Assembly: GCA_963707025.1 (NCBI GenBank)
Contig: CAVPOM010000006.1
Span: 96,001-160,000 of the forward strand
DNA length: 64,000 nucleotides
Source of the DNA: an uncultured Verrucomicrobiae bacterium
GTDB lineage: Bacteria; Verrucomicrobiota; Verrucomicrobiia; Limisphaerales; Palsa-1400
Direction: 5' to 3'
Shown here: positions 1-64,000 of the stretch, one piece after another
How the letters are laid out: each line of letters opens with the position of its first letter
Position numbering within the stretch: position 1 is the stretch's first letter
The notes under the pieces: model-generated
The model's database searches: none
Told to the model about the DNA's origin: nothing
What the model saw: the letters and a program-made list of their open reading frames with translations, nothing else
Made by a program: the position numbers and the translations under genes

Positions 1-944
1 CAGATGGCGGCCAGGGGATTGATCACGCCCAGGCCGGTGTATTTGGGCGCGCTGCCGCCGATGGGCTCGAACATGCTGGCGCCTTGGGGATTGATGTTGC
101 CGCCGGCGGCGATGCCCATGCCGCCCTGCAGCATGGCGCCCAGATCGGTGATAATGTCGCCAAACATATTGTCCGTGACAATGACATCAAACCACTCCGG
201 ATTCTTGACAAACCACATGGTGGTGGCATCCACATGGGCGTACTCGCGTTTGATGGCGGGAAAATCCCTGGCGCCGACCTCGTGAAAGGCGCGCTCCCAG
301 AGATCGAAGGCGTAGGTCAGGACGTTGGTTTTGCCGGAAAGGGTGAGTTGGGCTTTTTTGCCCGCCTTGAGGTCTTCCGGCTTGAGGCCGGGCCAGGGCT
401 TGCCGGCGCGGCGCCGGCCGGCCAGTTCAAAGGCGTAACGAAGGCAGCGCTCCACCCCCCGGCGGGTGTTGACGCTTTCCTGAATGGCAATTTCATGGGG
501 TGTGCCTTTGAAAACAAACCCGCCGGAGCCGGTGTAAAGCCCCTCGTTGTTTTCGCGGACCACGACAAAATCAATGTCTTGCGGCGTCTTGTCTTTGAGC
601 GGGCAGAAGCGCTGGTCGTAAAGTTTGATCGGGCGCAAATTGATGTATTGTTCCAGCTCGAAGCGGAGGCGGAGCAGAATGCCCTTTTCCAGAATGCCCG
701 GCTTGACGCCGGGATGGCCGATGGCGCCGAGGAGGATGGCGGGGAATTGGCGCAACTCATCCAGCACGCTGTCCGGCAGCGCTTCCTTGGTGCGCAAATA
801 ACGTTCGCCGCCCAAGTCGTAGGAAGTGTAGTTGAGTTTGAGTTTGAACAACCGGCTGGCGGCGTCCAGAACCTTGACCGCCTCGCGCACCACCTCCGGT
901 CCGGTGCCGTCGCCGCCGATGACCGCAATGTTATAGTTTTTCAT
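1..944 (-). CDS. leuB: 3-isopropylmalate dehydrogenase (isocitrate/isopropylmalate family), 3' end outside the window
   Basis: Manual translation from ATG 944: [18 protein letters not shown]...VRENNEGLY...[10 protein letters not shown]...[11 protein letters not shown], the family motifs. Absent from the ORF track because it runs off the edge. Confidence 0.85.
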
Positions 945-1097
945 GGCCTGATTCCGTGCTCACGGGTTGCTGAGTGGCGATGCTAAGGAATTGCCGCCCG
1001 CTGGCAATCCAAATCGCCGGCTCATGCGTCCGTCATTGCATGGCAGGGCGGGCAAATCATCTTTACAAGATGCCGGGTGGCTGCTAACTTGCAGGTG

Positions 1098-1373
1098 ATG
1101 AGCCAAACTGCCATTTCAGTGACCGAGGCCGCCAAGAATTTTCTGCGCGTGGTTGAAGAGGTCGAGCGCAAAGGCGAGCCGGCGGTGCTCACCCGGGAAG
1201 GCAGGCCGGTAGCCACCCTCAACCCCGTGCCGGGTGTCGCCCAAACCTGCGCCGAGCTGGCCGCGCGCTGGCGGGAGTTGGAAAGATTGCCGGTGGATGA
1301 AGCCAGCGACTTTGCCGACGACCTTGAACTTGGGCGCGCCACGCTGCCACCCGTCAAGCTGGCATGGGACTGA
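1098..1373 (+). CDS. Phd/YefM-family antitoxin
   Basis: MSQTAISVTEAAKNFLRVVEEVERKGEPAVLTREGRPVA; overlaps the downstream PIN gene. Confidence 0.85.
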   Translation: MSQTAISVTEAAKNFLRVVEEVERKGEPAVLTREGRPVATLNPVPGVAQTCAELAARWRELERLPVDEASDFADDLELGRATLPPVKLAWD

Positions 1374-1783
1374 TCCTGGACACTTCGATCTTGATCGCCG
1401 AGGAACGCGGAAGGTTCGACTTGCCCGGCTTTCTCCTCCAATTTCCGGCGCCACAACCACTCATCACGGCCATTACCGCTTGTGAATTGCTTCACGGGGT
1501 CGAACGCGCGCAGGACCCTTCCCGCCGGGCGCGACGCCAGCAACACGTCGAGCAAATCCTGGCTTCCATCTTTGTGCAAAACTTCGATCTGGCCCAGGCC
1601 CGGTTCCATGCCCGCATCTGGGCGGACCTGGAGGTTCGGGGCTTGATGATCGGAGCGCACGACCTGCAAATCGCCGCCGCCGGCCTTGCCTTCGGGCACG
1701 AGGTCGCCACTCTCAATGCCGGGGAATTTCAACGCGTGGCCGGTCTCAGCGTGGTGGACGCCTCGCCGTTTCGCCGCCCCTGA
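1364..1783 (+). CDS. vapC: PIN-domain toxin (VapC family)
   Basis: LILDTSILI, ITACELLHG, GAHDLQIAA and TLNAGEF PIN motifs. Confidence 0.9.
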   Translation: MGLILDTSILIAEERGRFDLPGFLLQFPAPQPLITAITACELLHGVERAQDPSRRARRQQHVEQILASIFVQNFDLAQARFHARIWADLEVRGLMIGAHDLQIAAAGLAFGHEVATLNAGEFQRVAGLSVVDASPFRRP

Positions 1784-1879
1784 CTTACTCGCTTGGGTTC
1801 CAGGCGCATTCGTGGGCGCGGCGGGGTGGAGTTGGGTTTGACTTTGAACTATCGGGCGGCAACGGTGTCCAAATTCGAT

Positions 1880-2260
1880 ATGGCCCGCAAAACCAGCAAA
1901 ATGGGTGGATTTACGGTGACTGAAATATGCATCGCGGTTGTGCTCATCGTTCTGTTGGTTGCGGTCGCGATTCCGAGGTTTGTTCGCAAACCCCCTATGC
2001 ACCCGGCGCATATGGCTTGCATCCCCGATCTCCGAATCATCAACGCTGCCAAGGGACAATGGGCGTTAGAATTTCAGAAAAAGAACACGGACACTCCTGG
2101 CGACAGCGACCTCCAGTCATACATAGGCCGCGGCTCTGCGGGCGAATTAACCGTTTGCCCGGTTGATCCCAAGCAAACGTTTGACACCAGTTATTCAGTC
2201 AACAACGTCGGCACCAAGCCGACCTGCAAAATCATGCCGACCCTGCACATTTTGCCCTGA
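1880..2260 (+). CDS. Type IV pilin-like protein
   Basis: Class III signal G|FTVTE plus hydrophobic helix; AC..DLRIINAAKGQWALE...CP...PTC pattern. Confidence 0.75.
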   Translation: MARKTSKMGGFTVTEICIAVVLIVLLVAVAIPRFVRKPPMHPAHMACIPDLRIINAAKGQWALEFQKKNTDTPGDSDLQSYIGRGSAGELTVCPVDPKQTFDTSYSVNNVGTKPTCKIMPTLHILP

Positions 2261-2297
2261 GCAACCAGTCGGCTTTGGACTGGCCGGGACCGGCAGA

Positions 2298-2353
2298 GAC
2301 TCCGTCGGGCCGCGGAATTTTCCCAAGTAATCGAGTTTCGGCTCGACGGAGTT
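2298..2353. repeat. REP-like imperfect inverted repeat
   Basis: gactccgtcgggccg (2298-2312) versus cggctcgacggagtt (2339-2353), 13/15 complementary, intergenic. Confidence 0.6.
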
Positions 2354-2458
2354 TGGCCCTGCCACGCGTGACGCCTTTCCCAGGCACAATCCAAATCGCC
2401 GGCGGAATGAACTTGGAAAGGGGAATTTTCCCGGTAGAGTGCAAAGCCGAGCTTGAAC

Positions 2459-3538
2459 ATGGAACCCATTGCTTTCGTAGCCGCGTCGGCCGAGGAGGCC
2501 GTGGCGCAGATTCGCGCCAGATTGGGGCCGGAGGCGGTGGTGCTCAATGTGCGCCCGCTGCCCGCGCACGGCCTGGCCCGCCTCTGGCAAAAGCCCATGA
2601 TCGAGGTGCTGGCTCATCGTCCCGAAACGGCGCCCCCGCCCGCCGCCCCCCTTTCGCAGGCCCTGGCCGAATTCCGCCAGCGCCTGGACCAAATCGAACA
2701 GCACGTCAAATCGCCCGCCGGAAAGACGGAGGCCGGCCCGGCCGCGCTGCCGGAATTTGCCGCGCCCGTTGCGCCGTTGGACTCCGGCGGCTGGCGCATC
2801 GGCGGGGTGCTGCAACAAACCGGGCTGCTGCCGCTCCATGCCCAGCGCGTGCTTGACCAGGTGCGCTCGCAGCACGGAGAAAGACCGCCTCCATCGCTGG
2901 GAGAGGAAATCGGGCTGGCCCGCGCCTTGCTGGCGGCGGCCTGGCGGCCGTGCCCACCCTGCCCCGAGCACGGCCTGCATGTGGTGATCGGGCCGGCGGG
3001 CTCGGGCAAAACGACCTGCCTTTGCAAATGGCTCACCCAGGCGGCGCTGGTGGAAGGGCGCCTGGCCCGGGTGTGGCGTCTGGACGGAACGACGGCGAAC
3101 ATGGCGGAATCCCTGACCGTATATTGTGAAATTCTGCATGTGCCCAGCGAACGGGCCTGGGGCAGCGGTGTCAAACAAATTGCCGAGGACATTGGTTTCA
3201 TTGATTTGCCCGGGGTGGATTGGCGCGGGCCCGGGGCCATCCAGGAATTGGCCGGCCAGTTGCAGCAACTCGGCGCGCCCCGCCTGCATCTGGCCCTCAA
3301 CGGCGCCTACGATCTGGCTGTGATGGTGGCGCAAGTGCGGGCCTTCGGCGTCCTGCCGGTGGAGGATTTGATCATCACCCACCTGGACGAGGAAAGCCGC
3401 TGGGGAAAGATCTGGAACCTGGTCCTGGGCGCCAACTACCCCATCCGCTTTCTGAGCACCGGCCAGAACATTCCGGGCGATTTCTGCGCCGCCTCCGCCG
3501 AAGTCATCCTGGCCCGGCAGTTTCCCCAGGTACGTTGA
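2459..3538 (+). CDS. flhF: FlhF-like SRP-family GTPase
   Basis: N-terminal FVAASAEEAVAQIRARLGPEAVVLNVR; GPAGSGKTT P-loop; DLPG, THLDE and STGQNIPGD motifs. Confidence 0.75.
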   Translation: MEPIAFVAASAEEAVAQIRARLGPEAVVLNVRPLPAHGLARLWQKPMIEVLAHRPETAPPPAAPLSQALAEFRQRLDQIEQHVKSPAGKTEAGPAALPEFAAPVAPLDSGGWRIGGVLQQTGLLPLHAQRVLDQVRSQHGERPPPSLGEEIGLARALLAAAWRPCPPCPEHGLHVVIGPAGSGKTTCLCKWLTQAALVEGRLARVWRLDGTTANMAESLTVYCEILHVPSERAWGSGVKQIAEDIGFIDLPGVDWRGPGAIQELAGQLQQLGAPRLHLALNGAYDLAVMVAQVRAFGVLPVEDLIITHLDEESRWGKIWNLVLGANYPIRFLSTGQNIPGDFCAASAEVILARQFPQVR

Positions 3539-3638
3539 GGAACTCGTCCTCCGCACATTACGCCAGTTTACAAACGAAGCGGGCAAGAAAAGAGGTCAAC
3601 CCTTTCGGATCACCCATTCGCAATTGCGAGAAGTTGAT

Positions 3639-3932
3639 TTAACTGAGCCGTTTCCGCCAGTAACCTGGCCGACGTTTCATGTGCATGACCGCGACGATCC
3701 ACACACGATCCGGCTGTTCCAGATAAACGACCGAATAAGGGAATTCTTGGGACAACGCGCGCCGCGCGGGCGGACTGAAACGAAAGAAGCGGCCGGGTTG
3801 GTCGCATACGGCATGAATGAGCCGTTCGATTTCGCGGTAAAACCGCGCGCCCAACTGCGGGTCAACTTCGCCGTAATAACGCACGGCTTCGTCAAATTCG
3901 GCATCCGCTTCGGGATGAATCGCGTGTCTCAC
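3639..3932 (-). CDS. RelE/ParE-family toxin
   Basis: HPEADAEFDEAVRYY...FPYSVVY...IVAVMHMKRRPGYW. Confidence 0.85.
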   Translation of the reverse strand: MRHAIHPEADAEFDEAVRYYGEVDPQLGARFYREIERLIHAVCDQPGRFFRFSPPARRALSQEFPYSVVYLEQPDRVWIVAVMHMKRRPGYWRKRLS

Positions 3933-4159
3933 AGGCCCGCGATTTTGCGGATGCGGTCCAGGGATTCTTCAACCGGGATGCCCTGAACCTTGCCGGTTTG
4001 AATCTCCTCGACGCGGCGGGAGATTTCCGTTTGCCAGGCCGCTTCGATTTCCGGGTCGGCCAGGCGCAGGTCTTCAGTCAAACGACCCACCAATTCCCCG
4101 ACCTTCTCCGGCGGCCAATGGCGGGTTTCTTCCACGATTTGTTCCAGCGTTATCGGCAT
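3929..4159 (-). CDS. Putative addiction-module antitoxin
   Basis: 76 aa with EIEAAWQTEISRRVEEIQTGKVQGIP; 4-nt overlap with the toxin. Confidence 0.85.
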   Translation of the reverse strand: MPITLEQIVEETRHWPPEKVGELVGRLTEDLRLADPEIEAAWQTEISRRVEEIQTGKVQGIPVEESLDRIRKIAGL

Positions 4160-4245
4160 CGTGTGTTTAGCATAAGAGATCCCCGTGTTGGATTCAACCC
4201 CCTTTCTTTTAATACTATTAAATAGAATAAAATGAATGAAATATG

Positions 4246-4273
4246 TTGCAAATGATAGTGAATGATGTATAAT
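4246..4273 (+). promoter_or_regulatory. Sigma-70-type promoter
   Basis: TTGCAA-16 nt-TATAAT inside an AT-rich patch upstream of the HTH gene. Confidence 0.65.
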
Positions 4274-4298
4274 GCAGTTAAATAGAACAAATTCACCT

Positions 4299-4769
4299 AT
4301 GGAAAACACTGAAAACACGAAGAAAATGAAGTGGTATTCGATCCGGGAGGCGGCCGAATATCTGGATGTGGGCGAGCCGACCCTCTACCGCTGGATGCGC
4401 GACGGCAAAATCACCTTCCGCAAAGTCGGCGATTCCACCCGTTTCTGGCAGGAGGACCTGGATTCGGTCATGCAGATCTCCTACAGCACCAAGGACGTGG
4501 CCAAGGCGCGGGAAGTCTGCCCGGTCTGCCGGCATGACGAATTGGTGGAAGGCAAGGTGCGGGGCGCCGGACTGGTTTATTTCGTGCCCAAAAAGACGAA
4601 ATTCTGGACGCTCAAGGACAGTTTCGTCGAAACGACCGGGCGGATGTGTGCGCGGTGCGGGGCGATTTCTTGGTTTGGCGACACTGCCAAACTGGCCAAA
4701 CTCCGCATCCCATCCCCCGCGAAAGAGGCCGATGAGGTCGCGCCCTCCGCAGAAAAACCGGAACCTTGA
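4299..4769 (+). CDS. Excisionase-like helix-turn-helix protein with C-terminal zinc ribbon
   Basis: WYSIREAAEYLDVGEPTLYRWMRDGKI; CPVC...CARC. Confidence 0.8.
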   Translation: MENTENTKKMKWYSIREAAEYLDVGEPTLYRWMRDGKITFRKVGDSTRFWQEDLDSVMQISYSTKDVAKAREVCPVCRHDELVEGKVRGAGLVYFVPKKTKFWTLKDSFVETTGRMCARCGAISWFGDTAKLAKLRIPSPAKEADEVAPSAEKPEP

Positions 4770-4797
4770 ATTGCACTCACCAACTCGCGAAGGCGTT

Positions 4798-5550
4798 ATG
4801 AAACCAACATTGAATCATCGTCGGACGGCTTTCACTCTCATCGAGGTGCTCGCCATTATCCTTGTGATCGGTGTGCTGGCTTTAATCTATTTGCCGACCG
4901 TGGCCAGGCGCCCATACCACGGCGCCAGTCGTATCGGTTGCCTTAACAACCTCAAGGAAATCGGCGTGGGTTACAGGCTTTGGGCGGGAGATAATGGGGA
5001 TTTAGTGCCTGCCCAGCAGACGGTGATCAGCAACGGATGGAAGGATTTCCTCACCAACGCCAACCAAGGCTCAAACTGCTGGAGGAATTACGCGATTATG
5101 GGGAACGAGCTTGGGCAATCTCCAATACTGGTGATGTGCCCAAACGACGAACGGCAGGCCGCGCTCACTTTCACCAACAACTTCGATAACACTCACGTCT
5201 CGTACTTTGTGGGCGTGAATGCAAACAACGTCTATCCTCAATCAATCGCAGGCGGGGACCGAAACCTCGGCCCCGGCACCGTGCCCGACCCCGATTACGG
5301 CTACTCCCCCAAAAACGGGAAAGGCAACGACGTTACCATCCCAATCACCGGCCCTGTTTCGTGGTCATTGAAAATGCATTCAGGCGGAAACCCTCCGGGG
5401 TCCGGCAACATCTTGCTCGGCGATGGCAGCGGCCAACAAATGTCCAGCGCCAGCTTCAACCGGGACTGGCTGCGCAACGCGCAAGGAACCAACAACTGGC
5501 CGGCCGGCCGCGTCCCCGCCACTCCCTCCATCCGCCTGGTTTTTCCGTGA
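4798..5550 (+). CDS. Prepilin-type protein with H-X9-DG-like C-terminus
   Basis: RRTA|FTLIEVLAII; CLNNLKEIG; CPND; MH...GNILLGDGS. Confidence 0.85.
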   Translation: MKPTLNHRRTAFTLIEVLAIILVIGVLALIYLPTVARRPYHGASRIGCLNNLKEIGVGYRLWAGDNGDLVPAQQTVISNGWKDFLTNANQGSNCWRNYAIMGNELGQSPILVMCPNDERQAALTFTNNFDNTHVSYFVGVNANNVYPQSIAGGDRNLGPGTVPDPDYGYSPKNGKGNDVTIPITGPVSWSLKMHSGGNPPGSGNILLGDGSGQQMSSASFNRDWLRNAQGTNNWPAGRVPATPSIRLVFP

Positions 5551-6308
5551 TTATGAAACTCACCTTAAGCCAACGGCGGACGGCGCTCACTCGAACGGAC
5601 GTGATCGCCATAACATTCGTTGGTTTTATGCTGGTGGCCTTGGTCCTCCCCCACACGATGAAACGGAAGTCGGCGGCCCAACGCATCAGTTGCTTGAATA
5701 ATCTCAAAGAAACCGGCAACGCTTATTGTATTTGGGCCGAGGATCATGGCGACCGCAACCCCGCCGAGCAGACGGTGGCCCAGGGCGGATGGGCAGATTT
5801 GCTCACCAATGCCGATCAAGGCGCAATCTGCTGGACCAATTACCTGATCATGGCCAACGAGTTCGAAGGATGTCTGCGGCCGGTCACTTGCACGCAAGAC
5901 GAACGGCATCCGCCAGCAAACTTCAAAACGGATTTCAAGAACAATTCGCACGTCTCATACTTCGTTGGTGTCAGCGCGAACGACACTTTTCCACAGTCCA
6001 TCCAAGGCGGCGATCGCAATTTAGGCTACGGACCCGCGGCTTATCGCGGATATGGCTACTCCCCTGAAACCGGGAAGGGCAACGACGTGGCCATCCAGAC
6101 GAATTCATTATTCAAGCCAGTCTCATGGTCCTCGAAAATGCATTCCGGTGCTGGCAACATTTTGCTCGCTGATGGCAGTGGGCAAACGACCTCCAGCGCG
6201 CATTTCCGCCAAGATTGGCTGAGTCACGCCGAGCCAACCACCAACTGGCCCGCCGGCCGCGTCCCCGCCACTCCCTCCATCCGCCTGGTTTTTCCGTGAT
6301 TATGAAAC
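5493..6308 (+). repeat. 67-bp direct repeat at 5493-5559 and 6242-6308
   Basis: 66/67 identical by manual alignment; spans stop codon, 2-nt spacer and the next ATG. Confidence 0.95.
5553..6299 (+). CDS. Paralogous prepilin-like H-X9-DG protein with degenerate N-methylation site
   Basis: RRTALTRTDV leader; CLNNLKETG; HSGAGNILLADG; same C-terminus as the previous gene. Confidence 0.8.
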   Translation: MKLTLSQRRTALTRTDVIAITFVGFMLVALVLPHTMKRKSAAQRISCLNNLKETGNAYCIWAEDHGDRNPAEQTVAQGGWADLLTNADQGAICWTNYLIMANEFEGCLRPVTCTQDERHPPANFKTDFKNNSHVSYFVGVSANDTFPQSIQGGDRNLGYGPAAYRGYGYSPETGKGNDVAIQTNSLFKPVSWSSKMHSGAGNILLADGSGQTTSSAHFRQDWLSHAEPTTNWPAGRVPATPSIRLVFP

Positions 6309-8291
6309 CGGCCTTGGATAGACGGCGGACGGTTTTCACAATCATTGGAATGCTCGTGGTCAGGAGGTTTGCCGGCTGCTTGTTGTTCCTTGTTCTGTCG
6401 GCGGCGGCCCAGGAAACCAACGTTGATCGGTCGCAGAGGCGTGGCCCGAAGGAAAGCGTGCCGGCGGTTGGAACAAATCTGGCTCTGCCGTGGTCAAACG
6501 GCCAACCGCCCCTGCTTTGGCGCGCACGTCTCGGCGAAGGCTATTCCGGAACGGCCGTCGCGGAGGAACGGGCCTATACACAAATGCAAACGCGGGCGGG
6601 GCAATACGTGGTGTGCCTGGACCTCGCTTCGGGCCGTCTTCTCTGGCGGACGCGCTGCAATTTCCCTTGGCAAACAGGCGGAGAATTTCCCGGTCCGTAT
6701 GCCACGCCAGTATGCAAATCGGGGAAGGTCTATTATGCCGATTGCCAGGGGCAGGCCGGCTGCCTGGATGCCCGAAGTGGAAGAACCCTGTGGACGGTCA
6801 ATCTGACCAGGAAGTTCCAAGGCGAAGGAACCGGATCCGGGTATGCCTGTTCACCGCTGGTGGACGAGGAGAGGGTCATTCTGCCGGTGGGTGGCCGGGG
6901 CGCCTCTGTGGTCGCCTGCTCAACACGGGATGGTTCCGTCCTCTGGAAATCGGGCGATGACGCCGCCAGTTATTCCTCGACTCTCGCGATTCAAGTGCAG
7001 GGCCATCGCCAGGTGGTGTCCTTTCTCCAAAATGCGCTGGTGGCCCATGATCCGCTGACCGGCCGGGAACTTTGGCGTGACCGCTGGAACTCGCCCGGGT
7101 ATGACGAGCATAACACCGCCCCGCTTTATCAAGAGCCCTACATTTTCTGCGCCGCCTCCTTCAAGAGCGGCGCGCGCGTCCTGAAACTTGGGTATGAAAG
7201 CGGAAGGGCCAAAGCCGAATTGGTTTGGCAGAGCCAGGCTCTCTGCAACGACATTTTTTCTTCGGTCATCGTCGGAGGTTTTATCTATGGTTCTGGCGTG
7301 GAGCAGATCGAGGTCAATCCAGACGGTGGCACGCGCAGCCAATTCAAATGCCTGGAGCTAACCACCGGGCGGGTGGCTTGGTCTTCGGTGGCCCATGGGC
7401 ATGCCAGCGTACTTTTTTATGACGACAAACTGTTTCTGGTCAACGAGTCGGGGGTCCTGATCGTGGTCGAACCCAGTCCGGCCGGCTACCGGGAGTTGGC
7501 CCGGAGCCAGGTCGTCGAAGGGAAAAAACCATGCTGGACAACGCCGAGCATATATCAGGGACGCTTGCTGGTCCGAAATCAAGAGATGCTGGCCTGTTAC
7601 CAGATTGGAAGCCTGCCGCCAGGCGCGGACCCCGGAACCCATGCAAAGGGTCTTGAGAGCACGATCCCCGCGGGCTACGATTTCCCGGCCAGTCTCACCA
7701 CACAAAGCCGGGATTGCACTTTGTTGGAACACCAGTCTTGCCTGGCTGGACCGGCACCATTACTCCGCATACTGGATTCCATCCCCCGGCGAGTTGGCGC
7801 GCTGGTTCGACTGCTGTGCTGGCTTGCTTGGTTTCGCGGCGGGCCTGGCGTGGATGATGCGGAAGTTCGTTGACCCGTGGCTGGCATTTTCGGTTCTGAG
7901 CGTCGTGTTCGGCATCCTGGGGCTTCCCATCTGCTCGGTCTTGACGGGTCAACTGGTGTTTACCTGGCCGGTGGCTTGTCACGCTTGCTTTGTTTTCTTG
8001 CTCACCGCGCGCGGCGGGCCGCTTCGGTTGGGAAAGATCATGCCGCGAGTCTGCCTGGCCCTCTTTGCCCTTGCCTGCATGGGTTATTACTTTGTGTGCC
8101 GTCAATTCTACCTTCTCTCTGGCATGGGTTTCCTGGCCGGATTCCTGCCGGCATTGCCCGCGACCCTGTGGTTTGAGCGCGCCGCGCGTGAAAGGCCCCT
8201 TCGCATCAGGGCGCTGCTGGCGTTCCTCCTTTCCTTCTCACTCTACTTCTGGGGATCTGCCTTGATCATCCTGTGGAGGATGGGGCGGTGA
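6302..8291 (+). CDS. PQQ/BamB-like beta-propeller protein with C-terminal membrane domain, frameshifted near 7610-7740
   Basis: Repeated CLD..SG..LW blades, GPYATP, WTTPSI; the hydrophobic tail continues in another frame (ORF 7605-8291). Alternative start at ATG 6350. Confidence 0.75.
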
Positions 8292-8338
8292 TCTGCGTGC
8301 AAATGCCACCCCAATCATTAAATTGTCGTGCCGAATCA

Positions 8339-8456
8339 TTGCGCCTTTGCGTTAAAAGGTCTTTCTTGGGCGAGGGGGCCTCTCACCACGGGGAGCTATA
8401 GGCCATTGACCACGCGGCGAATTCCATTTTATTCTTTTTTTAACGCAAAGGCGCAA
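8339..8456. repeat. Perfect 19-bp inverted repeat between convergent genes
   Basis: ttgcgcctttgcgttaaaa (8339-8357) and ttttaacgcaaaggcgcaa (8438-8456). Confidence 0.85.
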
Positions 8457-8513
8457 GGGCGCAAAGCCGCCAAGCAAGATTTCCATTCCGTGCATCGCGC
8501 TCATGCCTGCAGT

Positions 8514-10352
8514 TTACTCCACCGCGCCCAATTTCTCAAAGCTCTCCTCGATAAAGGTGGTGTTCTGGATGCGGGAAAGTTTGGCGTAGAGGCCGTCCCG
8601 CGCCAGCAACTCGGCGTGGGTGCCGCGCTCGACAATCTCGCCGTGGCGCAAGACCAGGATTTGATCGGCGTTGCGAATGGTGCTCAAACGATGGGCGATG
8701 ACGAAGCTGGTGCGGTTGGCCATGAGGTGTTCGAGCGCCTCCTGGATCAGCTTTTCCGTGGCCGTGTCCACGCTGGCGGTGGCTTCGTCCAGCACGAGGA
8801 TGGGGGTGTTTTTCAACAGGGCGCGGGCGATGCTGATGCGCTGCTTCTCCCCCACGCTCAACTTGACGCCGCGCTCGCCGACATGGGAATCGTAGCCGCG
8901 AGGAAGACGGGCGATAAAGTCGTGGCAGTTGGCGGCGCGCGCGGCGGCCAGCATCTGCTCCTCCGCGGCGGCGGGGTTTCCGTAAAGTATATTTTCGCGC
9001 ACGGTGCCGTTGAAAAGAAAGGCCTCCTGGCTGACCACGCTGATCTGGGCGCGCAAGGAGGCCAGGGAAACGGCGGCGGTGTCCTGCCCGTCAATGGCGA
9101 TCCGGCCCGAATTGGCCTCATAAAAGGCGGGCAGCAAATTGACGAGGGTTGACTTGCCCGAGCCGGTCGGCCCGACCAGGGCAATCATTTCGCCGGGGGC
9201 GGCGCGGAGGGAGATGTTTTTCAGGGCGGCGCGGTTGGGGACGTAGCCGAAGTTGACGTTTTGGTATTCCACCCCGCCGCGGACGGGCCTGGGGAAGGCG
9301 GCCAGGCGCGGCCCGGCGGCGGGAGCGGGCCGCTCTTCGGAGGCATCCAGAATGTCAAAGACCCGTTCCCCGGCGGCGCGGGCGGCTTGCAACATTTGAT
9401 TCAAGCCATGCAACCGGCTGACCGGATCGTAAAAGAGGCCGAGGAAGAAAATGAAGGCGACCAGTTGGCCGACGGTCATGGTTCCGGCCTGGACCTGGGC
9501 GCCGCCGAACCAGAGGACCAAAGCGGTGCCGAGCGAGGCGGCAAAAGTCATGGCCGGCGAATAGACGGCCCAGACGCGCATGACCCCCAGGTTGGCATGG
9601 CGGAGGGCGTCAGCCCGTTGGGCAAAGCGCTGGTCCTCATGATCCTGCCGGCCAAAGGCCTTGATCTGGCGGATGCCTTGCAGGCTGTCCATCAGGAACG
9701 CGCTCATCGCGCTGGAGGCGACCCGTTGCGCGCGGTAGCGGCGGTGGGCCGTCAGGGTGTACCAGAGCACCCCGCCCGTCAGAATGGGAATCGGAAGCAA
9801 GACGATGGCGGCCAGCCCGGCATTTTTGTAAAACAAAGCCGCCAGCACGCCCACCACGCTCAAGGAGGCGACCGTGCCTTGCTCGGTGCCGTCAATCAGC
9901 ACCCGCTCCACCGCGTTGACATCCTCGATCACCCGCGTCATCAAGTCGCCCGAGGCGCGCTGGTCGAAATAGCCGACGGGCAGGCGTTGCAGGCGGGCAA
10001 AGACATCGCGGCGCATGTCGAAAATGACGTTTTGCTCGAAGATATTGTTGACGCGAATGCGCAAACTGTTGAAAAGGTCGCGCAGGAGGAAGGCGGCGGC
10101 CAGCAGGCCGGCCAGGGCCAGATAGTTGGTCCTGGCGCCGCCGATCAAGTTGTCAATGATGGATTGGAGCAACTGGGGAAAGGCGAAGGCACAGCCCAGG
10201 GAAAGAATGGCGCAGCCGACATTGGCCGCCGCCATCCCGCGGTAAGGCTTCAAATAAACCGCCACCCGCCGCACGATTTCCAGGGTGGACCGCTTGCGGA
10301 CCTGGAAGCCCGCCCCGTCGCCGTCATCGAAATGGGCGGGGTGGCGCGTCAT
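8514..10352 (-). CDS. ABC exporter, fused permease/ATPase (MsbA-like)
   Basis: Membrane domain, GPTGSGKS, LSVGEKQR, VLDEATASVD, IAHRLST. Confidence 0.93.
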   Translation of the reverse strand: MTRHPAHFDDGDGAGFQVRKRSTLEIVRRVAVYLKPYRGMAAANVGCAILSLGCAFAFPQLLQSIIDNLIGGARTNYLALAGLLAAAFLLRDLFNSLRIRVNNIFEQNVIFDMRRDVFARLQRLPVGYFDQRASGDLMTRVIEDVNAVERVLIDGTEQGTVASLSVVGVLAALFYKNAGLAAIVLLPIPILTGGVLWYTLTAHRRYRAQRVASSAMSAFLMDSLQGIRQIKAFGRQDHEDQRFAQRADALRHANLGVMRVWAVYSPAMTFAASLGTALVLWFGGAQVQAGTMTVGQLVAFIFFLGLFYDPVSRLHGLNQMLQAARAAGERVFDILDASEERPAPAAGPRLAAFPRPVRGGVEYQNVNFGYVPNRAALKNISLRAAPGEMIALVGPTGSGKSTLVNLLPAFYEANSGRIAIDGQDTAAVSLASLRAQISVVSQEAFLFNGTVRENILYGNPAAAEEQMLAAARAANCHDFIARLPRGYDSHVGERGVKLSVGEKQRISIARALLKNTPILVLDEATASVDTATEKLIQEALEHLMANRTSFVIAHRLSTIRNADQILVLRHGEIVERGTHAELLARDGLYAKLSRIQNTTFIEESFEKLGAVE

Positions 10353-10552
10353 GGCCTGCAGCCTCCAGGCGGGCGCGCCGCCACGCGCCGCTCTCCGGCA
10401 AAACATCCGCTCGCATGCATCTTCGGCATAATGTAGTATATTCGCCAAATAAATTGAAGCCATCTGATAAAAGACCGGCGCCCGGAAGGAGAGGCTTTTC
10501 TGGAAATCCTTTTTTTTGGCGGCGCGGTTTGTTTGGCTGGTCCGTTTGCTGA

Positions 10553-11638
10553 ATGATTGCGAAACTGAAATTGGCCGCCTACGTGATCCTGATTGCCCTG
10601 GCCATTTGGTTTGGCCGGGCATTCCATTCCAGCTACGAGAAAATTGGCCAGACAGGCCCCGGACCCGCCACCAACGCCGCGCCGGATTCCGCCACCAACG
10701 CCGCGGCCAGCCAAACCAACCCGGCCGTCCCCCTGCCATCGCCGGCGGTTGTCAGCAACCAATCCACTAATAATCCGGCCGTGACCAACGAGGCCGCCGG
10801 CTCCAATGCCGTCCCGCTCCCCGTCACGCCGGGCGCGCCGGCGACCAACCTGGCCGCGAGTAATGCCGGCGTGGCGGAGGTGCCGACCGCCGCGGCCGGC
10901 GTGCTGGCCCCGAACGCGGCGCAAGGCGGCCGGTCGGTCAGCTATTTGGCCGCCTTTGTGGGGGCGCTGGTCGGTTTGGGCGTGTTGATGGCCTATGACC
11001 TGACGCAGTTCATCGGGTCGCGGGCGGTGGATTATTTATTCGACGATCTGGGCGAAGGGATGCGCGATCCGGAATACGAGCGGGCCGAACAAACCTGGGT
11101 CAACGGCAAGCCGTTGGAAGCGATTGAAATGATGCGGGAGTATCTGAAGAAGCACCCGCGCGAGCAGTATGTGGCGCTGCGCATCGCCGAGATTTACGAA
11201 AAGGACTTGCACAATGATGTGGCCGCCACGTTGGAATACGAGGAAGTGCTCAAGAAAAGGCTCCCCGGCGAACGCTGGGGCTGGGCGGCCATTCACCTTT
11301 GCAACCTTTACTCCCGCCTGGGCCAGCAGGACAAAATGAGGGCGCTGCTGGAGCGCCTGGCCAGGGACTACCCAAAAACGAGCGCGGCCAAAAAAGCGCG
11401 CCGCACTCTGGGCCTGCCCGAGCTGGAGGAGGAGGCGGCGGCTGCTCCCGCCGCCGGGCCGGAGGAGCCTGCCGGGGGACAGACCTATGACACGGGGCAG
11501 GTCTTCGATTTGGATGAGGCGATCGCCGCCACCGATGAGGAAGTCCCCGCCCCGCCGGCCAAGGGCGCGCCGCGGCGGCCGCTGCCGCCGGAGCCGCCCA
11601 AATCAAACCTCCCGCCCGGGTTTCGGAAAAAAGAGTGA
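10553..11638 (+). CDS. Hypothetical membrane protein with TPR-like domain
   Basis: Two hydrophobic segments around an A/P/T/N-rich linker, then helical repeats ending LARDYPKTSAAKKAR. Confidence 0.7.
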   Translation: MIAKLKLAAYVILIALAIWFGRAFHSSYEKIGQTGPGPATNAAPDSATNAAASQTNPAVPLPSPAVVSNQSTNNPAVTNEAAGSNAVPLPVTPGAPATNLAASNAGVAEVPTAAAGVLAPNAAQGGRSVSYLAAFVGALVGLGVLMAYDLTQFIGSRAVDYLFDDLGEGMRDPEYERAEQTWVNGKPLEAIEMMREYLKKHPREQYVALRIAEIYEKDLHNDVAATLEYEEVLKKRLPGERWGWAAIHLCNLYSRLGQQDKMRALLERLARDYPKTSAAKKARRTLGLPELEEEAAAAPAAGPEEPAGGQTYDTGQVFDLDEAIAATDEEVPAPPAKGAPRRPLPPEPPKSNLPPGFRKKE

Positions 11639-11646
11639 GGCGCGTC

Positions 11647-12894
11647 ATGACCGATTCTTACATTCAGAAGCTGCTGGCCGAGCGGATCGGCGGAAAGAAT
11701 TACGGCAAATCCGGCGCGATTTATAAATTTGAAAAAATCAAACGGGCCAAACGGGCCGCGCTCGCCGCCCATCCCGGGGGAGAAATCATTGATTTGGGCG
11801 TGGGCGAGCCGGACGAAATGGCCTGCCCGGAAGTCGTGACCAAACTGGCGGAGGAAGCGCGCCGTCCCGAAAACCGGGGCTACGCGGACAACGGTGACAG
11901 CGTTTTAAAGGAAGCCGCGGCGCGGTATCTGGAAAAAGTTTGCGGCGTCTGCGGCATCAATCCCGAAACCGAAGTGATGCACTCCATCGGGAGCAAGGCG
12001 GCGCTTTCCCTCTTGCCCGCCGCGCTGATCAATCCCGGGGATGTGGCCTTGATGACGACGCCGGGGTATCCGGTTTTTGGCGCCCACGCCAGATATTATG
12101 GCGGCGCGGTCCATAAATTGCCGCTGGCCGCAGCCCGTCATTTTTTGCCCGACCTGGCCTCCATCCCGTCCGAAGTGCTGGGCAAAGCCAAGGCGCTGGT
12201 GCTCAATTATCCGAACAACCCGACGGGGGCGGGGGCGACGCCGGAGTTTTTCGGGCAAGTGGTCGCGTTCGCCCGGAAACACGGGCTGGCGGTGATTCAC
12301 GACGCGGCTTACGCCGCGCTGGTGTTTGAAGGCAAGCCGCTGAGTTTCCTGGCCACGCCCGGGGCGAAGGAGGTGGGGGTGGAGTTGCATTCGGCCAGCA
12401 AGAGTTTCAACATGACGGGGTGGCGTTGCGGATTTGTCGCCGGCAACGAATTGCTGGTGCGCGCTTACGGGGATGTGAAAGACCACAGCGATTCGGGCCA
12501 GTTTCTGGCCATCCAACATGCCGCCGCCTATTGTTTTGATCATCCGGAAATCACCGAAAAGATTGCGGCCAAGTATTCCAGGCGGATGAGCGGTCTGGTG
12601 GAAGTCCTGAAAAAGTGCGGCTTCAACGCGGTGAAACCCAAAGGCTCATTTTTCCTTTATGTCCCTGCGCCCAGGGCGGCGGTTTTGGCAAACGGCCGCC
12701 GGCTGGAATTCAAGGACGCCGGGGAAGTTTCGCAATGGCTCATAACTGAGAAGCTCATCTCCACCGTGCCGTGGGACGATGCGGGGGCCTGCCTGCGTTG
12801 GAGCGTGACCTTCGTGGCCAAAGACCAGGCCGGGGAGGAGCGTGTCTTGCGCGAGGTGGCGGCGCGGCTGGCGGATGTGAGGCTGGAGTTTTGA
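11647..12894 (+). CDS. dapL: LL-diaminopimelate aminotransferase (class I PLP enzyme)
   Basis: IIDLGVGEPD, NYPNNPTG, HDAAY, HSASKSFNMTGWR. Confidence 0.8.
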   Translation: MTDSYIQKLLAERIGGKNYGKSGAIYKFEKIKRAKRAALAAHPGGEIIDLGVGEPDEMACPEVVTKLAEEARRPENRGYADNGDSVLKEAAARYLEKVCGVCGINPETEVMHSIGSKAALSLLPAALINPGDVALMTTPGYPVFGAHARYYGGAVHKLPLAAARHFLPDLASIPSEVLGKAKALVLNYPNNPTGAGATPEFFGQVVAFARKHGLAVIHDAAYAALVFEGKPLSFLATPGAKEVGVELHSASKSFNMTGWRCGFVAGNELLVRAYGDVKDHSDSGQFLAIQHAAAYCFDHPEITEKIAAKYSRRMSGLVEVLKKCGFNAVKPKGSFFLYVPAPRAAVLANGRRLEFKDAGEVSQWLITEKLISTVPWDDAGACLRWSVTFVAKDQAGEERVLREVAARLADVRLEF

Positions 12895-12907
12895 TTTTCC
12901 GGCGGCT

Positions 12908-13357
12908 TCAACCCATCCGCTCCAGTTCGCTTTGCAGCGCCATCTGGAAGTCCTGCAGGTCGGCGGGGGACGGTTTGTAACCTTTTTCCGCCGGCGTCAG
13001 TCCCAGCCGGCCCATCTGGTCGAGGTACCAGTCGGCGCTTTTGCCATCGCTGAATTTGACTTTGCCGCTGGCCATCGCCCCGGCCCGGGTGATTTGGTCC
13101 AGGGTGAGGCGGACCTTGCTGGCGGGCAGATCGCGCGGAGGTGGATTGTCCGCGGCTTTTGCGGCGGTTTTGGGAGGTGGCGGCGGCGGGGCGGGGTCTT
13201 TGGGGGTCAGTTTGAGATCGTCCACCAGCAGCCGCACCTGGAGGTAGGTCTGGCGCGAACCCCATTGCGCCTCCATCCGTTTTTGGATGTCGGCGATTTT
13301 GAGCCCCTCCTCAATCCAGGCGGCCACTTGTTTTCTTTTTGTTTCGTCCAAGTTCAT
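12908..13357 (-). CDS. Hypothetical protein
   Basis: 149-aa ORF with TAGCAT 7 nt upstream of the ATG and a two-domain layout with a Pro-rich linker. Confidence 0.75.
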   Translation of the reverse strand: MNLDETKRKQVAAWIEEGLKIADIQKRMEAQWGSRQTYLQVRLLVDDLKLTPKDPAPPPPPPKTAAKAADNPPPRDLPASKVRLTLDQITRAGAMASGKVKFSDGKSADWYLDQMGRLGLTPAEKGYKPSPADLQDFQMALQSELERMG

Positions 13358-13604
13358 GGAGGGAATGCTAGCACGCCCGCCCCGATTTGACACGAGCCGA
13401 ATTGAAGAAACTGGAGAAGCACGCCGGCGCGCCAGCCGGCGGCCGAGGCGGCGAGGAGGACATTACAGGGAAATAACGCCTGTGGAAGGTGCTGACCTCA
13501 AGCCAATTATGTCAAAACCAAGCGCATGGCTCAAAGCACATTGTCAAGTGGGCGGCGGAAAGCGCAGTGACGGAGTTGAAATCTTGTTTGATACGGCAAG
13601 CCTT

Positions 13605-15251
13605 TTATCGGACCGCTTCAGACTTCGGTTGATTCCGGAAGCGTCTTGCCAACGGGGCAAAACGATCTCGACCTTCGCAAAGCAATCGTCGTGCAAAAGC
13701 CCAGACGTTGAGATGGGGAGTTTTGACCAAGTTCTGAGCAATGGCTTCTGGATGAATAAAGGCAATTTCGACGGTGCTGCCAGGCTCCACGGGCAAGGAT
13801 TCCCCCGCGTAACTTTCGATGAACTTCATTTCGCCTCCTGGAACGCCCAGACGCATGGCTTCGTTGCGTCCGTTCATGGAATGGGGACGCAACACCGAGA
13901 TGGAATGACATTCCGGCGGAACAGCCACCTGGAGGAGCCTGGAGTGGGCCCGCACGCGAAAAAGGCCGCCCTGCTTCTGCGTTTGGTAATTGTGCCGACT
14001 GATGGCGCTCATGCGCATCCATTGCGCGTTCCCCAGCGCATTGATGGAAGCGGCTACCTCCTCCAGAATGCCCAAGCCTTCGGCCACATCTTCATGGTGG
14101 CCATAAGGAACAATGGGCCGGTGCTGATACGCGGCCAAATGAATCGCGGCGTCACACTGCTTGCTCTTGAAGCGGAAGCGGGCCAGAACGGGCAAACCGG
14201 CGACGACGTTGGAAACTCGTAGTCCCAGGCCATGGGACCATGGCTTGCTCGCATTTGTTTCCAGCAGGCAGGGCACGGCGGTGGACACGGCGTCAAATCC
14301 AAGCCTGGCCAAGGCCTCAAGGACCTCCTCGCCGCAGACACCATGAGGCGGGGCCATCACCCGGCAAATTTCAAGCCGCCCAGCTTTTTCTGCGCGGCCA
14401 ATCCGTTGCAGCGCTTGGACGAGAGACGCGATCGCTTTTTCCTGGGAGCCAAAGGAGGCCAGTTCGGAGTGAAGATGGTCATTGCCATGCATCATCAGTG
14501 AGAGCTGCCCGGAATTATGGCTGAAAACCTCCGCCGTCCGCCTCCGCACCAGCCACGCATCCAATGGCACCGTGGCAAAAGCAACATGGTAGGGCGAGGA
14601 CCGCGCGCTGGCCGCCAAGCGCCTGAAATCCAGCCACCCGTATCGCGCGGCGTGCAAATTCGGATCGTCGAACTGAAAGCAGGCCCTTGGCCCTGAAGAA
14701 AGCCATTTCTCCTCGCCGGTGAGTTGTCGCAGAAAGTCTATCAAGGGAAGCATGGCGATGAAATTGCGAGAATGAAAATAACGGTAGAGGCAGCCCTCGC
14801 TCTTGACCTCCGGCAACGGCATCGCGCTCACGTCGTGTCGAAGAACGCCATTCGCACGGCGGACCCACAACGGTTTGTCTCCCAATCGCGCCATAATCAC
14901 GTCCCCTTCCGTCAAGCCGGGCGGCGCGCCTTGGCAAACATCCTCTTGATAAAACCGGTGCGCGCGAAATGCTTTCGGAACCTCCGCACTTTGGCCGAAT
15001 TGGATTTCAGCAGATGGAAAAGAAAGGTCGCCGGAAGCAGCGCAGGGCAGATGCAGTGAAGGCAGCTCCAGCGCGCTTTCCTCCAGAATCCCGCCCCAGG
15101 CGATCACCGCATCCAGGCCCTTCATTTCGTGGGCGTTGCGGCGTTCGAAACGGACGGGCAAAAGTTCTTCCAGCCAAGCCCAGAGCGGACCGCCACAAGC
15201 TCGGTCGGCGCCTGCCAAGCCCACAATTATATTGGAATCGGGATTTCCCAT
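13605..15251 (-). CDS. Hypothetical protein with polysaccharide-deacetylase-like domain
   Basis: FQFDDP, MHGNDH, APPHG and YGHH metal-binding-like motifs; start uncertain because it lies in the IS end. Confidence 0.6.
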   Translation of the reverse strand: MGNPDSNIIVGLAGADRACGGPLWAWLEELLPVRFERRNAHEMKGLDAVIAWGGILEESALELPSLHLPCAASGDLSFPSAEIQFGQSAEVPKAFRAHRFYQEDVCQGAPPGLTEGDVIMARLGDKPLWVRRANGVLRHDVSAMPLPEVKSEGCLYRYFHSRNFIAMLPLIDFLRQLTGEEKWLSSGPRACFQFDDPNLHAARYGWLDFRRLAASARSSPYHVAFATVPLDAWLVRRRTAEVFSHNSGQLSLMMHGNDHLHSELASFGSQEKAIASLVQALQRIGRAEKAGRLEICRVMAPPHGVCGEEVLEALARLGFDAVSTAVPCLLETNASKPWSHGLGLRVSNVVAGLPVLARFRFKSKQCDAAIHLAAYQHRPIVPYGHHEDVAEGLGILEEVAASINALGNAQWMRMSAISRHNYQTQKQGGLFRVRAHSRLLQVAVPPECHSISVLRPHSMNGRNEAMRLGVPGGEMKFIESYAGESLPVEPGSTVEIAFIHPEAIAQNLVKTPHLNVWAFARRLLCEGRDRFAPLARRFRNQPKSEAVR

Positions 15252-16371
15252 TTAGATTCTTGCCCGCGACCAGCGTGGGCCTTTTTCGCGATTTTCTTCC
15301 TGTCCACAGATTTGCAAGTCCTTTTTCCTGGCCGCCCTCGGTTTTTCTCTGGCAAAAGGAGCGTTTCGTTGACATTTGTGCCATTCCACACGCTTTTCCA
15401 CCCCGTGCAAAGACACCTCCTCCGTAGTTTCGGGTGTTTTGACATGCTCGGCCTTCATCCTGACGTCGCGGTTGCTAATCGCAGCGGCCCAATCCCTTCC
15501 AAAATGGCCCGGAATAACTCGCGCGGCACCGTCACCTCCGCCATCTGGAAGACTATCTTCCGGGAATGGCGCACGACCTTGGCCCCGATCTTGATCAGTT
15601 TCTCCCGCAGCGTCGTCAACGTCCAATGACGCGCCGCTCGCCAGTCCTTGGCGCTATGCACATCCCCGTCGCGCAGCAGGGACTGCTCCACATCGCCAAA
15701 CTGATTGAAGCAAAACAGCGGGTGGCAGCAGGTGCAGCCGAAATGGCCGTTGCAGGCAGTGCCTTCCTGCTCGCCGTAGGTTTCGCTCACTGAACTATCC
15801 ATGTCCAAGATCAGTTCCCGCAACGGCTGGCGTTCCCGAAGCCGGTCTATCCATTTTCCTGATAGCTTCGTCAACGCCTTCAGGTTGCCTCGTTGTGTCA
15901 ACACCCCGGTCTCAAAGCGTCCCATTTCGCTGGTGGAGGCCGCCGCGCGTTCCGTGGCTCGCCCACCCACCACATGTCGCATGGTGGGACCGACAGAGAA
16001 CCGTTCGGCGTCATGGGTGTCCTCGTAGCCCGCCAACCGGCTGAAGACCGACTGCCGCATCAGTGCCACGATCGAGTGTTGCGTGTTCTTTCCCGTGAGG
16101 CAATCGTGCAGCAGCTCATCCCCCAAGTCGGTCAAACCCAGCGCGTCATCCAGTTCCCGATAGGCCAACAACCCGGCGTCGGATGTGACCTTGGAACCAT
16201 GAAACTCCAGCTTCAAACGACGATCAAAAGCCACCTGCACAGCCTGTTTTTTGCCTGCGCCCATTGGATTTGCCGTTTTTTGCTGCGTCAACATAGATGA
16301 AAGCCTTAGTTTAGGCGGCTTTATTGCGTGTCAATAACATTGGCGTGTCAAGCGAATCTGAGAAATCCGGG
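15238..16371 (-). mobile_element. IS1380-family element, internally deleted
   Basis: Transposase 15455-16294 with TSDAGLL, GYED, LDMDSS, HPLFCF and LREKLIKIGAKVVRH but only 279 aa; imperfect ends tcgggatttcccat / atctgagaaatccggg (11/16). No target duplication seen. Confidence 0.85.
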
Positions 16372-16824
16372 TTACCGCAACAGGGCCTGTGAAGGGACGG
16401 TGTTTTTCGGACTGGCCGGCGTCGGTTGAGGCGGGCGATTTTCAGGGCTGACCCGGCCAGCCACCCATTTCATTTGGTACAGACAGGAGAAGGTTCCGCC
16501 GCAGACGCATTGGGTCTGGCCCGCATTGACGAATAAGCGGTTGCATTTTTGGCAAATCAAAGAGGTGTGTTGGAAGGCGCGCGGGTGAGTCAGCCAGTGC
16601 CAGGCCGCCAGCGCCAAGACCCCGGCGGCCAGGTTGGCGAGCGTGGGGGGAATGACTTGATGGATGGGCAGAACCAGGCCGCCCAGGCGCTGGCCGTGCC
16701 AGGCCGGAGAGATGGCGACCAGATAAAAGGACATCCCGCCGGACATGACCACGTGCAGAATTCCAAGGAGGCTCCGTTTTGCCCTTGCCATGCGCATTTC
16801 TTCCGCTGTTTTTGCGAGCCACAT
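16372..16824 (-). CDS. Small hypothetical membrane protein with Cys cluster
   Basis: Two hydrophobic stretches, CQKC...CVCGG; start uncertain. Confidence 0.45.
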   Translation of the reverse strand: MWLAKTAEEMRMARAKRSLLGILHVVMSGGMSFYLVAISPAWHGQRLGGLVLPIHQVIPPTLANLAAGVLALAAWHWLTHPRAFQHTSLICQKCNRLFVNAGQTQCVCGGTFSCLYQMKWVAGRVSPENRPPQPTPASPKNTVPSQALLR

Positions 16825-17011
16825 ATTACGATTCAGGTTCAGGTTCGCGCTGCCCAGCCTGGTTTGTTGTGTGTCGGCCTGCGAGAACCGCTGGAATTTA
16901 ATCCGGGGCGTCGGCTCCGTAAATCGGGGCTTTTACGAAAAATTTGTGCGACTTTACCCCAGTCCGCTGTAGTGTTTTCCCTCTCACAAGGAGCGCCCGC
17001 CCCCGGCCCGG

Positions 17012-17884
17012 TCATCGGATCGTCCCGGGATCCACCGGGCGGGCCGGGGGCGGATGGGGGAGAAGAAACTCTTTGACAGCGGCAAGGACCTCCGCCCGGC
17101 TGGTGAAAATTGCGTCATTGTGATCGCCGTGGATTTGGCGAAAGTATTTTGGCTCGTTGGAGGCCGCGAAGTTTTTTTCGGCATGGGCGAAAGGGATGAT
17201 GGTGTCCTGGCGGCTGTGCAGGAGGAGGACGGGAAGATGCAGCCGGGGCAGCTTGTGGAGGGTGTCGTAGCGGATGGAGCCGGCCAGGCGGACGGGGAGC
17301 CAGGGAAACAACTCGGCGCCAAGGTCCGGCACGCTGGTGAAGGTGCTTTGCAGGATGATTCCGCCCAATGGTTCCCGCAGGGCCAGTTCGGCCAGGACGG
17401 CGCCGCCGAGGGATTCTCCATAGCCGACGATGTTGGTGGCGGCGAAGCCTTTTTGCCGGAGCCATTGCCAGGCGGCCTGGGCATCGCGGCAGGTGTTTTC
17501 CTCGCTGGGCCGTCCCGGACTTCGGCCGTAGCCGCGATAATCGAAAAGGAGCACGCTGGCGCCGGTTTCGAGCAGGAGCCGGCACAGATCGAGGCGGTGG
17601 CTGATGTTGCCGGCATTGCCGTGACAGACAAGGAACACCTGGCGGGCCGCGGGCGCGCCGCCCGGATCGGCCGGGAAGAACCAGGCCTCGATCCTGCCGG
17701 TCTTGTCAACAGGAATATAAACATCCTCCGCGGCGCGCCCCAACCGGGCCGCTTCGCCCTCCAGGGCGGCGGAAGGCTGAAAGACACACTGGTGCTCAAA
17801 CCATCGGAACATGAGGACCCCCAGGAGCGGATAGACGGCCAGCCTGGCGGCGAGGCGCGCCCAACGTTTTTTGAAAAGGTTCAC
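17012..17884 (-). CDS. Alpha/beta hydrolase
   Basis: HGNAGN, DYRGYG, GESLGG, D..IP and HND. Confidence 0.9.
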   Translation of the reverse strand: MNLFKKRWARLAARLAVYPLLGVLMFRWFEHQCVFQPSAALEGEAARLGRAAEDVYIPVDKTGRIEAWFFPADPGGAPAARQVFLVCHGNAGNISHRLDLCRLLLETGASVLLFDYRGYGRSPGRPSEENTCRDAQAAWQWLRQKGFAATNIVGYGESLGGAVLAELALREPLGGIILQSTFTSVPDLGAELFPWLPVRLAGSIRYDTLHKLPRLHLPVLLLHSRQDTIIPFAHAEKNFAASNEPKYFRQIHGDHNDAIFTSRAEVLAAVKEFLLPHPPPARPVDPGTIR

Positions 17885-17902
17885 GCTGACAGCGGGGCAT
17901 GA

Positions 17903-20900
17903 TCAAGCGGCCGGTTCGTAGTTCAAATACGGGCCGAGCCATTTTTCCACGGCGCGCAAGTCCAGGCCTTTGCGCCGCTGGTAATCGAGCACCTGGTCGC
18001 GGCCCAGTTTTCCCACCCCGAAGTATTGGGCTTGGGGATGGGCGAAGTAAAGGCCGCTGACGCTGCTGGCCGGCCACATGGCGCCGCTTTCGGTCAGTTT
18101 GATGCCGGTGTTCTGTTCCACCTCCAGCAATTTCCAGAGCGTCCACTTTTCCGAGTGGTCGGGACAAGCGGGATAGCCGGCGGCGGGACGGATGCCGCGA
18201 TATTGTTCGTCAATCAATTGCTCGACGGTGAGATTTTCATTTTTGCCGTAACCCCATTCGGCGCGGACGCGCCGGTGCAGGTATTCGGCAAAGGCTTCCG
18301 CCAGGCGGTCGGCCAGCGCCGCGGTCAGGATGGCGTTGTAATCGTCGTGGCCGGCCTTGAATTGCCGGGCCAATTCGTCCGCGCCCAGGCCGGCGGTGAC
18401 GGCGAACAGGCCGAGATAATCCGGCCCGGCCTCCCTGGGGGCGATAAAATCGGCCAGGCACAAATTGGGCTGGCCGGCGGGCTTGTCCATCTGCTGGCGC
18501 AGGAAATGGAACGCGGCCAGGGCGGAGTCGCGCGAGGGGCCGGAGAAGACCTCCACGTCGTCGCCCGCGGAATTGGCGGGGAAGAATCCATAGACGCCGC
18601 GCGCAGTCAACAATTTTTCGCGCACGATCCGGTCCAGCAGTTGGCGGCCGTCGTGGAACAGGGCGCGGGCCTCCGCGCCGTATTTGGGGTGATCCAAAAT
18701 GGCCGGGTAGCGTCCGCGCAGTTCCCAGGTGTGGAAAAAGGGGGACCAATCCACGCACGGCACCAGTTCCTCCAGCGGCACGGAGGGGAGCGCGCGGGCG
18801 CCGGTGAATTCCGGCCGGGCGATGTCCTCCGCTTTCCAGGCGATTTTGGGCGCGCGCCGCCGCGCCTCTGCCATGGGCAGAAGCCGGGCCGCCGGGCCGG
18901 CGTGCTGCCGGCGGATTTTCTCCTGGTCCTCGCGGTTCTGGCGGGCGAAATCCGTTTTGGCTTCCGGATTGATCAATTGCCCGACCACGCCGACGGCGCG
19001 CGAGGCGTCAATCACATGGACGACCGGCTGGTCGTAATGGGGCGCGATTTTGACCGAGGTGTGTGCCTTGCTGGTGGTGGCGCCGCCGATCAGGAGGGGC
19101 AGGGAACACCCTGCCCGCTTCATCTCCCGGGCCACATGGGCCATCTCGTCCAGGGAGGGGGTGATCAAGCCGCTCAGGCCGATCATGTCCACCTTGAGTT
19201 CGCGGGCCGTCTGGAGGATTTTTTCGCACGGCACCATCACGCCCAGATCAATGATCTCGTAATTATTGCAGCCCAGGACGACGCCGACGATGTTCTTGCC
19301 GATGTCATGGACGTCGCCCTTGACGGTGGCCATGAGGATTTTTCCCTGGGCCTGGGGCGCGGCGCCGCCCGCCTTCTTCTCCGCCTCCATGAACGGCAGA
19401 AGATAAGCCACGGCTTTTTTCATGACGCGCGCGCTTTTCACCACCTGGGGCAGGAACATTTTGCCGGAGCCGAAAAGGTCGCCGACGATGCTCATGCCGG
19501 CCATCAAGGGGCCTTCGATGACCAGGAGCGGGCGGCCCAGTTTTTGCCGGGCCTCCTCGGTGTCCGCTTCCACGAAATCGGCGATGCCCTTGACCAGGGC
19601 GTGGGCCAGGCGGTCCTCCACCGTGCCCTGGCGCCATTGGTCCACGGCGGTTTCCCCCTTTTCCTTTTTCTTGACAGATTCGGCGAATTTGACCAGGCGC
19701 TCCGTGGCGTCGGGGCGGCGGTTGAGCAGGACATCCTCGACCAGTTCCAGGAGGTCCTGGGGAATCTCCTGGTAAATGCCGAGCATGCCGGCGTTGACGA
19801 TGCCCATGTCCAGCCCGGCTTTGACGGCATGGTACAAAAAGGCGGTGTGCATGGCCTCGCGCACGGCGTCGTTGCCGCGGAAGGAAAAGGAAATGTTGCT
19901 GATGCCGCCGCTGACTTTGGCGCCGGGCAGGTTCTGTTTGATCCAGCGGGTGGCCTCGATGAAATCCACCGCGTAATTGTTGTGCTCCTCCATCCCGGTG
20001 GCGACGGTCAGGACATTGGGGTCAAAAATAATGTCCTGCGGCGGAAAGCCCGCCTGCTCGGTGAGAATCTGATAGGCGCGGGCGCAAATCTCCTGGCGGC
20101 GCTGCAGGCTGTCGGCCTGGCCGCGTTCATCGAAGGCCATGACCACGACGGCGGCGCCGTAGCGGCGGGCCAGGCGGGCCTGGAGGAGGAATTTCGCCTC
20201 ACCCTCCTTCAGGCTGATGGAGTTGACCACGGCCTTGCCCTGGACGCACTTGAGGCCCGCTTCGATGACGGCCCATTTCGAGCTGTCAATCATGATGGGA
20301 ACCCTGGTGATGGCCGGCTCGGAGGCGATGAGGTTCAGGAAATGGGTCATGGCCTTGACGCCGTCGAGCATTCCTTCGTCGAGGTTGACGTCAATGATTT
20401 GCGCGCCGTTTTCGACCTGTTGCCGGGCGACGGCGAGGGCCTCCTCGAATTGGCCGGCCAAAATGAGTTTGGCAAAGCGGGGCGAGCCGGTGACGTTGGT
20501 GCGTTCGCCGATGTTGACGAAATTGGTCTCCGGGCGAATGGTCAGCGCCTCCGTTCCGCTGAGGCGCAGATACGGCTGGACCACCGGCGGCACCCGCGGC
20601 TTGAATTTTCTCACCGCCTCGGCCATGGCCGTGATATGGAGCGGGGTGGTGCCGCAACAGCCGCCCACGATGTTGAGCCAGCCGGCTTCGGCCCAGCCCG
20701 CCAATTGCGGCGCGAGGGAGGCGGGGGTTTCCGGATAGCCGGTGGGGGAGAGCGGATTGGGCAGACCGGCGTTGGGATGGGCGCTCAGGTAAATCGGGGC
20801 CAAGCCGGACAATTCCTCGATTAACGGCCTCATCTCCCTGGGACCGAGCGCGCAGTTCATCCCGACACTGAGGAGCGGCACATGCGAAATGGAATTCCAA

Positions 20901-21688
20901 AAGGCCTCGACGGTTTGCCCGGTCACGCCGCCGGCGGCGCCTTTGACAGCGCCCTGCTGAATGTAGGTGACGGACGCCAAAAGCGGGACGGCGGGCCGCC
21001 CGTTGCCGCCGATGGACTGGCCGGTGGCCGGGTTGCAGCGGAGAGGTTCCAGGCCGCGCTCCTCCAGAATGGTGAGGATGGCAAAGAAGGCGGCTTTGGC
21101 GTTGAGCGTGTCGAAAATGGTTTCGACGAGCAGAAGGTCCGCGCCCCCATCGAGCAGACCGCGCACCTGGTCACTGTAAGCGCCGACCAGTTCATCATAA
21201 TTAGTGGAGCGGGCGGCGGAGTCGTTGGCATCGGTGGAGATGGAGGACATGGCGGTGGTTGGGCCAATGGCTCCGGCGACAAAGCAGACCCGGTTCGGGT
21301 GGGCGGACATGAATTCATCGGCGGCCCGGCGCGCGCATTCGGCTCCTGCTTTGGCCAACTCATGGGCGAGCGGCTCCATATTGTAGGCCGCCAGCGAAAT
21401 GGACTGGGAATTGAAGGTGTTCGTTTCGATGATGTCCGCCCCCGCTTCGAGGTATTGGCGGTGAATGGCCTGGACCAGCGCCGGCTGGGTCAGGTTGAGC
21501 AGGTCGTTGAGGTTCTTGACTTCCTTTGGCCAGTCTTTGAAACGCTCTCCGCGAACGCCCGCTTCCTCCAGGCGGTAGCTCTGGATCATGGTCCCCATCG
21601 CCCCGTCAAGAATGACGATGCGTTCGCGCAGCAGCCGGAGCAGGGCGGCGGCGCGGTCGGAGAAAGGCGGGTTGCGGTCGTTCAGCAT
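17903..21688 (-). CDS. metH: Cobalamin-dependent methionine synthase
   Basis: [42 protein letters not shown]; 1261 aa. Confidence 0.98.
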
Positions 21689-21852
21689 GGAGGAATCATA
21701 GACCAGGCCGGGAGATGCGCAAGTTTTAAATCAACGTATCCTGATATGAAGATATGATTTTTAAAATCGGTCCGCGAGCAACCGTGGGCGCCTGCCCGGC
21801 GGTCCAGCCGGGCGGCCAGCGGTTCTGGCAGTCTTGCGGAAAATGTTTTCAT
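21682..21852 (-). pseudogene. Possible ribbon-helix-helix (CopG-like) gene remnant
   Basis: MKTFSARLPEPLAARLDRRAGAHGCSRTDF resembles an RHH fold; the tail runs across the metH promoter. Confidence 0.4.
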
Positions 21853-21887
21853 GGCCCAACCGCATTGCATCCATGTCAGAACTGCAC

Positions 21888-21932
21888 GACGGATCGGACA
21901 GATCGGACCGATAGGACGGATGGGACGGATCA
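21888..21932. repeat. Five degenerate 9-bp tandem units (GACNGATNR)
   Basis: gacggatcg gacagatcg gaccgatag gacggatgg gacggatca. Confidence 0.85.
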
Positions 21933-22016
21933 GAAGGACGCGGACAATCCTGGCCGAATATTCCGGCCCGCCGGGATGGGTTGCGTCCGGCCGGGGGGAG
22001 TGGCAGGCTCAGGGGC

Positions 22017-23111
22017 GTGAAGCGATTGTTTTTTTGCCTGGGATTTTTATGTTTGACTGGCTTGGAAGGCGCGGCGGCGGCGGAGAATCCGTACGGGCTG
22101 CCGGACGGGCTTTACGCGGAGATCACCACGACGCGCGGGGTGGTGGTGTGTGAATTGTACTTTACTAAAACGCCGATGACGGCGGCCAGTTATGTCGGGC
22201 TGGCGGAGGGGACGCTGGGGCCGCGGCCGCGCCAGCCGTTTTTTGACGGGTCGGCCTATCACCGGGTGGTGGCGGATTTCGTGGCGCAGGGGGGCGCGGC
22301 GCCGGGCGGCGGCGAGGGGCCGGGCTACTCGTTCCCGGATGAGTTTGTGCCGGGATTGCGCCACGATTCGGCGGGAGTGCTGCAAATGGCCAACGACGGG
22401 CCGGACTCGAACGGCTCGCAACATTGCCTGATGTTGAGCGAGCAGGAACGGCTGAATTATTTGCACACGGTCTTCGGCCATGTGGTGCGCGGCCTGGAGG
22501 TGCTGCCGAAAATCCAGCAGGGGGACCGGATGATGACGGTGAGGATTCTGCGCCTGGGCCCGGCGGCCAGGGCCTTTCGCGCGGATGAAGCGGCCTTCCG
22601 GGAGATGGTGGCCAAGGCCCCGCGCTACTCCGGGCCGCGCCTGCCCGGGGCGGACGCTTCGTTTGATGATCCGGACACGGTGCTGCCAACCGATATTCCG
22701 CGCGCGCTGCATTTTAATTACAAGTTGACGAGTTTTGCGCGGGTCAACGGGCGGAAGATTTATGGGCGGGTCTTTGCCAGGACGCCGGCAGGGCCGGCGG
22801 AGGATTTTGTGCGCGGGCTGGCCGCCCGGCTGGGAGTGGCCAAAACGGGCGCGCTGGCGGTGTATTTCGCGGACCATGACGACTGGCGGATTTGGATTGG
22901 GGAGGAGTCGGTGGCGGGGTTCGGCGGCGGGAAAAGCCTGGACGGGGCGCGGCAGGAATTTCTGGCGGAGGCGCGCCAGAGGGCGGCGGGTTTTGTGGAG
23001 ACGGCCCAAAAAGCAGCCGGGGTGGACAAACCGCTGATGGCGGGACAGAAGATCAAGTATCAGGTGGATGCGGTGCTGGATGGGCTGATTTTTAGAATGG
23101 AGACGAAGTGA
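22017..23111 (+). CDS. Exported cyclophilin-type peptidyl-prolyl isomerase with C-terminal extension
   Basis: Signal peptide; YHRVVADFVAQGG, GPGYSFPDEF, MANDGPDSNGSQ, HTVFGHVVRG. Confidence 0.88.
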   Translation: MKRLFFCLGFLCLTGLEGAAAAENPYGLPDGLYAEITTTRGVVVCELYFTKTPMTAASYVGLAEGTLGPRPRQPFFDGSAYHRVVADFVAQGGAAPGGGEGPGYSFPDEFVPGLRHDSAGVLQMANDGPDSNGSQHCLMLSEQERLNYLHTVFGHVVRGLEVLPKIQQGDRMMTVRILRLGPAARAFRADEAAFREMVAKAPRYSGPRLPGADASFDDPDTVLPTDIPRALHFNYKLTSFARVNGRKIYGRVFARTPAGPAEDFVRGLAARLGVAKTGALAVYFADHDDWRIWIGEESVAGFGGGKSLDGARQEFLAEARQRAAGFVETAQKAAGVDKPLMAGQKIKYQVDAVLDGLIFRMETK

Positions 23112-23123
23112 GCCGCCGGCGGA

Positions 23124-23200
23124 AATGAAGAATGCGGAAAGAAGAATGAAGAAGGGGAAGGCAGGATTAAGATTAAGATTAGGATTAAGATTAAGATGAG
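23124..23200. repeat. Short tandem repeats (AATGAAG-like and GATTAR)
   Basis: gattaa gattaa gattag gattaa gattaa gatgag at 23165-23200; a similar run lies at 26461-26490. Confidence 0.85.
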
Positions 23201-23242
23201 GAGCAAGAAAAGGTGGACAGGGGGGGCGAAGGCGGGGGGTGG

Positions 23243-25714
23243 TTATTTTTTGGATTTGGCCTTGAGGATCAGGCGGAGGGCGGCGATGCGCGCCTCCGAA
23301 CCAGTGAAGAGGTTGTCAGGGTATTTGCGGTACGCCAGGAAACTGTCGGAAATCATGGTGGCTTGAGTGAGGTCGGCCGCCAGGCCGGCCAGGTACTGCA
23401 AACGCAGGTTGCGGTCGCTGTTGATCTGGGCGTCGGCCAGCCAGGGCTGCAGGTCGGAGGCCTGCCCGCCATAAGTGGCGAGCAAAACGAAAATGGACCC
23501 AAAGCCCACATCCTTGAGCGATTGGGCCGCGGCGGTCTCGCCCTGCCACCTGGCCTGCAGTTGGTCCAGGTTGATCGTGAGGGGTTCCTCCGTGCCCAGG
23601 ACGACGGTGTCGTAACCGGCGCCGTTGTCGTCGTTGTTCCAGATGGTGCCGTTGGGAAAAACGTCGAAGAAAGTGGCCATTTCGCTTTTGACGGCGTCGA
23701 GGTCGCTTTCGTAGAGGGGCACCCATTGCGTGACGATGCCGCCGGGATTGAGGCGCTGCCAGGCAGATCTGGAAATAATCGCGGGTGTAGAGAGTCGCGG
23801 CGCCTTTGACCCAGGGATGGATCGGGTCGGAGGTGATGATGTCGAATTTGTCATGGCTGGTGAGGACAAAATGGCGGGCGTCGTCGAAGAAGATTTTCAC
23901 GCGGGAGTCGTGGACCACGCCGTAATTTTCCTTGGTGAAGTAAGGGGCGATTTTTTTGGGGATCAAGGGTTCGATTTCACAGATGGTGACGTTGGTCACC
24001 TCGGGATAAGTCAGGAAAGAGCCGGCGGTGACGCCCGCGCCGCAACCGACCACCAGAATGGAGCGGGGGCGGCGATGCAATAACGCGGGCAAGTGGCCGA
24101 GCATGCGTTGCAGGCGCATGTCCTGCGGCTCGGTGGAGGCTTCGATTTTGCCGCTGATGTGGAAATTGAGGACGTCGTTATCCGATCGGGTGACGGCGAT
24201 GGAGGCGTTCAGGCCCTCGCCCATATAGATGAGAGTGCTGTCGTTGCCATTCTTGGCCATGTAGCGGCCGTTGGCCACGAGTCGCCAGGGAACCGGCGGC
24301 ACCGACGCGACGAAAAAACCGGCCAAGCCGGCCGCGAGCACCATTGAGACGACGGCGGCGGCGATGGCGGAGGTGCAGGATTTGCCGGCAGTCGCGCCGG
24401 GCGGCCGCCGCCAGAAAGAGGCAACCAGCAGGACAAGCCCGGAGGCGGCGGAGAGGCCGATGAGCAGCCGCTGGGTGTCCTGCGTGCCGATCCAGGCAAT
24501 CAGGAGAAGGCTGGCGGCGAGCGCGCCAACAATCGCGCCGAGGGTGTTGGCGGCATAGACTTTCCCGCCGATCGTCCGGGATCAAAACCAAGGGCCGAGA
24601 CGGCTGCCAGGGCCAGGGGAAAACTGGCGCCCCAAAGAATGGTGGCGGGGAGCAAAGCCCACAAACAACGGACCAAATCGAGTTGGAAGATGTACCAAGG
24701 ACTGGCGGCGGCCAGTTCCGGATTGACCGGCCAATAAGGCAGGGAGGCGGTCAGCATCCAAGCGGCCCAGGCCATGGCCGCCGCCAGCAACACTTGGCAC
24801 CAGCCCAGCGCGATTTCCGGCCGCGCGCGGCTGCGGGCCAAAAAAGACCCGGCCATGCTGCCCAGGCCAAGCCCGGCCAGAAATACCGCCAGGATGATGG
24901 AAAACGTATAGACCGTCGCCCCGAGCAGCAACGAGAGCAAGCGGGTCCAGATCACTTCGGCGGCCAGGGCGCACAATCCGGACAAGGCGATGGCCAGGCA
25001 AATCAATTTTGAACCGGCAACGGCCGCCGGCGGGCTGGCTTTTTCCGCCTTGGCCGGAGGGCGGTGCGGGGTGAGAAAGGCCAGGAGGAAGGCGGACAAA
25101 GCCACCGTGATGTTGATGGCGGCGGCGGCGAAGGTGGCCGTCGCCATGTCGTAAACGCGCAGGAGGTAGAATCCGGCCAGCAGGCAACCCAGGACGGCTC
25201 CGGCGGTGTTGCCGCCGTAGAAAAGACCGAGCCAGGACATGCCTTGGGCGGTGGATTCCACCCAACGGGAAATGGCAGGCAGGGTGGCGCCCATCAAGAA
25301 AGTGGGCGGCAGCAAACAAACCGAGGCGACGACTCCACGCAAGAGGATGCCGGTCAAGCCCTGGACGGCGTGCGGGGCGTAAAGGCGTCCCACGGTGGGC
25401 ACGGCGAACAGGACCGTCACACCCAGGATGGCCAGGCCCGACTCCAGCAAGGCATAGACGCGCAAGGGATGGCAGCGTTGGGGAATCAGGCGCGCCAGAG
25501 CCAGACTGCCCAGGCACATGCCGCCCATAAAAGTGCCGAGCAACAAACCCAGGGAAACGGCGGACGAGCCGATGACGAGCTGGAGCAACTGCAGCCAGAC
25601 GATCTCGTAGATCAAGGCCGCGCAACCGCTGCCGACAAACAGGAGCACCAGCACCGGCAAAAAGCGGGGCGGGGCGGCAGGCCCAGGCGACGGGTTGGTT
25701 TGGGGTGGCGTCAT
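23243..25714 (-). CDS. Fused membrane/spermidine-synthase-like protein, two frameshifts (about 24570 and 23760)
   Basis: SGCAALIYEIVW, LVVGCGAGVT, EIEP, DDARHF, FDIITSDPIHPW, LNPGGIVTQW spread over three overlapping ORFs. Confidence 0.8.
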
Positions 25715-25796
25715 CAGCGCTTGGGGGATTGAAAAAATTTCGCCGCGCCGAAGGCCGGGGTGCCTCAGCGCGGCGAATGAATTCTCAGCCCGGCAA

Positions 25797-26321
25797 TTAT
25801 TTCGCGCCTTGATCAATCCAGGCGCGAATCAGGCCGATTTGATCGGGCGTCAGTTCTTTGTGAACGGGGCCGCCCCGGCCGCCGGGACCGCCGGGGCCTG
25901 GCGGTGGTGGGGTTGGCCCACCCGCAGGCGGGGCGTTGGTTCCACCGGGGCCGCGGGGACCGCCGCGCGGGCCGCGCGGCGGCGGAGGCATCGGATGCTC
26001 GGGGCCGGCCTCCCAACAGATGTTGATGACCAGGTCGCTCTTGTCACTTTTGCCGGGGACGATCACGTCGCTGTTATCCCGGCTTCCTTTGAGGGCGGCG
26101 GCCAGACTGTCGAGGCGGAGGTTATTTTTGTGGACTTTTTCCGCGTGGCAATCGAAGCAGTTGGCCTGGAAGATGGGTTGAATGTCCTTGGCGTAGGTGA
26201 GGCCTTTTCGGGTGGAGGGCGGAGGCAGCTTGGTGAGGTCAACGGCCAGGACCGTGGTGGCCACTGCCAGAGCCGCGATCACGGCGAGCCGGACTGCGGC
26301 GGTAATATTCTTATGAGTCAT
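25797..26321 (-). CDS. Exported planctomycete-type cytochrome c domain protein
   Basis: Signal peptide, YAKDIQPIFQANCFDCH, LRLDS, MPP, LIRAWIDQGAK. Confidence 0.85.
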   Translation of the reverse strand: MTHKNITAAVRLAVIAALAVATTVLAVDLTKLPPPSTRKGLTYAKDIQPIFQANCFDCHAEKVHKNNLRLDSLAAALKGSRDNSDVIVPGKSDKSDLVINICWEAGPEHPMPPPPRGPRGGPRGPGGTNAPPAGGPTPPPPGPGGPGGRGGPVHKELTPDQIGLIRAWIDQGAK

Positions 26322-26567
26322 GATCATTTGTCGCATTGAGATGTTTGGCCCTCAGACGGCGACAGCGTTACCCGGGTTACACTGGCCGCCATAAATGGCA
26401 TTGGGGGGTGAACTTGGCACAAAAGCGGATGGAAAAGCAAGCGGAATTTGCGGAATCCCTATTAAGCATTAGGATTAAGATTAGGAGTAGGAAGGCAACG
26501 GTCTCCCCCGCGGCCTGGGTGCCGGAAGGGCTGGTGCGTCCATTACTTGGACAGGTTGGAGGGGGAA

Positions 26568-26583
26568 CCACTTTATATGGTGG
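26568..26583. promoter_or_regulatory. NrdR-box-like palindrome upstream of smc
   Basis: ccactttatatggtgg versus consensus acaCwAtATaTwGtgt. Confidence 0.45.
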
Positions 26584-26637
26584 TTTTCCCTTTACATTGG
26601 GTTGGGGATTTGGTTTACTGACGCAAGCGATTAATTT

Positions 26638-29600
26638 ATGTACTTAAAGAACTTAACCGTTTTGGGGTTTAAATCGTTCGCCGAAAAAACGTCGCTGAGT
26701 TTTCAGCCGGGGGTCACGGCCATCGTCGGACCCAATGGCTGCGGCAAATCCAATGTGTCCGACGCCGTGCGGTGGGTGCTGGGCGAACAGTCGGCCAGGG
26801 CGCTGCGCGGCGGGGAAATGGCGGATGTGATTTTCAACGGCAGCGATTCACGCAAACCGTTGAGCATGGCGGAGGTGTCGCTCACGATTGGCGGGGTGGA
26901 TGAGGAACATCTGTCGGCCGCGGGGGTGGAGATCGCTTACAACGAGGTGACGCTGACGCGGCGGGTTTTCCGGGACGGAGCCAGCGAGTATTATCTGAAC
27001 AAGACGCCCTGCCGGCTCAAGGACATCCAGCAGTTGTTCATGGGGACGGGGGTGGGCCGGACCAGTTACAGCATCATGGCGCAGGGAAATATCACGCAAA
27101 TTCTGTCCAGCAAACCGGAGGAGCGGCGGGTGATTTTTGAGGAGGCGGCGGGCATCACGAAATACAAGTCGCAGAAGAAGGAGGCGTTGCGCAAGCTGGA
27201 GGCCACCGAACAGAATCTGTTGCGGGTGGCGGATTTGATACGCGAGGTCAAACGGCAGATCGGCTCGCTGCAACGCCAGGCGGGCAAGGCCCGGCGCTAC
27301 AAACAACTCATGCTGGAATTGCAGCATTTGGACACCCAACTGGCGCGGCATCAGTTTGATTTGTTGCAGGTGGAAATCCAGGCCCGCCAGGCGCAGTCGG
27401 AAAAAGCGCGGGCGGAAGCGGAAAGCATGGCGGAGAAGGTGATGAGCCGGGAGGCGGAAATCGGACGGCGCCGCGAGCAACTCTCGGCCAGGGAACAGGC
27501 GATCAGCCAGGCGCAGCAGCACGGGATGGAACTCAAGGGCGAAATGGACCGGCACGAGCACCGCATCCAGTTCAACGAGGACCGGAGGAAGGACTGGCAG
27601 GGGCAAAACGCGCGGGCGACCAGCGACATCGCGCAGGCGGAGGAACGGCGGCTGGTGGCGGCGGAGGAGTTGGCCCAGGCGGGCGGCCGGCTGGCCGCTT
27701 CGACGGCGGCGGTGCAGGCGCATCAACAGGCCATGCAGGCCAAAGGCGAGGCCTTGCAGGCGGTGGAAAACCAGTTGCGCGGCGCGCAGGAGGCCGTGCG
27801 CCAGGCGCAGACGGAGTCCTTTTCCGCGGCGCAGCAATTGAGCCGGGCGCGCAACGAAATCGTCGCGCTGGATCTGCAACAAGAGGGCAACGCGGCGCGG
27901 CTGGAAAAGCTCTCGGCGGAGAAGGCGCAGTTGGAGGAGGAGCGGGCGGGGCTGGCGGCGCGGCTGCGGCAATTCTCGGCGAGCGTGGAAGCGGAGATTT
28001 TAAACGCGCAGGCCCATCGCGGCACGCTGGAGGAGCGGCAGGAGCGTTTGCGCGCGATTCAAGAGGAACTGGGCCGGGCGACGCAGGAGACCGAGGAATG
28101 GCTGCGCCAGCAGGCGGAGAACCGTTCGCGGCTCCATCTGCTCGAACAGTTGGACGCGGAGCGGGAAGGATTCGGGGCGGGGGCGCTCTCGGCCTTGAAG
28201 AACGCCGGGCAGGAGCTGGGGGTGCTGGCCGACGGGATGCGGGCGCCGGAACCGCATGTGGCGGCGGTGGAGGCGGCGCTGGGGCGCCATTTGCAATTAG
28301 TGTTGACGGGGAGCGGGGAGTCGGCCCGGCAAATTCTCGACGGCCTGCGCGCCCACAAATCGGGCCGGGCCAGCGTGGCCGCGCTGGATTGGCAAAACGG
28401 GCACGGCGGCACGGCGGCGGCGGTTCCGGCCGGCATGATCCCGGTTCTCAGCGTGGTGGAGGCGGAGGAGGCGGTGCGGCCGCTGCTGCAGAATCTGCTG
28501 GGGCGCACCGTCATCGCGCCCGATTTGGCGGCGGCCGGGGCGGCGTGGCGGGAGTGCGGGGGCGCGTTTGATTTTGTCACGCCGGCGGGCGAGTTGCTGG
28601 ACCGGCATGGGATCTTCACGGGCGGCTGCGCCAACGGGAACGGAGCGGGCAAGGCGCCGGCTTCGATTCTGGGGCGGAAAAACGAGATGGCGGAATTGCG
28701 CAAGGCGGCGGCGGGGTTGCAGGAGAAGGTGGGCCAGGCCAGCCGGCGCAAAGGTGCGCTGCTGAGCGAACAGACGCAGTTGCAGGCCGGATTGCATCAG
28801 GCCCAGACGGAATTGCGCACGCAGGAAGTGGCCATCGCCACGCGGCAGGGGGAATACAAGGCGCTGCAGAATTCCGCGCGCGTGCTGGAACAGAAGATTG
28901 AGACGGTCGTCTATGAGATCGGCAGCCTGGCCGCGCAAGAGAAGGAAGGGGCGGGGCAGAGGCAGACCCTGGCCGCCCAGGCCGCGGCGCTGGAAGGACG
29001 CGAGCAGCAGGCCCAGGCGGGCTTGTCAGAATGGACGGCCGCGCTGGAAAATCTGCGCCAGCAGCGGGAGGCGGCCAACGCGCTGTTGACGGAAACGAAA
29101 GTGGCGCTGGCCACGGAGGAGCAGTTGTGCGCGTCCTTCGCCAACCAGAAAAGGCCGCTGGAAGAGCGCCTGGTGGAGCTGGGGAATTTGGTGGAACAGC
29201 GGCGGCGCGAGATTCAATCCTTCCTGGAGCGCAACCGCCAGGCGGAGGCGGAGATTGCCGAATCGCGGCAGAAGATCGAGGCGGTGCGGGGCCAGCGCGA
29301 GGAGGTCAACGGGCGGATCGCGCAACTGCTGGAGGAAAAAAGGGCGGAAGAGGAGGAAATCGCCGGCGCGGACGAGGCCTTGCGGGGGCAGCGGCATTTG
29401 TTGACAGAAATGCAGGAGCAGCGCGGCGCCCTGGAGGTGGAACTGGCCCAAAAAAACATGGCGGCGCAAAATTTGCGCGAACGCGCGCGCGAAAAGTACC
29501 AGGTCAACCTGGACGACATCCGCAGCGAGTGCATCACCATCACGCTGGCGGAGGAAGGCCCGCCCAAAGTCCAGACGCTGACGCCGGAGGAAATGGCGGC

Positions 29601-30411
29601 GCACGGGGTGGCGACGGACTGGGAGGCGGTGGCCGGGCAGGTGGCGGCGCTGCAAAGGCGGATTGAGGAAATCGGGCCGGTCAACCTGGTGGCGATTGAG
29701 GAGTACGAGGAAACCGAACAGCGCCACCAGTTTTTGACGGCGCAAAACGACGATTTAACCCAGGCCAAAACGCAGTTGCTGGAGGTGATCCACCGCATCA
29801 ACACGCAGACGCGCCAGATGTTCCTGGAGACCTTCGAGAAAATCCGCGACAACTTCCGCGCCATGTTTGTGGAAGTTTTTGGCGGGGGCACGGCGGACCT
29901 GATTCTGGTGGACGAGGCGGACGTATTGGAATGCGGCATTGAAATTGTGGCGCGGCCGCCGGGCAAACAGTTGCAGAGCATTTCGCTGCTTTCCGGCGGC
30001 GAACAGACCATGGCGGCGGTGGCGCTGCTGTTTTCCATTTACCAGGTCAAGCCCAGCCCGTTTTGCGTGCTGGACGAATTGGACGCGCCGCTGGACGAGC
30101 CGAACATCAACCGTTTCATCCGGGTGTTGCAGCGCTTTCTGGTGCATTCGCAGTTCATCATCATCACCCACAGCAAGCGGACCATCGCCATGGCGGACGT
30201 GCTCTACGGAGTGACCATGCAGGAACAGGGCGTGAGCAAGATCGTGAGCGTGAAGTTCCACAAAGCCGACGAGGCCGCCGGCGAGCAAAAACTCCAGCCG
30301 CTGGAAGCGTCCGAACCCGGGAACGGGAACGGGAACGGCGCGCCCGCCGGGGCGGAGGCGGACAAGCCGGAGGCGCGCGAGGAGGCCAATGAGGTGGTGA
30401 TGGCGAAGTAA
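26638..30411 (+). CDS. smc: Chromosome segregation protein SMC
   Basis: GFKSF, GPNGCGKSN, coiled coils and hinge, LSGGEQ, VLDELDAPLD. Confidence 0.97.
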   Translation: MYLKNLTVLGFKSFAEKTSLSFQPGVTAIVGPNGCGKSNVSDAVRWVLGEQSARALRGGEMADVIFNGSDSRKPLSMAEVSLTIGGVDEEHLSAAGVEIAYNEVTLTRRVFRDGASEYYLNKTPCRLKDIQQLFMGTGVGRTSYSIMAQGNITQILSSKPEERRVIFEEAAGITKYKSQKKEALRKLEATEQNLLRVADLIREVKRQIGSLQRQAGKARRYKQLMLELQHLDTQLARHQFDLLQVEIQARQAQSEKARAEAESMAEKVMSREAEIGRRREQLSAREQAISQAQQHGMELKGEMDRHEHRIQFNEDRRKDWQGQNARATSDIAQAEERRLVAAEELAQAGGRLAASTAAVQAHQQAMQAKGEALQAVENQLRGAQEAVRQAQTESFSAAQQLSRARNEIVALDLQQEGNAARLEKLSAEKAQLEEERAGLAARLRQFSASVEAEILNAQAHRGTLEERQERLRAIQEELGRATQETEEWLRQQAENRSRLHLLEQLDAEREGFGAGALSALKNAGQELGVLADGMRAPEPHVAAVEAALGRHLQLVLTGSGESARQILDGLRAHKSGRASVAALDWQNGHGGTAAAVPAGMIPVLSVVEAEEAVRPLLQNLLGRTVIAPDLAAAGAAWRECGGAFDFVTPAGELLDRHGIFTGGCANGNGAGKAPASILGRKNEMAELRKAAAGLQEKVGQASRRKGALLSEQTQLQAGLHQAQTELRTQEVAIATRQGEYKALQNSARVLEQKIETVVYEIGSLAAQEKEGAGQRQTLAAQAAALEGREQQAQAGLSEWTAALENLRQQREAANALLTETKVALATEEQLCASFANQKRPLEERLVELGNLVEQRRREIQSFLERNRQAEAEIAESRQKIEAVRGQREEVNGRIAQLLEEKRAEEEEIAGADEALRGQRHLLTEMQEQRGALEVELAQKNMAAQNLRERAREKYQVNLDDIRSECITITLAEEGPPKVQTLTPEEMAAHGVATDWEAVAGQVAALQRRIEEIGPVNLVAIEEYEETEQRHQFLTAQNDDLTQAKTQLLEVIHRINTQTRQMFLETFEKIRDNFRAMFVEVFGGGTADLILVDEADVLECGIEIVARPPGKQLQSISLLSGGEQTMAAVALLFSIYQVKPSPFCVLDELDAPLDEPNINRFIRVLQRFLVHSQFIIITHSKRTIAMADVLYGVTMQEQGVSKIVSVKFHKADEAAGEQKLQPLEASEPGNGNGNGAPAGAEADKPEAREEANEVVMAK

Positions 30412-30448
30412 GGGGCGAGGCTGGGACATATTCCGAAGGCAGGCCAAG

Positions 30449-30874
30449 TTAATCCGCTTCTGCGATCTGCCCGGTTGGAGGCGGTGGAAGAAGCGGCGCA
30501 ACAGCCAGTTTCAGCCCGTGTGGCACAAAGACCTTGAAATCTTCTTGATTGACGGTTGCAGCTTCTGCTTGCGCCAACATCGCCGTTGCCGCAATGAGGC
30601 AGTCAAGCCGCGATCCGCGCCGCCGTCCGGTCTTGTTGAATAATTCCGCCGCCAATACCGCTTCCGGTTTGGCGAAGGGGATTATTCTCGACTGCAAAAC
30701 CGCTTCTGCCCTGGTAATTTCGAGAGGCGTCGCTGGACCGCTGAGGAATTCCGTCCATGCGATGGCGCTTGCGGCCAGAATTTGTCCGGCCGCAAGCCAA
30801 GCGTCCACATCCGATGCCTGGGGAGAACCCTTTACCAGCAGCCCTATCAGGTAATTCGTATCGAGATGAATCAT
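30449..30874 (-). CDS. vapC: PIN-domain toxin (VapC family)
   Basis: HLDTNYLI, WTEFLSG, DCLIAATA, TVNQEDF. Confidence 0.88.
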   Translation of the reverse strand: MIHLDTNYLIGLLVKGSPQASDVDAWLAAGQILAASAIAWTEFLSGPATPLEITRAEAVLQSRIIPFAKPEAVLAAELFNKTGRRRGSRLDCLIAATAMLAQAEAATVNQEDFKVFVPHGLKLAVAPLLPPPPTGQIAEAD

Positions 30875-31146
30875 GCCGGATGCCGGTCATCCGCCGCCAA
30901 CCGTTCCTCACGCACTTGGTTCAGATACCGTTCGGCTTGCACGGATGTCAGCCTTCCTTCCTCCTGCAGACGCCGCAACGCCTCGCGTGGCGTTGACTGC
31001 TCCGCGGCGGCGGGTTGGGCTGGGTTGGCCGGGCGCAACTCAACAACTCCATTGCCCTTGCGGATTTGGATTTGCTCCCCGGCCAGCGCCAGGTCCACTA
31101 ACCTGCCCAAGCCGGGTGTGGCTTCTTCAACCGTCAACGTTTTCAT
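30871..31146 (-). CDS. Phd-like antitoxin
   Basis: MKTLTVEEA...LGRLVDLALAGEQIQI; ATGA overlap with the toxin. Confidence 0.8.
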   Translation of the reverse strand: MKTLTVEEATPGLGRLVDLALAGEQIQIRKGNGVVELRPANPAQPAAAEQSTPREALRRLQEEGRLTSVQAERYLNQVREERLAADDRHPA

Positions 31147-31399
31147 GCAAGGAAGCTTACGTCAAACACGGGTGTTCGACAAGACCACACTGTCAGGGTT
31201 GATTCCAGCTTCCCGGCTGTATGCGCCCATGGGGGCGAATTCCATGCTCCTTGTGTCCACCGGCCGGAGCCGGCTGAACGCTCGCATCTTTTGCGAAACT
31301 TCGCCCCCAGCATCGCGCGTCTATATCTGTGTTCTCAAGAGAAAACCAGGTATTTCACCGAAACTTTTGAGAGTGGTGCAGTTGGGACTCGAAGCCCAT

Positions 31400-31714
31400 G
31401 CGGTCGAAGTTCGGTCGCTGTTCGGCGGCACCGGCATTGCCGGCATGGGCGGCGGCAGCACCACCGCGGCTCACTACTGCCAAATTGAGGTGATTCAAGG
31501 TTTTCTTCCCAACGTGCCGCATGAAGCGGAGGACGCTTTGCAGAAGGCGCTGGATAACCACGCGGTGCCAGCCGAGATCAACGCCGCCGTGGCCAGGGTG
31601 CGGGCGGCGCGCCAACAGAAACAAGCGGAGATGACCAAAGCCCAGTCCGATCTCCGCCCTGTGCTGACGCCAAAGCAGGCAGCGGTTTTGGTGGCGCGGG
31701 GCATGCTCGATTAG
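31400..31714 (+). pseudogene. Probable 5'-truncated helical protein gene fragment
   Basis: Protein-like tail EAEDALQKALD...AQSDLRPVLTPKQAAVLVARGMLD with no convincing start or signal peptide. Confidence 0.4.
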
Positions 31715-32937
31715 CTGGCCATCGCCCGGCCCGCAATCCAGCCTGTCGTCCAGGCGGCCTGGAAATTGAAGCCGCCGGTCAGGCCGTCAATGTCAAGCAG
31801 TTCGCCGGCGAAGTGGAGGCCGGGGGAGACGCGGCTTTCCATGGTTTTGAAATCCACCTGGTTGAGCCGCACCCCGCCGCAGGTGACGAATTCGTCCTTG
31901 TTCAGGCTCTGCCCGGTCACCGGCAGTTCGGTGCGGATGAGCTGCTGCACCAGGGCGTGCCCGGCGGCGCGGGACAAGCCGGACCAGCGCGTGTCCGGCG
32001 GAAGGCCGGCGGCGATGACCAGTTGCGCCCAGAGGCGGGCCGGCAACGGAGGCATCGGAGTATTGACAATCTTCCGGGCGCGCTGGGCCGCGGCCAGGGA
32101 GCGCAATTCCACCGCGATTTGTTCCGAGTCAAGATGAGGCAGCCAGTTGAGGTGCAGGGGAAAGCGGTAGCCCAGCCCCTGCAGCGTCCGCGCCCCCCAG
32201 GCGGACAGGCGGAGAATGACTGGCCCGCTCACCCCCCAGTGGGTCAGGAGGAGCGCGCCGCGCTCCCGCAGCCCCGTCTCCGGGATGGAGACGGCCACCG
32301 CTTCGACGGAGATGCCGGACAGGTCCCGCACCCAGGGCGTTGCAACATGAAAAGTGAAAAGCGACGGCACGGGCGGCTCCAGGGTGTGGCCGAGGGAGAC
32401 GGCCAGCGCCCCGCCCGCCGGCGCGCGGCATCCACCCGTGGCCAGCAGGAGGCGGTCGCAGGCCAGGGATTGGCCGTCCGCCAGGGCCAGATCAAAGCCG
32501 CCGCCGGCATTTTTTGAGGCGCGCGCCACCCCGCTGTTGGTCCGCAGCGCCACCCCGGCGTCCGCGGCGGCGCGGAGGAAGCAGTCAATAATTGTTTGTG
32601 AGGAATCGGTGGAGGGGAAGATGCGGCCGTCGCGTTCGGTTTTGAGTTTGACGCCGCGGGCCTCGAACCAGGCGGCGGTGTCGCGCGCCTGGAAAACCTG
32701 GTAGAGACCGAGCAAGGCCCGCCCGCCGCGCGGATAGCTCGCGGCCAGCTCGCGCGGGTCGAAGCAGGCATGGGTGACATTGCAGCGGCCCCCGCCGGAA
32801 ATGCGGACTTTGCCGAGGAACTGGGCCGAGCGTTCCAGCAGGGTGACGCGCGCGTCGGGTCGGGCTTCGGCGCAGGCGATGGCCGCGAAAAAACCGGCGG
32901 CGCCGCCGCCCACCACCACAATATGCCGGGAACTCAT
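31711..32937 (-). CDS. HI0933/YhiN-family flavoprotein
   Basis: GGGAAG, GKVRISGGGRCNVT, VTCGGV, GELLDIDGLTGGFNFQAAW. Confidence 0.93.
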   Translation of the reverse strand: MSSRHIVVVGGGAAGFFAAIACAEARPDARVTLLERSAQFLGKVRISGGGRCNVTHACFDPRELAASYPRGGRALLGLYQVFQARDTAAWFEARGVKLKTERDGRIFPSTDSSQTIIDCFLRAAADAGVALRTNSGVARASKNAGGGFDLALADGQSLACDRLLLATGGCRAPAGGALAVSLGHTLEPPVPSLFTFHVATPWVRDLSGISVEAVAVSIPETGLRERGALLLTHWGVSGPVILRLSAWGARTLQGLGYRFPLHLNWLPHLDSEQIAVELRSLAAAQRARKIVNTPMPPLPARLWAQLVIAAGLPPDTRWSGLSRAAGHALVQQLIRTELPVTGQSLNKDEFVTCGGVRLNQVDFKTMESRVSPGLHFAGELLDIDGLTGGFNFQAAWTTGWIAGRAMAS

Positions 32938-33030
32938 GGTTGGGATGCTATCAAAACCCGGGGGTTTTGACAGATTCATTCGGATTCAAATTTGGGCTGT
33001 CAAATTTGGGCTGGATTGCGCGAGGGGCGG

Positions 33031-34104
33031 ATGGCAGGCTGCGGGACGCTGACTGACCAAAACTTTTCCCCGCCGCCACCGCCGGCGCCACCGCATAAAA
33101 GGCGCGCGCGTTATGCCGGCAACCATCCGCGCCGTTTTGAGGAGAAATACAAGGAACACCAGCCCGCGCGCTACGCGGAAACAGTGGCCAAAGTGCTGGC
33201 CGCGGGCAAAACCCCGGCGGGAATGCATCGTCCGATCATGGTGGCGGAAATTCTGGCGGCGCTGGCGCCAAAACCTGGGGAGATCGCGGTGGATTGCACG
33301 CTGGGTTTCGGCGGACACGCCCAAGCCTTGCTGGCCCGTCTCCAGCCCGGCGGACGCCTGCTGGGACTGGACGTTGATCCGGTCGAGCTTCCCAAAGCGG
33401 AAGCCCGGTTGCGCGCCCTGGGGTTTGCGGAAGGTGTTTTCACGGCGCGGCGTCTTAATTTCGCCGGTCTGCCGCGGGCGCTGCTGGAGGCGGGCCTCAG
33501 CGGGGCGGACGTCATCCTGGCGGACCTGGGCGTCTCGTCCATGCAACTGGATGATCCGGGCCGCGGATTTTCAGTCAAAAATGAAGGGCCGCTCGACCTG
33601 CGGATGAATCCACAACACGGCCAGCCGGCGTCGGTTTTTTTGGAAGGCCTTGGTCCGGAAGCCCTGCAAAGGCTGCTGCGGGACAACGCGGACGAACCGC
33701 GCGCCGCCAACCTGGCCGCCGCCCTCGCCGGGAGAACTTTGGCCACCACCACCGCGCTGGCCAGGGCGGTGGCCGCCGCTCTGCCCCGCCTGCCCAGGGA
33801 GGATTGCGACCTGGCCATCCGCCGGGTCTTCCAGGCGTTGCGCATTGCGGTGAACGACGAATTTTCCGCGCTCGAAACCCTGTTGCGCCATCTCCCGGCC
33901 TGCCTGAAGGCGGGCGGGCGCGCCGCCGTGCTGGCCTTTCATTCCGGCGAAGACCGGCGTGTCAAGAAGGCCTTTGCGGCGGGCCGGCGGGACGGGGTTT
34001 ATGCGGAAATCTCCGGCGAAGTCGTGCGGCCGGGGCCGGAGGAGCGCCGGGCCAATCCCCGTTGCACTCCGGCCAAACTGCGCTGGGCGCGCAAGGCGGG
34101 TTAA
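33031..34104 (+). CDS. rsmH: 16S rRNA C1402 N4-methyltransferase RsmH (N-terminally extended type)
   Basis: HRPIM, DCTLGFGGH, DLGVSSMQLD, FQALRIAVNDE, FHSGEDRRVK; start uncertain. Confidence 0.9.
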   Translation: MAGCGTLTDQNFSPPPPPAPPHKRRARYAGNHPRRFEEKYKEHQPARYAETVAKVLAAGKTPAGMHRPIMVAEILAALAPKPGEIAVDCTLGFGGHAQALLARLQPGGRLLGLDVDPVELPKAEARLRALGFAEGVFTARRLNFAGLPRALLEAGLSGADVILADLGVSSMQLDDPGRGFSVKNEGPLDLRMNPQHGQPASVFLEGLGPEALQRLLRDNADEPRAANLAAALAGRTLATTTALARAVAAALPRLPREDCDLAIRRVFQALRIAVNDEFSALETLLRHLPACLKAGGRAAVLAFHSGEDRRVKKAFAAGRRDGVYAEISGEVVRPGPEERRANPRCTPAKLRWARKAG

Positions 34105-34677
<573 letters not shown>

Positions 34678-34787
34678 GAAGACTTGAGGATGGCGGATGG
34701 CGGATTAAGCCCCGAACAGGGCACGCCACCCTTTACATTTTACATTTAGCATTTTGCATTCCAGCCCGCTTGGCCTATAACCAGCGC

Positions 34788-35711
34788 GTGACCGGCGTTT
34801 CCTTGGAGTGCATCAATGCGAGCACGCGCTATTGCGCGGTGTTGGGGCATCCGGTCGGCCATTCCGCCTCGCCCGCCATGCAGAACGCGGGCCTGGGGGC
34901 GCTGGGTCTCAATTGGCGCTATCTGGCTTTCGAGGTCCACCCCCGGGATTTGCGCGCCGCCCTGGCGGGGGCCAAAGCGATGAAGTGGATCGGCCTCAAC
35001 CTCACCGTTCCCCACAAGACCGCCGCGCTGGAAATGGTGGATGTCGTCCATGAAAAAGCCCGGCTCCCCGGCGCTGTCAACACGATTGTCTTTGAGACGC
35101 CCGGCCCCAAGGGCGATTGGATTCCGCTGGGCCAGGCGGCGGAGGGCGGGAGCAGCGAGGTGCGCAGCCACGGCTACAACACCGACGGGGATGGTTTGGC
35201 GCGCTCCCTCAAGGAAGATTTCCAATGGCCGGATTTGCGCGGGGCGTCGGTGCTTCTTTTGGGCGCGGGCGGAGCGGCTCGGGCCGCGGCCCTGCAACTG
35301 GCGGACGAAGGCATTGCCAGCCTGTTTCTGGTAAACCGAACCGGGGCCAAGGCCGAACAACTGGCCTGCGAACTGGGAGCCCGCTTCCCGGGAATCCACA
35401 TCAGCACGCGGTTGCCTGACGATCCGGTTGATTTGGTCCTCAACGCAACCTCCGTCGGCTTGAATGCAAACGACGCGCCGCCCTTGGCGGAAGACTGGCT
35501 GAAAGCGCGGCGTCCTCCCCGGGTGTATGACATGATCTATCGCCCCGCGGAAACGGCCTTGCTGCGCGCGGCCGGCCAGGCGGGCTGTCGGACGGCCAAC
35601 GGCCTGGGCATGTTGCTTTACCAGGGCGCGGCGGCGTTGGAATTGTGGTCGGGCCGGCCGGCGCCCGTGGCCGCGATGCGCGCCGCTTTGCAGCAAAACA
35701 TTTATGGCTGA
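34788..35711 (+). CDS. aroE: Shikimate dehydrogenase
   Basis: GHPVGHSASP, NLTVPHK, AVNT, NTDGDG, GAGGAARA, DMIYRP, GLGMLLYQG. Confidence 0.93.
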   Translation: MTGVSLECINASTRYCAVLGHPVGHSASPAMQNAGLGALGLNWRYLAFEVHPRDLRAALAGAKAMKWIGLNLTVPHKTAALEMVDVVHEKARLPGAVNTIVFETPGPKGDWIPLGQAAEGGSSEVRSHGYNTDGDGLARSLKEDFQWPDLRGASVLLLGAGGAARAAALQLADEGIASLFLVNRTGAKAEQLACELGARFPGIHISTRLPDDPVDLVLNATSVGLNANDAPPLAEDWLKARRPPRVYDMIYRPAETALLRAAGQAGCRTANGLGMLLYQGAAALELWSGRPAPVAAMRAALQQNIYG

Positions 35712-36816
35712 CCCCTCAATATGGAAGGCGTTGCCGTTTCATTTTTGGACGGTGACGGCGTTTGTCTTTGGCGCGGTGGTGGGAAGTTTCCTCAACGTCT
35801 GCATTCACCGGATGCCGCTGGGGGAAAGCATCATCAGCCCGCCGTCGCACTGTCCGCATTGCCGTTATTCCATCCCCTGGTATTTGAACATCCCTTTGTT
35901 CACCTGGTTGTGGCTGGGCGGACGATGCGCCCATTGCAAAGCGCCCATTTCCCCGCGTTATTTCGTGGTCGAACTGCTCACCGCCACGCTCTTCGCGGCT
36001 TGCTGGATAGAATTCGGCCGGATTTCCCCGCTGCTGCCGCTGGCTTATATGCTTCTCATCGCCGGCTTGATCGTTGGCTCTTTCATTGACCTGGCGCATC
36101 TGATCATTCCCGACCAAATCACTTACGGCGGCATGGTGGCCGGGCTGTTCTGTTCCTTTTTAGTGCCGCAGATGCACTTTGATTTTCCGGGGTTGACGCG
36201 TCTATCCGCTCCTGGAGCCGGCCTGGCGGACAGTTTCCTCGGCCTGGGCGTTGGGGCCGGCGTCATCTATGGCATCCTGCGCCTGGGAAAAATGTTTTTG
36301 GGCAGGCAAAAGGTGGATCTCCCGCCGGCCACCCGGATTCTCTTCACGGAAACGGGCGTGCAACTGCCCGGCGAGGAGATTGCCTACGAGGATTTGTTCT
36401 ATCGCAAGAGGGACGCGATCGAGTTGCAGGCCCGGCGCGTGGAACTGATTGACCGCTGCTATGCCAACAGCGCCGTGCAGTTGACCTCCGGCTGTTTGAA
36501 AATTGGCGGCGACACCTTCGATCCGGAGAAAGTCCTCTGCCTGGAAGTGGTGGCTGACCGCATCGTCCTGCCGCGCGAGGTGATGGGGCCGGCGGATGTG
36601 ACCTTTATGGCGGCCATCGGGGCGTTTTTGGGCTGGCCCGCGGTGTTTTTCTGCCTGGCCATCAGCTCGCTGCTCGGTTCCATTGTGGGCGGGACGGCGA
36701 TTGTTTTTAGAAAGCAGGACTGGTCCAGCCGGATTCCCTATGGTCCTTACATCGCGGTGGCGGCGGTGATCTGGATTTTTGGGGGATGCCAGTGGATGCG
36801 CGCGTTGTTGCCCTGA
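35704..36816 (+). CDS. pilD: Prepilin peptidase / N-methyltransferase
   Basis: GSFLNVCIHRMP, SHCPHC, CAHCK, ID...IPD, MGPADV, IPYGPYI. Confidence 0.92.
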   Translation: MADPSIWKALPFHFWTVTAFVFGAVVGSFLNVCIHRMPLGESIISPPSHCPHCRYSIPWYLNIPLFTWLWLGGRCAHCKAPISPRYFVVELLTATLFAACWIEFGRISPLLPLAYMLLIAGLIVGSFIDLAHLIIPDQITYGGMVAGLFCSFLVPQMHFDFPGLTRLSAPGAGLADSFLGLGVGAGVIYGILRLGKMFLGRQKVDLPPATRILFTETGVQLPGEEIAYEDLFYRKRDAIELQARRVELIDRCYANSAVQLTSGCLKIGGDTFDPEKVLCLEVVADRIVLPREVMGPADVTFMAAIGAFLGWPAVFFCLAISSLLGSIVGGTAIVFRKQDWSSRIPYGPYIAVAAVIWIFGGCQWMRALLP

Positions 36817-36890
36817 AAGGAGATCAAGTTTTATCCAAAAAAACTGTTGAACATGCGGAAAATGGTGTTTAATAGATCACGGTGTTGATT

Positions 36891-37310
36891 ATGCCAAACA
36901 AAACCAGCAACCCGCGCCGCAAAGCCACGCTCCAGGAATTGCGCGACCTGGACTTGGAGATCCTATTCATGGAGGGCGTGGTCCAGCGCGACCCCCGGTA
37001 TATTGAGGCGCTGCAAATCCTGGGCGACGACTACACCAAGCGCGACCGGTTCCAAGACGGCCTGCGCATGGACCAACGCCTGGCCCGTCTGTGCCCGCGC
37101 GATGCCATCGTCCATTACAATCTGGCTTGCAGCTACTCGTTGACGCAACAGTGCGATCTGGCGGCCGAGGCGCTGACCACCGCCATCAACCTCGGTTACC
37201 ATGATTTTGACCGGATGGCCAGGGACCCGGACCTCAAACATCTCCGGGAACACGCCGGGTATAAAAAAATCCAGGCCAAAATCCGCCGCATTCCCGTCAA
37301 GGAAACCTGA
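36891..37310 (+). CDS. TPR-containing hypothetical protein
   Basis: VHYNLACSYSL...AINLGY...DPDLKHLR; alternative GTG start at 36882. Confidence 0.8.
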   Translation: MPNKTSNPRRKATLQELRDLDLEILFMEGVVQRDPRYIEALQILGDDYTKRDRFQDGLRMDQRLARLCPRDAIVHYNLACSYSLTQQCDLAAEALTTAINLGYHDFDRMARDPDLKHLREHAGYKKIQAKIRRIPVKET

Positions 37311-37400
37311 TGGCGGAGCGCGTGCGCCGGCTCCCCTTCTCCCCGGATGGACAGGCGGTCCGGCCTTCCTGCCGCGGCGGTGGATGGCAATTGAGTCAAC

Positions 37401-38516
37401 ATGAACATTTCGCTGCACGGCCGCCGGCGCCATTGCCGCACGGTCACCTTCGACGCCGGCCGGAACACGGTGAGGCTGATCGAGCAACGGCGGCTGCCGC
37501 ACCGCTGGCAGATGGTGGCCCTGCGCGATTACCGGGCCACGGCCCGGGCCATCGCGCAAATGATGGTGCGCGGGGCCGGGGCCATCGGAGCGACGGCGGC
37601 CTACGGCCTGGCCCAGGGAGCGCGCGCTTTTCGCGGAACTGATCCGGCCAGGTTTTCCGCCCGCCTCCGGTTGGTTTATCAAACCCTCCGGGCCGCCCGC
37701 CCCACCGCGGTTGACCCGGTTAACGCCATGAACGCGGTCCTGCGCGCCCTGCGGGCGGGAGCCACCGTGGCGGAACAACAGGCGCTGGCCCTGGCCGCGG
37801 CGGAGGAATTTGCCAGCCAGGATGTGCGCCACTGCGCCGCCATCGGGCGGCACGGGGAAAAATTGATCCGGCCCGGCGCGAACATTCTGACCCATTGCAA
37901 CGCCGGCTGGCTGGCCTTTGTGGATATCGGCAGCGCCACGGCCCCGCTCTACGCCGCGCAACAAGCGGGGAAAAAATTCCAGGTCTATTGCGACGAAACC
38001 CGGCCGCGCTGCCAGGGGGCGACGCTCACCGCCTGGGAGCTGGCCGGGCAGAAGGTTCGCCACAAAATTATATGTGACAACGCCGCCGGCCACCTCATGC
38101 AGCGCGGCGAAATTGACCTGGTCATCGTCGGAGCCGACCGCGTGCTCGGGCGCACCGGCGAAGTCGCCAACAAAATTGGCACCTACACCCTGGCGGTCCT
38201 GGCCAAGCGGCACCACATTCCTTTCTATGTTGCCATCCCGCTTTCGACCCTGGACTGGAACCTGCGCTCCGGCCGGGCCATTCCCATTGAAGAGCGCGAC
38301 GAGAGGGAAGTCCTCGGCGCCTGGGGCGCGGCGCGGGGGCGCAGCGGCCCGGTTTACGTGCGCATCGCCAATCCATCCAGCGGCGCGCGCAATCCGGGCT
38401 TTGACGTGACGCCGCCGGAATTGATCACCGGGATCATTACGCCGGAGGGCATTTTCCGGCCGGGGGCGCTGTGGAAAAACCGCCGCCGCCTGGGGCGGTG
38501 CGGCCCCTCTGGCTGA
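37401..38516 (+). CDS. mtnA: Methylthioribose-1-phosphate isomerase
   Basis: MVRGAGAIG, RPTAV, LTHCNAG, DETRP, GADR, ANKIGTY, NPGFDVTP. Confidence 0.93.
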   Translation: MNISLHGRRRHCRTVTFDAGRNTVRLIEQRRLPHRWQMVALRDYRATARAIAQMMVRGAGAIGATAAYGLAQGARAFRGTDPARFSARLRLVYQTLRAARPTAVDPVNAMNAVLRALRAGATVAEQQALALAAAEEFASQDVRHCAAIGRHGEKLIRPGANILTHCNAGWLAFVDIGSATAPLYAAQQAGKKFQVYCDETRPRCQGATLTAWELAGQKVRHKIICDNAAGHLMQRGEIDLVIVGADRVLGRTGEVANKIGTYTLAVLAKRHHIPFYVAIPLSTLDWNLRSGRAIPIEERDEREVLGAWGAARGRSGPVYVRIANPSSGARNPGFDVTPPELITGIITPEGIFRPGALWKNRRRLGRCGPSG

Positions 38517-38574
38517 CCCTGCCTGGAGGAAGCGGCAGGGGCGGGGAGGGGGAGGGCACTGATAATGGCCCTTA

Positions 38575-38593
38575 TTTTGGCCCCGGATTTGCT
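38575..38593 (+). promoter_or_regulatory. Sigma-54 promoter of the PilN-O-P-secretin operon
   Basis: TTTTGGCCCCGGATTTGCT (GG-N10-GC); 18/19 identical to the site upstream of pilC. Confidence 0.75.
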
Positions 38594-38764
38594 GAGGAAA
38601 GTTGATGCTTGCATTTCCTGGAACAAATCGCATATAACAGGACGTGCCACATTACGCATGGCTGAACGACTTATAGGAATGCCTGTTTTTGATGCACATT
38701 TGAGCGTCGCTGGCCCATTTAGGAACAAGGGGATGGGGAGCATTTTGCCGTGAACTAGAAAAAT

Positions 38765-39448
38765 ATGCCGATCCGAATCAACCTGATGGCCGAAGCGCAA
38801 GCCCTGGAAGAGGCGCGCCGGCGCAATCCCGTCAAATTGGGCGTCTGGATTGCCGGGTTCTGCGTGGCCGTGGTGGTGCTGTGGATCGCCAAGGTGCAAA
38901 TGGACATTTATTTCGCCAGGCTGGACTTGAGCAATCTCAATGCGCAGTGGAAGGCGGCGGAGGAAAAATACAACAACGTCACCAACGAAGAGGCCCGCAT
39001 CACTGCCATCAAGGGTAAAATCGCCGCCTTGGACCATCTCCAGACCAACCGGTTTCTGTGGGGCCCGGTCCTCAACGCGCTGCAGCAGACCGTGGTGGAC
39101 CAGATCCAGGTGACGCATATTTGGGCCCTGCAAACCTATGAGCGGGAGGGGCCCAAAACCTACGGCGCCGGCGCCACCATGAAGACGGTGCCGGGGTCGG
39201 CGAATTTTGAAAGAGTGAAGTTGTCCATCGCGGGGAAGGACTACAGCCCGACGGCGGAGGGCTACAAGAAGTACGAGGATACCCTGAACCATTTTGATTT
39301 CTTCGCCAAAAGGCTGGGCGGGCGCGACGGCTTCACCATTGACGGCGCGCCCGGCCCGAGATTCCCCGACGGGCCGGGTTCGTCCCGGGAATTCCGCACC
39401 TTCACCCTGACCAACCAGTTTCCGGACATCCGGCGCACCGACAAATGA
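38765..39448 (+). CDS. PilN-like pilus/T2SS assembly protein
   Basis: IRINLM motif, single TM helix, coiled coil, W..VLNAL. Confidence 0.75.
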   Translation: MPIRINLMAEAQALEEARRRNPVKLGVWIAGFCVAVVVLWIAKVQMDIYFARLDLSNLNAQWKAAEEKYNNVTNEEARITAIKGKIAALDHLQTNRFLWGPVLNALQQTVVDQIQVTHIWALQTYEREGPKTYGAGATMKTVPGSANFERVKLSIAGKDYSPTAEGYKKYEDTLNHFDFFAKRLGGRDGFTIDGAPGPRFPDGPGSSREFRTFTLTNQFPDIRRTDK

Positions 39449-40053
39449 CCAAGATCAACAAAACGCAACGAGACCAGTTGATCGCCGTGGCCCTGGGCAC
39501 GGCGGCGGTCATCGCCTGCTTGTGGTACCTGGTCGTCCTGGCGCAAAACAAACAACTGGCGGCGGCCGACGCCAGTTGCGCCAAGATGAAAGCCAAGCTC
39601 AAGGACGCCGCCGCCGAGGTGAGCAAGGCCGATAAGATCGGGCTGGATCTGACCAACAACCTGGAGGATCTCAGGCGGCGCGAAGTGGATTTCGCCCCCG
39701 AGCACGAGCCTTTCTCCTGGATGATGGAGAAAATGCGCAACTTCCAACTGCCGTCCAATGAACTGCACCGCTACAAGAGCGTTTCCATCGCCGACATCAA
39801 ACCGCCGGAAATCACCGACAAAGGAGGAGTGATCGCGGGCTTTCCCTACAAGTGGGCCAAGTTTCATATCACCGGCGAGGGCTACTACCACGATTTTGGG
39901 AAATTTATCGCGGACTTTGAGAATGCCTTTCCTTACTTTCGCATCCAGGACCTGGATATTTCCGTCCCCGGCATCCGCAAGGACCTGGATATGCTGTCTT
40001 ACAGCTTCAACATCGTCACGCCCCAGGTCCCGGGCGCGGCGGAAACAAAATGA
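39445..40053 (+). CDS. PilO/GspM-like protein
   Basis: Single TM helix, coiled coil, GYYHDFGKFIADFEN; ATGA-coupled to the previous gene. Confidence 0.75.
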   Translation: MTKINKTQRDQLIAVALGTAAVIACLWYLVVLAQNKQLAAADASCAKMKAKLKDAAAEVSKADKIGLDLTNNLEDLRRREVDFAPEHEPFSWMMEKMRNFQLPSNELHRYKSVSIADIKPPEITDKGGVIAGFPYKWAKFHITGEGYYHDFGKFIADFENAFPYFRIQDLDISVPGIRKDLDMLSYSFNIVTPQVPGAAETK

Positions 40054-40580
40054 AATTGCTGCGCACATGCCCCAAGAAAGCCGCGCTGGCCGCGGTGGCC
40101 GGAGTCTTGCTCGCCCTGGCCGTCCTGCCGGGATGCAACAAAGCGGCCAAGCCGGTCGCGGCTGCTCTCCCCAAGCCCGCCCCCGTCGCCAAAACCACGG
40201 GCGGGACGGGGACAAACCTCCCTGCGGAATTTGTCTCTGTATTTGACGACAGCCCGCCGCCAGGCAATACCGGCCGGGACCCGTTCAACCCCGACTCGAC
40301 CCTGCGGAATCCTGCCGCGGTGGGGCCGAAGATAACCGCCACCACGGTCGTGGCGGCTCCCCTGCTGAGGCTTTACAGCGTGACTGGATCACCGGGACGG
40401 TGGATGGTCGTCATCAACAACCAGATCATTGACTCTACAGAGATCAACAAGCCGATCCCTGTCCGTGTCCCGGGCGGCATCGTCACGGTAAGGGTCGTCG
40501 AAATCGGCGAGGATTATGCTAACGTCACGGTTGACGGCAGCCTCGCGACAAAGCGATTAACCATGGGCCAAAAAAAGTAA
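40050..40580 (+). CDS. PilP/GspC-like lipoprotein
   Basis: Lipobox LPGC, GRDPFNP, VVINNQI; position in the operon. Confidence 0.7.
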   Translation: MKLLRTCPKKAALAAVAGVLLALAVLPGCNKAAKPVAAALPKPAPVAKTTGGTGTNLPAEFVSVFDDSPPPGNTGRDPFNPDSTLRNPAAVGPKITATTVVAAPLLRLYSVTGSPGRWMVVINNQIIDSTEINKPIPVRVPGGIVTVRVVEIGEDYANVTVDGSLATKRLTMGQKK

Positions 40581-40639
40581 CCACCCTGCACGCCATGAAA
40601 ATCTCCACCACTCACCCCTATCAAGACGGGCCAATCCTT

Positions 40640-42458
40640 ATGAAAATCAAACTTCTCATGTTTCTCATCATCCTGGTTGCGGCGCCCGCGCTGATAAGTC
40701 TGGCGCAGACCAACCAGCCAGGACCACAGCCGCAGTCCAACACCGTCGTGACGACCACGACCAGCAATGCACCCCCGATTGAGGCCCCTCTGCCAACGCT
40801 CCCGGTCCAGGGCTTCCCCACCCTGGGCGGCACCAACACAAATATGCCCGGGACCACCACCCCACCCGCCAGCAACACCACCCCGCCCGCCGCCATTGTT
40901 GTTGCCAGCGGCGACGAGCCCGAAGATATGACCTTTGACGATCTGCCGTTGCCCGACGCCGTGCGGCAGTTGGCCCTTCTGGCGGGGCTGAACATTCAGT
41001 TTGATCACCGGCTGGAAAATCCGGTGGACCCGGTGACCCACCTTCCCGTGGCGCTCCCGACGGTGAAGGAAAAATGGAAGAACCTGACCCCGATGCAAGC
41101 GTTGCGCGCCTTATTGGACAAGTATGACTGGCAGATGAAGACCAACCCCACCACTCCGGTCGTCATCATCAGCGCCAGAGAAGCCAACGCGGTCGAACCC
41201 CAGGTGACGGAACGTCATCCTCCTGGGCTACAGCGACCCGACCAACATCATGGCCGAAGTCAGCAAGGCGTTGCCGATGCTCGTCACCATCATTCCAAAC
41301 GTCCGCACTCACCAGGTCATCGTCCGGACAACGGAGCGAATGATGCCCGTCGTCAAGGAGCTCATCGCCCGGCTGGACAGCCAGACAGGGCAAATCTTGA
41401 TCGAAGCCAAGATCATCGAAACCCTCAAGGACATCAATACGGCCAAGGGGATTGATTGGACCGGCACACTCCAATCCCAGCATCTTAGTTTCGGCAATGG
41501 CCTGACCGGTGGAACCACCACCGCCACCACCCAATCCGGCAACAACCTGGCGGGCGCCTCCAGCACCACGACGGCGCCGGGGGGCCGCACTTCCACCACG
41601 GGAAGCCCCCTCACCAGCATCATCAACAACAGCAGCAGTTTCGTCACCACCACCGTGGGCAACGCCTCCCAGGCGGGAGGCATGACGGTCAACACCGCCA
41701 ATGGCTTCAACCCCAAGACCGCCTTCCTCAATGCGGATGGCGTCTCCGCCATCCTCGAGTTTCTCAATACCGATGCCGACACCAAGTCCATCGCCCTGCC
41801 GCGCACCGTCTCGCTCGACGGCCAGAAAACCACCTTGGCCGTCATTCAAAACATTCCTATTTTCCAACAACAGCAGAGCGCCCCGGCGGCCGGCGCCGTC
41901 GCGGGTCTGGCCACGGTGCTGCCCAATTATGAAGTCAAGGTCGGCGAGACGGTCCTCAACGAAGTCGGCTTCAAGCTCACCGTGACCCCCCGCATTGCCG
42001 GAGCGTCCAACGTGCTCATCACCGTCCAGCCGGAAATCTCCAGCGTGGACACCAAGATCGCGACCGACACGTTGAACGGCCAAGTGGAAACCTCCCCCAT
42101 CTTCGACCGGCGCCTGATTACCACCGTGGCGGCGGTGCCGAGCGGGTACACCCTGGTTCTGGGCGGCTTGGATAACGACGTGATGGCCAAGACCTATACC
42201 AAGGTGCCGGGGTTGGGCGACATACCGGGCATCGGCGCGTTGTTCCGCAGCAACACCAAGGACCATACGCGGGATACCATCCTGATTTTTGTCACCCCGA
42301 CCATCATTCGGGAGTCCGACTTCCAGCCCACCGTCACCGATTTCCTGCACAGCAAGAATGAGTCTATGCCGTCCCGCTACAACCCGGTCTGGGACCGCGG
42401 CGCGCCCTATGATTGGACCCAGCCAAAAGCGCCCGTTGAGCCGTACTATAAGCCCTGA
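40640..42458 (+). CDS. Secretin (PilQ/GspD family), single-base frameshift at about 41210
   Basis: QILIEAKIIE, GIDW, KLTVTPRI, TLVLGGL, KVPGLGDIPGIGALFR, IFVTPTII; removing one G joins ORFs 40595 and 41250. Confidence 0.88.
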
Positions 42459-42471
42459 ACACCCTCAAAAT

Positions 42472-45400
42472 ATGCAACTGGTTTTAAGAAACTGCGCGGG
42501 GGGAAAGGGGCGCCTGGCCGGGTGGGCTGCCCTTGTCGCCTGCCTGGCCGTGCTCGCCTGTGCTCCGGCACTCCGGGCGCAAATTGATTACGAGGAAACC
42601 AACGTCACCGTCACCACCATTGGCGGCGGACCGCCGCCGGGCAATCTTTGCGCCAGCCCGGCTGGGTTTGTGGATGGCAACACTCTGGAGGCATCCCAAT
42701 TTGACGGCCCCGTGGACGCGGCCCTGAATTCCCAGGGAACTCTCTTCATCGCCGACTACACCAATAACGCCATCCGCATCGTCACCTCCGTCGGGGACGC
42801 CGTCAACAGCATTACCGAAACGAAGTCCTTTTTCACCAACCTCCCCGGGGTGGTGGGCCTGGCCGTGGACGCGGCCGACAACCTGTATGTGCTGACGCAG
42901 GGCGACAAAATGCTGAGAAAATACAATTATTCGTACAATTTGCTTTTCAGCGAAGTCCTGCCGTTTACGCCTGCGGCGCTGGCGGTTTCCCTGGACTCGG
43001 CCACCAATATATTTGTCGCTTTCACTAATGGGGTGGTGCTGGAGCTGGCACAGAACGGGGTGAGTATTGTGAAAACAACCACCATCGTCGCCGGCGGCTC
43101 GAAACTGAAGCCCGGTGGCATCGCCTGGCGCAGCGATGGGGCTTTGGCCGTGAGCGACCTGGCCAATAACGCCATTTACCTCCTGGTCAACACCAGCAAC
43201 GCCATTCCCTTGCTCTACGCCGGCGGCGGCGCCAATGGTTCGACGGCGGGTTGGGTGGACGGCGTTTTCGGCTTTGCGGAGTTCAATGGACCGTGCGGCC
43301 TGGCCTGGTCGCCCGACGGCCAGTTGGTGGTGGCGGACCGTTTGAACAACGCGGTGCGGCGGATTAATGCCGCGGCCACCACCAGCACCATTTACGGGGT
43401 CAGTTCCAATCTTTGGACGGGGACCTTCTGTCATGCCACGCCCAATGCGATTTTCGCGGGCTGGGTGGATGGCGGTTTCGGCGAGGATCAAACCAACGCC
43501 ACCGGACGCGCCCCAGCCAGCGTGGTCATTGCCTCGTCCAGCACCATCTATGTCACCGAACTGTATTATGATCTGCTGCGCGAGGTGAAGGGAGTCACCT
43601 TCGGGAGCGGCACCAACGCCGTCAGCGCGACCAACGTGGTCATCCCGCCGCCGGTGTTCAGCCCCAATTCCGGATACTTCCCGGAATGCCAGACCATCTT
43701 GGTGACCAGTTTAGCCCCGTCGGTTTATTACACCACCGACGGAACGACCCCCACCACCAACAGCCCGACGGTGCAGATCACCAACATCAGCGTCGTCAAC
43801 GACCAGGTCATTTATGAAGGCTCCTTCCAGTGGTGCAATTCCCTCCTGGATTTGAGTTCCTTGCGCCTCATCACCGCCAGCGGCACCAACGTCAGCGTGG
43901 TCACCAACGGGGTCAGCAGCCTTGTCAATCAAATCGGCTTCCCGTTTTCCCGTGTCGCCGGCAGCGGTTCCACCGCGGTCATTCCCGTGGTGGTCAATTT
44001 GCAAAGCAACGCCACGCTGGCTTCGCTGCAATTCGACCTGGAAATCATTCCGACGACGGCCGCGACGCCGCCCATTGCGGCGGTGACCCTCCTGCCCATT
44101 TCCACCAACGATTTCCTCCAGTTGGTCAGGCAGGCCCCTGGCAATGCGCCGGTCAATTACCAAAGCTTCCCTTACTTTCCGGGGAGCAACGGGCTGGGTT
44201 TGGCCATCCTGGCGCCGGCGGTAAATTCCGGATTGAACGTGCATAATTTCGCGGTGTTGACGTTGTTGGAAGTTCCCATTCCCGCAACGGCGGTCGAAGG
44301 GCAAAGTTACACGCTCAATGTCCGTGACGCTTCCGGCACCTCCAATGCGGCCCAAGGCACCGTGCTGTTCGCCTCCCTGCCCATCCAGACCCTGACCATT
44401 TCCAACTACCAGTATTTTGCGGGGGATTCCTCGCCCTCCAGCGGATACGAGGCGGGCGAATTTGGCGACGGCGCCCTCAACAACAGCGATGTCAACAATG
44501 CGCTCCTCGCCTCCCTGGGCATCCATGTTCCCTTCACCTTCACCGATGCTTACAGCGCGATGGATGTGTATCCTGAAACGGCCACGGAAATAGGGGACGG
44601 CTTGATCACCTATCTGGATTGGCAGCATATTTTGCTGCGCTCACTCGGGGTCGAGACCAACAACTGGGTCCGCTTCTGGACCAACGGCGGCTTTCTCTCG
44701 CACAAGCGCATCGCCTGGTCGCCCGGCCAGACCGTCCCCGTCGGCGTTTCCCCAAATCTTGCGCTGGCCACCGCCGGGACCCGCGCCGTGGCCACTCCCC
44801 AGCCGGGGGTGGCTTGGTTGCGGCAGGCTACCATCCACGCCGGAACCATTGCCCAATTGACTCCTGGCAATACCTATTCCATCCCGGTCTATGTCAATGT
44901 CCTGCCGGGCTGCAGCTTGTCCGGCCTGCAATTCCGCGCCATGCTCGTGCCCAACGGCGCGGCCCCCGCGCCGGGCCAGATTCAATTTAACGCCGTGCCC
45001 GGCCTGCCCCCTCCTTACGCCTCCGCCGCTGGACTCTCGCCCAACGACATCATATACGCCGTGTCGCTCTCCCAGCCTTTCACGCCGGCGCTCCAGGGCA
45101 GCAACGCCCTCGGCTCCATTTCGTTCCAAGTCCCGCCTGGCGCGCAAGCCGGGCAATCCTACACCTTGCGTTTTTCGGGGGTGGACGGGTCGCCCGACTT
45201 CGATACGGCCTATCAATTGGAAAGCGTGCCCGGCTCGGCCTGGGTGAAATCCGCCGCGCTCAGCCCGCCGCAAACCACCTCCGACGAGTGGCGGATGTAC
45301 TTCTTCGGCAGCCTGACCAACGCCCTGGCGCAGGACAATGCGGACCCGGACGGGGACGGCATGGCCAACTGGCAGGAATATCTGGCCGGGACCAATCCCA

Positions 45401-45645
45401 CCAACGCCCTCTCCGCGCTGCAATTCGCCGGGGCCGGGTTGGTCCCCGGCGGCGCGCCCAACATCAATTTGAGCTGGCAGACGGCGCCGGGCAGGCTCTA
45501 CGTCCTGGAATCCAGCCCGGTGGCCGGGGGAAACAACTGGACGCCTGTCAACACCAATCTGGGTGATGGCAACGCCTTCCAGGTTGTCCTGACCAACCAC
45601 ACGGGGACCGCGCGCTTCTATCGCCTCCAACTACTCCAGCCATGA
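42472..45645 (+). CDS. Large exported protein: NHL repeats, Fn3-associated, cohesin-like x2, dockerin-like, TSP3-like, FYR C-terminal domain
   Basis: Signal peptide; LFIADYTNNAIR; YYTTDGTTPT; GDGALNNSD and GDGLITYLD; DPDGDGMANWQEYLAGTNP; RFYRL. Confidence 0.8.
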   Translation: MQLVLRNCAGGKGRLAGWAALVACLAVLACAPALRAQIDYEETNVTVTTIGGGPPPGNLCASPAGFVDGNTLEASQFDGPVDAALNSQGTLFIADYTNNAIRIVTSVGDAVNSITETKSFFTNLPGVVGLAVDAADNLYVLTQGDKMLRKYNYSYNLLFSEVLPFTPAALAVSLDSATNIFVAFTNGVVLELAQNGVSIVKTTTIVAGGSKLKPGGIAWRSDGALAVSDLANNAIYLLVNTSNAIPLLYAGGGANGSTAGWVDGVFGFAEFNGPCGLAWSPDGQLVVADRLNNAVRRINAAATTSTIYGVSSNLWTGTFCHATPNAIFAGWVDGGFGEDQTNATGRAPASVVIASSSTIYVTELYYDLLREVKGVTFGSGTNAVSATNVVIPPPVFSPNSGYFPECQTILVTSLAPSVYYTTDGTTPTTNSPTVQITNISVVNDQVIYEGSFQWCNSLLDLSSLRLITASGTNVSVVTNGVSSLVNQIGFPFSRVAGSGSTAVIPVVVNLQSNATLASLQFDLEIIPTTAATPPIAAVTLLPISTNDFLQLVRQAPGNAPVNYQSFPYFPGSNGLGLAILAPAVNSGLNVHNFAVLTLLEVPIPATAVEGQSYTLNVRDASGTSNAAQGTVLFASLPIQTLTISNYQYFAGDSSPSSGYEAGEFGDGALNNSDVNNALLASLGIHVPFTFTDAYSAMDVYPETATEIGDGLITYLDWQHILLRSLGVETNNWVRFWTNGGFLSHKRIAWSPGQTVPVGVSPNLALATAGTRAVATPQPGVAWLRQATIHAGTIAQLTPGNTYSIPVYVNVLPGCSLSGLQFRAMLVPNGAAPAPGQIQFNAVPGLPPPYASAAGLSPNDIIYAVSLSQPFTPALQGSNALGSISFQVPPGAQAGQSYTLRFSGVDGSPDFDTAYQLESVPGSAWVKSAALSPPQTTSDEWRMYFFGSLTNALAQDNADPDGDGMANWQEYLAGTNPTNALSALQFAGAGLVPGGAPNINLSWQTAPGRLYVLESSPVAGGNNWTPVNTNLGDGNAFQVVLTNHTGTARFYRLQLLQP

Positions 45646-48600
45646 CCACGACACAAAAATCCAACCGGCCCTCCGGCGGCCTGAAGCGGGCCGGCGGAAT
45701 ATTGGCCGCGATGCTTTTCGCCGCCGCCCTGCACGGCCAGCAACAAATCGCCACCGCCATTGCCACGGGCCTGAATCAGCCGGGCTTCGTGACCAGCGAC
45801 CCGGACGACAACATTTACCTGACCAACACTGTCAACAATCGCATCGTCGAGTTCATTCCCCTGACCAATGGCGTGTTCACCCTGGCGGGGTCGGGCACGG
45901 CCCAGTCCGGATTGAGCAACAGCGTTTTCGGCGATCAGGCTCTTTTTTCCTATCCTTTGGGCATTGTCTATGATCCCTTCCGCGGCGGATTGGTGGTGGT
46001 GGATCAGGTCAATCAAGTGTTGCGGCTGGTCACTCTGGGCGGCGCGGTCTCCACCCTGGCCGGCATCCCCTCCACCCTGGCCAACCCGGACGGCGGCGCC
46101 AACGACGGCACGGCGGCCACGGCCCAGTTCAGCGACCCGGTCGGCATCGCGACCAACGGCGTCGGCAACCTGTATATCGCCGACACGGGCAACAACGCCA
46201 TCCGCCGCGTCAACAGCACCAACGGCGTGACCACCGTGCAGGTGATCAACTACACCTTCTACGGCCCGACGGCCGTGGCGTTGGACACCAATAACAACCT
46301 TTGGGTGGCCGACACCAGGAACGACACCATTTGCGTCATCAGCAATATCAGTGTCATCGGCAAGCAATCCGCCTACGTCATCGCCGGCACGCTCGGCCAC
46401 ACCGGCACCAACGATGCGGCCAACGCGTCCAGCGCCTTGTTCAACCAGCCGGGCGGGTTGCTCTGGGACCCGAATGGAGCCGGTTTGCTCATCAGCGACA
46501 CCGGCAACAACACCGTCCGGCGGCTCTATCCCAACCTGGCGCAGGGCGGCTGGTCCGTGCAAACCGTGGCCGGCCTTCCGGGCGTGGCGGGAAAGACGGA
46601 CGGCGTGATCTCCATCGCCGAATTGAGTTCTCCGCTTGGCCTGACGGTGGATGCCGTCAATAACGGCTATTACATCGTGGACATGAAGAACAATGAGTTG
46701 CGCCGTTATCAAACCGGCCCGCCCCAGCCGCCGGTGCAGAACCCGCAAATCGGGTTGGTCACCTTTCCCATCAATCCCGCGACCGGGCAACCGTCCTCCC
46801 TGTTCACCGCGCTGCCCGAGGGCGGCATTTTCAACACCAACAACATTATCGCCATTTTCAATACGGACTCCGACCCGAACGTGCAGACCTATTACCTGGT
46901 GACCAACACGCCGCCCAACCAGTTTGTCAACCCGCCGATTCCCGGCACCAATTCGCTCTTCGCCCCCAATTATCCGGGAAACGGCTCGCCGGAAACCGTG
47001 CAGGACACGACCACCTTGTTCCAACCGCGGCCTTACGAGGTGACGCTCTATGCGATCAGCCTGGCCCGGGGCCGCGCCCCCAGCCAGGTGGTCAGCGCCA
47101 ATTTTTCCTATATCACGGCCCCGCCGGTCATCGGCGGCAACAATGGCGCCACGGTGCAATTGACGGATCTGACCGTGCCTTCGACCATGTGGTACACTTT
47201 GAACAGCAACGCGCCGGTGGTCAACGGGGCCGGCAGCTTTGGGCCGCTCAGCTCTCCCGCCACGATTTCCTTCGTGGTCAACAGCAACGTCACTCTCACG
47301 GTGCAGGCCTATTCCCCCGGCTTTGCTCCCAGCGCCCTGGTCTCCCAAACATTTGCGGCCTCCAATTTCGTCACCGATCAAATGACCTTCGGCTTTGCCT
47401 CGGGTGAAGCTTCCAGCCAGTTCCTGGCAGCCGCCGGGCATCGTTTTTACGTGCCCGTGACCCTGAGCCTCCTGCCGGCCTCCACCATGTATTCCCTGCA
47501 GTTCAACGTCACCGTCACCAACCTGGCCGGCGCTCCGCCGGTCGGGACGACTTACACGTTCGACTCCATGCTCGTCCAGCCCGTCGAAATCAACGGGCAA
47601 TTATTCTATGAAACGATTCCCACAGAGATGTTCACCAACGGCGGGTTTCAAGACCTGCGCTTCACCAATTCCAGCCTCAACCTGCTGGGCGTCGGCTGGC
47701 TGGAAATTCCGCCGGAGACCAATTTATACAACACTGTGGGACAGACCTTGATCACCTATTCGCTGGCGCACGAAACCGTCTTCAATAGTTCGTCCGGCAG
47801 CGTGATCGTTGGCGCCTATTCCTTTGACATTCCCGGCGGCGCCGTCACCAACCAAGCCTATCAAATCCAAATCGGCCGCCCCTCCGCCGATGGAGACGGT
47901 TTCGCCCAGAACGTTCTCATCCAGGCTCCGACCAATGGCTCCCTTGGGGTGGGGGCCATCAATTCCATCAAGAATGTCACGGTGAGTGTCATCCCCTACT
48001 TGGTGGGCGATGTGGCCCCCTTCCGCTGGTTCAACGCCGGTGATTTTGGCGACGGCAATCTCCTCAACAATGACGTTTTGGAAGTATTCCGCGCCGCCGT
48101 TTACCAACTGGAGAGAACTTTGCCCGGCAGCGATTTCTTTGACGCCTTGGATTCTTCCGATGGTTCCTTCAACGATTATTACACCGAGACCGATGCGCAG
48201 ATTAACAACATTTTATTCGGCGACGGGAAATTGGACGTGACCGATGTCTATGTGACCTTCCGCCGCTCCTTGGATCCTTCTTTAAATTGGATCCAGCGAT
48301 ACTGGTCCAATAATGGCGCCGGTGGTTCAGCCTTGTTCGCGCAGACCGTCCCCAACGTGCTTAATCCAGCCAATCCATCCGTGGCCAAGTCGCCGGCGGT
48401 GCGCGTCCCTCAAGTGTCCACCCCGACGCCGCATTTCATCGCGGTCGGGGCGGATGTTGTCCAGGCGGGCGGCAACCAAACTGTGTCGGTGCCCGTCCGT
48501 GTTCTGGCGGCGGATCCCCTTCCCATCCGCGTGCTGATGCTGAACGTGGATGTCATCCCGCTCGACGGCTCTCCCGCCGTGACCAACGCCGTCGCTTTCT

Positions 48601-49238
48601 CCCCCGCCGCCGTTTTGGGGACGCCTGCCATGTCCATGTCGCAAGGCGCCAATAACTACGCCGCCGCCTGGCTTAATTCCTCCAACTCCGGCGTCAGCGG
48701 CACCAATGTCATCGGCACGGTCACCGTCACTTTGCCGCCCGGTGTCACCGCCAATTCGTCTTACCTGGTGCATTTCGAGCATTTCTCCGCCTCGCCCAAC
48801 GGCCTGGCTCTGTTCCAATCCACCATCACGGACGGCTTGATTACGGTGGGCAATCGCACTGGTTCGAGCTGGGGCGATGGCATCCCGGACACCTGGCGGC
48901 TGCTTTGTTTCGGCACCGTTTCCAACCTTCTCTCCGCCGCGAACCTCGATCCCGATGGCGACGGCGCATCCAACTGGCAGGAGTACGTGGCCGGCACCAA
49001 TCCGATGGATCCCGCCTCCGTGCTGCGGTTGACGCCGCTGGCGCCCGCTCCCAACTTCACCGTGCAATGGCCTTCCGTGCCGGGCAAAACTTATATGGTG
49101 CAGAGTTCGGTTTCCCTGTTCTCCACCAACTGGTCCGTCACTGCCAGCAACCTGCCTGGCACCGGCCAAATGATGCAGCTCTCCGACACCAACACCCCCG
49201 CCCCGCCGGCCAGATTCTACCGCGTCCAGGTGCAATAA
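45642..49238 (+). CDS. Paralogous large exported NHL/cohesin-like/dockerin-like/TSP3/FYR protein
   Basis: LYIADTGNNAIRR; GDGNLLNND and GDGKLDVTD; DPDGDGASNWQEYVAGTNP; RFYRV; ATGA-coupled. Confidence 0.8.
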   Translation: MTTTQKSNRPSGGLKRAGGILAAMLFAAALHGQQQIATAIATGLNQPGFVTSDPDDNIYLTNTVNNRIVEFIPLTNGVFTLAGSGTAQSGLSNSVFGDQALFSYPLGIVYDPFRGGLVVVDQVNQVLRLVTLGGAVSTLAGIPSTLANPDGGANDGTAATAQFSDPVGIATNGVGNLYIADTGNNAIRRVNSTNGVTTVQVINYTFYGPTAVALDTNNNLWVADTRNDTICVISNISVIGKQSAYVIAGTLGHTGTNDAANASSALFNQPGGLLWDPNGAGLLISDTGNNTVRRLYPNLAQGGWSVQTVAGLPGVAGKTDGVISIAELSSPLGLTVDAVNNGYYIVDMKNNELRRYQTGPPQPPVQNPQIGLVTFPINPATGQPSSLFTALPEGGIFNTNNIIAIFNTDSDPNVQTYYLVTNTPPNQFVNPPIPGTNSLFAPNYPGNGSPETVQDTTTLFQPRPYEVTLYAISLARGRAPSQVVSANFSYITAPPVIGGNNGATVQLTDLTVPSTMWYTLNSNAPVVNGAGSFGPLSSPATISFVVNSNVTLTVQAYSPGFAPSALVSQTFAASNFVTDQMTFGFASGEASSQFLAAAGHRFYVPVTLSLLPASTMYSLQFNVTVTNLAGAPPVGTTYTFDSMLVQPVEINGQLFYETIPTEMFTNGGFQDLRFTNSSLNLLGVGWLEIPPETNLYNTVGQTLITYSLAHETVFNSSSGSVIVGAYSFDIPGGAVTNQAYQIQIGRPSADGDGFAQNVLIQAPTNGSLGVGAINSIKNVTVSVIPYLVGDVAPFRWFNAGDFGDGNLLNNDVLEVFRAAVYQLERTLPGSDFFDALDSSDGSFNDYYTETDAQINNILFGDGKLDVTDVYVTFRRSLDPSLNWIQRYWSNNGAGGSALFAQTVPNVLNPANPSVAKSPAVRVPQVSTPTPHFIAVGADVVQAGGNQTVSVPVRVLAADPLPIRVLMLNVDVIPLDGSPAVTNAVAFSPAAVLGTPAMSMSQGANNYAAAWLNSSNSGVSGTNVIGTVTVTLPPGVTANSSYLVHFEHFSASPNGLALFQSTITDGLITVGNRTGSSWGDGIPDTWRLLCFGTVSNLLSAANLDPDGDGASNWQEYVAGTNPMDPASVLRLTPLAPAPNFTVQWPSVPGKTYMVQSSVSLFSTNWSVTASNLPGTGQMMQLSDTNTPAPPARFYRVQVQ

Positions 49239-49300
49239 AACAGGAGTTGCCTGCGGAGCGGGCGAGGCCAAACCAAGCGGTTCATTCTGCAACCATCTAT

Positions 49301-50764
49301 CTACTGGATGGCCAGTTCCTGCTTGATTTTGAATTTTTCCACGCGCTTGCGCAAGGTGGCCCGCGTGATGCCCAGAAGTTTGGCGGCCTGGACCTGGTTG
49401 CCTTTGGTTTCCAACAGGGCTTGGATGATGAGTTCCCGTTCCACCGCGGGCAGAACTTTCAGTTGGCCCTCCTGGCGCGCCCATTCAAACAAGGTTCGCC
49501 CCACCGCCGCCCAGTCCAACAGGCCGCCTCCCCCCGCCGGAGCGGCCGCCTTCTCGGGCGGGGCCGGGCCGGGCTTGTCCAGTCCGGCCGCCGGGAGGCT
49601 GGAGATTTCCACCGGGAGGTCGCCCGGCAAAATAACATCGCCCTTGGCCATGACGGTGGCCCGCTGGACCACGTTCTCCAGTTCCCGCACGTTGCCCGGC
49701 CAGTGGAACCGCTCCAGCAGTTCGGCCGCCGCCGGCAGGATGGACTTGGGGGCGCGCCCCTGGGCCTGGGCGAACTTCTTTAAAAAATAGTTGACAAGCA
49801 GGGGAATGTCGTCCCGCCGCTCGCGCAGCGGGGGAATGGGCACGCGCACGACGTTGAGGCGGTAAAACAAGTCCTCGCGGAATTCGCGGGCGGCCACGGC
49901 CTGTTCCAGCGGCTTGTGCGTGGCGGCGATGACCCGCACGTCCACTTGGATGGATTGGTTGCCGCCGACCCGCTCAAAGGCGCCGGACTGGAGGACGCGC
50001 AGGATTTTGGCCTGGGTGGAGAGGGTCATGTCCCCGATCTCGTCCAGGAAAATGGTGCCGTGGTTGCACTGCTCGAATTTGCCGATGCGCTGGGCGGCGG
50101 CGCCGGTAAAAGCGCCTTTTTCGTGGCCGAACAATTCGCTTTCCAGCAAGTTTTCCGGGATGGCGGCGCAGTTGATGGCCAGGAAAGTCTGGGCGTTGCG
50201 CTGGCTGTGATGATAAATGGCGCGCGACACCAGTTCCTTGCCCGTGCCGCTTTCCCCGGTGATCAGCGCGGTGGCGTCGCTCCCGGCCAGTTGCCCGATG
50301 ATTTTGAAGACGTTCTGCATCCTTTCGCTGCGCCCGATGATCCCCAAATCGTAATCCTCCGATTCGAGCAACGGCTGGTAGGAAACGACCTGGCGCATGT
50401 CGCGGGCGGCCTTGAGGGCGTCCAGGACAACCTGCTTGAGCCGGGGCACATCGAAGGGTTTGAGCAGATAATCGTAAGCGCCCAACTTCATCGCCTCGAT
50501 GGCGGTCTGGGTGGTGCCGTAGGCCGTCATCATGATGACCATTTGTTTGGCGTCCATCTGGCGGAGGCGGCGGAGGGTTTCCAGGCCGCTCATCCCGCCC
50601 ATGCGCACGTCCATGATGACCAGGTCTGGTTTGAGGCGGGGGATGAGCTTCAACCCCTCCTCCCCGCTGTCCGCCGTGGTCAACTGGATTTCCGGCTGGT
50701 CAAAAATGCGGCGGAACGAGTATTGCACGTCCGCTTCGTCATCAATTAAAAGGAGCTTGTCCAT
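49301..50764 (-). CDS. Sigma-54-dependent response regulator (NtrC family)
   Basis: REC domain, GESGTGKE, GAFTGA, REDLFYRLNV, WPGNVREL, Fis-type HTH. Confidence 0.95.
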   Translation of the reverse strand: MDKLLLIDDEADVQYSFRRIFDQPEIQLTTADSGEEGLKLIPRLKPDLVIMDVRMGGMSGLETLRRLRQMDAKQMVIMMTAYGTTQTAIEAMKLGAYDYLLKPFDVPRLKQVVLDALKAARDMRQVVSYQPLLESEDYDLGIIGRSERMQNVFKIIGQLAGSDATALITGESGTGKELVSRAIYHHSQRNAQTFLAINCAAIPENLLESELFGHEKGAFTGAAAQRIGKFEQCNHGTIFLDEIGDMTLSTQAKILRVLQSGAFERVGGNQSIQVDVRVIAATHKPLEQAVAAREFREDLFYRLNVVRVPIPPLRERRDDIPLLVNYFLKKFAQAQGRAPKSILPAAAELLERFHWPGNVRELENVVQRATVMAKGDVILPGDLPVEISSLPAAGLDKPGPAPPEKAAAPAGGGGLLDWAAVGRTLFEWARQEGQLKVLPAVERELIIQALLETKGNQVQAAKLLGITRATLRKRVEKFKIKQELAIQ

Positions 50765-50796
50765 GTTCACGCGCCCGCAGCATAACCCAAAGTAAT

Positions 50797-51290
50797 GCAA
50801 AATGAAGAATGAAAATTGCAGAAGGAAAAGGGCGCACGGAGTGCTGGGGTGGCGGAGCAAAGTCTAAAGGCTGAAGGCTGAAGGCTAAAAGTTGGGACAA
50901 GGATGTGTGGAGTGATGGAGTAATGGGCCCGAAACTTCAAAAAAACACCTTGATTCACCTTGATTGGGCTTGATTGAGCTTGCTTGGAAAAGCCTGATTT
51001 AGTGTGTAAATTGTTCATGGACAGGCATTTGGATTGAATTGCCGCCAAAATGCGCAAAAGCCGCAAAAGAAGGCATTGTTGCAGGCGGATGAGAACGGAA
51101 AATAACACGATTAGACACGAACGAGCACCATTGGGACGGGGATGAATTGCCGCGAGAGGGCGCAAAAGAACGCAAAAGGAACGACCCCCTCCTACGAGGC
51201 GAAGACCATAGGGCTCCTTTTTCTTCGCAGGCCGTTTTACTTGGATTGACTTGGATGGATTTGGATTGGGCCGGATTGGATTCACCTGAC
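50797..51290. repeat. Patch of short degenerate tandem repeats
   Basis: aaggctg x3, cttgatt 10-mers, ttgga-like 5-mers, two aattgccgc...gcgcaaaag...cgcaaaag units. Confidence 0.8.
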
Positions 51291-51421
51291 CGGCACCGAT
51301 CTTGAACGTTACAGATGGATGCTCCTTTTGGTGGAGGCTGGGCGAACGATAAACCGTCGGAGTCCCGGATTGGTTCCGCGCGCCGCCTGACCTTTGTGGC
51401 CTTGCCCTCATTTCTGAGGAA

Positions 51422-51450
51422 AGATTAGTTGATAAGCCGGATTCTGTCAA
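51422..51450 (-). promoter_or_regulatory. Sigma-70-type promoter facing the response regulator
   Basis: TTGACA-17 nt-TAATCT on the minus strand. Confidence 0.6.
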
Positions 51451-51513
51451 AGGAAAAGCAAAAGTCCTGATTTACAAGTTGCCTGGCGGGCTGAGCCGCG
51501 CTAGATTTTTGCC

Positions 51514-51705
51514 ATGAGTGCCATCGAAGTCATTGCTGAAATCAAGGCTCTGCCGGACCACGAACGGGATCGTGTGCTGGGTTTTCTGATAGCCGACGCC
51601 GAATTGCGCGAAGACTTGCAGGACAGCATGGTGATAGAGTCCCGACGCCATGAGCCGAGCCGGCCGCTCGCGGACGTGTTGAACGACCTCGATATCAAGG
51701 TGTGA
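51514..51705 (+). CDS. Small antitoxin-like protein
   Basis: 63 aa, acidic, GTGA overlap with the relE-like gene. Confidence 0.7.
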   Translation: MSAIEVIAEIKALPDHERDRVLGFLIADAELREDLQDSMVIESRRHEPSRPLADVLNDLDIKV

Positions 51706-51954
51706 GCTTCCGCGTTGCAGTCCGCGGCTCCGCCGAGAAGGAGCTCGGCCGTCTTTCAACCCAGGCCCGCCGGCGCATTGCCAGGGCTTTGCTTGTTGGG
51801 AGAGCAGCCGCTCCCTCCTGGGGTGAGGAAATTGAAAGGCTCGGAGGGTTACCGCATTCGGGTGGGTGATTACCGCGTCCTCTACACGATTGACACACAA
51901 AATAGCGAGGTTTCCGTTTTTGCCATCGGTCACAGAAAAGACGTTTACCGTTGA
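51702..51954 (+). pseudogene. RelE-family toxin, frameshifted near 51790
   Basis: MSFRVAVRGSAEKELGRL...RIARAL in one frame; PPGVRKLKG...YRIRVGDYRVLY...IGHRKDVYR in another. Confidence 0.8.
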
Positions 51955-52283
51955 ACGCGCAACACCGTTTGTGGTGGTGATTGCCGGAAACCGCCTAAAA
52001 ATGAACCAAACTATGCGTGAAATCTTTCCCCTTCCCTTTCCTCAATATGCGATTATGCGGGACCCCTCTGGCTTCTTGCGGTTTGAGGCGGGGGATGAGC
52101 TTCAACCCCTCCTCCCCGCTGTCCGCCGTGGTCAACTGGATTTCCGGCTGGTCAAAAATGCGGCGGAACGAGTATTGCACATCCGCTTCGTCATCAATTA
52201 AAAGGAGCTTTTCCATGTTCACGCGCCCGCAGCATAACCGGGTGCAAGGCAAAATGAAGAATGAAAAATAACACGGTTGGGCC

Positions 52284-53513
52284 TCAAGGCTCCGGCAGGA
52301 GGCGGCGGGCGTGGAGCAGGGATCTGAGGTGGGGGCGGTCGGCCAACGGGGAGGCAGGGTCCAGGCTGCTGATATGCACCGTCCCAAAGGACTGGATGAA
52401 GAGCTTGTCTTGCAGGTAAATTGCGGTGTGCGTGATCCGCTCGGGACCGGTCCCGCCGGCGGCACGGCCAAAGAAAAGCAGGTCGCCTTTTTTCAGGGAT
52501 TTCAAATCGCCATCCAGCAGCACTTCCACGCCCTGGCGGCATTGCTCGCCGGCGTCGCGATTCAAATCCATGCCGTTAATATAATACACCAGCCTGGTGA
52601 AGCCGGAGCAATCCAGGCCGCGCCAGGAAATGCCGCCCCAGAGGTAAGGCAGGCCCAAGTAAAGCCGGGCCGTGCGTTCGATGTTTTCCGCCGTGAGATG
52701 GCGTTGGGCCAGCCAGGCCGCGTAATCCACCGCCGCGGTTTTGGGCAGCCAGCCGGGCCGTCCGTCCGGCAACTCGACCTTGAACCAATCCCCCTCTGTG
52801 GCCACGCGCTTGACCAAATCGCACTGCACGACATCCGACACCGGCGGCGTGTTGGTGGAAGGTTCCTGCACAATCTGTGCCTCCAACACGGTGACGATCA
52901 ACAGGGGCGCGGCCTTCCAGGCCTCGGCTTGCTCTTTGGTGCAGGGGGTGAAGGAACCCCCGTCGGACCAACTGAGATAGTCGTCGGCGGTCTGGACAAG
53001 GTACCAGTTGGGTCGCCCGTTGGGTGGCGCGTTGGTTTGCATTTTCCACAGACGGAGAACGGTTCCCATAAATGCTTGTGTTGCCATGTCCCGTGAGTTT
53101 TCAGCAAAAGGCCGCACACGCAGGTTGACCAGGCTCCGGGTCGCAAGACCCCAGACGCGCCCGCCCAAAACCGCCTCCGGCAGCACCGTGATGCGGTCGG
53201 TGACATCGCACCCCGCCGCTTGCACCGCGGCCAACGCCGCTTCCTTGGCGGTCGGGCTGTCCACGTCGCCTTGCAAGATGACGGTGTTCCCGTCCTGCCG
53301 GGCATTGACCTGGAAAATGGCCATTTTGGTGTCCGGGGCGAACTTCTCCTGGACGCGCCGCAAAGCGTCCAGCGCGGCTTGGAAGCCAGTGGCATTGGCA
53401 AGGTCCCGGGCGTCCTGCGTTTTCTGGGCGGCGCAACGGGGGGCGAGCAGGTTCACCGAGGCGATGGCCAGCGCCAGGCACGCGGCGTTCCAGGCAACAG
53501 TTTTCATATTCAC
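52284..53513 (-). CDS. NlpC/P60 peptidase with BON-like and SH3-like domains
   Basis: Signal peptide, PYLWGG, DCSGF, RDA..Q, GDLLFF, THTAIY. Confidence 0.9.
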   Translation of the reverse strand: MNMKTVAWNAACLALAIASVNLLAPRCAAQKTQDARDLANATGFQAALDALRRVQEKFAPDTKMAIFQVNARQDGNTVILQGDVDSPTAKEAALAAVQAAGCDVTDRITVLPEAVLGGRVWGLATRSLVNLRVRPFAENSRDMATQAFMGTVLRLWKMQTNAPPNGRPNWYLVQTADDYLSWSDGGSFTPCTKEQAEAWKAAPLLIVTVLEAQIVQEPSTNTPPVSDVVQCDLVKRVATEGDWFKVELPDGRPGWLPKTAAVDYAAWLAQRHLTAENIERTARLYLGLPYLWGGISWRGLDCSGFTRLVYYINGMDLNRDAGEQCRQGVEVLLDGDLKSLKKGDLLFFGRAAGGTGPERITHTAIYLQDKLFIQSFGTVHISSLDPASPLADRPHLRSLLHARRLLPEP

Positions 53514-53550
53514 ATCAAGAGCTTATCGGTAAATCATGTTGTCGCAGGCT

Positions 53551-53663
53551 CATCATTCTTCCGCCGTGACGGTCTGGGCGTGGGTGACTTTTCGAGGTGT
53601 TGTTTCTTCTTCAGGCCGAGATACACGATGCCGCCGGCCAGACTCCCAAAAAGGGTGCCGGCG
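53551..53663 (-). pseudogene. Diverged duplicate of the 3' end of the gene at 54488-55597
   Basis: About 85% identical to 54486-54599 by manual alignment (16 mismatches, 1 gap); encodes SLAGGIVYLGLKKKQHL...VTHAQTVTAEE*. Confidence 0.9.
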
Positions 53664-53681
53664 ATTCCTCTGTATGCCGCG

Positions 53682-54143
53682 TCAGGATCTCGCGGACAGA
53701 AGCTGTCCCGCGTGCATCACCACGCGCTCGCAAATGCCGTCGAAGACGGGCTTTTGTTCGCGGCACCAGGCGAAAATCTCGGCTGCCCGCGCGCCGGCAT
53801 AGTCATGAGCTATCATGTTGCGCACGTCCTTCATTTCCCGCAATTCCTCTCCGCGAGCCACCACCCCGCGCTTTTCGGCGCGATGGATAACATCCAGGAG
53901 CGAGCCTTGGGGATGCAATTCCATCCGGTCCAAACCGCGGAGAACCTTGTTGACGAGCAAATCCACCGACCGGGCAAAACGGCCGGTGAACGCCTCGGCG
54001 CTTTCCAATTGCTGCTCGCTCGCGCCTTGCAAAGTAGCCGGCAATCCGGCGATCTGCCGGCAGGAAAAGTCCAGATGCCGGCGGGCGCTGGCCAATTCCG
54101 CCAGGGCCTGTTCGAGCAGGCTGCGTGCCTGATCTGGTTTCAT
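53682..54143 (-). CDS. HEPN-domain protein (putative toxin)
   Basis: EAFTGRFAR and the RNMIAHDY (RX4H) motif. Confidence 0.85.
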   Translation of the reverse strand: MKPDQARSLLEQALAELASARRHLDFSCRQIAGLPATLQGASEQQLESAEAFTGRFARSVDLLVNKVLRGLDRMELHPQGSLLDVIHRAEKRGVVARGEELREMKDVRNMIAHDYAGARAAEIFAWCREQKPVFDGICERVVMHAGQLLSARS

Positions 54144-54427
54144 AATTTGACTCCCGTTTCCCGCGCCGTGGCCGCCAGCGGCTCGTTCATTTGATCGCGG
54201 CGCCGCACCACCAAGTCCAGTTGTTGCCAGCCGATGCGATCCAGAATCCGGGTGCGCAACCGCAGCACCTCGCGGAAACCCAATGTTTCCGAGATGACCA
54301 GCAGGTCAACATCACCACCGCGCGCCGTGTCATCCACACGCGAACCGTAAAGATAGACCTCGGCCTTGGGGTCCAGCCGCCCAATCTCCTCGCGAATCGC
54401 GGTAATCTCATTCGCCGTCAGTCTCAT
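54140..54427 (-). CDS. Minimal nucleotidyltransferase (MNT antitoxin)
   Basis: VYLYGSRVDDTARGGDVDLLV. Confidence 0.9.
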   Translation of the reverse strand: MRLTANEITAIREEIGRLDPKAEVYLYGSRVDDTARGGDVDLLVISETLGFREVLRLRTRILDRIGWQQLDLVVRRRDQMNEPLAATARETGVKL

Positions 54428-54487
54428 GCCGGCACTGTCTCAAAAAACCTCTGATCCGTCAAACCGGATGTAAATCTCATGCTTCCA

Positions 54488-55597
54488 TCATTCTTCCGCC
54501 GCAACGGTTTCAGCATGGGTCACTTCTTCCAGATGTTGTTTCTTTTTCAGGCCGAGATAAACCAGGCCGCCGGCCAGACTCCAAAAAAGGCTGCCCGCGT
54601 AGGCGAGCAGGGAAAGGGACAGGGCGGTGTTTTTGGGGACGCCGATTTCGGGCACGGCCAGCATCAGGACGAAGAGATTTTCGCGCACGCCCAGGCCGCT
54701 GGGGGTGATGGGCAGGGCGGAGATGCAAAAGATCATGGGCACGATGACCAGCCAGGCCGGGGAGGAAACCCGCGCGCCCAGCCCGGCGGACAACACCATC
54801 ATTTGCAGCACGCAGGCGGCGTTGACCAGCAGGGAAAGAGCCAGCGTTTTCCGCAAAAATCCCCGGCTCTGGCCAAAGTGACGGCAGGAATCGAGGGAGC
54901 GTTCCAGAAAATCGCCCTTGGGGAATTTCCGCAACCAATGGCGCGCGCGGGGAAAGCGTTTGGACAGGCCGCCCCAGAACGCCACGCCCAGCACCGCGCT
55001 GGCCCCGCCCAGCATCAGCAGGATGAGCAAGGCGGGCGCGCCCAGTTGCCGGTGTCGCCGGAGCAGGGCGGCGTTGGGAATCATCATCAGGGCGGCGAAA
55101 AGGAGCATGGCCCAGAGGCCGAGCAGCCGGTCCACAAACACGGTGACGACCGCCTCGGTTTTCTTGTGGTGCGTTTCGCGCGCGGCGTAAAGGGCCTTGA
55201 TAACGTCCCCGCCGGTGGAGCCGAGGAGGAAGGCATTGAAAAACTGGGCCACGAAAGTAATGCCGGTGGCGCGGCCCCACGGCAGAGGCAGGCCCTGCAC
55301 CCCCAACACCAGGCGCCAGCGGGCCACCCCCAGCAGGATTGTCAATAATACGCAGAGCAGGGAACCGGCCAGGGCCAGGGGCTGGACCGTGCTGAGGGTG
55401 TGCCAGAGCTCGCGCGGGCCGGTGGTCCAGGCCATGTGCCATTGCTGCAGACGGGTGAGATCGTTCCAAGCGCGGCCCTGGGCTTCCACCAACGCCCTGC
55501 CCTCGCTCAGGAAAATGGATTGAAAAATCCAGGCCAGCAGAAAGGCGCACAGCGCCACCCGCCAACCGACGCGCCAGGCAGATTTGAGTCCCCTCAT
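54488..55597 (-). CDS. Lysylphosphatidylglycerol-synthase-TM / UPF0104 flippase-like membrane protein
   Basis: RWRLVL, FFN....STGGDVIK, VDRLLGL, LPITPSGLGVRE. Confidence 0.85.
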   Translation of the reverse strand: MRGLKSAWRVGWRVALCAFLLAWIFQSIFLSEGRALVEAQGRAWNDLTRLQQWHMAWTTGPRELWHTLSTVQPLALAGSLLCVLLTILLGVARWRLVLGVQGLPLPWGRATGITFVAQFFNAFLLGSTGGDVIKALYAARETHHKKTEAVVTVFVDRLLGLWAMLLFAALMMIPNAALLRRHRQLGAPALLILLMLGGASAVLGVAFWGGLSKRFPRARHWLRKFPKGDFLERSLDSCRHFGQSRGFLRKTLALSLLVNAACVLQMMVLSAGLGARVSSPAWLVIVPMIFCISALPITPSGLGVRENLFVLMLAVPEIGVPKNTALSLSLLAYAGSLFWSLAGGLVYLGLKKKQHLEEVTHAETVAAEE

Positions 55598-56508
55598 TCC
55601 GCACCCCAAAGCTGCTTGATGTGGGCCACGCCCGCCCGGGCCTCTTCCTCGGTCAGGCTCGGGCTGAACTCGAAGACTTTGATGTGCTCCGGCTTGACCG
55701 ACCGTTTGAGCGCGGCAAAATCAATCATGCCCTGGCCCGGCGCGCGATGGTCGCGGGCTGGAAATTCGACATCATGGACATGGAAGCCGAGCAGGCGCCC
55801 GGCCAGCGATTCCAGGTGCATGACATGGGAAATGAAACCCAGGTTCTCCTTGATTTGGGCGTGGCCGGTGTCGTGCCAATAGCCCACGCCCGGCCGGTTG
55901 AATTCGCGCAGGAGAAACGCCAAATCGTCTTCCAGGGGGATTTCCTCCAGGGCGGCGCGGTTTTCGATGCCCAATTTGAGGCCGCGCCTCTCGGCTTCCG
56001 CGGCCAGACGCCCCAGCATTTCCTCGGCGAGGTCCACCGACTCGATTTTTTTCGCTTCGCGCTTTTCCATCAGCTCGGCGCAGAGCTTTTCGTATTTGGG
56101 CGTTCCCTTTTGCCCGTCCTGGGCCATGACCGCGAGTTTGTCGGTGTATTGCTTCATCTCGATTTCGCCCAGGTGCAGGACGACGACCCCGGCCTGGACG
56201 CGGGCGGCGGTTTCGATGGTTTTCAGGGTGTGCCGCCAGGCGTTTTCGCGCTCGCGGGGGTTGGCGGAGGAGAACTTGTAAAGATTGGGGGCGGCATGTT
56301 GGACGCCCATGGGGAGGGGACAAAAATTATGCAGCGAGGAGATTTTCATCTCGCCGGCGTCCACCGCCTCGAGGATGCCGGGGAGCAAACCGACGCGGAT
56401 GCCGTGGCTGAGTTCCGCGCGGTCAAAGCCCAGGGCATGAATTTCGCGCAGCAGGGCGCGTCCGTCGGTATGGCGGTGGGAATTCCAGCAAGTCGAAAAT
56501 GAATACAT
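55594..56508 (-). CDS. Sugar-phosphate isomerase/epimerase (xylose-isomerase-like TIM barrel)
   Basis: SLHNFCP, VVLH, GIENR, HDTGH, HVHD, DH..PG.G.IDF. Confidence 0.85.
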   Translation of the reverse strand: MYSFSTCWNSHRHTDGRALLREIHALGFDRAELSHGIRVGLLPGILEAVDAGEMKISSLHNFCPLPMGVQHAAPNLYKFSSANPRERENAWRHTLKTIETAARVQAGVVVLHLGEIEMKQYTDKLAVMAQDGQKGTPKYEKLCAELMEKREAKKIESVDLAEEMLGRLAAEAERRGLKLGIENRAALEEIPLEDDLAFLLREFNRPGVGYWHDTGHAQIKENLGFISHVMHLESLAGRLLGFHVHDVEFPARDHRAPGQGMIDFAALKRSVKPEHIKVFEFSPSLTEEEARAGVAHIKQLWGAE

Positions 56509-56511
56509 GAC

Positions 56512-56549
56512 AGAAAGCCGGGCGCCGTCCGTGGGAGGTGGCGCCCGGC
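56512..56549 (-). terminator. Intrinsic terminator downstream of rpsU
   Basis: 10-bp stem gccgggcgcc/ggcgcccggc followed by TTTCT on the minus strand. Confidence 0.7.
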
Positions 56550-56568
56550 GGTGAGAATGCCAAACAGG

Positions 56569-56766
56569 TCACATATCGGCGTAGCGGGCGGTCAGCATGG
56601 CGGAAAAACGGGCGGCCTTGGTTTTGCGCCGTTTGCGTTCGCTGGGCTTTTCAAAGTGCCGGTGGTTGCGCACTTCCTTGAGTGTGCCTTCCCGGTCTAT
56701 CTTTTTCTTCAGCCGGCGCAGCGCCTTGTCCACGGGTTCGCCCTTTTTAAGTCTTATTTCGGTCAA
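56569..56766 (-). CDS. rpsU: 30S ribosomal protein S21
   Basis: KKGEPVDKALRRLKKK...FEKPSERKRRK; TTG start. Confidence 0.95.
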   Translation of the reverse strand: MTEIRLKKGEPVDKALRRLKKKIDREGTLKEVRNHRHFEKPSERKRRKTKAARFSAMLTARYADM

Positions 56767-56997
56767 AAATTCTCACTTCCTCTCCGCCTTAGCGCCGGGC
56801 CTGCATGACCCGCGCTCTTAAATCATTGCCTACGATGCGCCCGGCGGCGGGCGGTGTCAACCGGCAAAACACGGGGCGCATCTTGCCGCCGCCACCGTGC
56901 TTGCTTCAACCGCTCCAGAGGACCCTCCTGGGGCCTGCTGCAGGACGGCGCGTTGGGTGAAAGGGTGCGGGCCAATTGTCTCAACCCGGACTGAGAT

Positions 56998-57323
56998 CTC
57001 TGCAAAACGCGCCTCCACGGTTGTAGCGACGGTCCATGACCTTGTCATTACCCACATCTTTTTTATACTTGGATCAGTTTGCCTTCTGCGCGCCCGCATT
57101 CCCCAGCAGAATGGAAGAAAGCTGGTCTTCGGTCACTCCGTCCGGGGTGCCAGTTTTCTTTCTGCGGAAGGGCGTGGACTGCCAAGCGCATTGAAAGTGG
57201 TAGTGATTTGTTCGTAACATACTCATAGATAACACGTTGCATAATCAGCGTAACTTAACCAACCCCACCAGAGATGTGGGTAATGACAAGGTCATAGACC
57301 GCCGCTACAGGCGTTTTGCAGAG
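56998..57323. mobile_element. Non-coding element with nested inverted repeats (MITE/REP-like)
   Basis: 57022-57059 and 57272-57309 are 36/38 complementary; outer 13-bp IR at 56998-57010 and 57311-57323. Confidence 0.7.
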
Positions 57324-57368
57324 GTTCTCGGACTGGTTTTTGGCTCGGAAGCCCTGGCCAGGCTCCAC

Positions 57369-58334
57369 CTAATCAAAGGCGTGGCCGGCGCAACAAAGAA
57401 CGTCCCGGACTTTGTGGCGGACCAATTCTTTGACGCGCGCCCGGGCGGGGCCGAGGTATTTGCGCGGGTCAAATTCTTTCGGGCTTTCAAAGAGGCATTT
57501 GCGGATGGCGGCGGTCATGGCCAGGCGCAAGTCGGTGTCAATGTTGACTTTAGTGCAGCCGACGCGCCGGGCGATTTCGATGTCGGCCTCGGGCACGCCG
57601 GCCGTGTCTTCGCCCAGTTTGCCGCCATATTTGTTGATTTCCTGCACCAAGTCCTTGGGCACGCTGGAAGCGCCGTGCAGGACCAGGGGATAATCGCCCA
57701 GGCCGGCGTCGAGCAGGGCTTTCTTGATGGCTTGGAGGCGATCCAAATCGAGGTGTTGGGCGCCTTTGAATTTATAAGCGCCGTGGGAGTTGCCGATGGC
57801 GACGGCCAGGGAATCCACCCCGGTCTGGCGCACGAAATCCACCGCTTCGTCCGGGTGGGTATAAGCGCCGCCTTTGGAATAGCCGCCCCCTTCCTCGCCC
57901 GCGTCGTGCTGCGCGCCCACCAGCATGCCCAACTCCCCTTCCACCACGCAATTGTGCGGGTGGGCGTATTCGACGACGCGCCGGCATAGTTCGACGTTTC
58001 TGGCCAGGGTTTCGTGGCTGCCGTCAATCATCACGCTGGTAAAGCCCTCATCAATGCATTCCTTGCAAAGCTCGAAGGTGTCGCCGTGATCCAGATGCAC
58101 GGCCAGGGGAATGTTGCTGGTGGAAATGGCCGCTTCGATCAACTTTTTCAGATAGACCGGGTTGGCATATTGCCGGGCGCCCTTGGAGATTTGCAGGATG
58201 AAGGGGGCCTTTTCCTCCTCGCAGGCTTCGACGATGGCCTGGAGCAGTTCCATATCATTGACATTGAAGGCCCCCAGCGCGTATTTTCCCTTGAGGGCTT
58301 TGGCGAACAGGTCTTTGGTGTGTGTCAGTGGCAT
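57369..58334 (-). CDS. fba: Class II fructose-1,6-bisphosphate aldolase
   Basis: GAFNV, HLDHG, SVMIDGS, VEGELG, AIGNSHGAYK, LVLHGAS, KVNIDTD, FDPRKYL. Confidence 0.95.
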   Translation of the reverse strand: MPLTHTKDLFAKALKGKYALGAFNVNDMELLQAIVEACEEEKAPFILQISKGARQYANPVYLKKLIEAAISTSNIPLAVHLDHGDTFELCKECIDEGFTSVMIDGSHETLARNVELCRRVVEYAHPHNCVVEGELGMLVGAQHDAGEEGGGYSKGGAYTHPDEAVDFVRQTGVDSLAVAIGNSHGAYKFKGAQHLDLDRLQAIKKALLDAGLGDYPLVLHGASSVPKDLVQEINKYGGKLGEDTAGVPEADIEIARRVGCTKVNIDTDLRLAMTAAIRKCLFESPKEFDPRKYLGPARARVKELVRHKVRDVLCCAGHAFD

Positions 58335-58471
58335 AAATCAGTTGGCCAGCGCGCGGTTGTGCGCTCGTTGACAGGGAGTATAGAAAACGGCGGCGGCAAT
58401 GTAAAGCAAGGATGGAGGAGGAAGGATGGATCGGATTTGATTTTCCCGCCGATTACTGGTGGTATCTCTCC

Positions 58472-59662
58472 ATGCAAAAGGATTACGCCGTTTCAGGGCT
58501 TTGGCAGCGGGAATTCGATGACGCCGCGATGCGGGATTGGGCCATCGAGTTGCGCCAACAGTTGCGCGCGCCAAAAGTGTCGCTGGGGCTGGTGTTTATG
58601 ACGCCGCAGTTCTTCCCGGTGGCGGCCCAGATTCTGGAATTGATCCGCGTGCATGGCCAGGTGCCGCTGCTGGCGGGTTGTTCCAGCACCGGACTCATTG
58701 TTGGCGGACGGGAATGGGAGGAGAAACCCGGGGTGGCGTTGTCCCTTTTTTCCCTGCCGGGAGGGGAATGGCGCGCTTGGCGTTTCAACCAGCAGCAGGT
58801 GGGGGAGGCCGGCAGCCCCGCTTACTGGCGCTTAAAAACCGGTTTGGCCCCGGACCAAATCAACGGCTGGCTGGTATTCGCCGACCCATTTCACCTGGAT
58901 GCCGAGGCGTTTTTGCGCGGGTGGAATGGCGCGTTTCCGGGCCGGCCGGTGGTAGGCGGGCTGGCGGGCGGGGATTTCACGGAGCAGACCACGCAAGTTT
59001 ATTTCAATGGCGGCGTTTTTGAGGAAGGCGGCGTGGCGCTGGGGGTGGGCGGCGCGGTGGAGTTGTTGAGCCTGGTTTCACAGGGTTGCACGCCCATCGG
59101 CCAGTCGTGGATCATTACCAAGGCGGAGGGCAATTTCATTCACCAAATCGCCAACCGTCCGGCTTATGAAGTTCTGGTCGAGACCTTCGGCAATCTTTCC
59201 AGCCGCGAACAATTGCAGGCGCGCGGCAATTTGTTCATCGGCCTGGTGGTCAATGAATACCTGGAGGATTTCCACCGCGGCGATTTCCTGGTGCGCAACA
59301 TTTTGGGCGCCGACCCCAAATCCGGCAGCCTGGCGGTGGGCGCCTGGCCGCGCCAAGGCCAAACCCTGCAATTCCAGCGCCGCGACGCCGCCGCGGCGGA
59401 CGAGGACATGAAGTCGTTGCTCGGCCGCCTGGCCGGGCAGTTGGGCGGGCGGCGCCTTTTTGGCGGTTGCCTGTGCTGTTGCAACGGGCGCGGACACCGG
59501 CTTTTCGGCCAGATGGATCACGACGCCGGTTTGGTGCAGCAGAAGATCGGGCCGTTGGAATTGACCGGCTTTTTCTGCAACGGCGAATTGGGGCCGATCG
59601 GCGACAAAACTTTTCTGCACAGCTACACCGCCTCGCTCGGCCTGTTCGCGCAGAAGGGCTAG
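58472..59662 (+). CDS. FIST-domain protein
   Basis: GCSSTG, FADPF, VGGLA, VSQGCTPIG, CNGRG, GFFCNGELGP, HSYT. Confidence 0.9.
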   Translation: MQKDYAVSGLWQREFDDAAMRDWAIELRQQLRAPKVSLGLVFMTPQFFPVAAQILELIRVHGQVPLLAGCSSTGLIVGGREWEEKPGVALSLFSLPGGEWRAWRFNQQQVGEAGSPAYWRLKTGLAPDQINGWLVFADPFHLDAEAFLRGWNGAFPGRPVVGGLAGGDFTEQTTQVYFNGGVFEEGGVALGVGGAVELLSLVSQGCTPIGQSWIITKAEGNFIHQIANRPAYEVLVETFGNLSSREQLQARGNLFIGLVVNEYLEDFHRGDFLVRNILGADPKSGSLAVGAWPRQGQTLQFQRRDAAAADEDMKSLLGRLAGQLGGRRLFGGCLCCCNGRGHRLFGQMDHDAGLVQQKIGPLELTGFFCNGELGPIGDKTFLHSYTASLGLFAQKG

Positions 59663-59695
59663 GAGCGCCCGCGCGGCCGGCTCAAGCAGCGGGCC

Positions 59696-61153
59696 TCAGG
59701 CGGCCACTTCTTCATCGGCCAGCTTGCGGTAGAGGGTGGCCACGCTGACATTGAGGAGTTGGGCGGCTTTTTCCTTGTCGCCCCCCGCCAGGGCCAGGGC
59801 CCGGTTGACGTAGCTCAGTTCCTGCTCGCGCAGATAATCCTTCAGCGGACCCAGCGGCTGGGCCAGGGCATGACCGGCGCCAGCCTGGGCATTGACGGGT
59901 GAGGCCGGCAGGCCGGAGGATCCCTCTGCGGCTGTTTCGGCAATTTCGACCAGCTCCTCGCTGCCGCCGCTCGGAGTCTGGCGGCGCACGGCCGGGGGCA
60001 GATCGGTCACCCGGACGGTGTCCGCTTCGCACAAGACGCAGGCGCGTTCGATGGCGTTTTCCAATTCGCGCACGTTGCCCGGCCAGTCATGCGCCGAGAG
60101 CACATCCAGGGCCTGGCGCGTAATTTGAAAGAGCTTGCCGGTGCGCGGATTGACCTTGTTGCGCAGGAAGTGGACGGCCAGGACCGCCACGTCCTCGCGG
60201 CGCTCGCGCAGATTGGGCAAGGTGATGGGAATGACGTTGAGCCGATAGTAAAGGTCCTCGCGAAAAGTGCCGGCCTTGACCCTCTGCTCCAACGGTTCGT
60301 TGGTCGCGGAGAGCACCCGCACGTTGACGCTGGTGGCAATGTTGTCGCCCACGCGCCGGACTTCCCGTTCCTGCAAGACGCGCAGCAGGCGGCTCTGCAA
60401 AACCGGCGGCATGGAGCTGATTTCGTCCAGGAAGATGGTGCCGCCGTCGGCCTCCTGGAAAAGCCCCTTCTTATCGTTGATCGCCCCGGTGAAAGCGCCC
60501 TTGCAATGGCCGAAAAGCTCCGATTCCAGCAGGTTCTCCGGCAGGGCGCTGCAGTTGATCGGGATGAACGGGGCGAACTGGCGGCGGCTGTTGAAATGCA
60601 GGGCGCGGGCCACCAGTTCCTTGCCCGTCCCGCTTTCGCCCAGGATGAGGATGGTGCTGTCGGTGTCGGCCACCCGTTCGATCATCTTGAAGACCTCCTG
60701 CATCTTGGGTGAATTGCCAATGAGCTGGTTGAACTGGTATTTCTTCTTGAGCTGTTTCTTGAGGTAAATGTTCTCCGTGATGGCGTCGTTGTAGCTCAGG
60801 GCGCGGCGCACGCACAGGCGGAAATCATCCACCTTGAACGGCTTCTCCAAATAATCGAAAGCCCCTTTTTTCATGGCATCCACCGCCGTCTCGATGGTGG
60901 CGTAGGCGGTGATGAGGATGACGGTGGCGGGCGGATTGAGGGCGCGCGCCTTTTGCAGGATTTCCAGGCCGTGGGTGCGGGTTTTGTCCAGATACAGGTC
61001 AGTGATGACCAATTCGGGACACTGCGACTCCAAGGTTTCCACGGCCGCGTTGTAATTGCTGAAGGGAAAGACCTCGTGGCCTTCCCGGCGGAGAATTTCG
61101 GTGACCATCTGGACCATGGTCACTTCATCGTCAATCAGCAGCACTTTTGCCAT
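59696..61153 (-). CDS. Sigma-54-dependent response regulator (PilR/AtoC-like)
   Basis: REC domain, GESGTGKE, GAFTGA, REDLYYRLNV, WPGNVREL, TLYRKL. Confidence 0.93.
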   Translation of the reverse strand: MAKVLLIDDEVTMVQMVTEILRREGHEVFPFSNYNAAVETLESQCPELVITDLYLDKTRTHGLEILQKARALNPPATVILITAYATIETAVDAMKKGAFDYLEKPFKVDDFRLCVRRALSYNDAITENIYLKKQLKKKYQFNQLIGNSPKMQEVFKMIERVADTDSTILILGESGTGKELVARALHFNSRRQFAPFIPINCSALPENLLESELFGHCKGAFTGAINDKKGLFQEADGGTIFLDEISSMPPVLQSRLLRVLQEREVRRVGDNIATSVNVRVLSATNEPLEQRVKAGTFREDLYYRLNVIPITLPNLRERREDVAVLAVHFLRNKVNPRTGKLFQITRQALDVLSAHDWPGNVRELENAIERACVLCEADTVRVTDLPPAVRRQTPSGGSEELVEIAETAAEGSSGLPASPVNAQAGAGHALAQPLGPLKDYLREQELSYVNRALALAGGDKEKAAQLLNVSVATLYRKLADEEVAA

Positions 61154-61266
61154 GGCCCAACTGTAGGCAAGACCGGCCCCAGCCGCAAGCCGCATTGCAA
61201 GCTGGCAACTTCAGGCTGCCGCGGCCATGGCCACAACTCCCGGCCAGGCCTGCTGAGTTGGTTTTC

Positions 61267-62478
61267 TCAGTGCTTGCCGGAGACCAGGTCGCTCAACTTG
61301 AAAATGGGCAGGAACATGCAGATGACGATGCCGCCCACCACCACCCCCAAAAACACGATGAGCAACGGTTCGATCAAGGAGGTCAATCCGTCCAGCGTCG
61401 TTTTGATTTCGTCATCCAGAAAATCGGCCACCCGTTCCAGCATGTTGTCAATCTTGCCCGTTTGTTCTCCGGCCGTGAGCATGCGGATGATCATGACCGG
61501 GAAAACCGGATGCTTGGCCAGGGCGGTGGAAATGCCTTCGCCCCGTTCAATGTCCACCGCGGCCGTTTTCAGCGCGTTTTCCATCACGATGTTGCCGACG
61601 GTGTTTTGCACGATGGTCAGCACCTCCAGAATCGGCACGCCGCTGCGCACCAGCGAGGCCATGGTCCGGGCGAAACGCGCCAGGCAGATCTTATGGGCAA
61701 TGACGCCGAAAATGGGCAGCTTGATCCGTCTGGCGTCCCAAAAGGCGCGCCCCATCGGCGTGCTGATGTAATAGAACCAGCCGCCCACAATCCCGATCAT
61801 CCCCACAAAGAGCAAAATCAGGTGTTCCTTCATGAAGGTGCTGACCGTGATGAGGAACAGGGTCGGGCCCGGCAGCTTGCCGCCGAAGCCGGAAAAAACA
61901 TCCTTGAACACCGGCACCACCACCACCATGAGGAAAATAGTGATGCTAATGGCCACGATCGTCACCGCCACCGGATACATCAGGGAAGACTTCACCTTCT
62001 TGCGCAGGCGGGCGGTGTTTTCCAGGTAGGTGGCCAGGCGGCTGAGAATTTCCGCCAGCAAGCCGCCCTTTTCCCCCGCGCCCACCATGGAATAATAAAG
62101 CCGGTTGAACACCTTGGGATGCTTCTGCAATGCCTCCGAAAAACTGTCGCCCCCTTCCACCCGCGTCGTCACGTCCTTGATGACGTCCCGCATCACTTTA
62201 TGGTCCGTCTGGTCCGCCAGGGCCTGGAGGGACTGGACCATGGCCAGACCGGCGTCAATCATGGTGGACAATTGCCGGGTGAAAATGACCAGATCGGCCA
62301 AAGCCACCTTGCCGCCGCCGGTGCGGCCCTTTTTCCCCAGCTTTTCGCTGATGGAAACCACCAGCATATTGCGGTTTAAAAGCGCGGCCACCGCGTTGGC
62401 CTCGGTGGACGCGTCAATCGAAGCGCGGATTTCCCGGCCGCTGACTGAATCGCGGGCAACATAGCTAAAAGATGGCAT
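61267..62478 (-). CDS. pilC: Type IV pilus / T2SS inner-membrane platform protein (PilC/GspF)
   Basis: FTRQLSTMIDAG, AGEKGG, SLMYP, GEQTGKID, LIEP, MFLPIF. Confidence 0.93.
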   Translation of the reverse strand: MPSFSYVARDSVSGREIRASIDASTEANAVAALLNRNMLVVSISEKLGKKGRTGGGKVALADLVIFTRQLSTMIDAGLAMVQSLQALADQTDHKVMRDVIKDVTTRVEGGDSFSEALQKHPKVFNRLYYSMVGAGEKGGLLAEILSRLATYLENTARLRKKVKSSLMYPVAVTIVAISITIFLMVVVVPVFKDVFSGFGGKLPGPTLFLITVSTFMKEHLILLFVGMIGIVGGWFYYISTPMGRAFWDARRIKLPIFGVIAHKICLARFARTMASLVRSGVPILEVLTIVQNTVGNIVMENALKTAAVDIERGEGISTALAKHPVFPVMIIRMLTAGEQTGKIDNMLERVADFLDDEIKTTLDGLTSLIEPLLIVFLGVVVGGIVICMFLPIFKLSDLVSGKH

Positions 62479-62505
62479 AAATCTTGTTTTACCACCGCTT
62501 GGAGT

Positions 62506-62524
62506 AGCAACTCCGGGGCCAAAA
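62506..62524 (-). promoter_or_regulatory. Sigma-54 promoter of pilC
   Basis: Minus strand TTTTGGCCCCGGAGTTGCT (GG-N10-GC), 27 nt upstream of the ATG. Confidence 0.8.
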
Positions 62525-62625
62525 CGCAAGCCTGATTGCGCCGGCCCGCCGCCGCCGTCCGGCGCGCCGCCGAAAAACTCAGGTTGGGCCTTGAACTTGC
62601 GCCGGGCTGCTCTAAATTGGCCTTT

Positions 62626-64000
62626 CTGAATTCGCAAAGCGACCATCCAAAACATTACTGCGGCGTGTTCGGCATTTACGGCCATCCCAACGCGGCCGAA
62701 TTGACCTACTACGGCCTCTACGCCCTGCAACACCGCGGCCAGGAAAGCGCCGGCATCGTCTCCAGCGATGGCGGCCGCTTCCACGAACACAAACGCATGG
62801 GCCTGGTCTCCCAGATTTTTAACGCCGAGGTGCTCTCCGGCCTGACCGGCTCCCTGGCCATCGGACACACCCGCTATTCCACCACCGGCTCTTCCCACCT
62901 GCGCAATGCCCAGCCCCTCACCGGTGACAGCAAACGCGGCCAGATCGCCATCGCCCACAACGGCAACCTGACCAACGCCGCCCCGTTGCGCGAGGAACTG
63001 GAGGAGAGCCACGGCGCGGTTTTCACCACCAGCGTGGACAGCGAAATCATCCTCCACCTCCTCGCCCAGCCCACCATTGGGGGCAACGAGAACAATCTGG
63101 TGCAGACCGTGCGCCGCCTGCAAGGCGCTTACTCCCTGGTCATCATGACGGAATCCGAATTGATCGGCGTGCGCGATCCCTTCGGCTTCCGCCCCCTCTG
63201 CCTGGGCCGGGCGGGGGACGCCTGGGTGCTAGCCAGCGAAACGTGCGCGCTGGATTTGATCTCCGCCAAACACGAGCGCGACGTCGAGCCGGGGGAAATC
63301 GTTATTATTGACAAAAACGGCCCGCGCAGCATCCAGGCCTTCCCCGAACAAACCGAGCGCGCCTTTTGCATTTTCGAGTATGTCTATTTTGCCCGGCCCG
63401 ACAGCAACATCGCCCGGCGCAACGTCTATAAGGTGCGCGTGGAAATGGGGCGCGAGCTGGCCCGGGAACATCCCCTCGCCGCCGACGCGGTGGTGCCCGT
63501 GCCCGACAGCGGCAACTGCGCCGCCCTGGGTTACTCGCTGGCCTCCGGCATTCCCTACGAGATGGCCTTCGTGCGCAACCACTACGTGGGCCGCAGTTTC
63601 CTCCAGCCTTCCCAGCTCATCCGCGACTTCGACGTGCGGGTCAAGCTCAACCTCATCACCGAACTGGTGCGGGGCAAGCGCATCATCGTGGTGGACGACT
63701 CCATTGTGCGCGGCACCACCTGCAAAGCCCGTGTCAACAATCTCAAAGAGGCGGGCGCCAAGGAAGTCCATGTCCTGGTCAGTTGTCCGCCCCACATGAA
63801 CCCCTGCGTCTATGGCATTGATTTTCCCGACCGGAGCAAATTGATGGCGGCCAGCCATTCGCTGGACGCCATCCGCCGCTATATCAATGCCGATTCGCTC
63901 GGTTATTTGTCCGCCGAAGGCATGGTGCGCGCCACCGCTTTGCCCCGGGAATCCTTTTGCATGGCCTGTTACGACGGCCGCTACCCGGTGCCTTATGATC
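62626..64000 (+). CDS. purF: Amidophosphoribosyltransferase, 3' end outside the window
   Basis: Manual translation: CGVFG, LQHRGQESAGI, GHTRYST, HNGN, FEYVYFARPDS, VPDSG, VVDDSIVRGTT, YGIDFP; no nearby in-frame ATG, probable CTG or TTG start. Confidence 0.95.
   Translation, partial: MNSQSDHPKHYCGVFGIYGHPNAAELTYYGLYALQHRGQESAGIVSSDGGRFHEHKRMGLVSQIFNAEVLSGLTGSLAIGHTRYSTTGSSHLRNAQPLTGDSKRGQIAIAHNGNLTNAAPLREELEESHGAVFTTSVDSEIILHLLAQPTIGGNENNLVQTVRRLQGAYSLVIMTESELIGVRDPFGFRPLCLGRAGDAWVLASETCALDLISAKHERDVEPGEIVIIDKNGPRSIQAFPEQTERAFCIFEYVYFARPDSNIARRNVYKVRVEMGRELAREHPLAADAVVPVPDSGNCAALGYSLASGIPYEMAFVRNHYVGRSFLQPSQLIRDFDVRVKLNLITELVRGKRIIVVDDSIVRGTTCKARVNNLKEAGAKEVHVLVSCPPHMNPCVYGIDFPDRSKLMAASHSLDAIRRYINADSLGYLSAEGMVRATALPRESFCMACYDGRYPVPYD

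Follow-up and report, generated by a model that had tools for sequence, protein, structure and literature searches.

The window, the whole 64,000-nucleotide stretch of DNA analysed here, contains six plus-strand genes between positions 38765 and 49238: pilN, pilO, pilP, a secretin gene and two genes for giant proteins, BIG1 and BIG2. As the earlier note described, reading frames overlap by ATGA at pilN/pilO, pilO/pilP and BIG1/BIG2, and the other gaps are 59 nt between pilP and the ATG at 40640 and 13 nt between the secretin gene and BIG1. Its observation that no pilM or gspL precedes pilN also holds; the upstream gene belongs to the IF-2B/MtnA family and lies 248 nt away. The features of the operon and of related genes in the window are as follows.

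1883..2257, plus strand: PilA-like major pilin, 125 aa, one of eight paralogs in the genome
35704..36816, plus strand: prepilin peptidase PilD (Pfam A24_N_bact, Peptidase_A24)
38578..38593, plus strand: sigma-54 (-24/-12)-like site, TGGCCCCGGATTTGCT, 172 nt 5′ of pilN
38765..39448, plus strand: pilN, 227 aa, by profile match; directly behind pilM in other families
39445..40053, plus strand: pilO, 202 aa, by profile match to PilO
40050..40580, plus strand: pilP, lipoprotein of 176 aa with a lipobox Cys and an RDPF motif
40640..42458, plus strand: PilQ-like secretin with signal, Pro/Thr linker, N0, N3, secretin domain and short tail; contains a +1 frameshift
41460..41723, plus strand: secretin outer-lip loop, 88 aa, lying between the G-x-x-W and FLN motifs and rich in Thr, Ser and Gly; its hairpin tip reads P-G-G
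42472..45645, plus strand: BIG1, 1057 aa, with signal peptide, NHL propeller (about residues 37-385), a CHB_HEX_C/Fn3-like part, a cohesin-like domain (497-645), a dockerin-like unit (646-745), a cohesin-fold domain (775-925), a TSP3-type Ca motif and a 70-aa FnIII-like tail; the cohesin-like and dockerin-like units make up its base
45642..49238, plus strand: BIG2, 1198 aa, architecture as in BIG1
49301..50860, minus strand: sigma-54 activator of the NtrC family, convergent with the operon; a conserved neighbour and candidate regulator
61270..62475, minus strand: PilC platform protein, best NCBIfam match T4P PilC, below cut-off

The sigma-54 motif placed by the earlier note in front of the operon is present at 38578-38593 and gains support from conservation, but it is weak when taken alone: the window holds six one-mismatch matches versus 3.1 expected, and 12 of 100 shuffles reach six, so the count is not significant by itself. 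Similar sites lie 5′ of pilN in 10/21 pilM-less loci versus 3/21 coding controls, and the site is identical in two congeners. A near-identical site is found by pilC (62506-62521), two of the eight 125-aa PilA-like genes have sigma-54-like sites, and the genome encodes rpoN. The gene for the NtrC-family activator is found behind the operon in 14 of 20 loci of the same family and in four loci of other families. A sigma-70 scan of the cluster returned zero promoter-like sites, and a terminator search within the cluster gave nothing convincing.

The secretin gene (1819 nt) is not one open frame in the assembly, which the earlier reading missed. It carries one extra base near 41206-41212 relative to three congeners; the secretins of relatives are intact (515-690 aa), and similar breaks occur in 17 of 127 genes tested in this assembly. 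The frameshift is likely an assembly error. Among the read pieces listed for one low-share DNA run and two companions, none covers 41200-41220 and no indel is seen. The product matches Pfam Secretin (E 3e-34) and Secretin_N, and its architecture of N0 plus a single N3, without N1 or N2, fits the PilQ type; no AMIN domains were seen in it. Its HMM scores are 157 bits for T2SS GspD versus 121 bits for PilQ, both below cut-off, and do not assign it to either class.

The three genes in front of the secretin point to a type IVa pilus (T4aP). The PilN family profile has M. xanthus PilN (3JC8, E 3e-4) as its sole PDB match, that of PilO has M. xanthus PilO as its top match (E 8e-4) with a weak match to T2SSM, and that of PilP, whose lipobox Cys and RDPF motif are conserved in the alignment, has M. 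xanthus PilP (E 6e-3). Because each profile matches the M. xanthus T4aP protein first, we assign all three to the T4aP type. Like the pilMNOPQ systems of Myxococcus xanthus, Pseudomonas and Neisseria, this one combines a stand-alone actin-like PilM, PilN, PilO, a lipoprotein PilP and an N0+N3-only secretin, with PilB, PilC, PilD, PilT-family proteins and major and minor pilins encoded elsewhere. It differs from them in that pilM is joined to a minor-pilin operon, AMIN domains are not seen, and the sequences fall below curated cut-offs. In contrast to the T2SS, with its PilM-PilN fusion GspL, membrane-anchored GspC and N1/N2 domains, PilM and PilN are separate proteins here, PilP is a lipoprotein, and the secretin has one N3.

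The position of pilM separates this family from the others. A pilM ortholog lies directly 5′ of pilN in all 23 other-family genomes that have pilN, versus none of the 26 same-family genomes that have both genes. In a quick pilN tree of 55 pilM-adjacent and 22 pilM-less loci, the 22 form one branch (SH-aLRT 99); pilM was separated from pilN-O-P-Q once in this family. In its new place, pilM comes after a PilX/PilY1-like gene and minor pilins (17 of 20 loci of the family), and three loci of other families (L197, L204, L233) retain the full pilW-pilX/Y1-pilM-N-O-P-Q run, one of them also with a giant gene. We considered whether a gene of ~210 aa that often sits 5′ of pilN in the family is a degenerate pilM and rejected this, as it encodes a membrane protein. 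The operon is the PilN-O-P-Q half of an order-wide (Limisphaerales) type IVa pilMNOPQ operon. The accessory export channel proposed in the earlier note does not fit an operon of this distribution, intact in 23/23 other-family genomes and split once here.

That PilM, PilC and the ATPase would be encoded away from the operon proved correct: PilM is on contig C3, PilB on contig C5, and PilC elsewhere in the window. The 353-aa PilM exceeds the cut-off of Pfam PilM_2 and has TIGR01175 as its best NCBIfam match (104 bits, cut-off 133); PilV/W-like and PilX/Y1-like genes sit with it. PilB is closest to TIGR02538 (652.5 bits, cut-off 675.7). PilT/PilU exceeds its cut-off on contig C4, and the genome has several further PilT-sized matches; apart from this window, PilD is close to the operon at a single congener locus. 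We tentatively assign PilB, PilC and the pilins to this machine because they share the distribution of pilN and pilM: the five genomes lacking both genes are also those in which PilC, PilB and close PilA homologs are absent or weak. The dispersed PilM, PilB, PilC, PilD and pilins would build one retractable pilus. Separate T2SS-like clusters are found on contigs C16 and C6.

The two proteins encoded behind the secretin are, as first described, paralogs of more than 1000 residues (1057 and 1198 aa); by inspection of the sequence, both have an N-terminal segment that resembles a signal peptide. Among relatives, one to five giant cohesin-containing genes follow the secretin, and the BIG2 type is the one retained where only one exists. 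The number of propellers and the length of the stalk (1-8 Fn3-like repeats) are variable; the base is constant. The base is predicted with pLDDT 88 and pTM 0.83, and in this model its second cohesin-like domain adopts a cohesin fold (Z 14.1 against a cohesin, rmsd 2.7 over 135 residues; Foldseek cohesin matches, E about 1e-7). For the first cohesin-like domain, the resemblance comes from profile matches (E 2e-7 to 2e-8). The fold resembles both cellulosomal cohesins (6KGC, 5NRK, 1OHZ) and non-cellulosomal ones (2XDH, 2VO8), with Z 12-14. Between the two cohesin-like domains lies the dockerin-like unit, an Atlas lead, in which two conserved EF-hand-like motifs (G-D-G/F-G-D-G) are each followed by a helix, reminiscent of cohesin-dockerin pairs. 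Unlike cellulosomal pairs, however, both modules are in one chain, with about 12-15% identity and scores below Pfam thresholds. Pfam Dockerin_1 and Cohesin match nothing in this genome (88% complete), and the dockerin-like profile matches BIG1 and BIG2 only. As the genome yielded no further protein with a dockerin or cohesin, the giants could pair only with each other; in contrast to a cellulosome, no dockerin-tagged enzymes were found. Like the PilY1/PilC tip adhesins, the giants are large exported beta-propeller proteins linked to a T4aP; unlike them, their NHL propeller is N-terminal and their genes travel with the secretin, while a separate PilX/PilY1-like gene lies on contig C3.

Linkage of the giant genes to the secretin is strict in one direction. 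They lie within 4 kb 3′ of the secretin gene in all 57 genomes that hold both, as the earlier pairing of the two would have it, but roughly half of the pili go without them: of 108 genomes that encode this secretin, 51 have no giant genes. The synteny survey proposed earlier confirms the position of the giants and speaks against a channel dedicated to exporting them. None of seven genomes without pilN has giant genes. The locus search used pilN and secretin alignments; a cohesin-dockerin alignment gave no usable pattern.

The secretin itself differs between loci with and without giants. In alignment, its loop between G-x-x-W and FLN falls at the GspD lip; on this ground and from the literature, the loop is presumably extracellular. 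The lip is long and Thr-rich where giants are present (71-103 aa here) and shorter or remodelled where they are absent. A lip of at least 71 aa with a GNG motif, a rule set after the data were seen, occurs in 49/49 loci with giants and 0/24 without; two loci (L192, L210) were left out of this count because the loop pattern was not found. On fresh loci the rule was correct in 61 of 63, the 63 being those used out of 99 after exclusion of 2 with no loop found, 11 with duplicate loops and 23 with short downstream DNA. Exceptions are one genome (G298) with a 102-aa lip and no giant genes and one locus (L311) with giants and GNN in place of GNG. Because the genomes are related, the large counts overstate independence, and about 5-7 independent changes are seen; tree contrasts agree in 7/7 cases (sign test, p 0.016). 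A control segment has a median length of 128 with giants versus 128 without. The P-[GS]-G motif at the hairpin tip shows at least 90% conservation, and the tip is deleted in a species that lost the giants, compared with a member of the same genus (G046 vs G322). At the level of sequence, lip and giants co-vary among relatives.

The C-terminal 70-aa tail of the giants behaves differently. About 100 further proteins in this genome carry it as well; it occurs at 33-56 copies in four genomes without this pilus (G031, G037, G047, G051), and is found across the phylum (86/201), where this system's pilM was not found. One genome alone, G038, is tail-less. The T9SS reads an Ig-like export tag at the C terminus; here, 41 tails match no Pfam or NCBIfam family, and the best fold matches are generic FnIII domains (best Z 7.4). 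We reject the window secretin as a general exporter of tail-bearing proteins, since the tail persists without this pilus and across the phylum. Were the tail an export tag, a different machine would have to read it, which points to a possible second export route. The tail is a candidate tag, for export or anchoring, of many of the phylum's exoproteins, a large share of them.

Taken together, the locus is the pilN-O-P-Q half of a T4aP operon, split once from pilM, and we find it somewhat probable that the giants are surface proteins docked on the elongated secretin lip. Docking on the pore is suggested because lip length and composition track the giant genes; display at the pore, the other half of the earlier proposal, gains indirect support from this co-variation. 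We predict that the co-variation reflects direct binding between lip and giant and that the giants likely dock on the outer lip via their conserved cohesin-dockerin-like base, which, rather than the propeller, would be the docking part. Propeller-tipped stalks would ring the pilus exit and serve adhesion or surface sensing, with neighbouring giants perhaps cross-linked by cohesin-dockerin contacts. The fullest version, in which a crown of stalked propeller adhesins sits on the lip, its members locked to one another by cohesin-dockerin pairing, and is delivered by a Verrucomicrobiota-wide route that reads the 70-residue tag of about 100 proteins per genome, is tentative and rather doubtful as a whole.

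The co-variation could also be indirect, with the lip crossing a surface layer of giants or passing the giants as cargo. We consider it unlikely that the giants are pilus-secreted cargo, similar to TcpF or CofJ, that leave through the secretin and are released or held at the tip, with the long lip as a cargo-tuned cap gate. Such a role would suit their place in the secretin operon, as they occur without the system only in two fragmented genomes, and PMC10120004 describes TcpF and CofJ as operon-encoded exoproteins of type IV pili. The lip also resembles that of cap-gated secretins, with about 80 residues versus 51-60 in those without a cap gate according to bioRxiv 10.1101/2021.07.20.453082. 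The breadth of the tail, on about 100 proteins and in genomes without this pilus, argues against this route, however. So does size: the giants are multidomain proteins of 110-200 kDa, much larger than TcpF, which has about 35 kDa. The export of TcpF and CofJ belongs to type IVb pili, needs the pilus, and uses an N-terminal export signal bound by a tip pilin; the parts here are type IVa, and the proteins, larger and modular, are tied to the secretin lip.

A surface layer or mesh of giants polymerised by cohesin-dockerin contacts, with the lip lengthened to cross it and co-transcription serving only to match supply, is quite improbable. Two cohesin-like units and one dockerin-like unit per giant, the lack of another carrier in the genome and the variable stalk length would all suit it, but a cell-wide coat need not stay behind the secretin in 57/57 genomes, a low-copy pilus operon would be an odd place for a very abundant coat protein, and the at least 90% conserved P-[GS]-G tip resembles a binding site more than a spacer. 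A role in the periplasm or as a pore plug, with the giants stabilising or sealing the secretin in the manner of TsaP, PilY1 or Slk-type plugs, is very improbable: what co-varies here is the outer lip rather than N0/N3, and the giants have an adhesin-like head-and-stalk build with Ca-binding motifs, although signal peptides alone prove passage to the periplasm only. Secretin-bound accessories are known (PMC13392014, PMC11525922).

Docking of giants on the outer lip, if true, would be a new way of arming a pilus pore and would put cohesin-dockerin modules to a new use without enzymes. The secretin partners known to us work in the periplasm, in the membrane or at the pilus tip. The literature covered, mostly in non-subscription journals and without supplements, holds no description of the operon, the giants or the tail, and the co-variation of lip and giants is new here; together with the giants behind the secretin, it sets this system apart from other T4aP. 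Vibrio-type cap-gated T2SS secretins likewise have an extended extracellular lip, but the lip described here is Thr-rich, belongs to a pilus-type secretin, and appears or disappears together with a partner gene. It offers a precise handle (one hairpin, about 15-25 residues). The Limisphaerales are common Verrucomicrobiota, most of them uncultured, and little is known of their surface biology. Within the same phylum, the pilus-like locus Amuc_1098-1102 of Akkermansia has a comparable PilM/N-O-P-secretin block, marked by a fused PilM-N and a secretin of ~900 aa. That type is present in this genome as a separate operon on contig C14, with a fused PilM-N (470 bits, NF045709) and a 1012-aa secretin (319 bits, NF042912), whereas the window proteins reach 21 bits against NF045709 and 77-78 bits, for the secretin, against NF042912.

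We re-examined the six plus-strand genes at 38575..49238 (pilN, pilO, pilP, a PilQ-like secretin gene, BIG1 and BIG2) and confirmed the layout of three ATGA overlaps and gaps of 59 and 13 nt. The secretin is split over two frames by one surplus base near 41206-41212, as judged against three congeners. Because the gene is unbroken in relatives and this assembly is error-prone, with a frame change in 17 of 127 genes compared with relatives (some breaks possibly on the relatives' side), including a PilX/Y1-like gene on contig C3, the break is most likely an assembly artefact.

Of 61 relatives, 41 carry giant genes; none of the seven without pilN does, and 12 of the 23 genomes of other families with pilN do (Fisher p 0.024, kin not being independent). 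Among 151 genomes sampled evenly across the order, 108 have the secretin and 59 giant genes; the proposed co-occurrence holds, as 57 of these 59 have both, each with a giant gene at most 4 kb downstream of the secretin on the same strand. The two genomes with giant genes but no secretin match are fragmented assemblies. Given 57/59 versus 57/108, the giant genes need the pilus machine, and roughly half of these machines lack them. At one locus (L058, in G046) they are lost, and the gene directly behind the secretin encodes a 1551-aa RCC1/Ig protein that is unrelated to the giant proteins but shares their C-terminal tail.

The machine itself is of an already known kind, a type IVa pilus (T4aP). 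Profiles of the pilN, pilO and pilP families each have the corresponding Myxococcus type IVa protein as top solved structure, and separate PilM and PilN, PilP and PilT are T4aP marks relative to type II secretion systems (T2SS), according to the accessible text of Pelicic's review (PMC10191384). The secretin scores closer to GspD than to PilQ, with both scores below cut-off, which counts against a clean T4aP label, though N0 and N3 are its only N domains. Five clear secretins and three PilM-like matches were found in the window's own genome (G000). They are accounted for by T2SS-like clusters (two or three), the operon studied here, an Akkermansia Amuc_1098-1101-type operon on contig C14 and a 353-aa pilM on C3, which has no pilN behind it and lies in this cluster:

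G000:C3:329679-334730 (L071): pilV-like, pilW-like and pilX/PilY1-like genes (the last a weak HpsA match, frameshifted), a 200-aa gene and the displaced pilM.

By its distribution and position among relatives, this pilM is the gene missing from the operon. Across the order, pilN occurs in 54 of 61 genomes and C3-type pilM in 50; outside the family, both genes are missing from an identical set of seven genomes. A pilM match lies directly 5′ of pilN in 23/23 other-family genomes with pilN and in 0/26 same-family genomes with both. At 80 further loci, whose record titles name Verrucomicrobiota and Limisphaerales, pilM is upstream in 55 and not in 22, with three too short to judge; on a quick pilN tree the 22 group in one branch (SH-aLRT 99). 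Of 20 loci within the family, 17 have pilM behind minor pilins and a PilX/PilY1-like gene, and none has it ahead of pilN; in three other-family loci the whole run from minor pilins to secretin, pilM included, is uninterrupted. The pilM adjacency outside the family and the single pilN branch thus indicate one operon split, not the PilM-less accessory channel of the earlier note, which was right that PilM, PilC and the ATPase are encoded elsewhere: pilM on C3, PilB on C5 and PilC elsewhere in the window. Homologs of this PilC and of the C5 PilB, and close PilA homologs, are missing or weak in one and the same set of five genomes (G031, G037, G038, G047, G051). Outside the order, the system was not found in 200 genomes of the phylum, which gave only five weak pilM matches. 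In some other families, five loci (L147-L151) hold a second copy, a fused PilM-PilN plus PilO without secretin; two of these stand immediately after the minor-pilin cluster.

The sigma-54 motif noted at 38578 is not significant alone; similar sites do recur 5′ of pilN in relatives, at 10/21 pilM-less loci versus 3/21 controls. Others precede the window's pilC, two pilA-like genes and, in relatives, the L071-type minor-pilin operon, and rpoN was found in the genome.

BIG1 (1057 aa) and BIG2 (1198 aa) share an order of parts: signal peptide, NHL propeller, CHB_HEX_C/Fn3-like stalk and conserved base. A confident model was obtained for BIG1 497-1057 (pLDDT 88, pTM 0.83); the second sandwich of the base matches cohesins (Z 12-14), and profile comparison links it to the first. 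Two conserved, dockerin-like D-G loop-helix motifs separate the sandwiches; they are under Pfam thresholds and have one Atlas lead. A profile search found no other protein in G000 carrying cohesin- or dockerin-like units. In relatives (domain matches in 25 of 26 scanned proteins), heads range from a single propeller to several and stalks from 1 to 8 fn3 or Ig repeats, and the base is kept. At E 1e-10 the family comprises 668 clusters, and its only annotations are hypothetical or lactonase-like protein. Single-gene loci carry the BIG2 type; multi-gene loci carry one to three or more BIG1-type genes, then one BIG2, apart from two loci in which only BIG1 is seen.

The best evidence that the giant proteins and the outer rim of the pore work together, direct contact not being implied, comes from co-variation in the secretin. 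The segment between G-[IV]-D-W and FLN-A-D-G differs with giant-gene status; it aligns with the GspD stretch behind the first outer-barrel strand and is taken to be the extracellular lip. T2SS secretin lips measure 51-60 residues and cap-gated ones about 80, as stated in the available portion of bioRxiv 10.1101/2021.07.20.453082. Here, lips with giant genes have 71-94 aa, 38% Thr/Ser and a P-[GS]-G hairpin tip; those without have a median of 64.5 aa (range 44-89) and 19% Thr/Ser. A rule of at least 71 aa plus GNG, drawn after seeing the data, fits 49/49 secretins with giant genes and 0/24 without. On a tree that excludes the loop, partner state changes seven times (at least five forced), and all seven contrasts go in the same direction (p 0.016). 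In a fresh set of 99 new loci, 63 of them scorable, the rule was satisfied by 30 that have a giant gene and failed by 31 that have none, with two mismatches; among the 31 positives, the cohesin-dockerin part was seen for 21, in the locus for 11 and in the genome sample for 10, the others being N-terminal matches. Within one genus, G322 has giant genes and a 73-aa lip, and in G046, which has no giant genes, this lip lacks the hairpin tip; G298 retains a long lip without giant genes.

Both giant proteins end in a 70-residue tail, W...Y-x-L-Q-x-S-x-x-L...W...F-Y-R, encoded in BIG1 as follows:

45427-45642, + strand: BIG1 tail-coding stretch, 70 aa, FnIII-like, ending F-Y-R.

The tail ends about 100 mostly large G000 proteins (100/110 matches are terminal, with none on reversed sequences), and its bearers are enriched in N-terminal hydrophobic segments (55% versus 27%, by a crude test). 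Searches of Pfam and NCBIfam found no family for it; its model is a six-strand FnIII-like sandwich (pLDDT 87), and the best structural match is generic (Z 7.4). It occurs in 60 of 61 relatives and 86 of 201 phylum genomes. T9SS substrates end in a C-terminal tail that serves as an export tag, and by this analogy and its terminal position the tail is a candidate export or anchoring tag. Four genomes without the window-type pilus hold 33-56 copies, so that, should the tail be an export tag, this secretin is not its general reader, a role that we rejected.

We lean towards a model in which the giant proteins dock on the secretin lip by their base and ring the pilus exit with stalked propellers. 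Sigma-54-driven expression would yield PilN/O/P/Q together with the giant proteins, and PilM, PilB, PilC and pilins from other loci would complete the T4aP, as co-occurrence and ancestral gene order suggest. The giant proteins would cross the inner membrane by Sec and reach the cell surface, where the base likely binds the Thr-rich hairpins of the lip, BIG2 first; BIG1-type paralogs may join through cohesin-dockerin contacts, so that variable heads would be held on stalks round the exit. About half as probable is that they are cargo exported by the pilus, by analogy with TcpF/CofJ, which are pilus-exported proteins in the accessible part of PMC10120004. The dedicated export proposed earlier is weakened if the tail is an export tag, since the tail persists where the window-type pilus is absent. 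We consider a surface mesh unlikely and a periplasmic accessory role slightly more so. The literature searched yielded no description of the giant partners, the lip co-variation or the tail; giant genes beside T2SS-like loci of Omnitrophota encode different, far larger proteins, as far as the available text of 10.1101/2023.11.21.568195 goes.

Several other loci were observed. The Amuc-type operon lies within G000:C14:122120-154804 (L072, L073); about 10 kb downstream, exported genes of very large size, one of 3416 aa and another broken up as 489/1559/284 aa, end in variants of the giant-protein tail. Two relatives have a secretin domain within open frames of ~4,100 aa (L237, G031:C16; L242, G037:C162), and contig C18 of G000 a weak secretin match in a 1,442-aa frame. 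At G000:C4:239218-253504 (L139), pilB-pilT-pilB-pilC stand ahead of four pilin-like genes and a 1321-aa protein; the block is probably the motor of another secretin system of this genome. G000 has ~70 prepilin-type N-termini, ~45 of them on 250-340-aa 'FTLIELLVVIAII' proteins scattered singly. In the window, 51995-52471 (-) is a truncated, near-exact repeat of the start (~45 codons) of the NtrC-like gene 49301-50860, either a duplication remnant or an assembly artefact. Judged from translations, 52284-53513 (-) encodes an exported protein resembling an NlpC/P60 peptidase with SH3-like parts, and the small gene pairs at 30449-31146 (-) and 53682-54427 (-) resemble toxin-antitoxin modules (PIN-like; nucleotidyltransferase with a HEPN-like partner).
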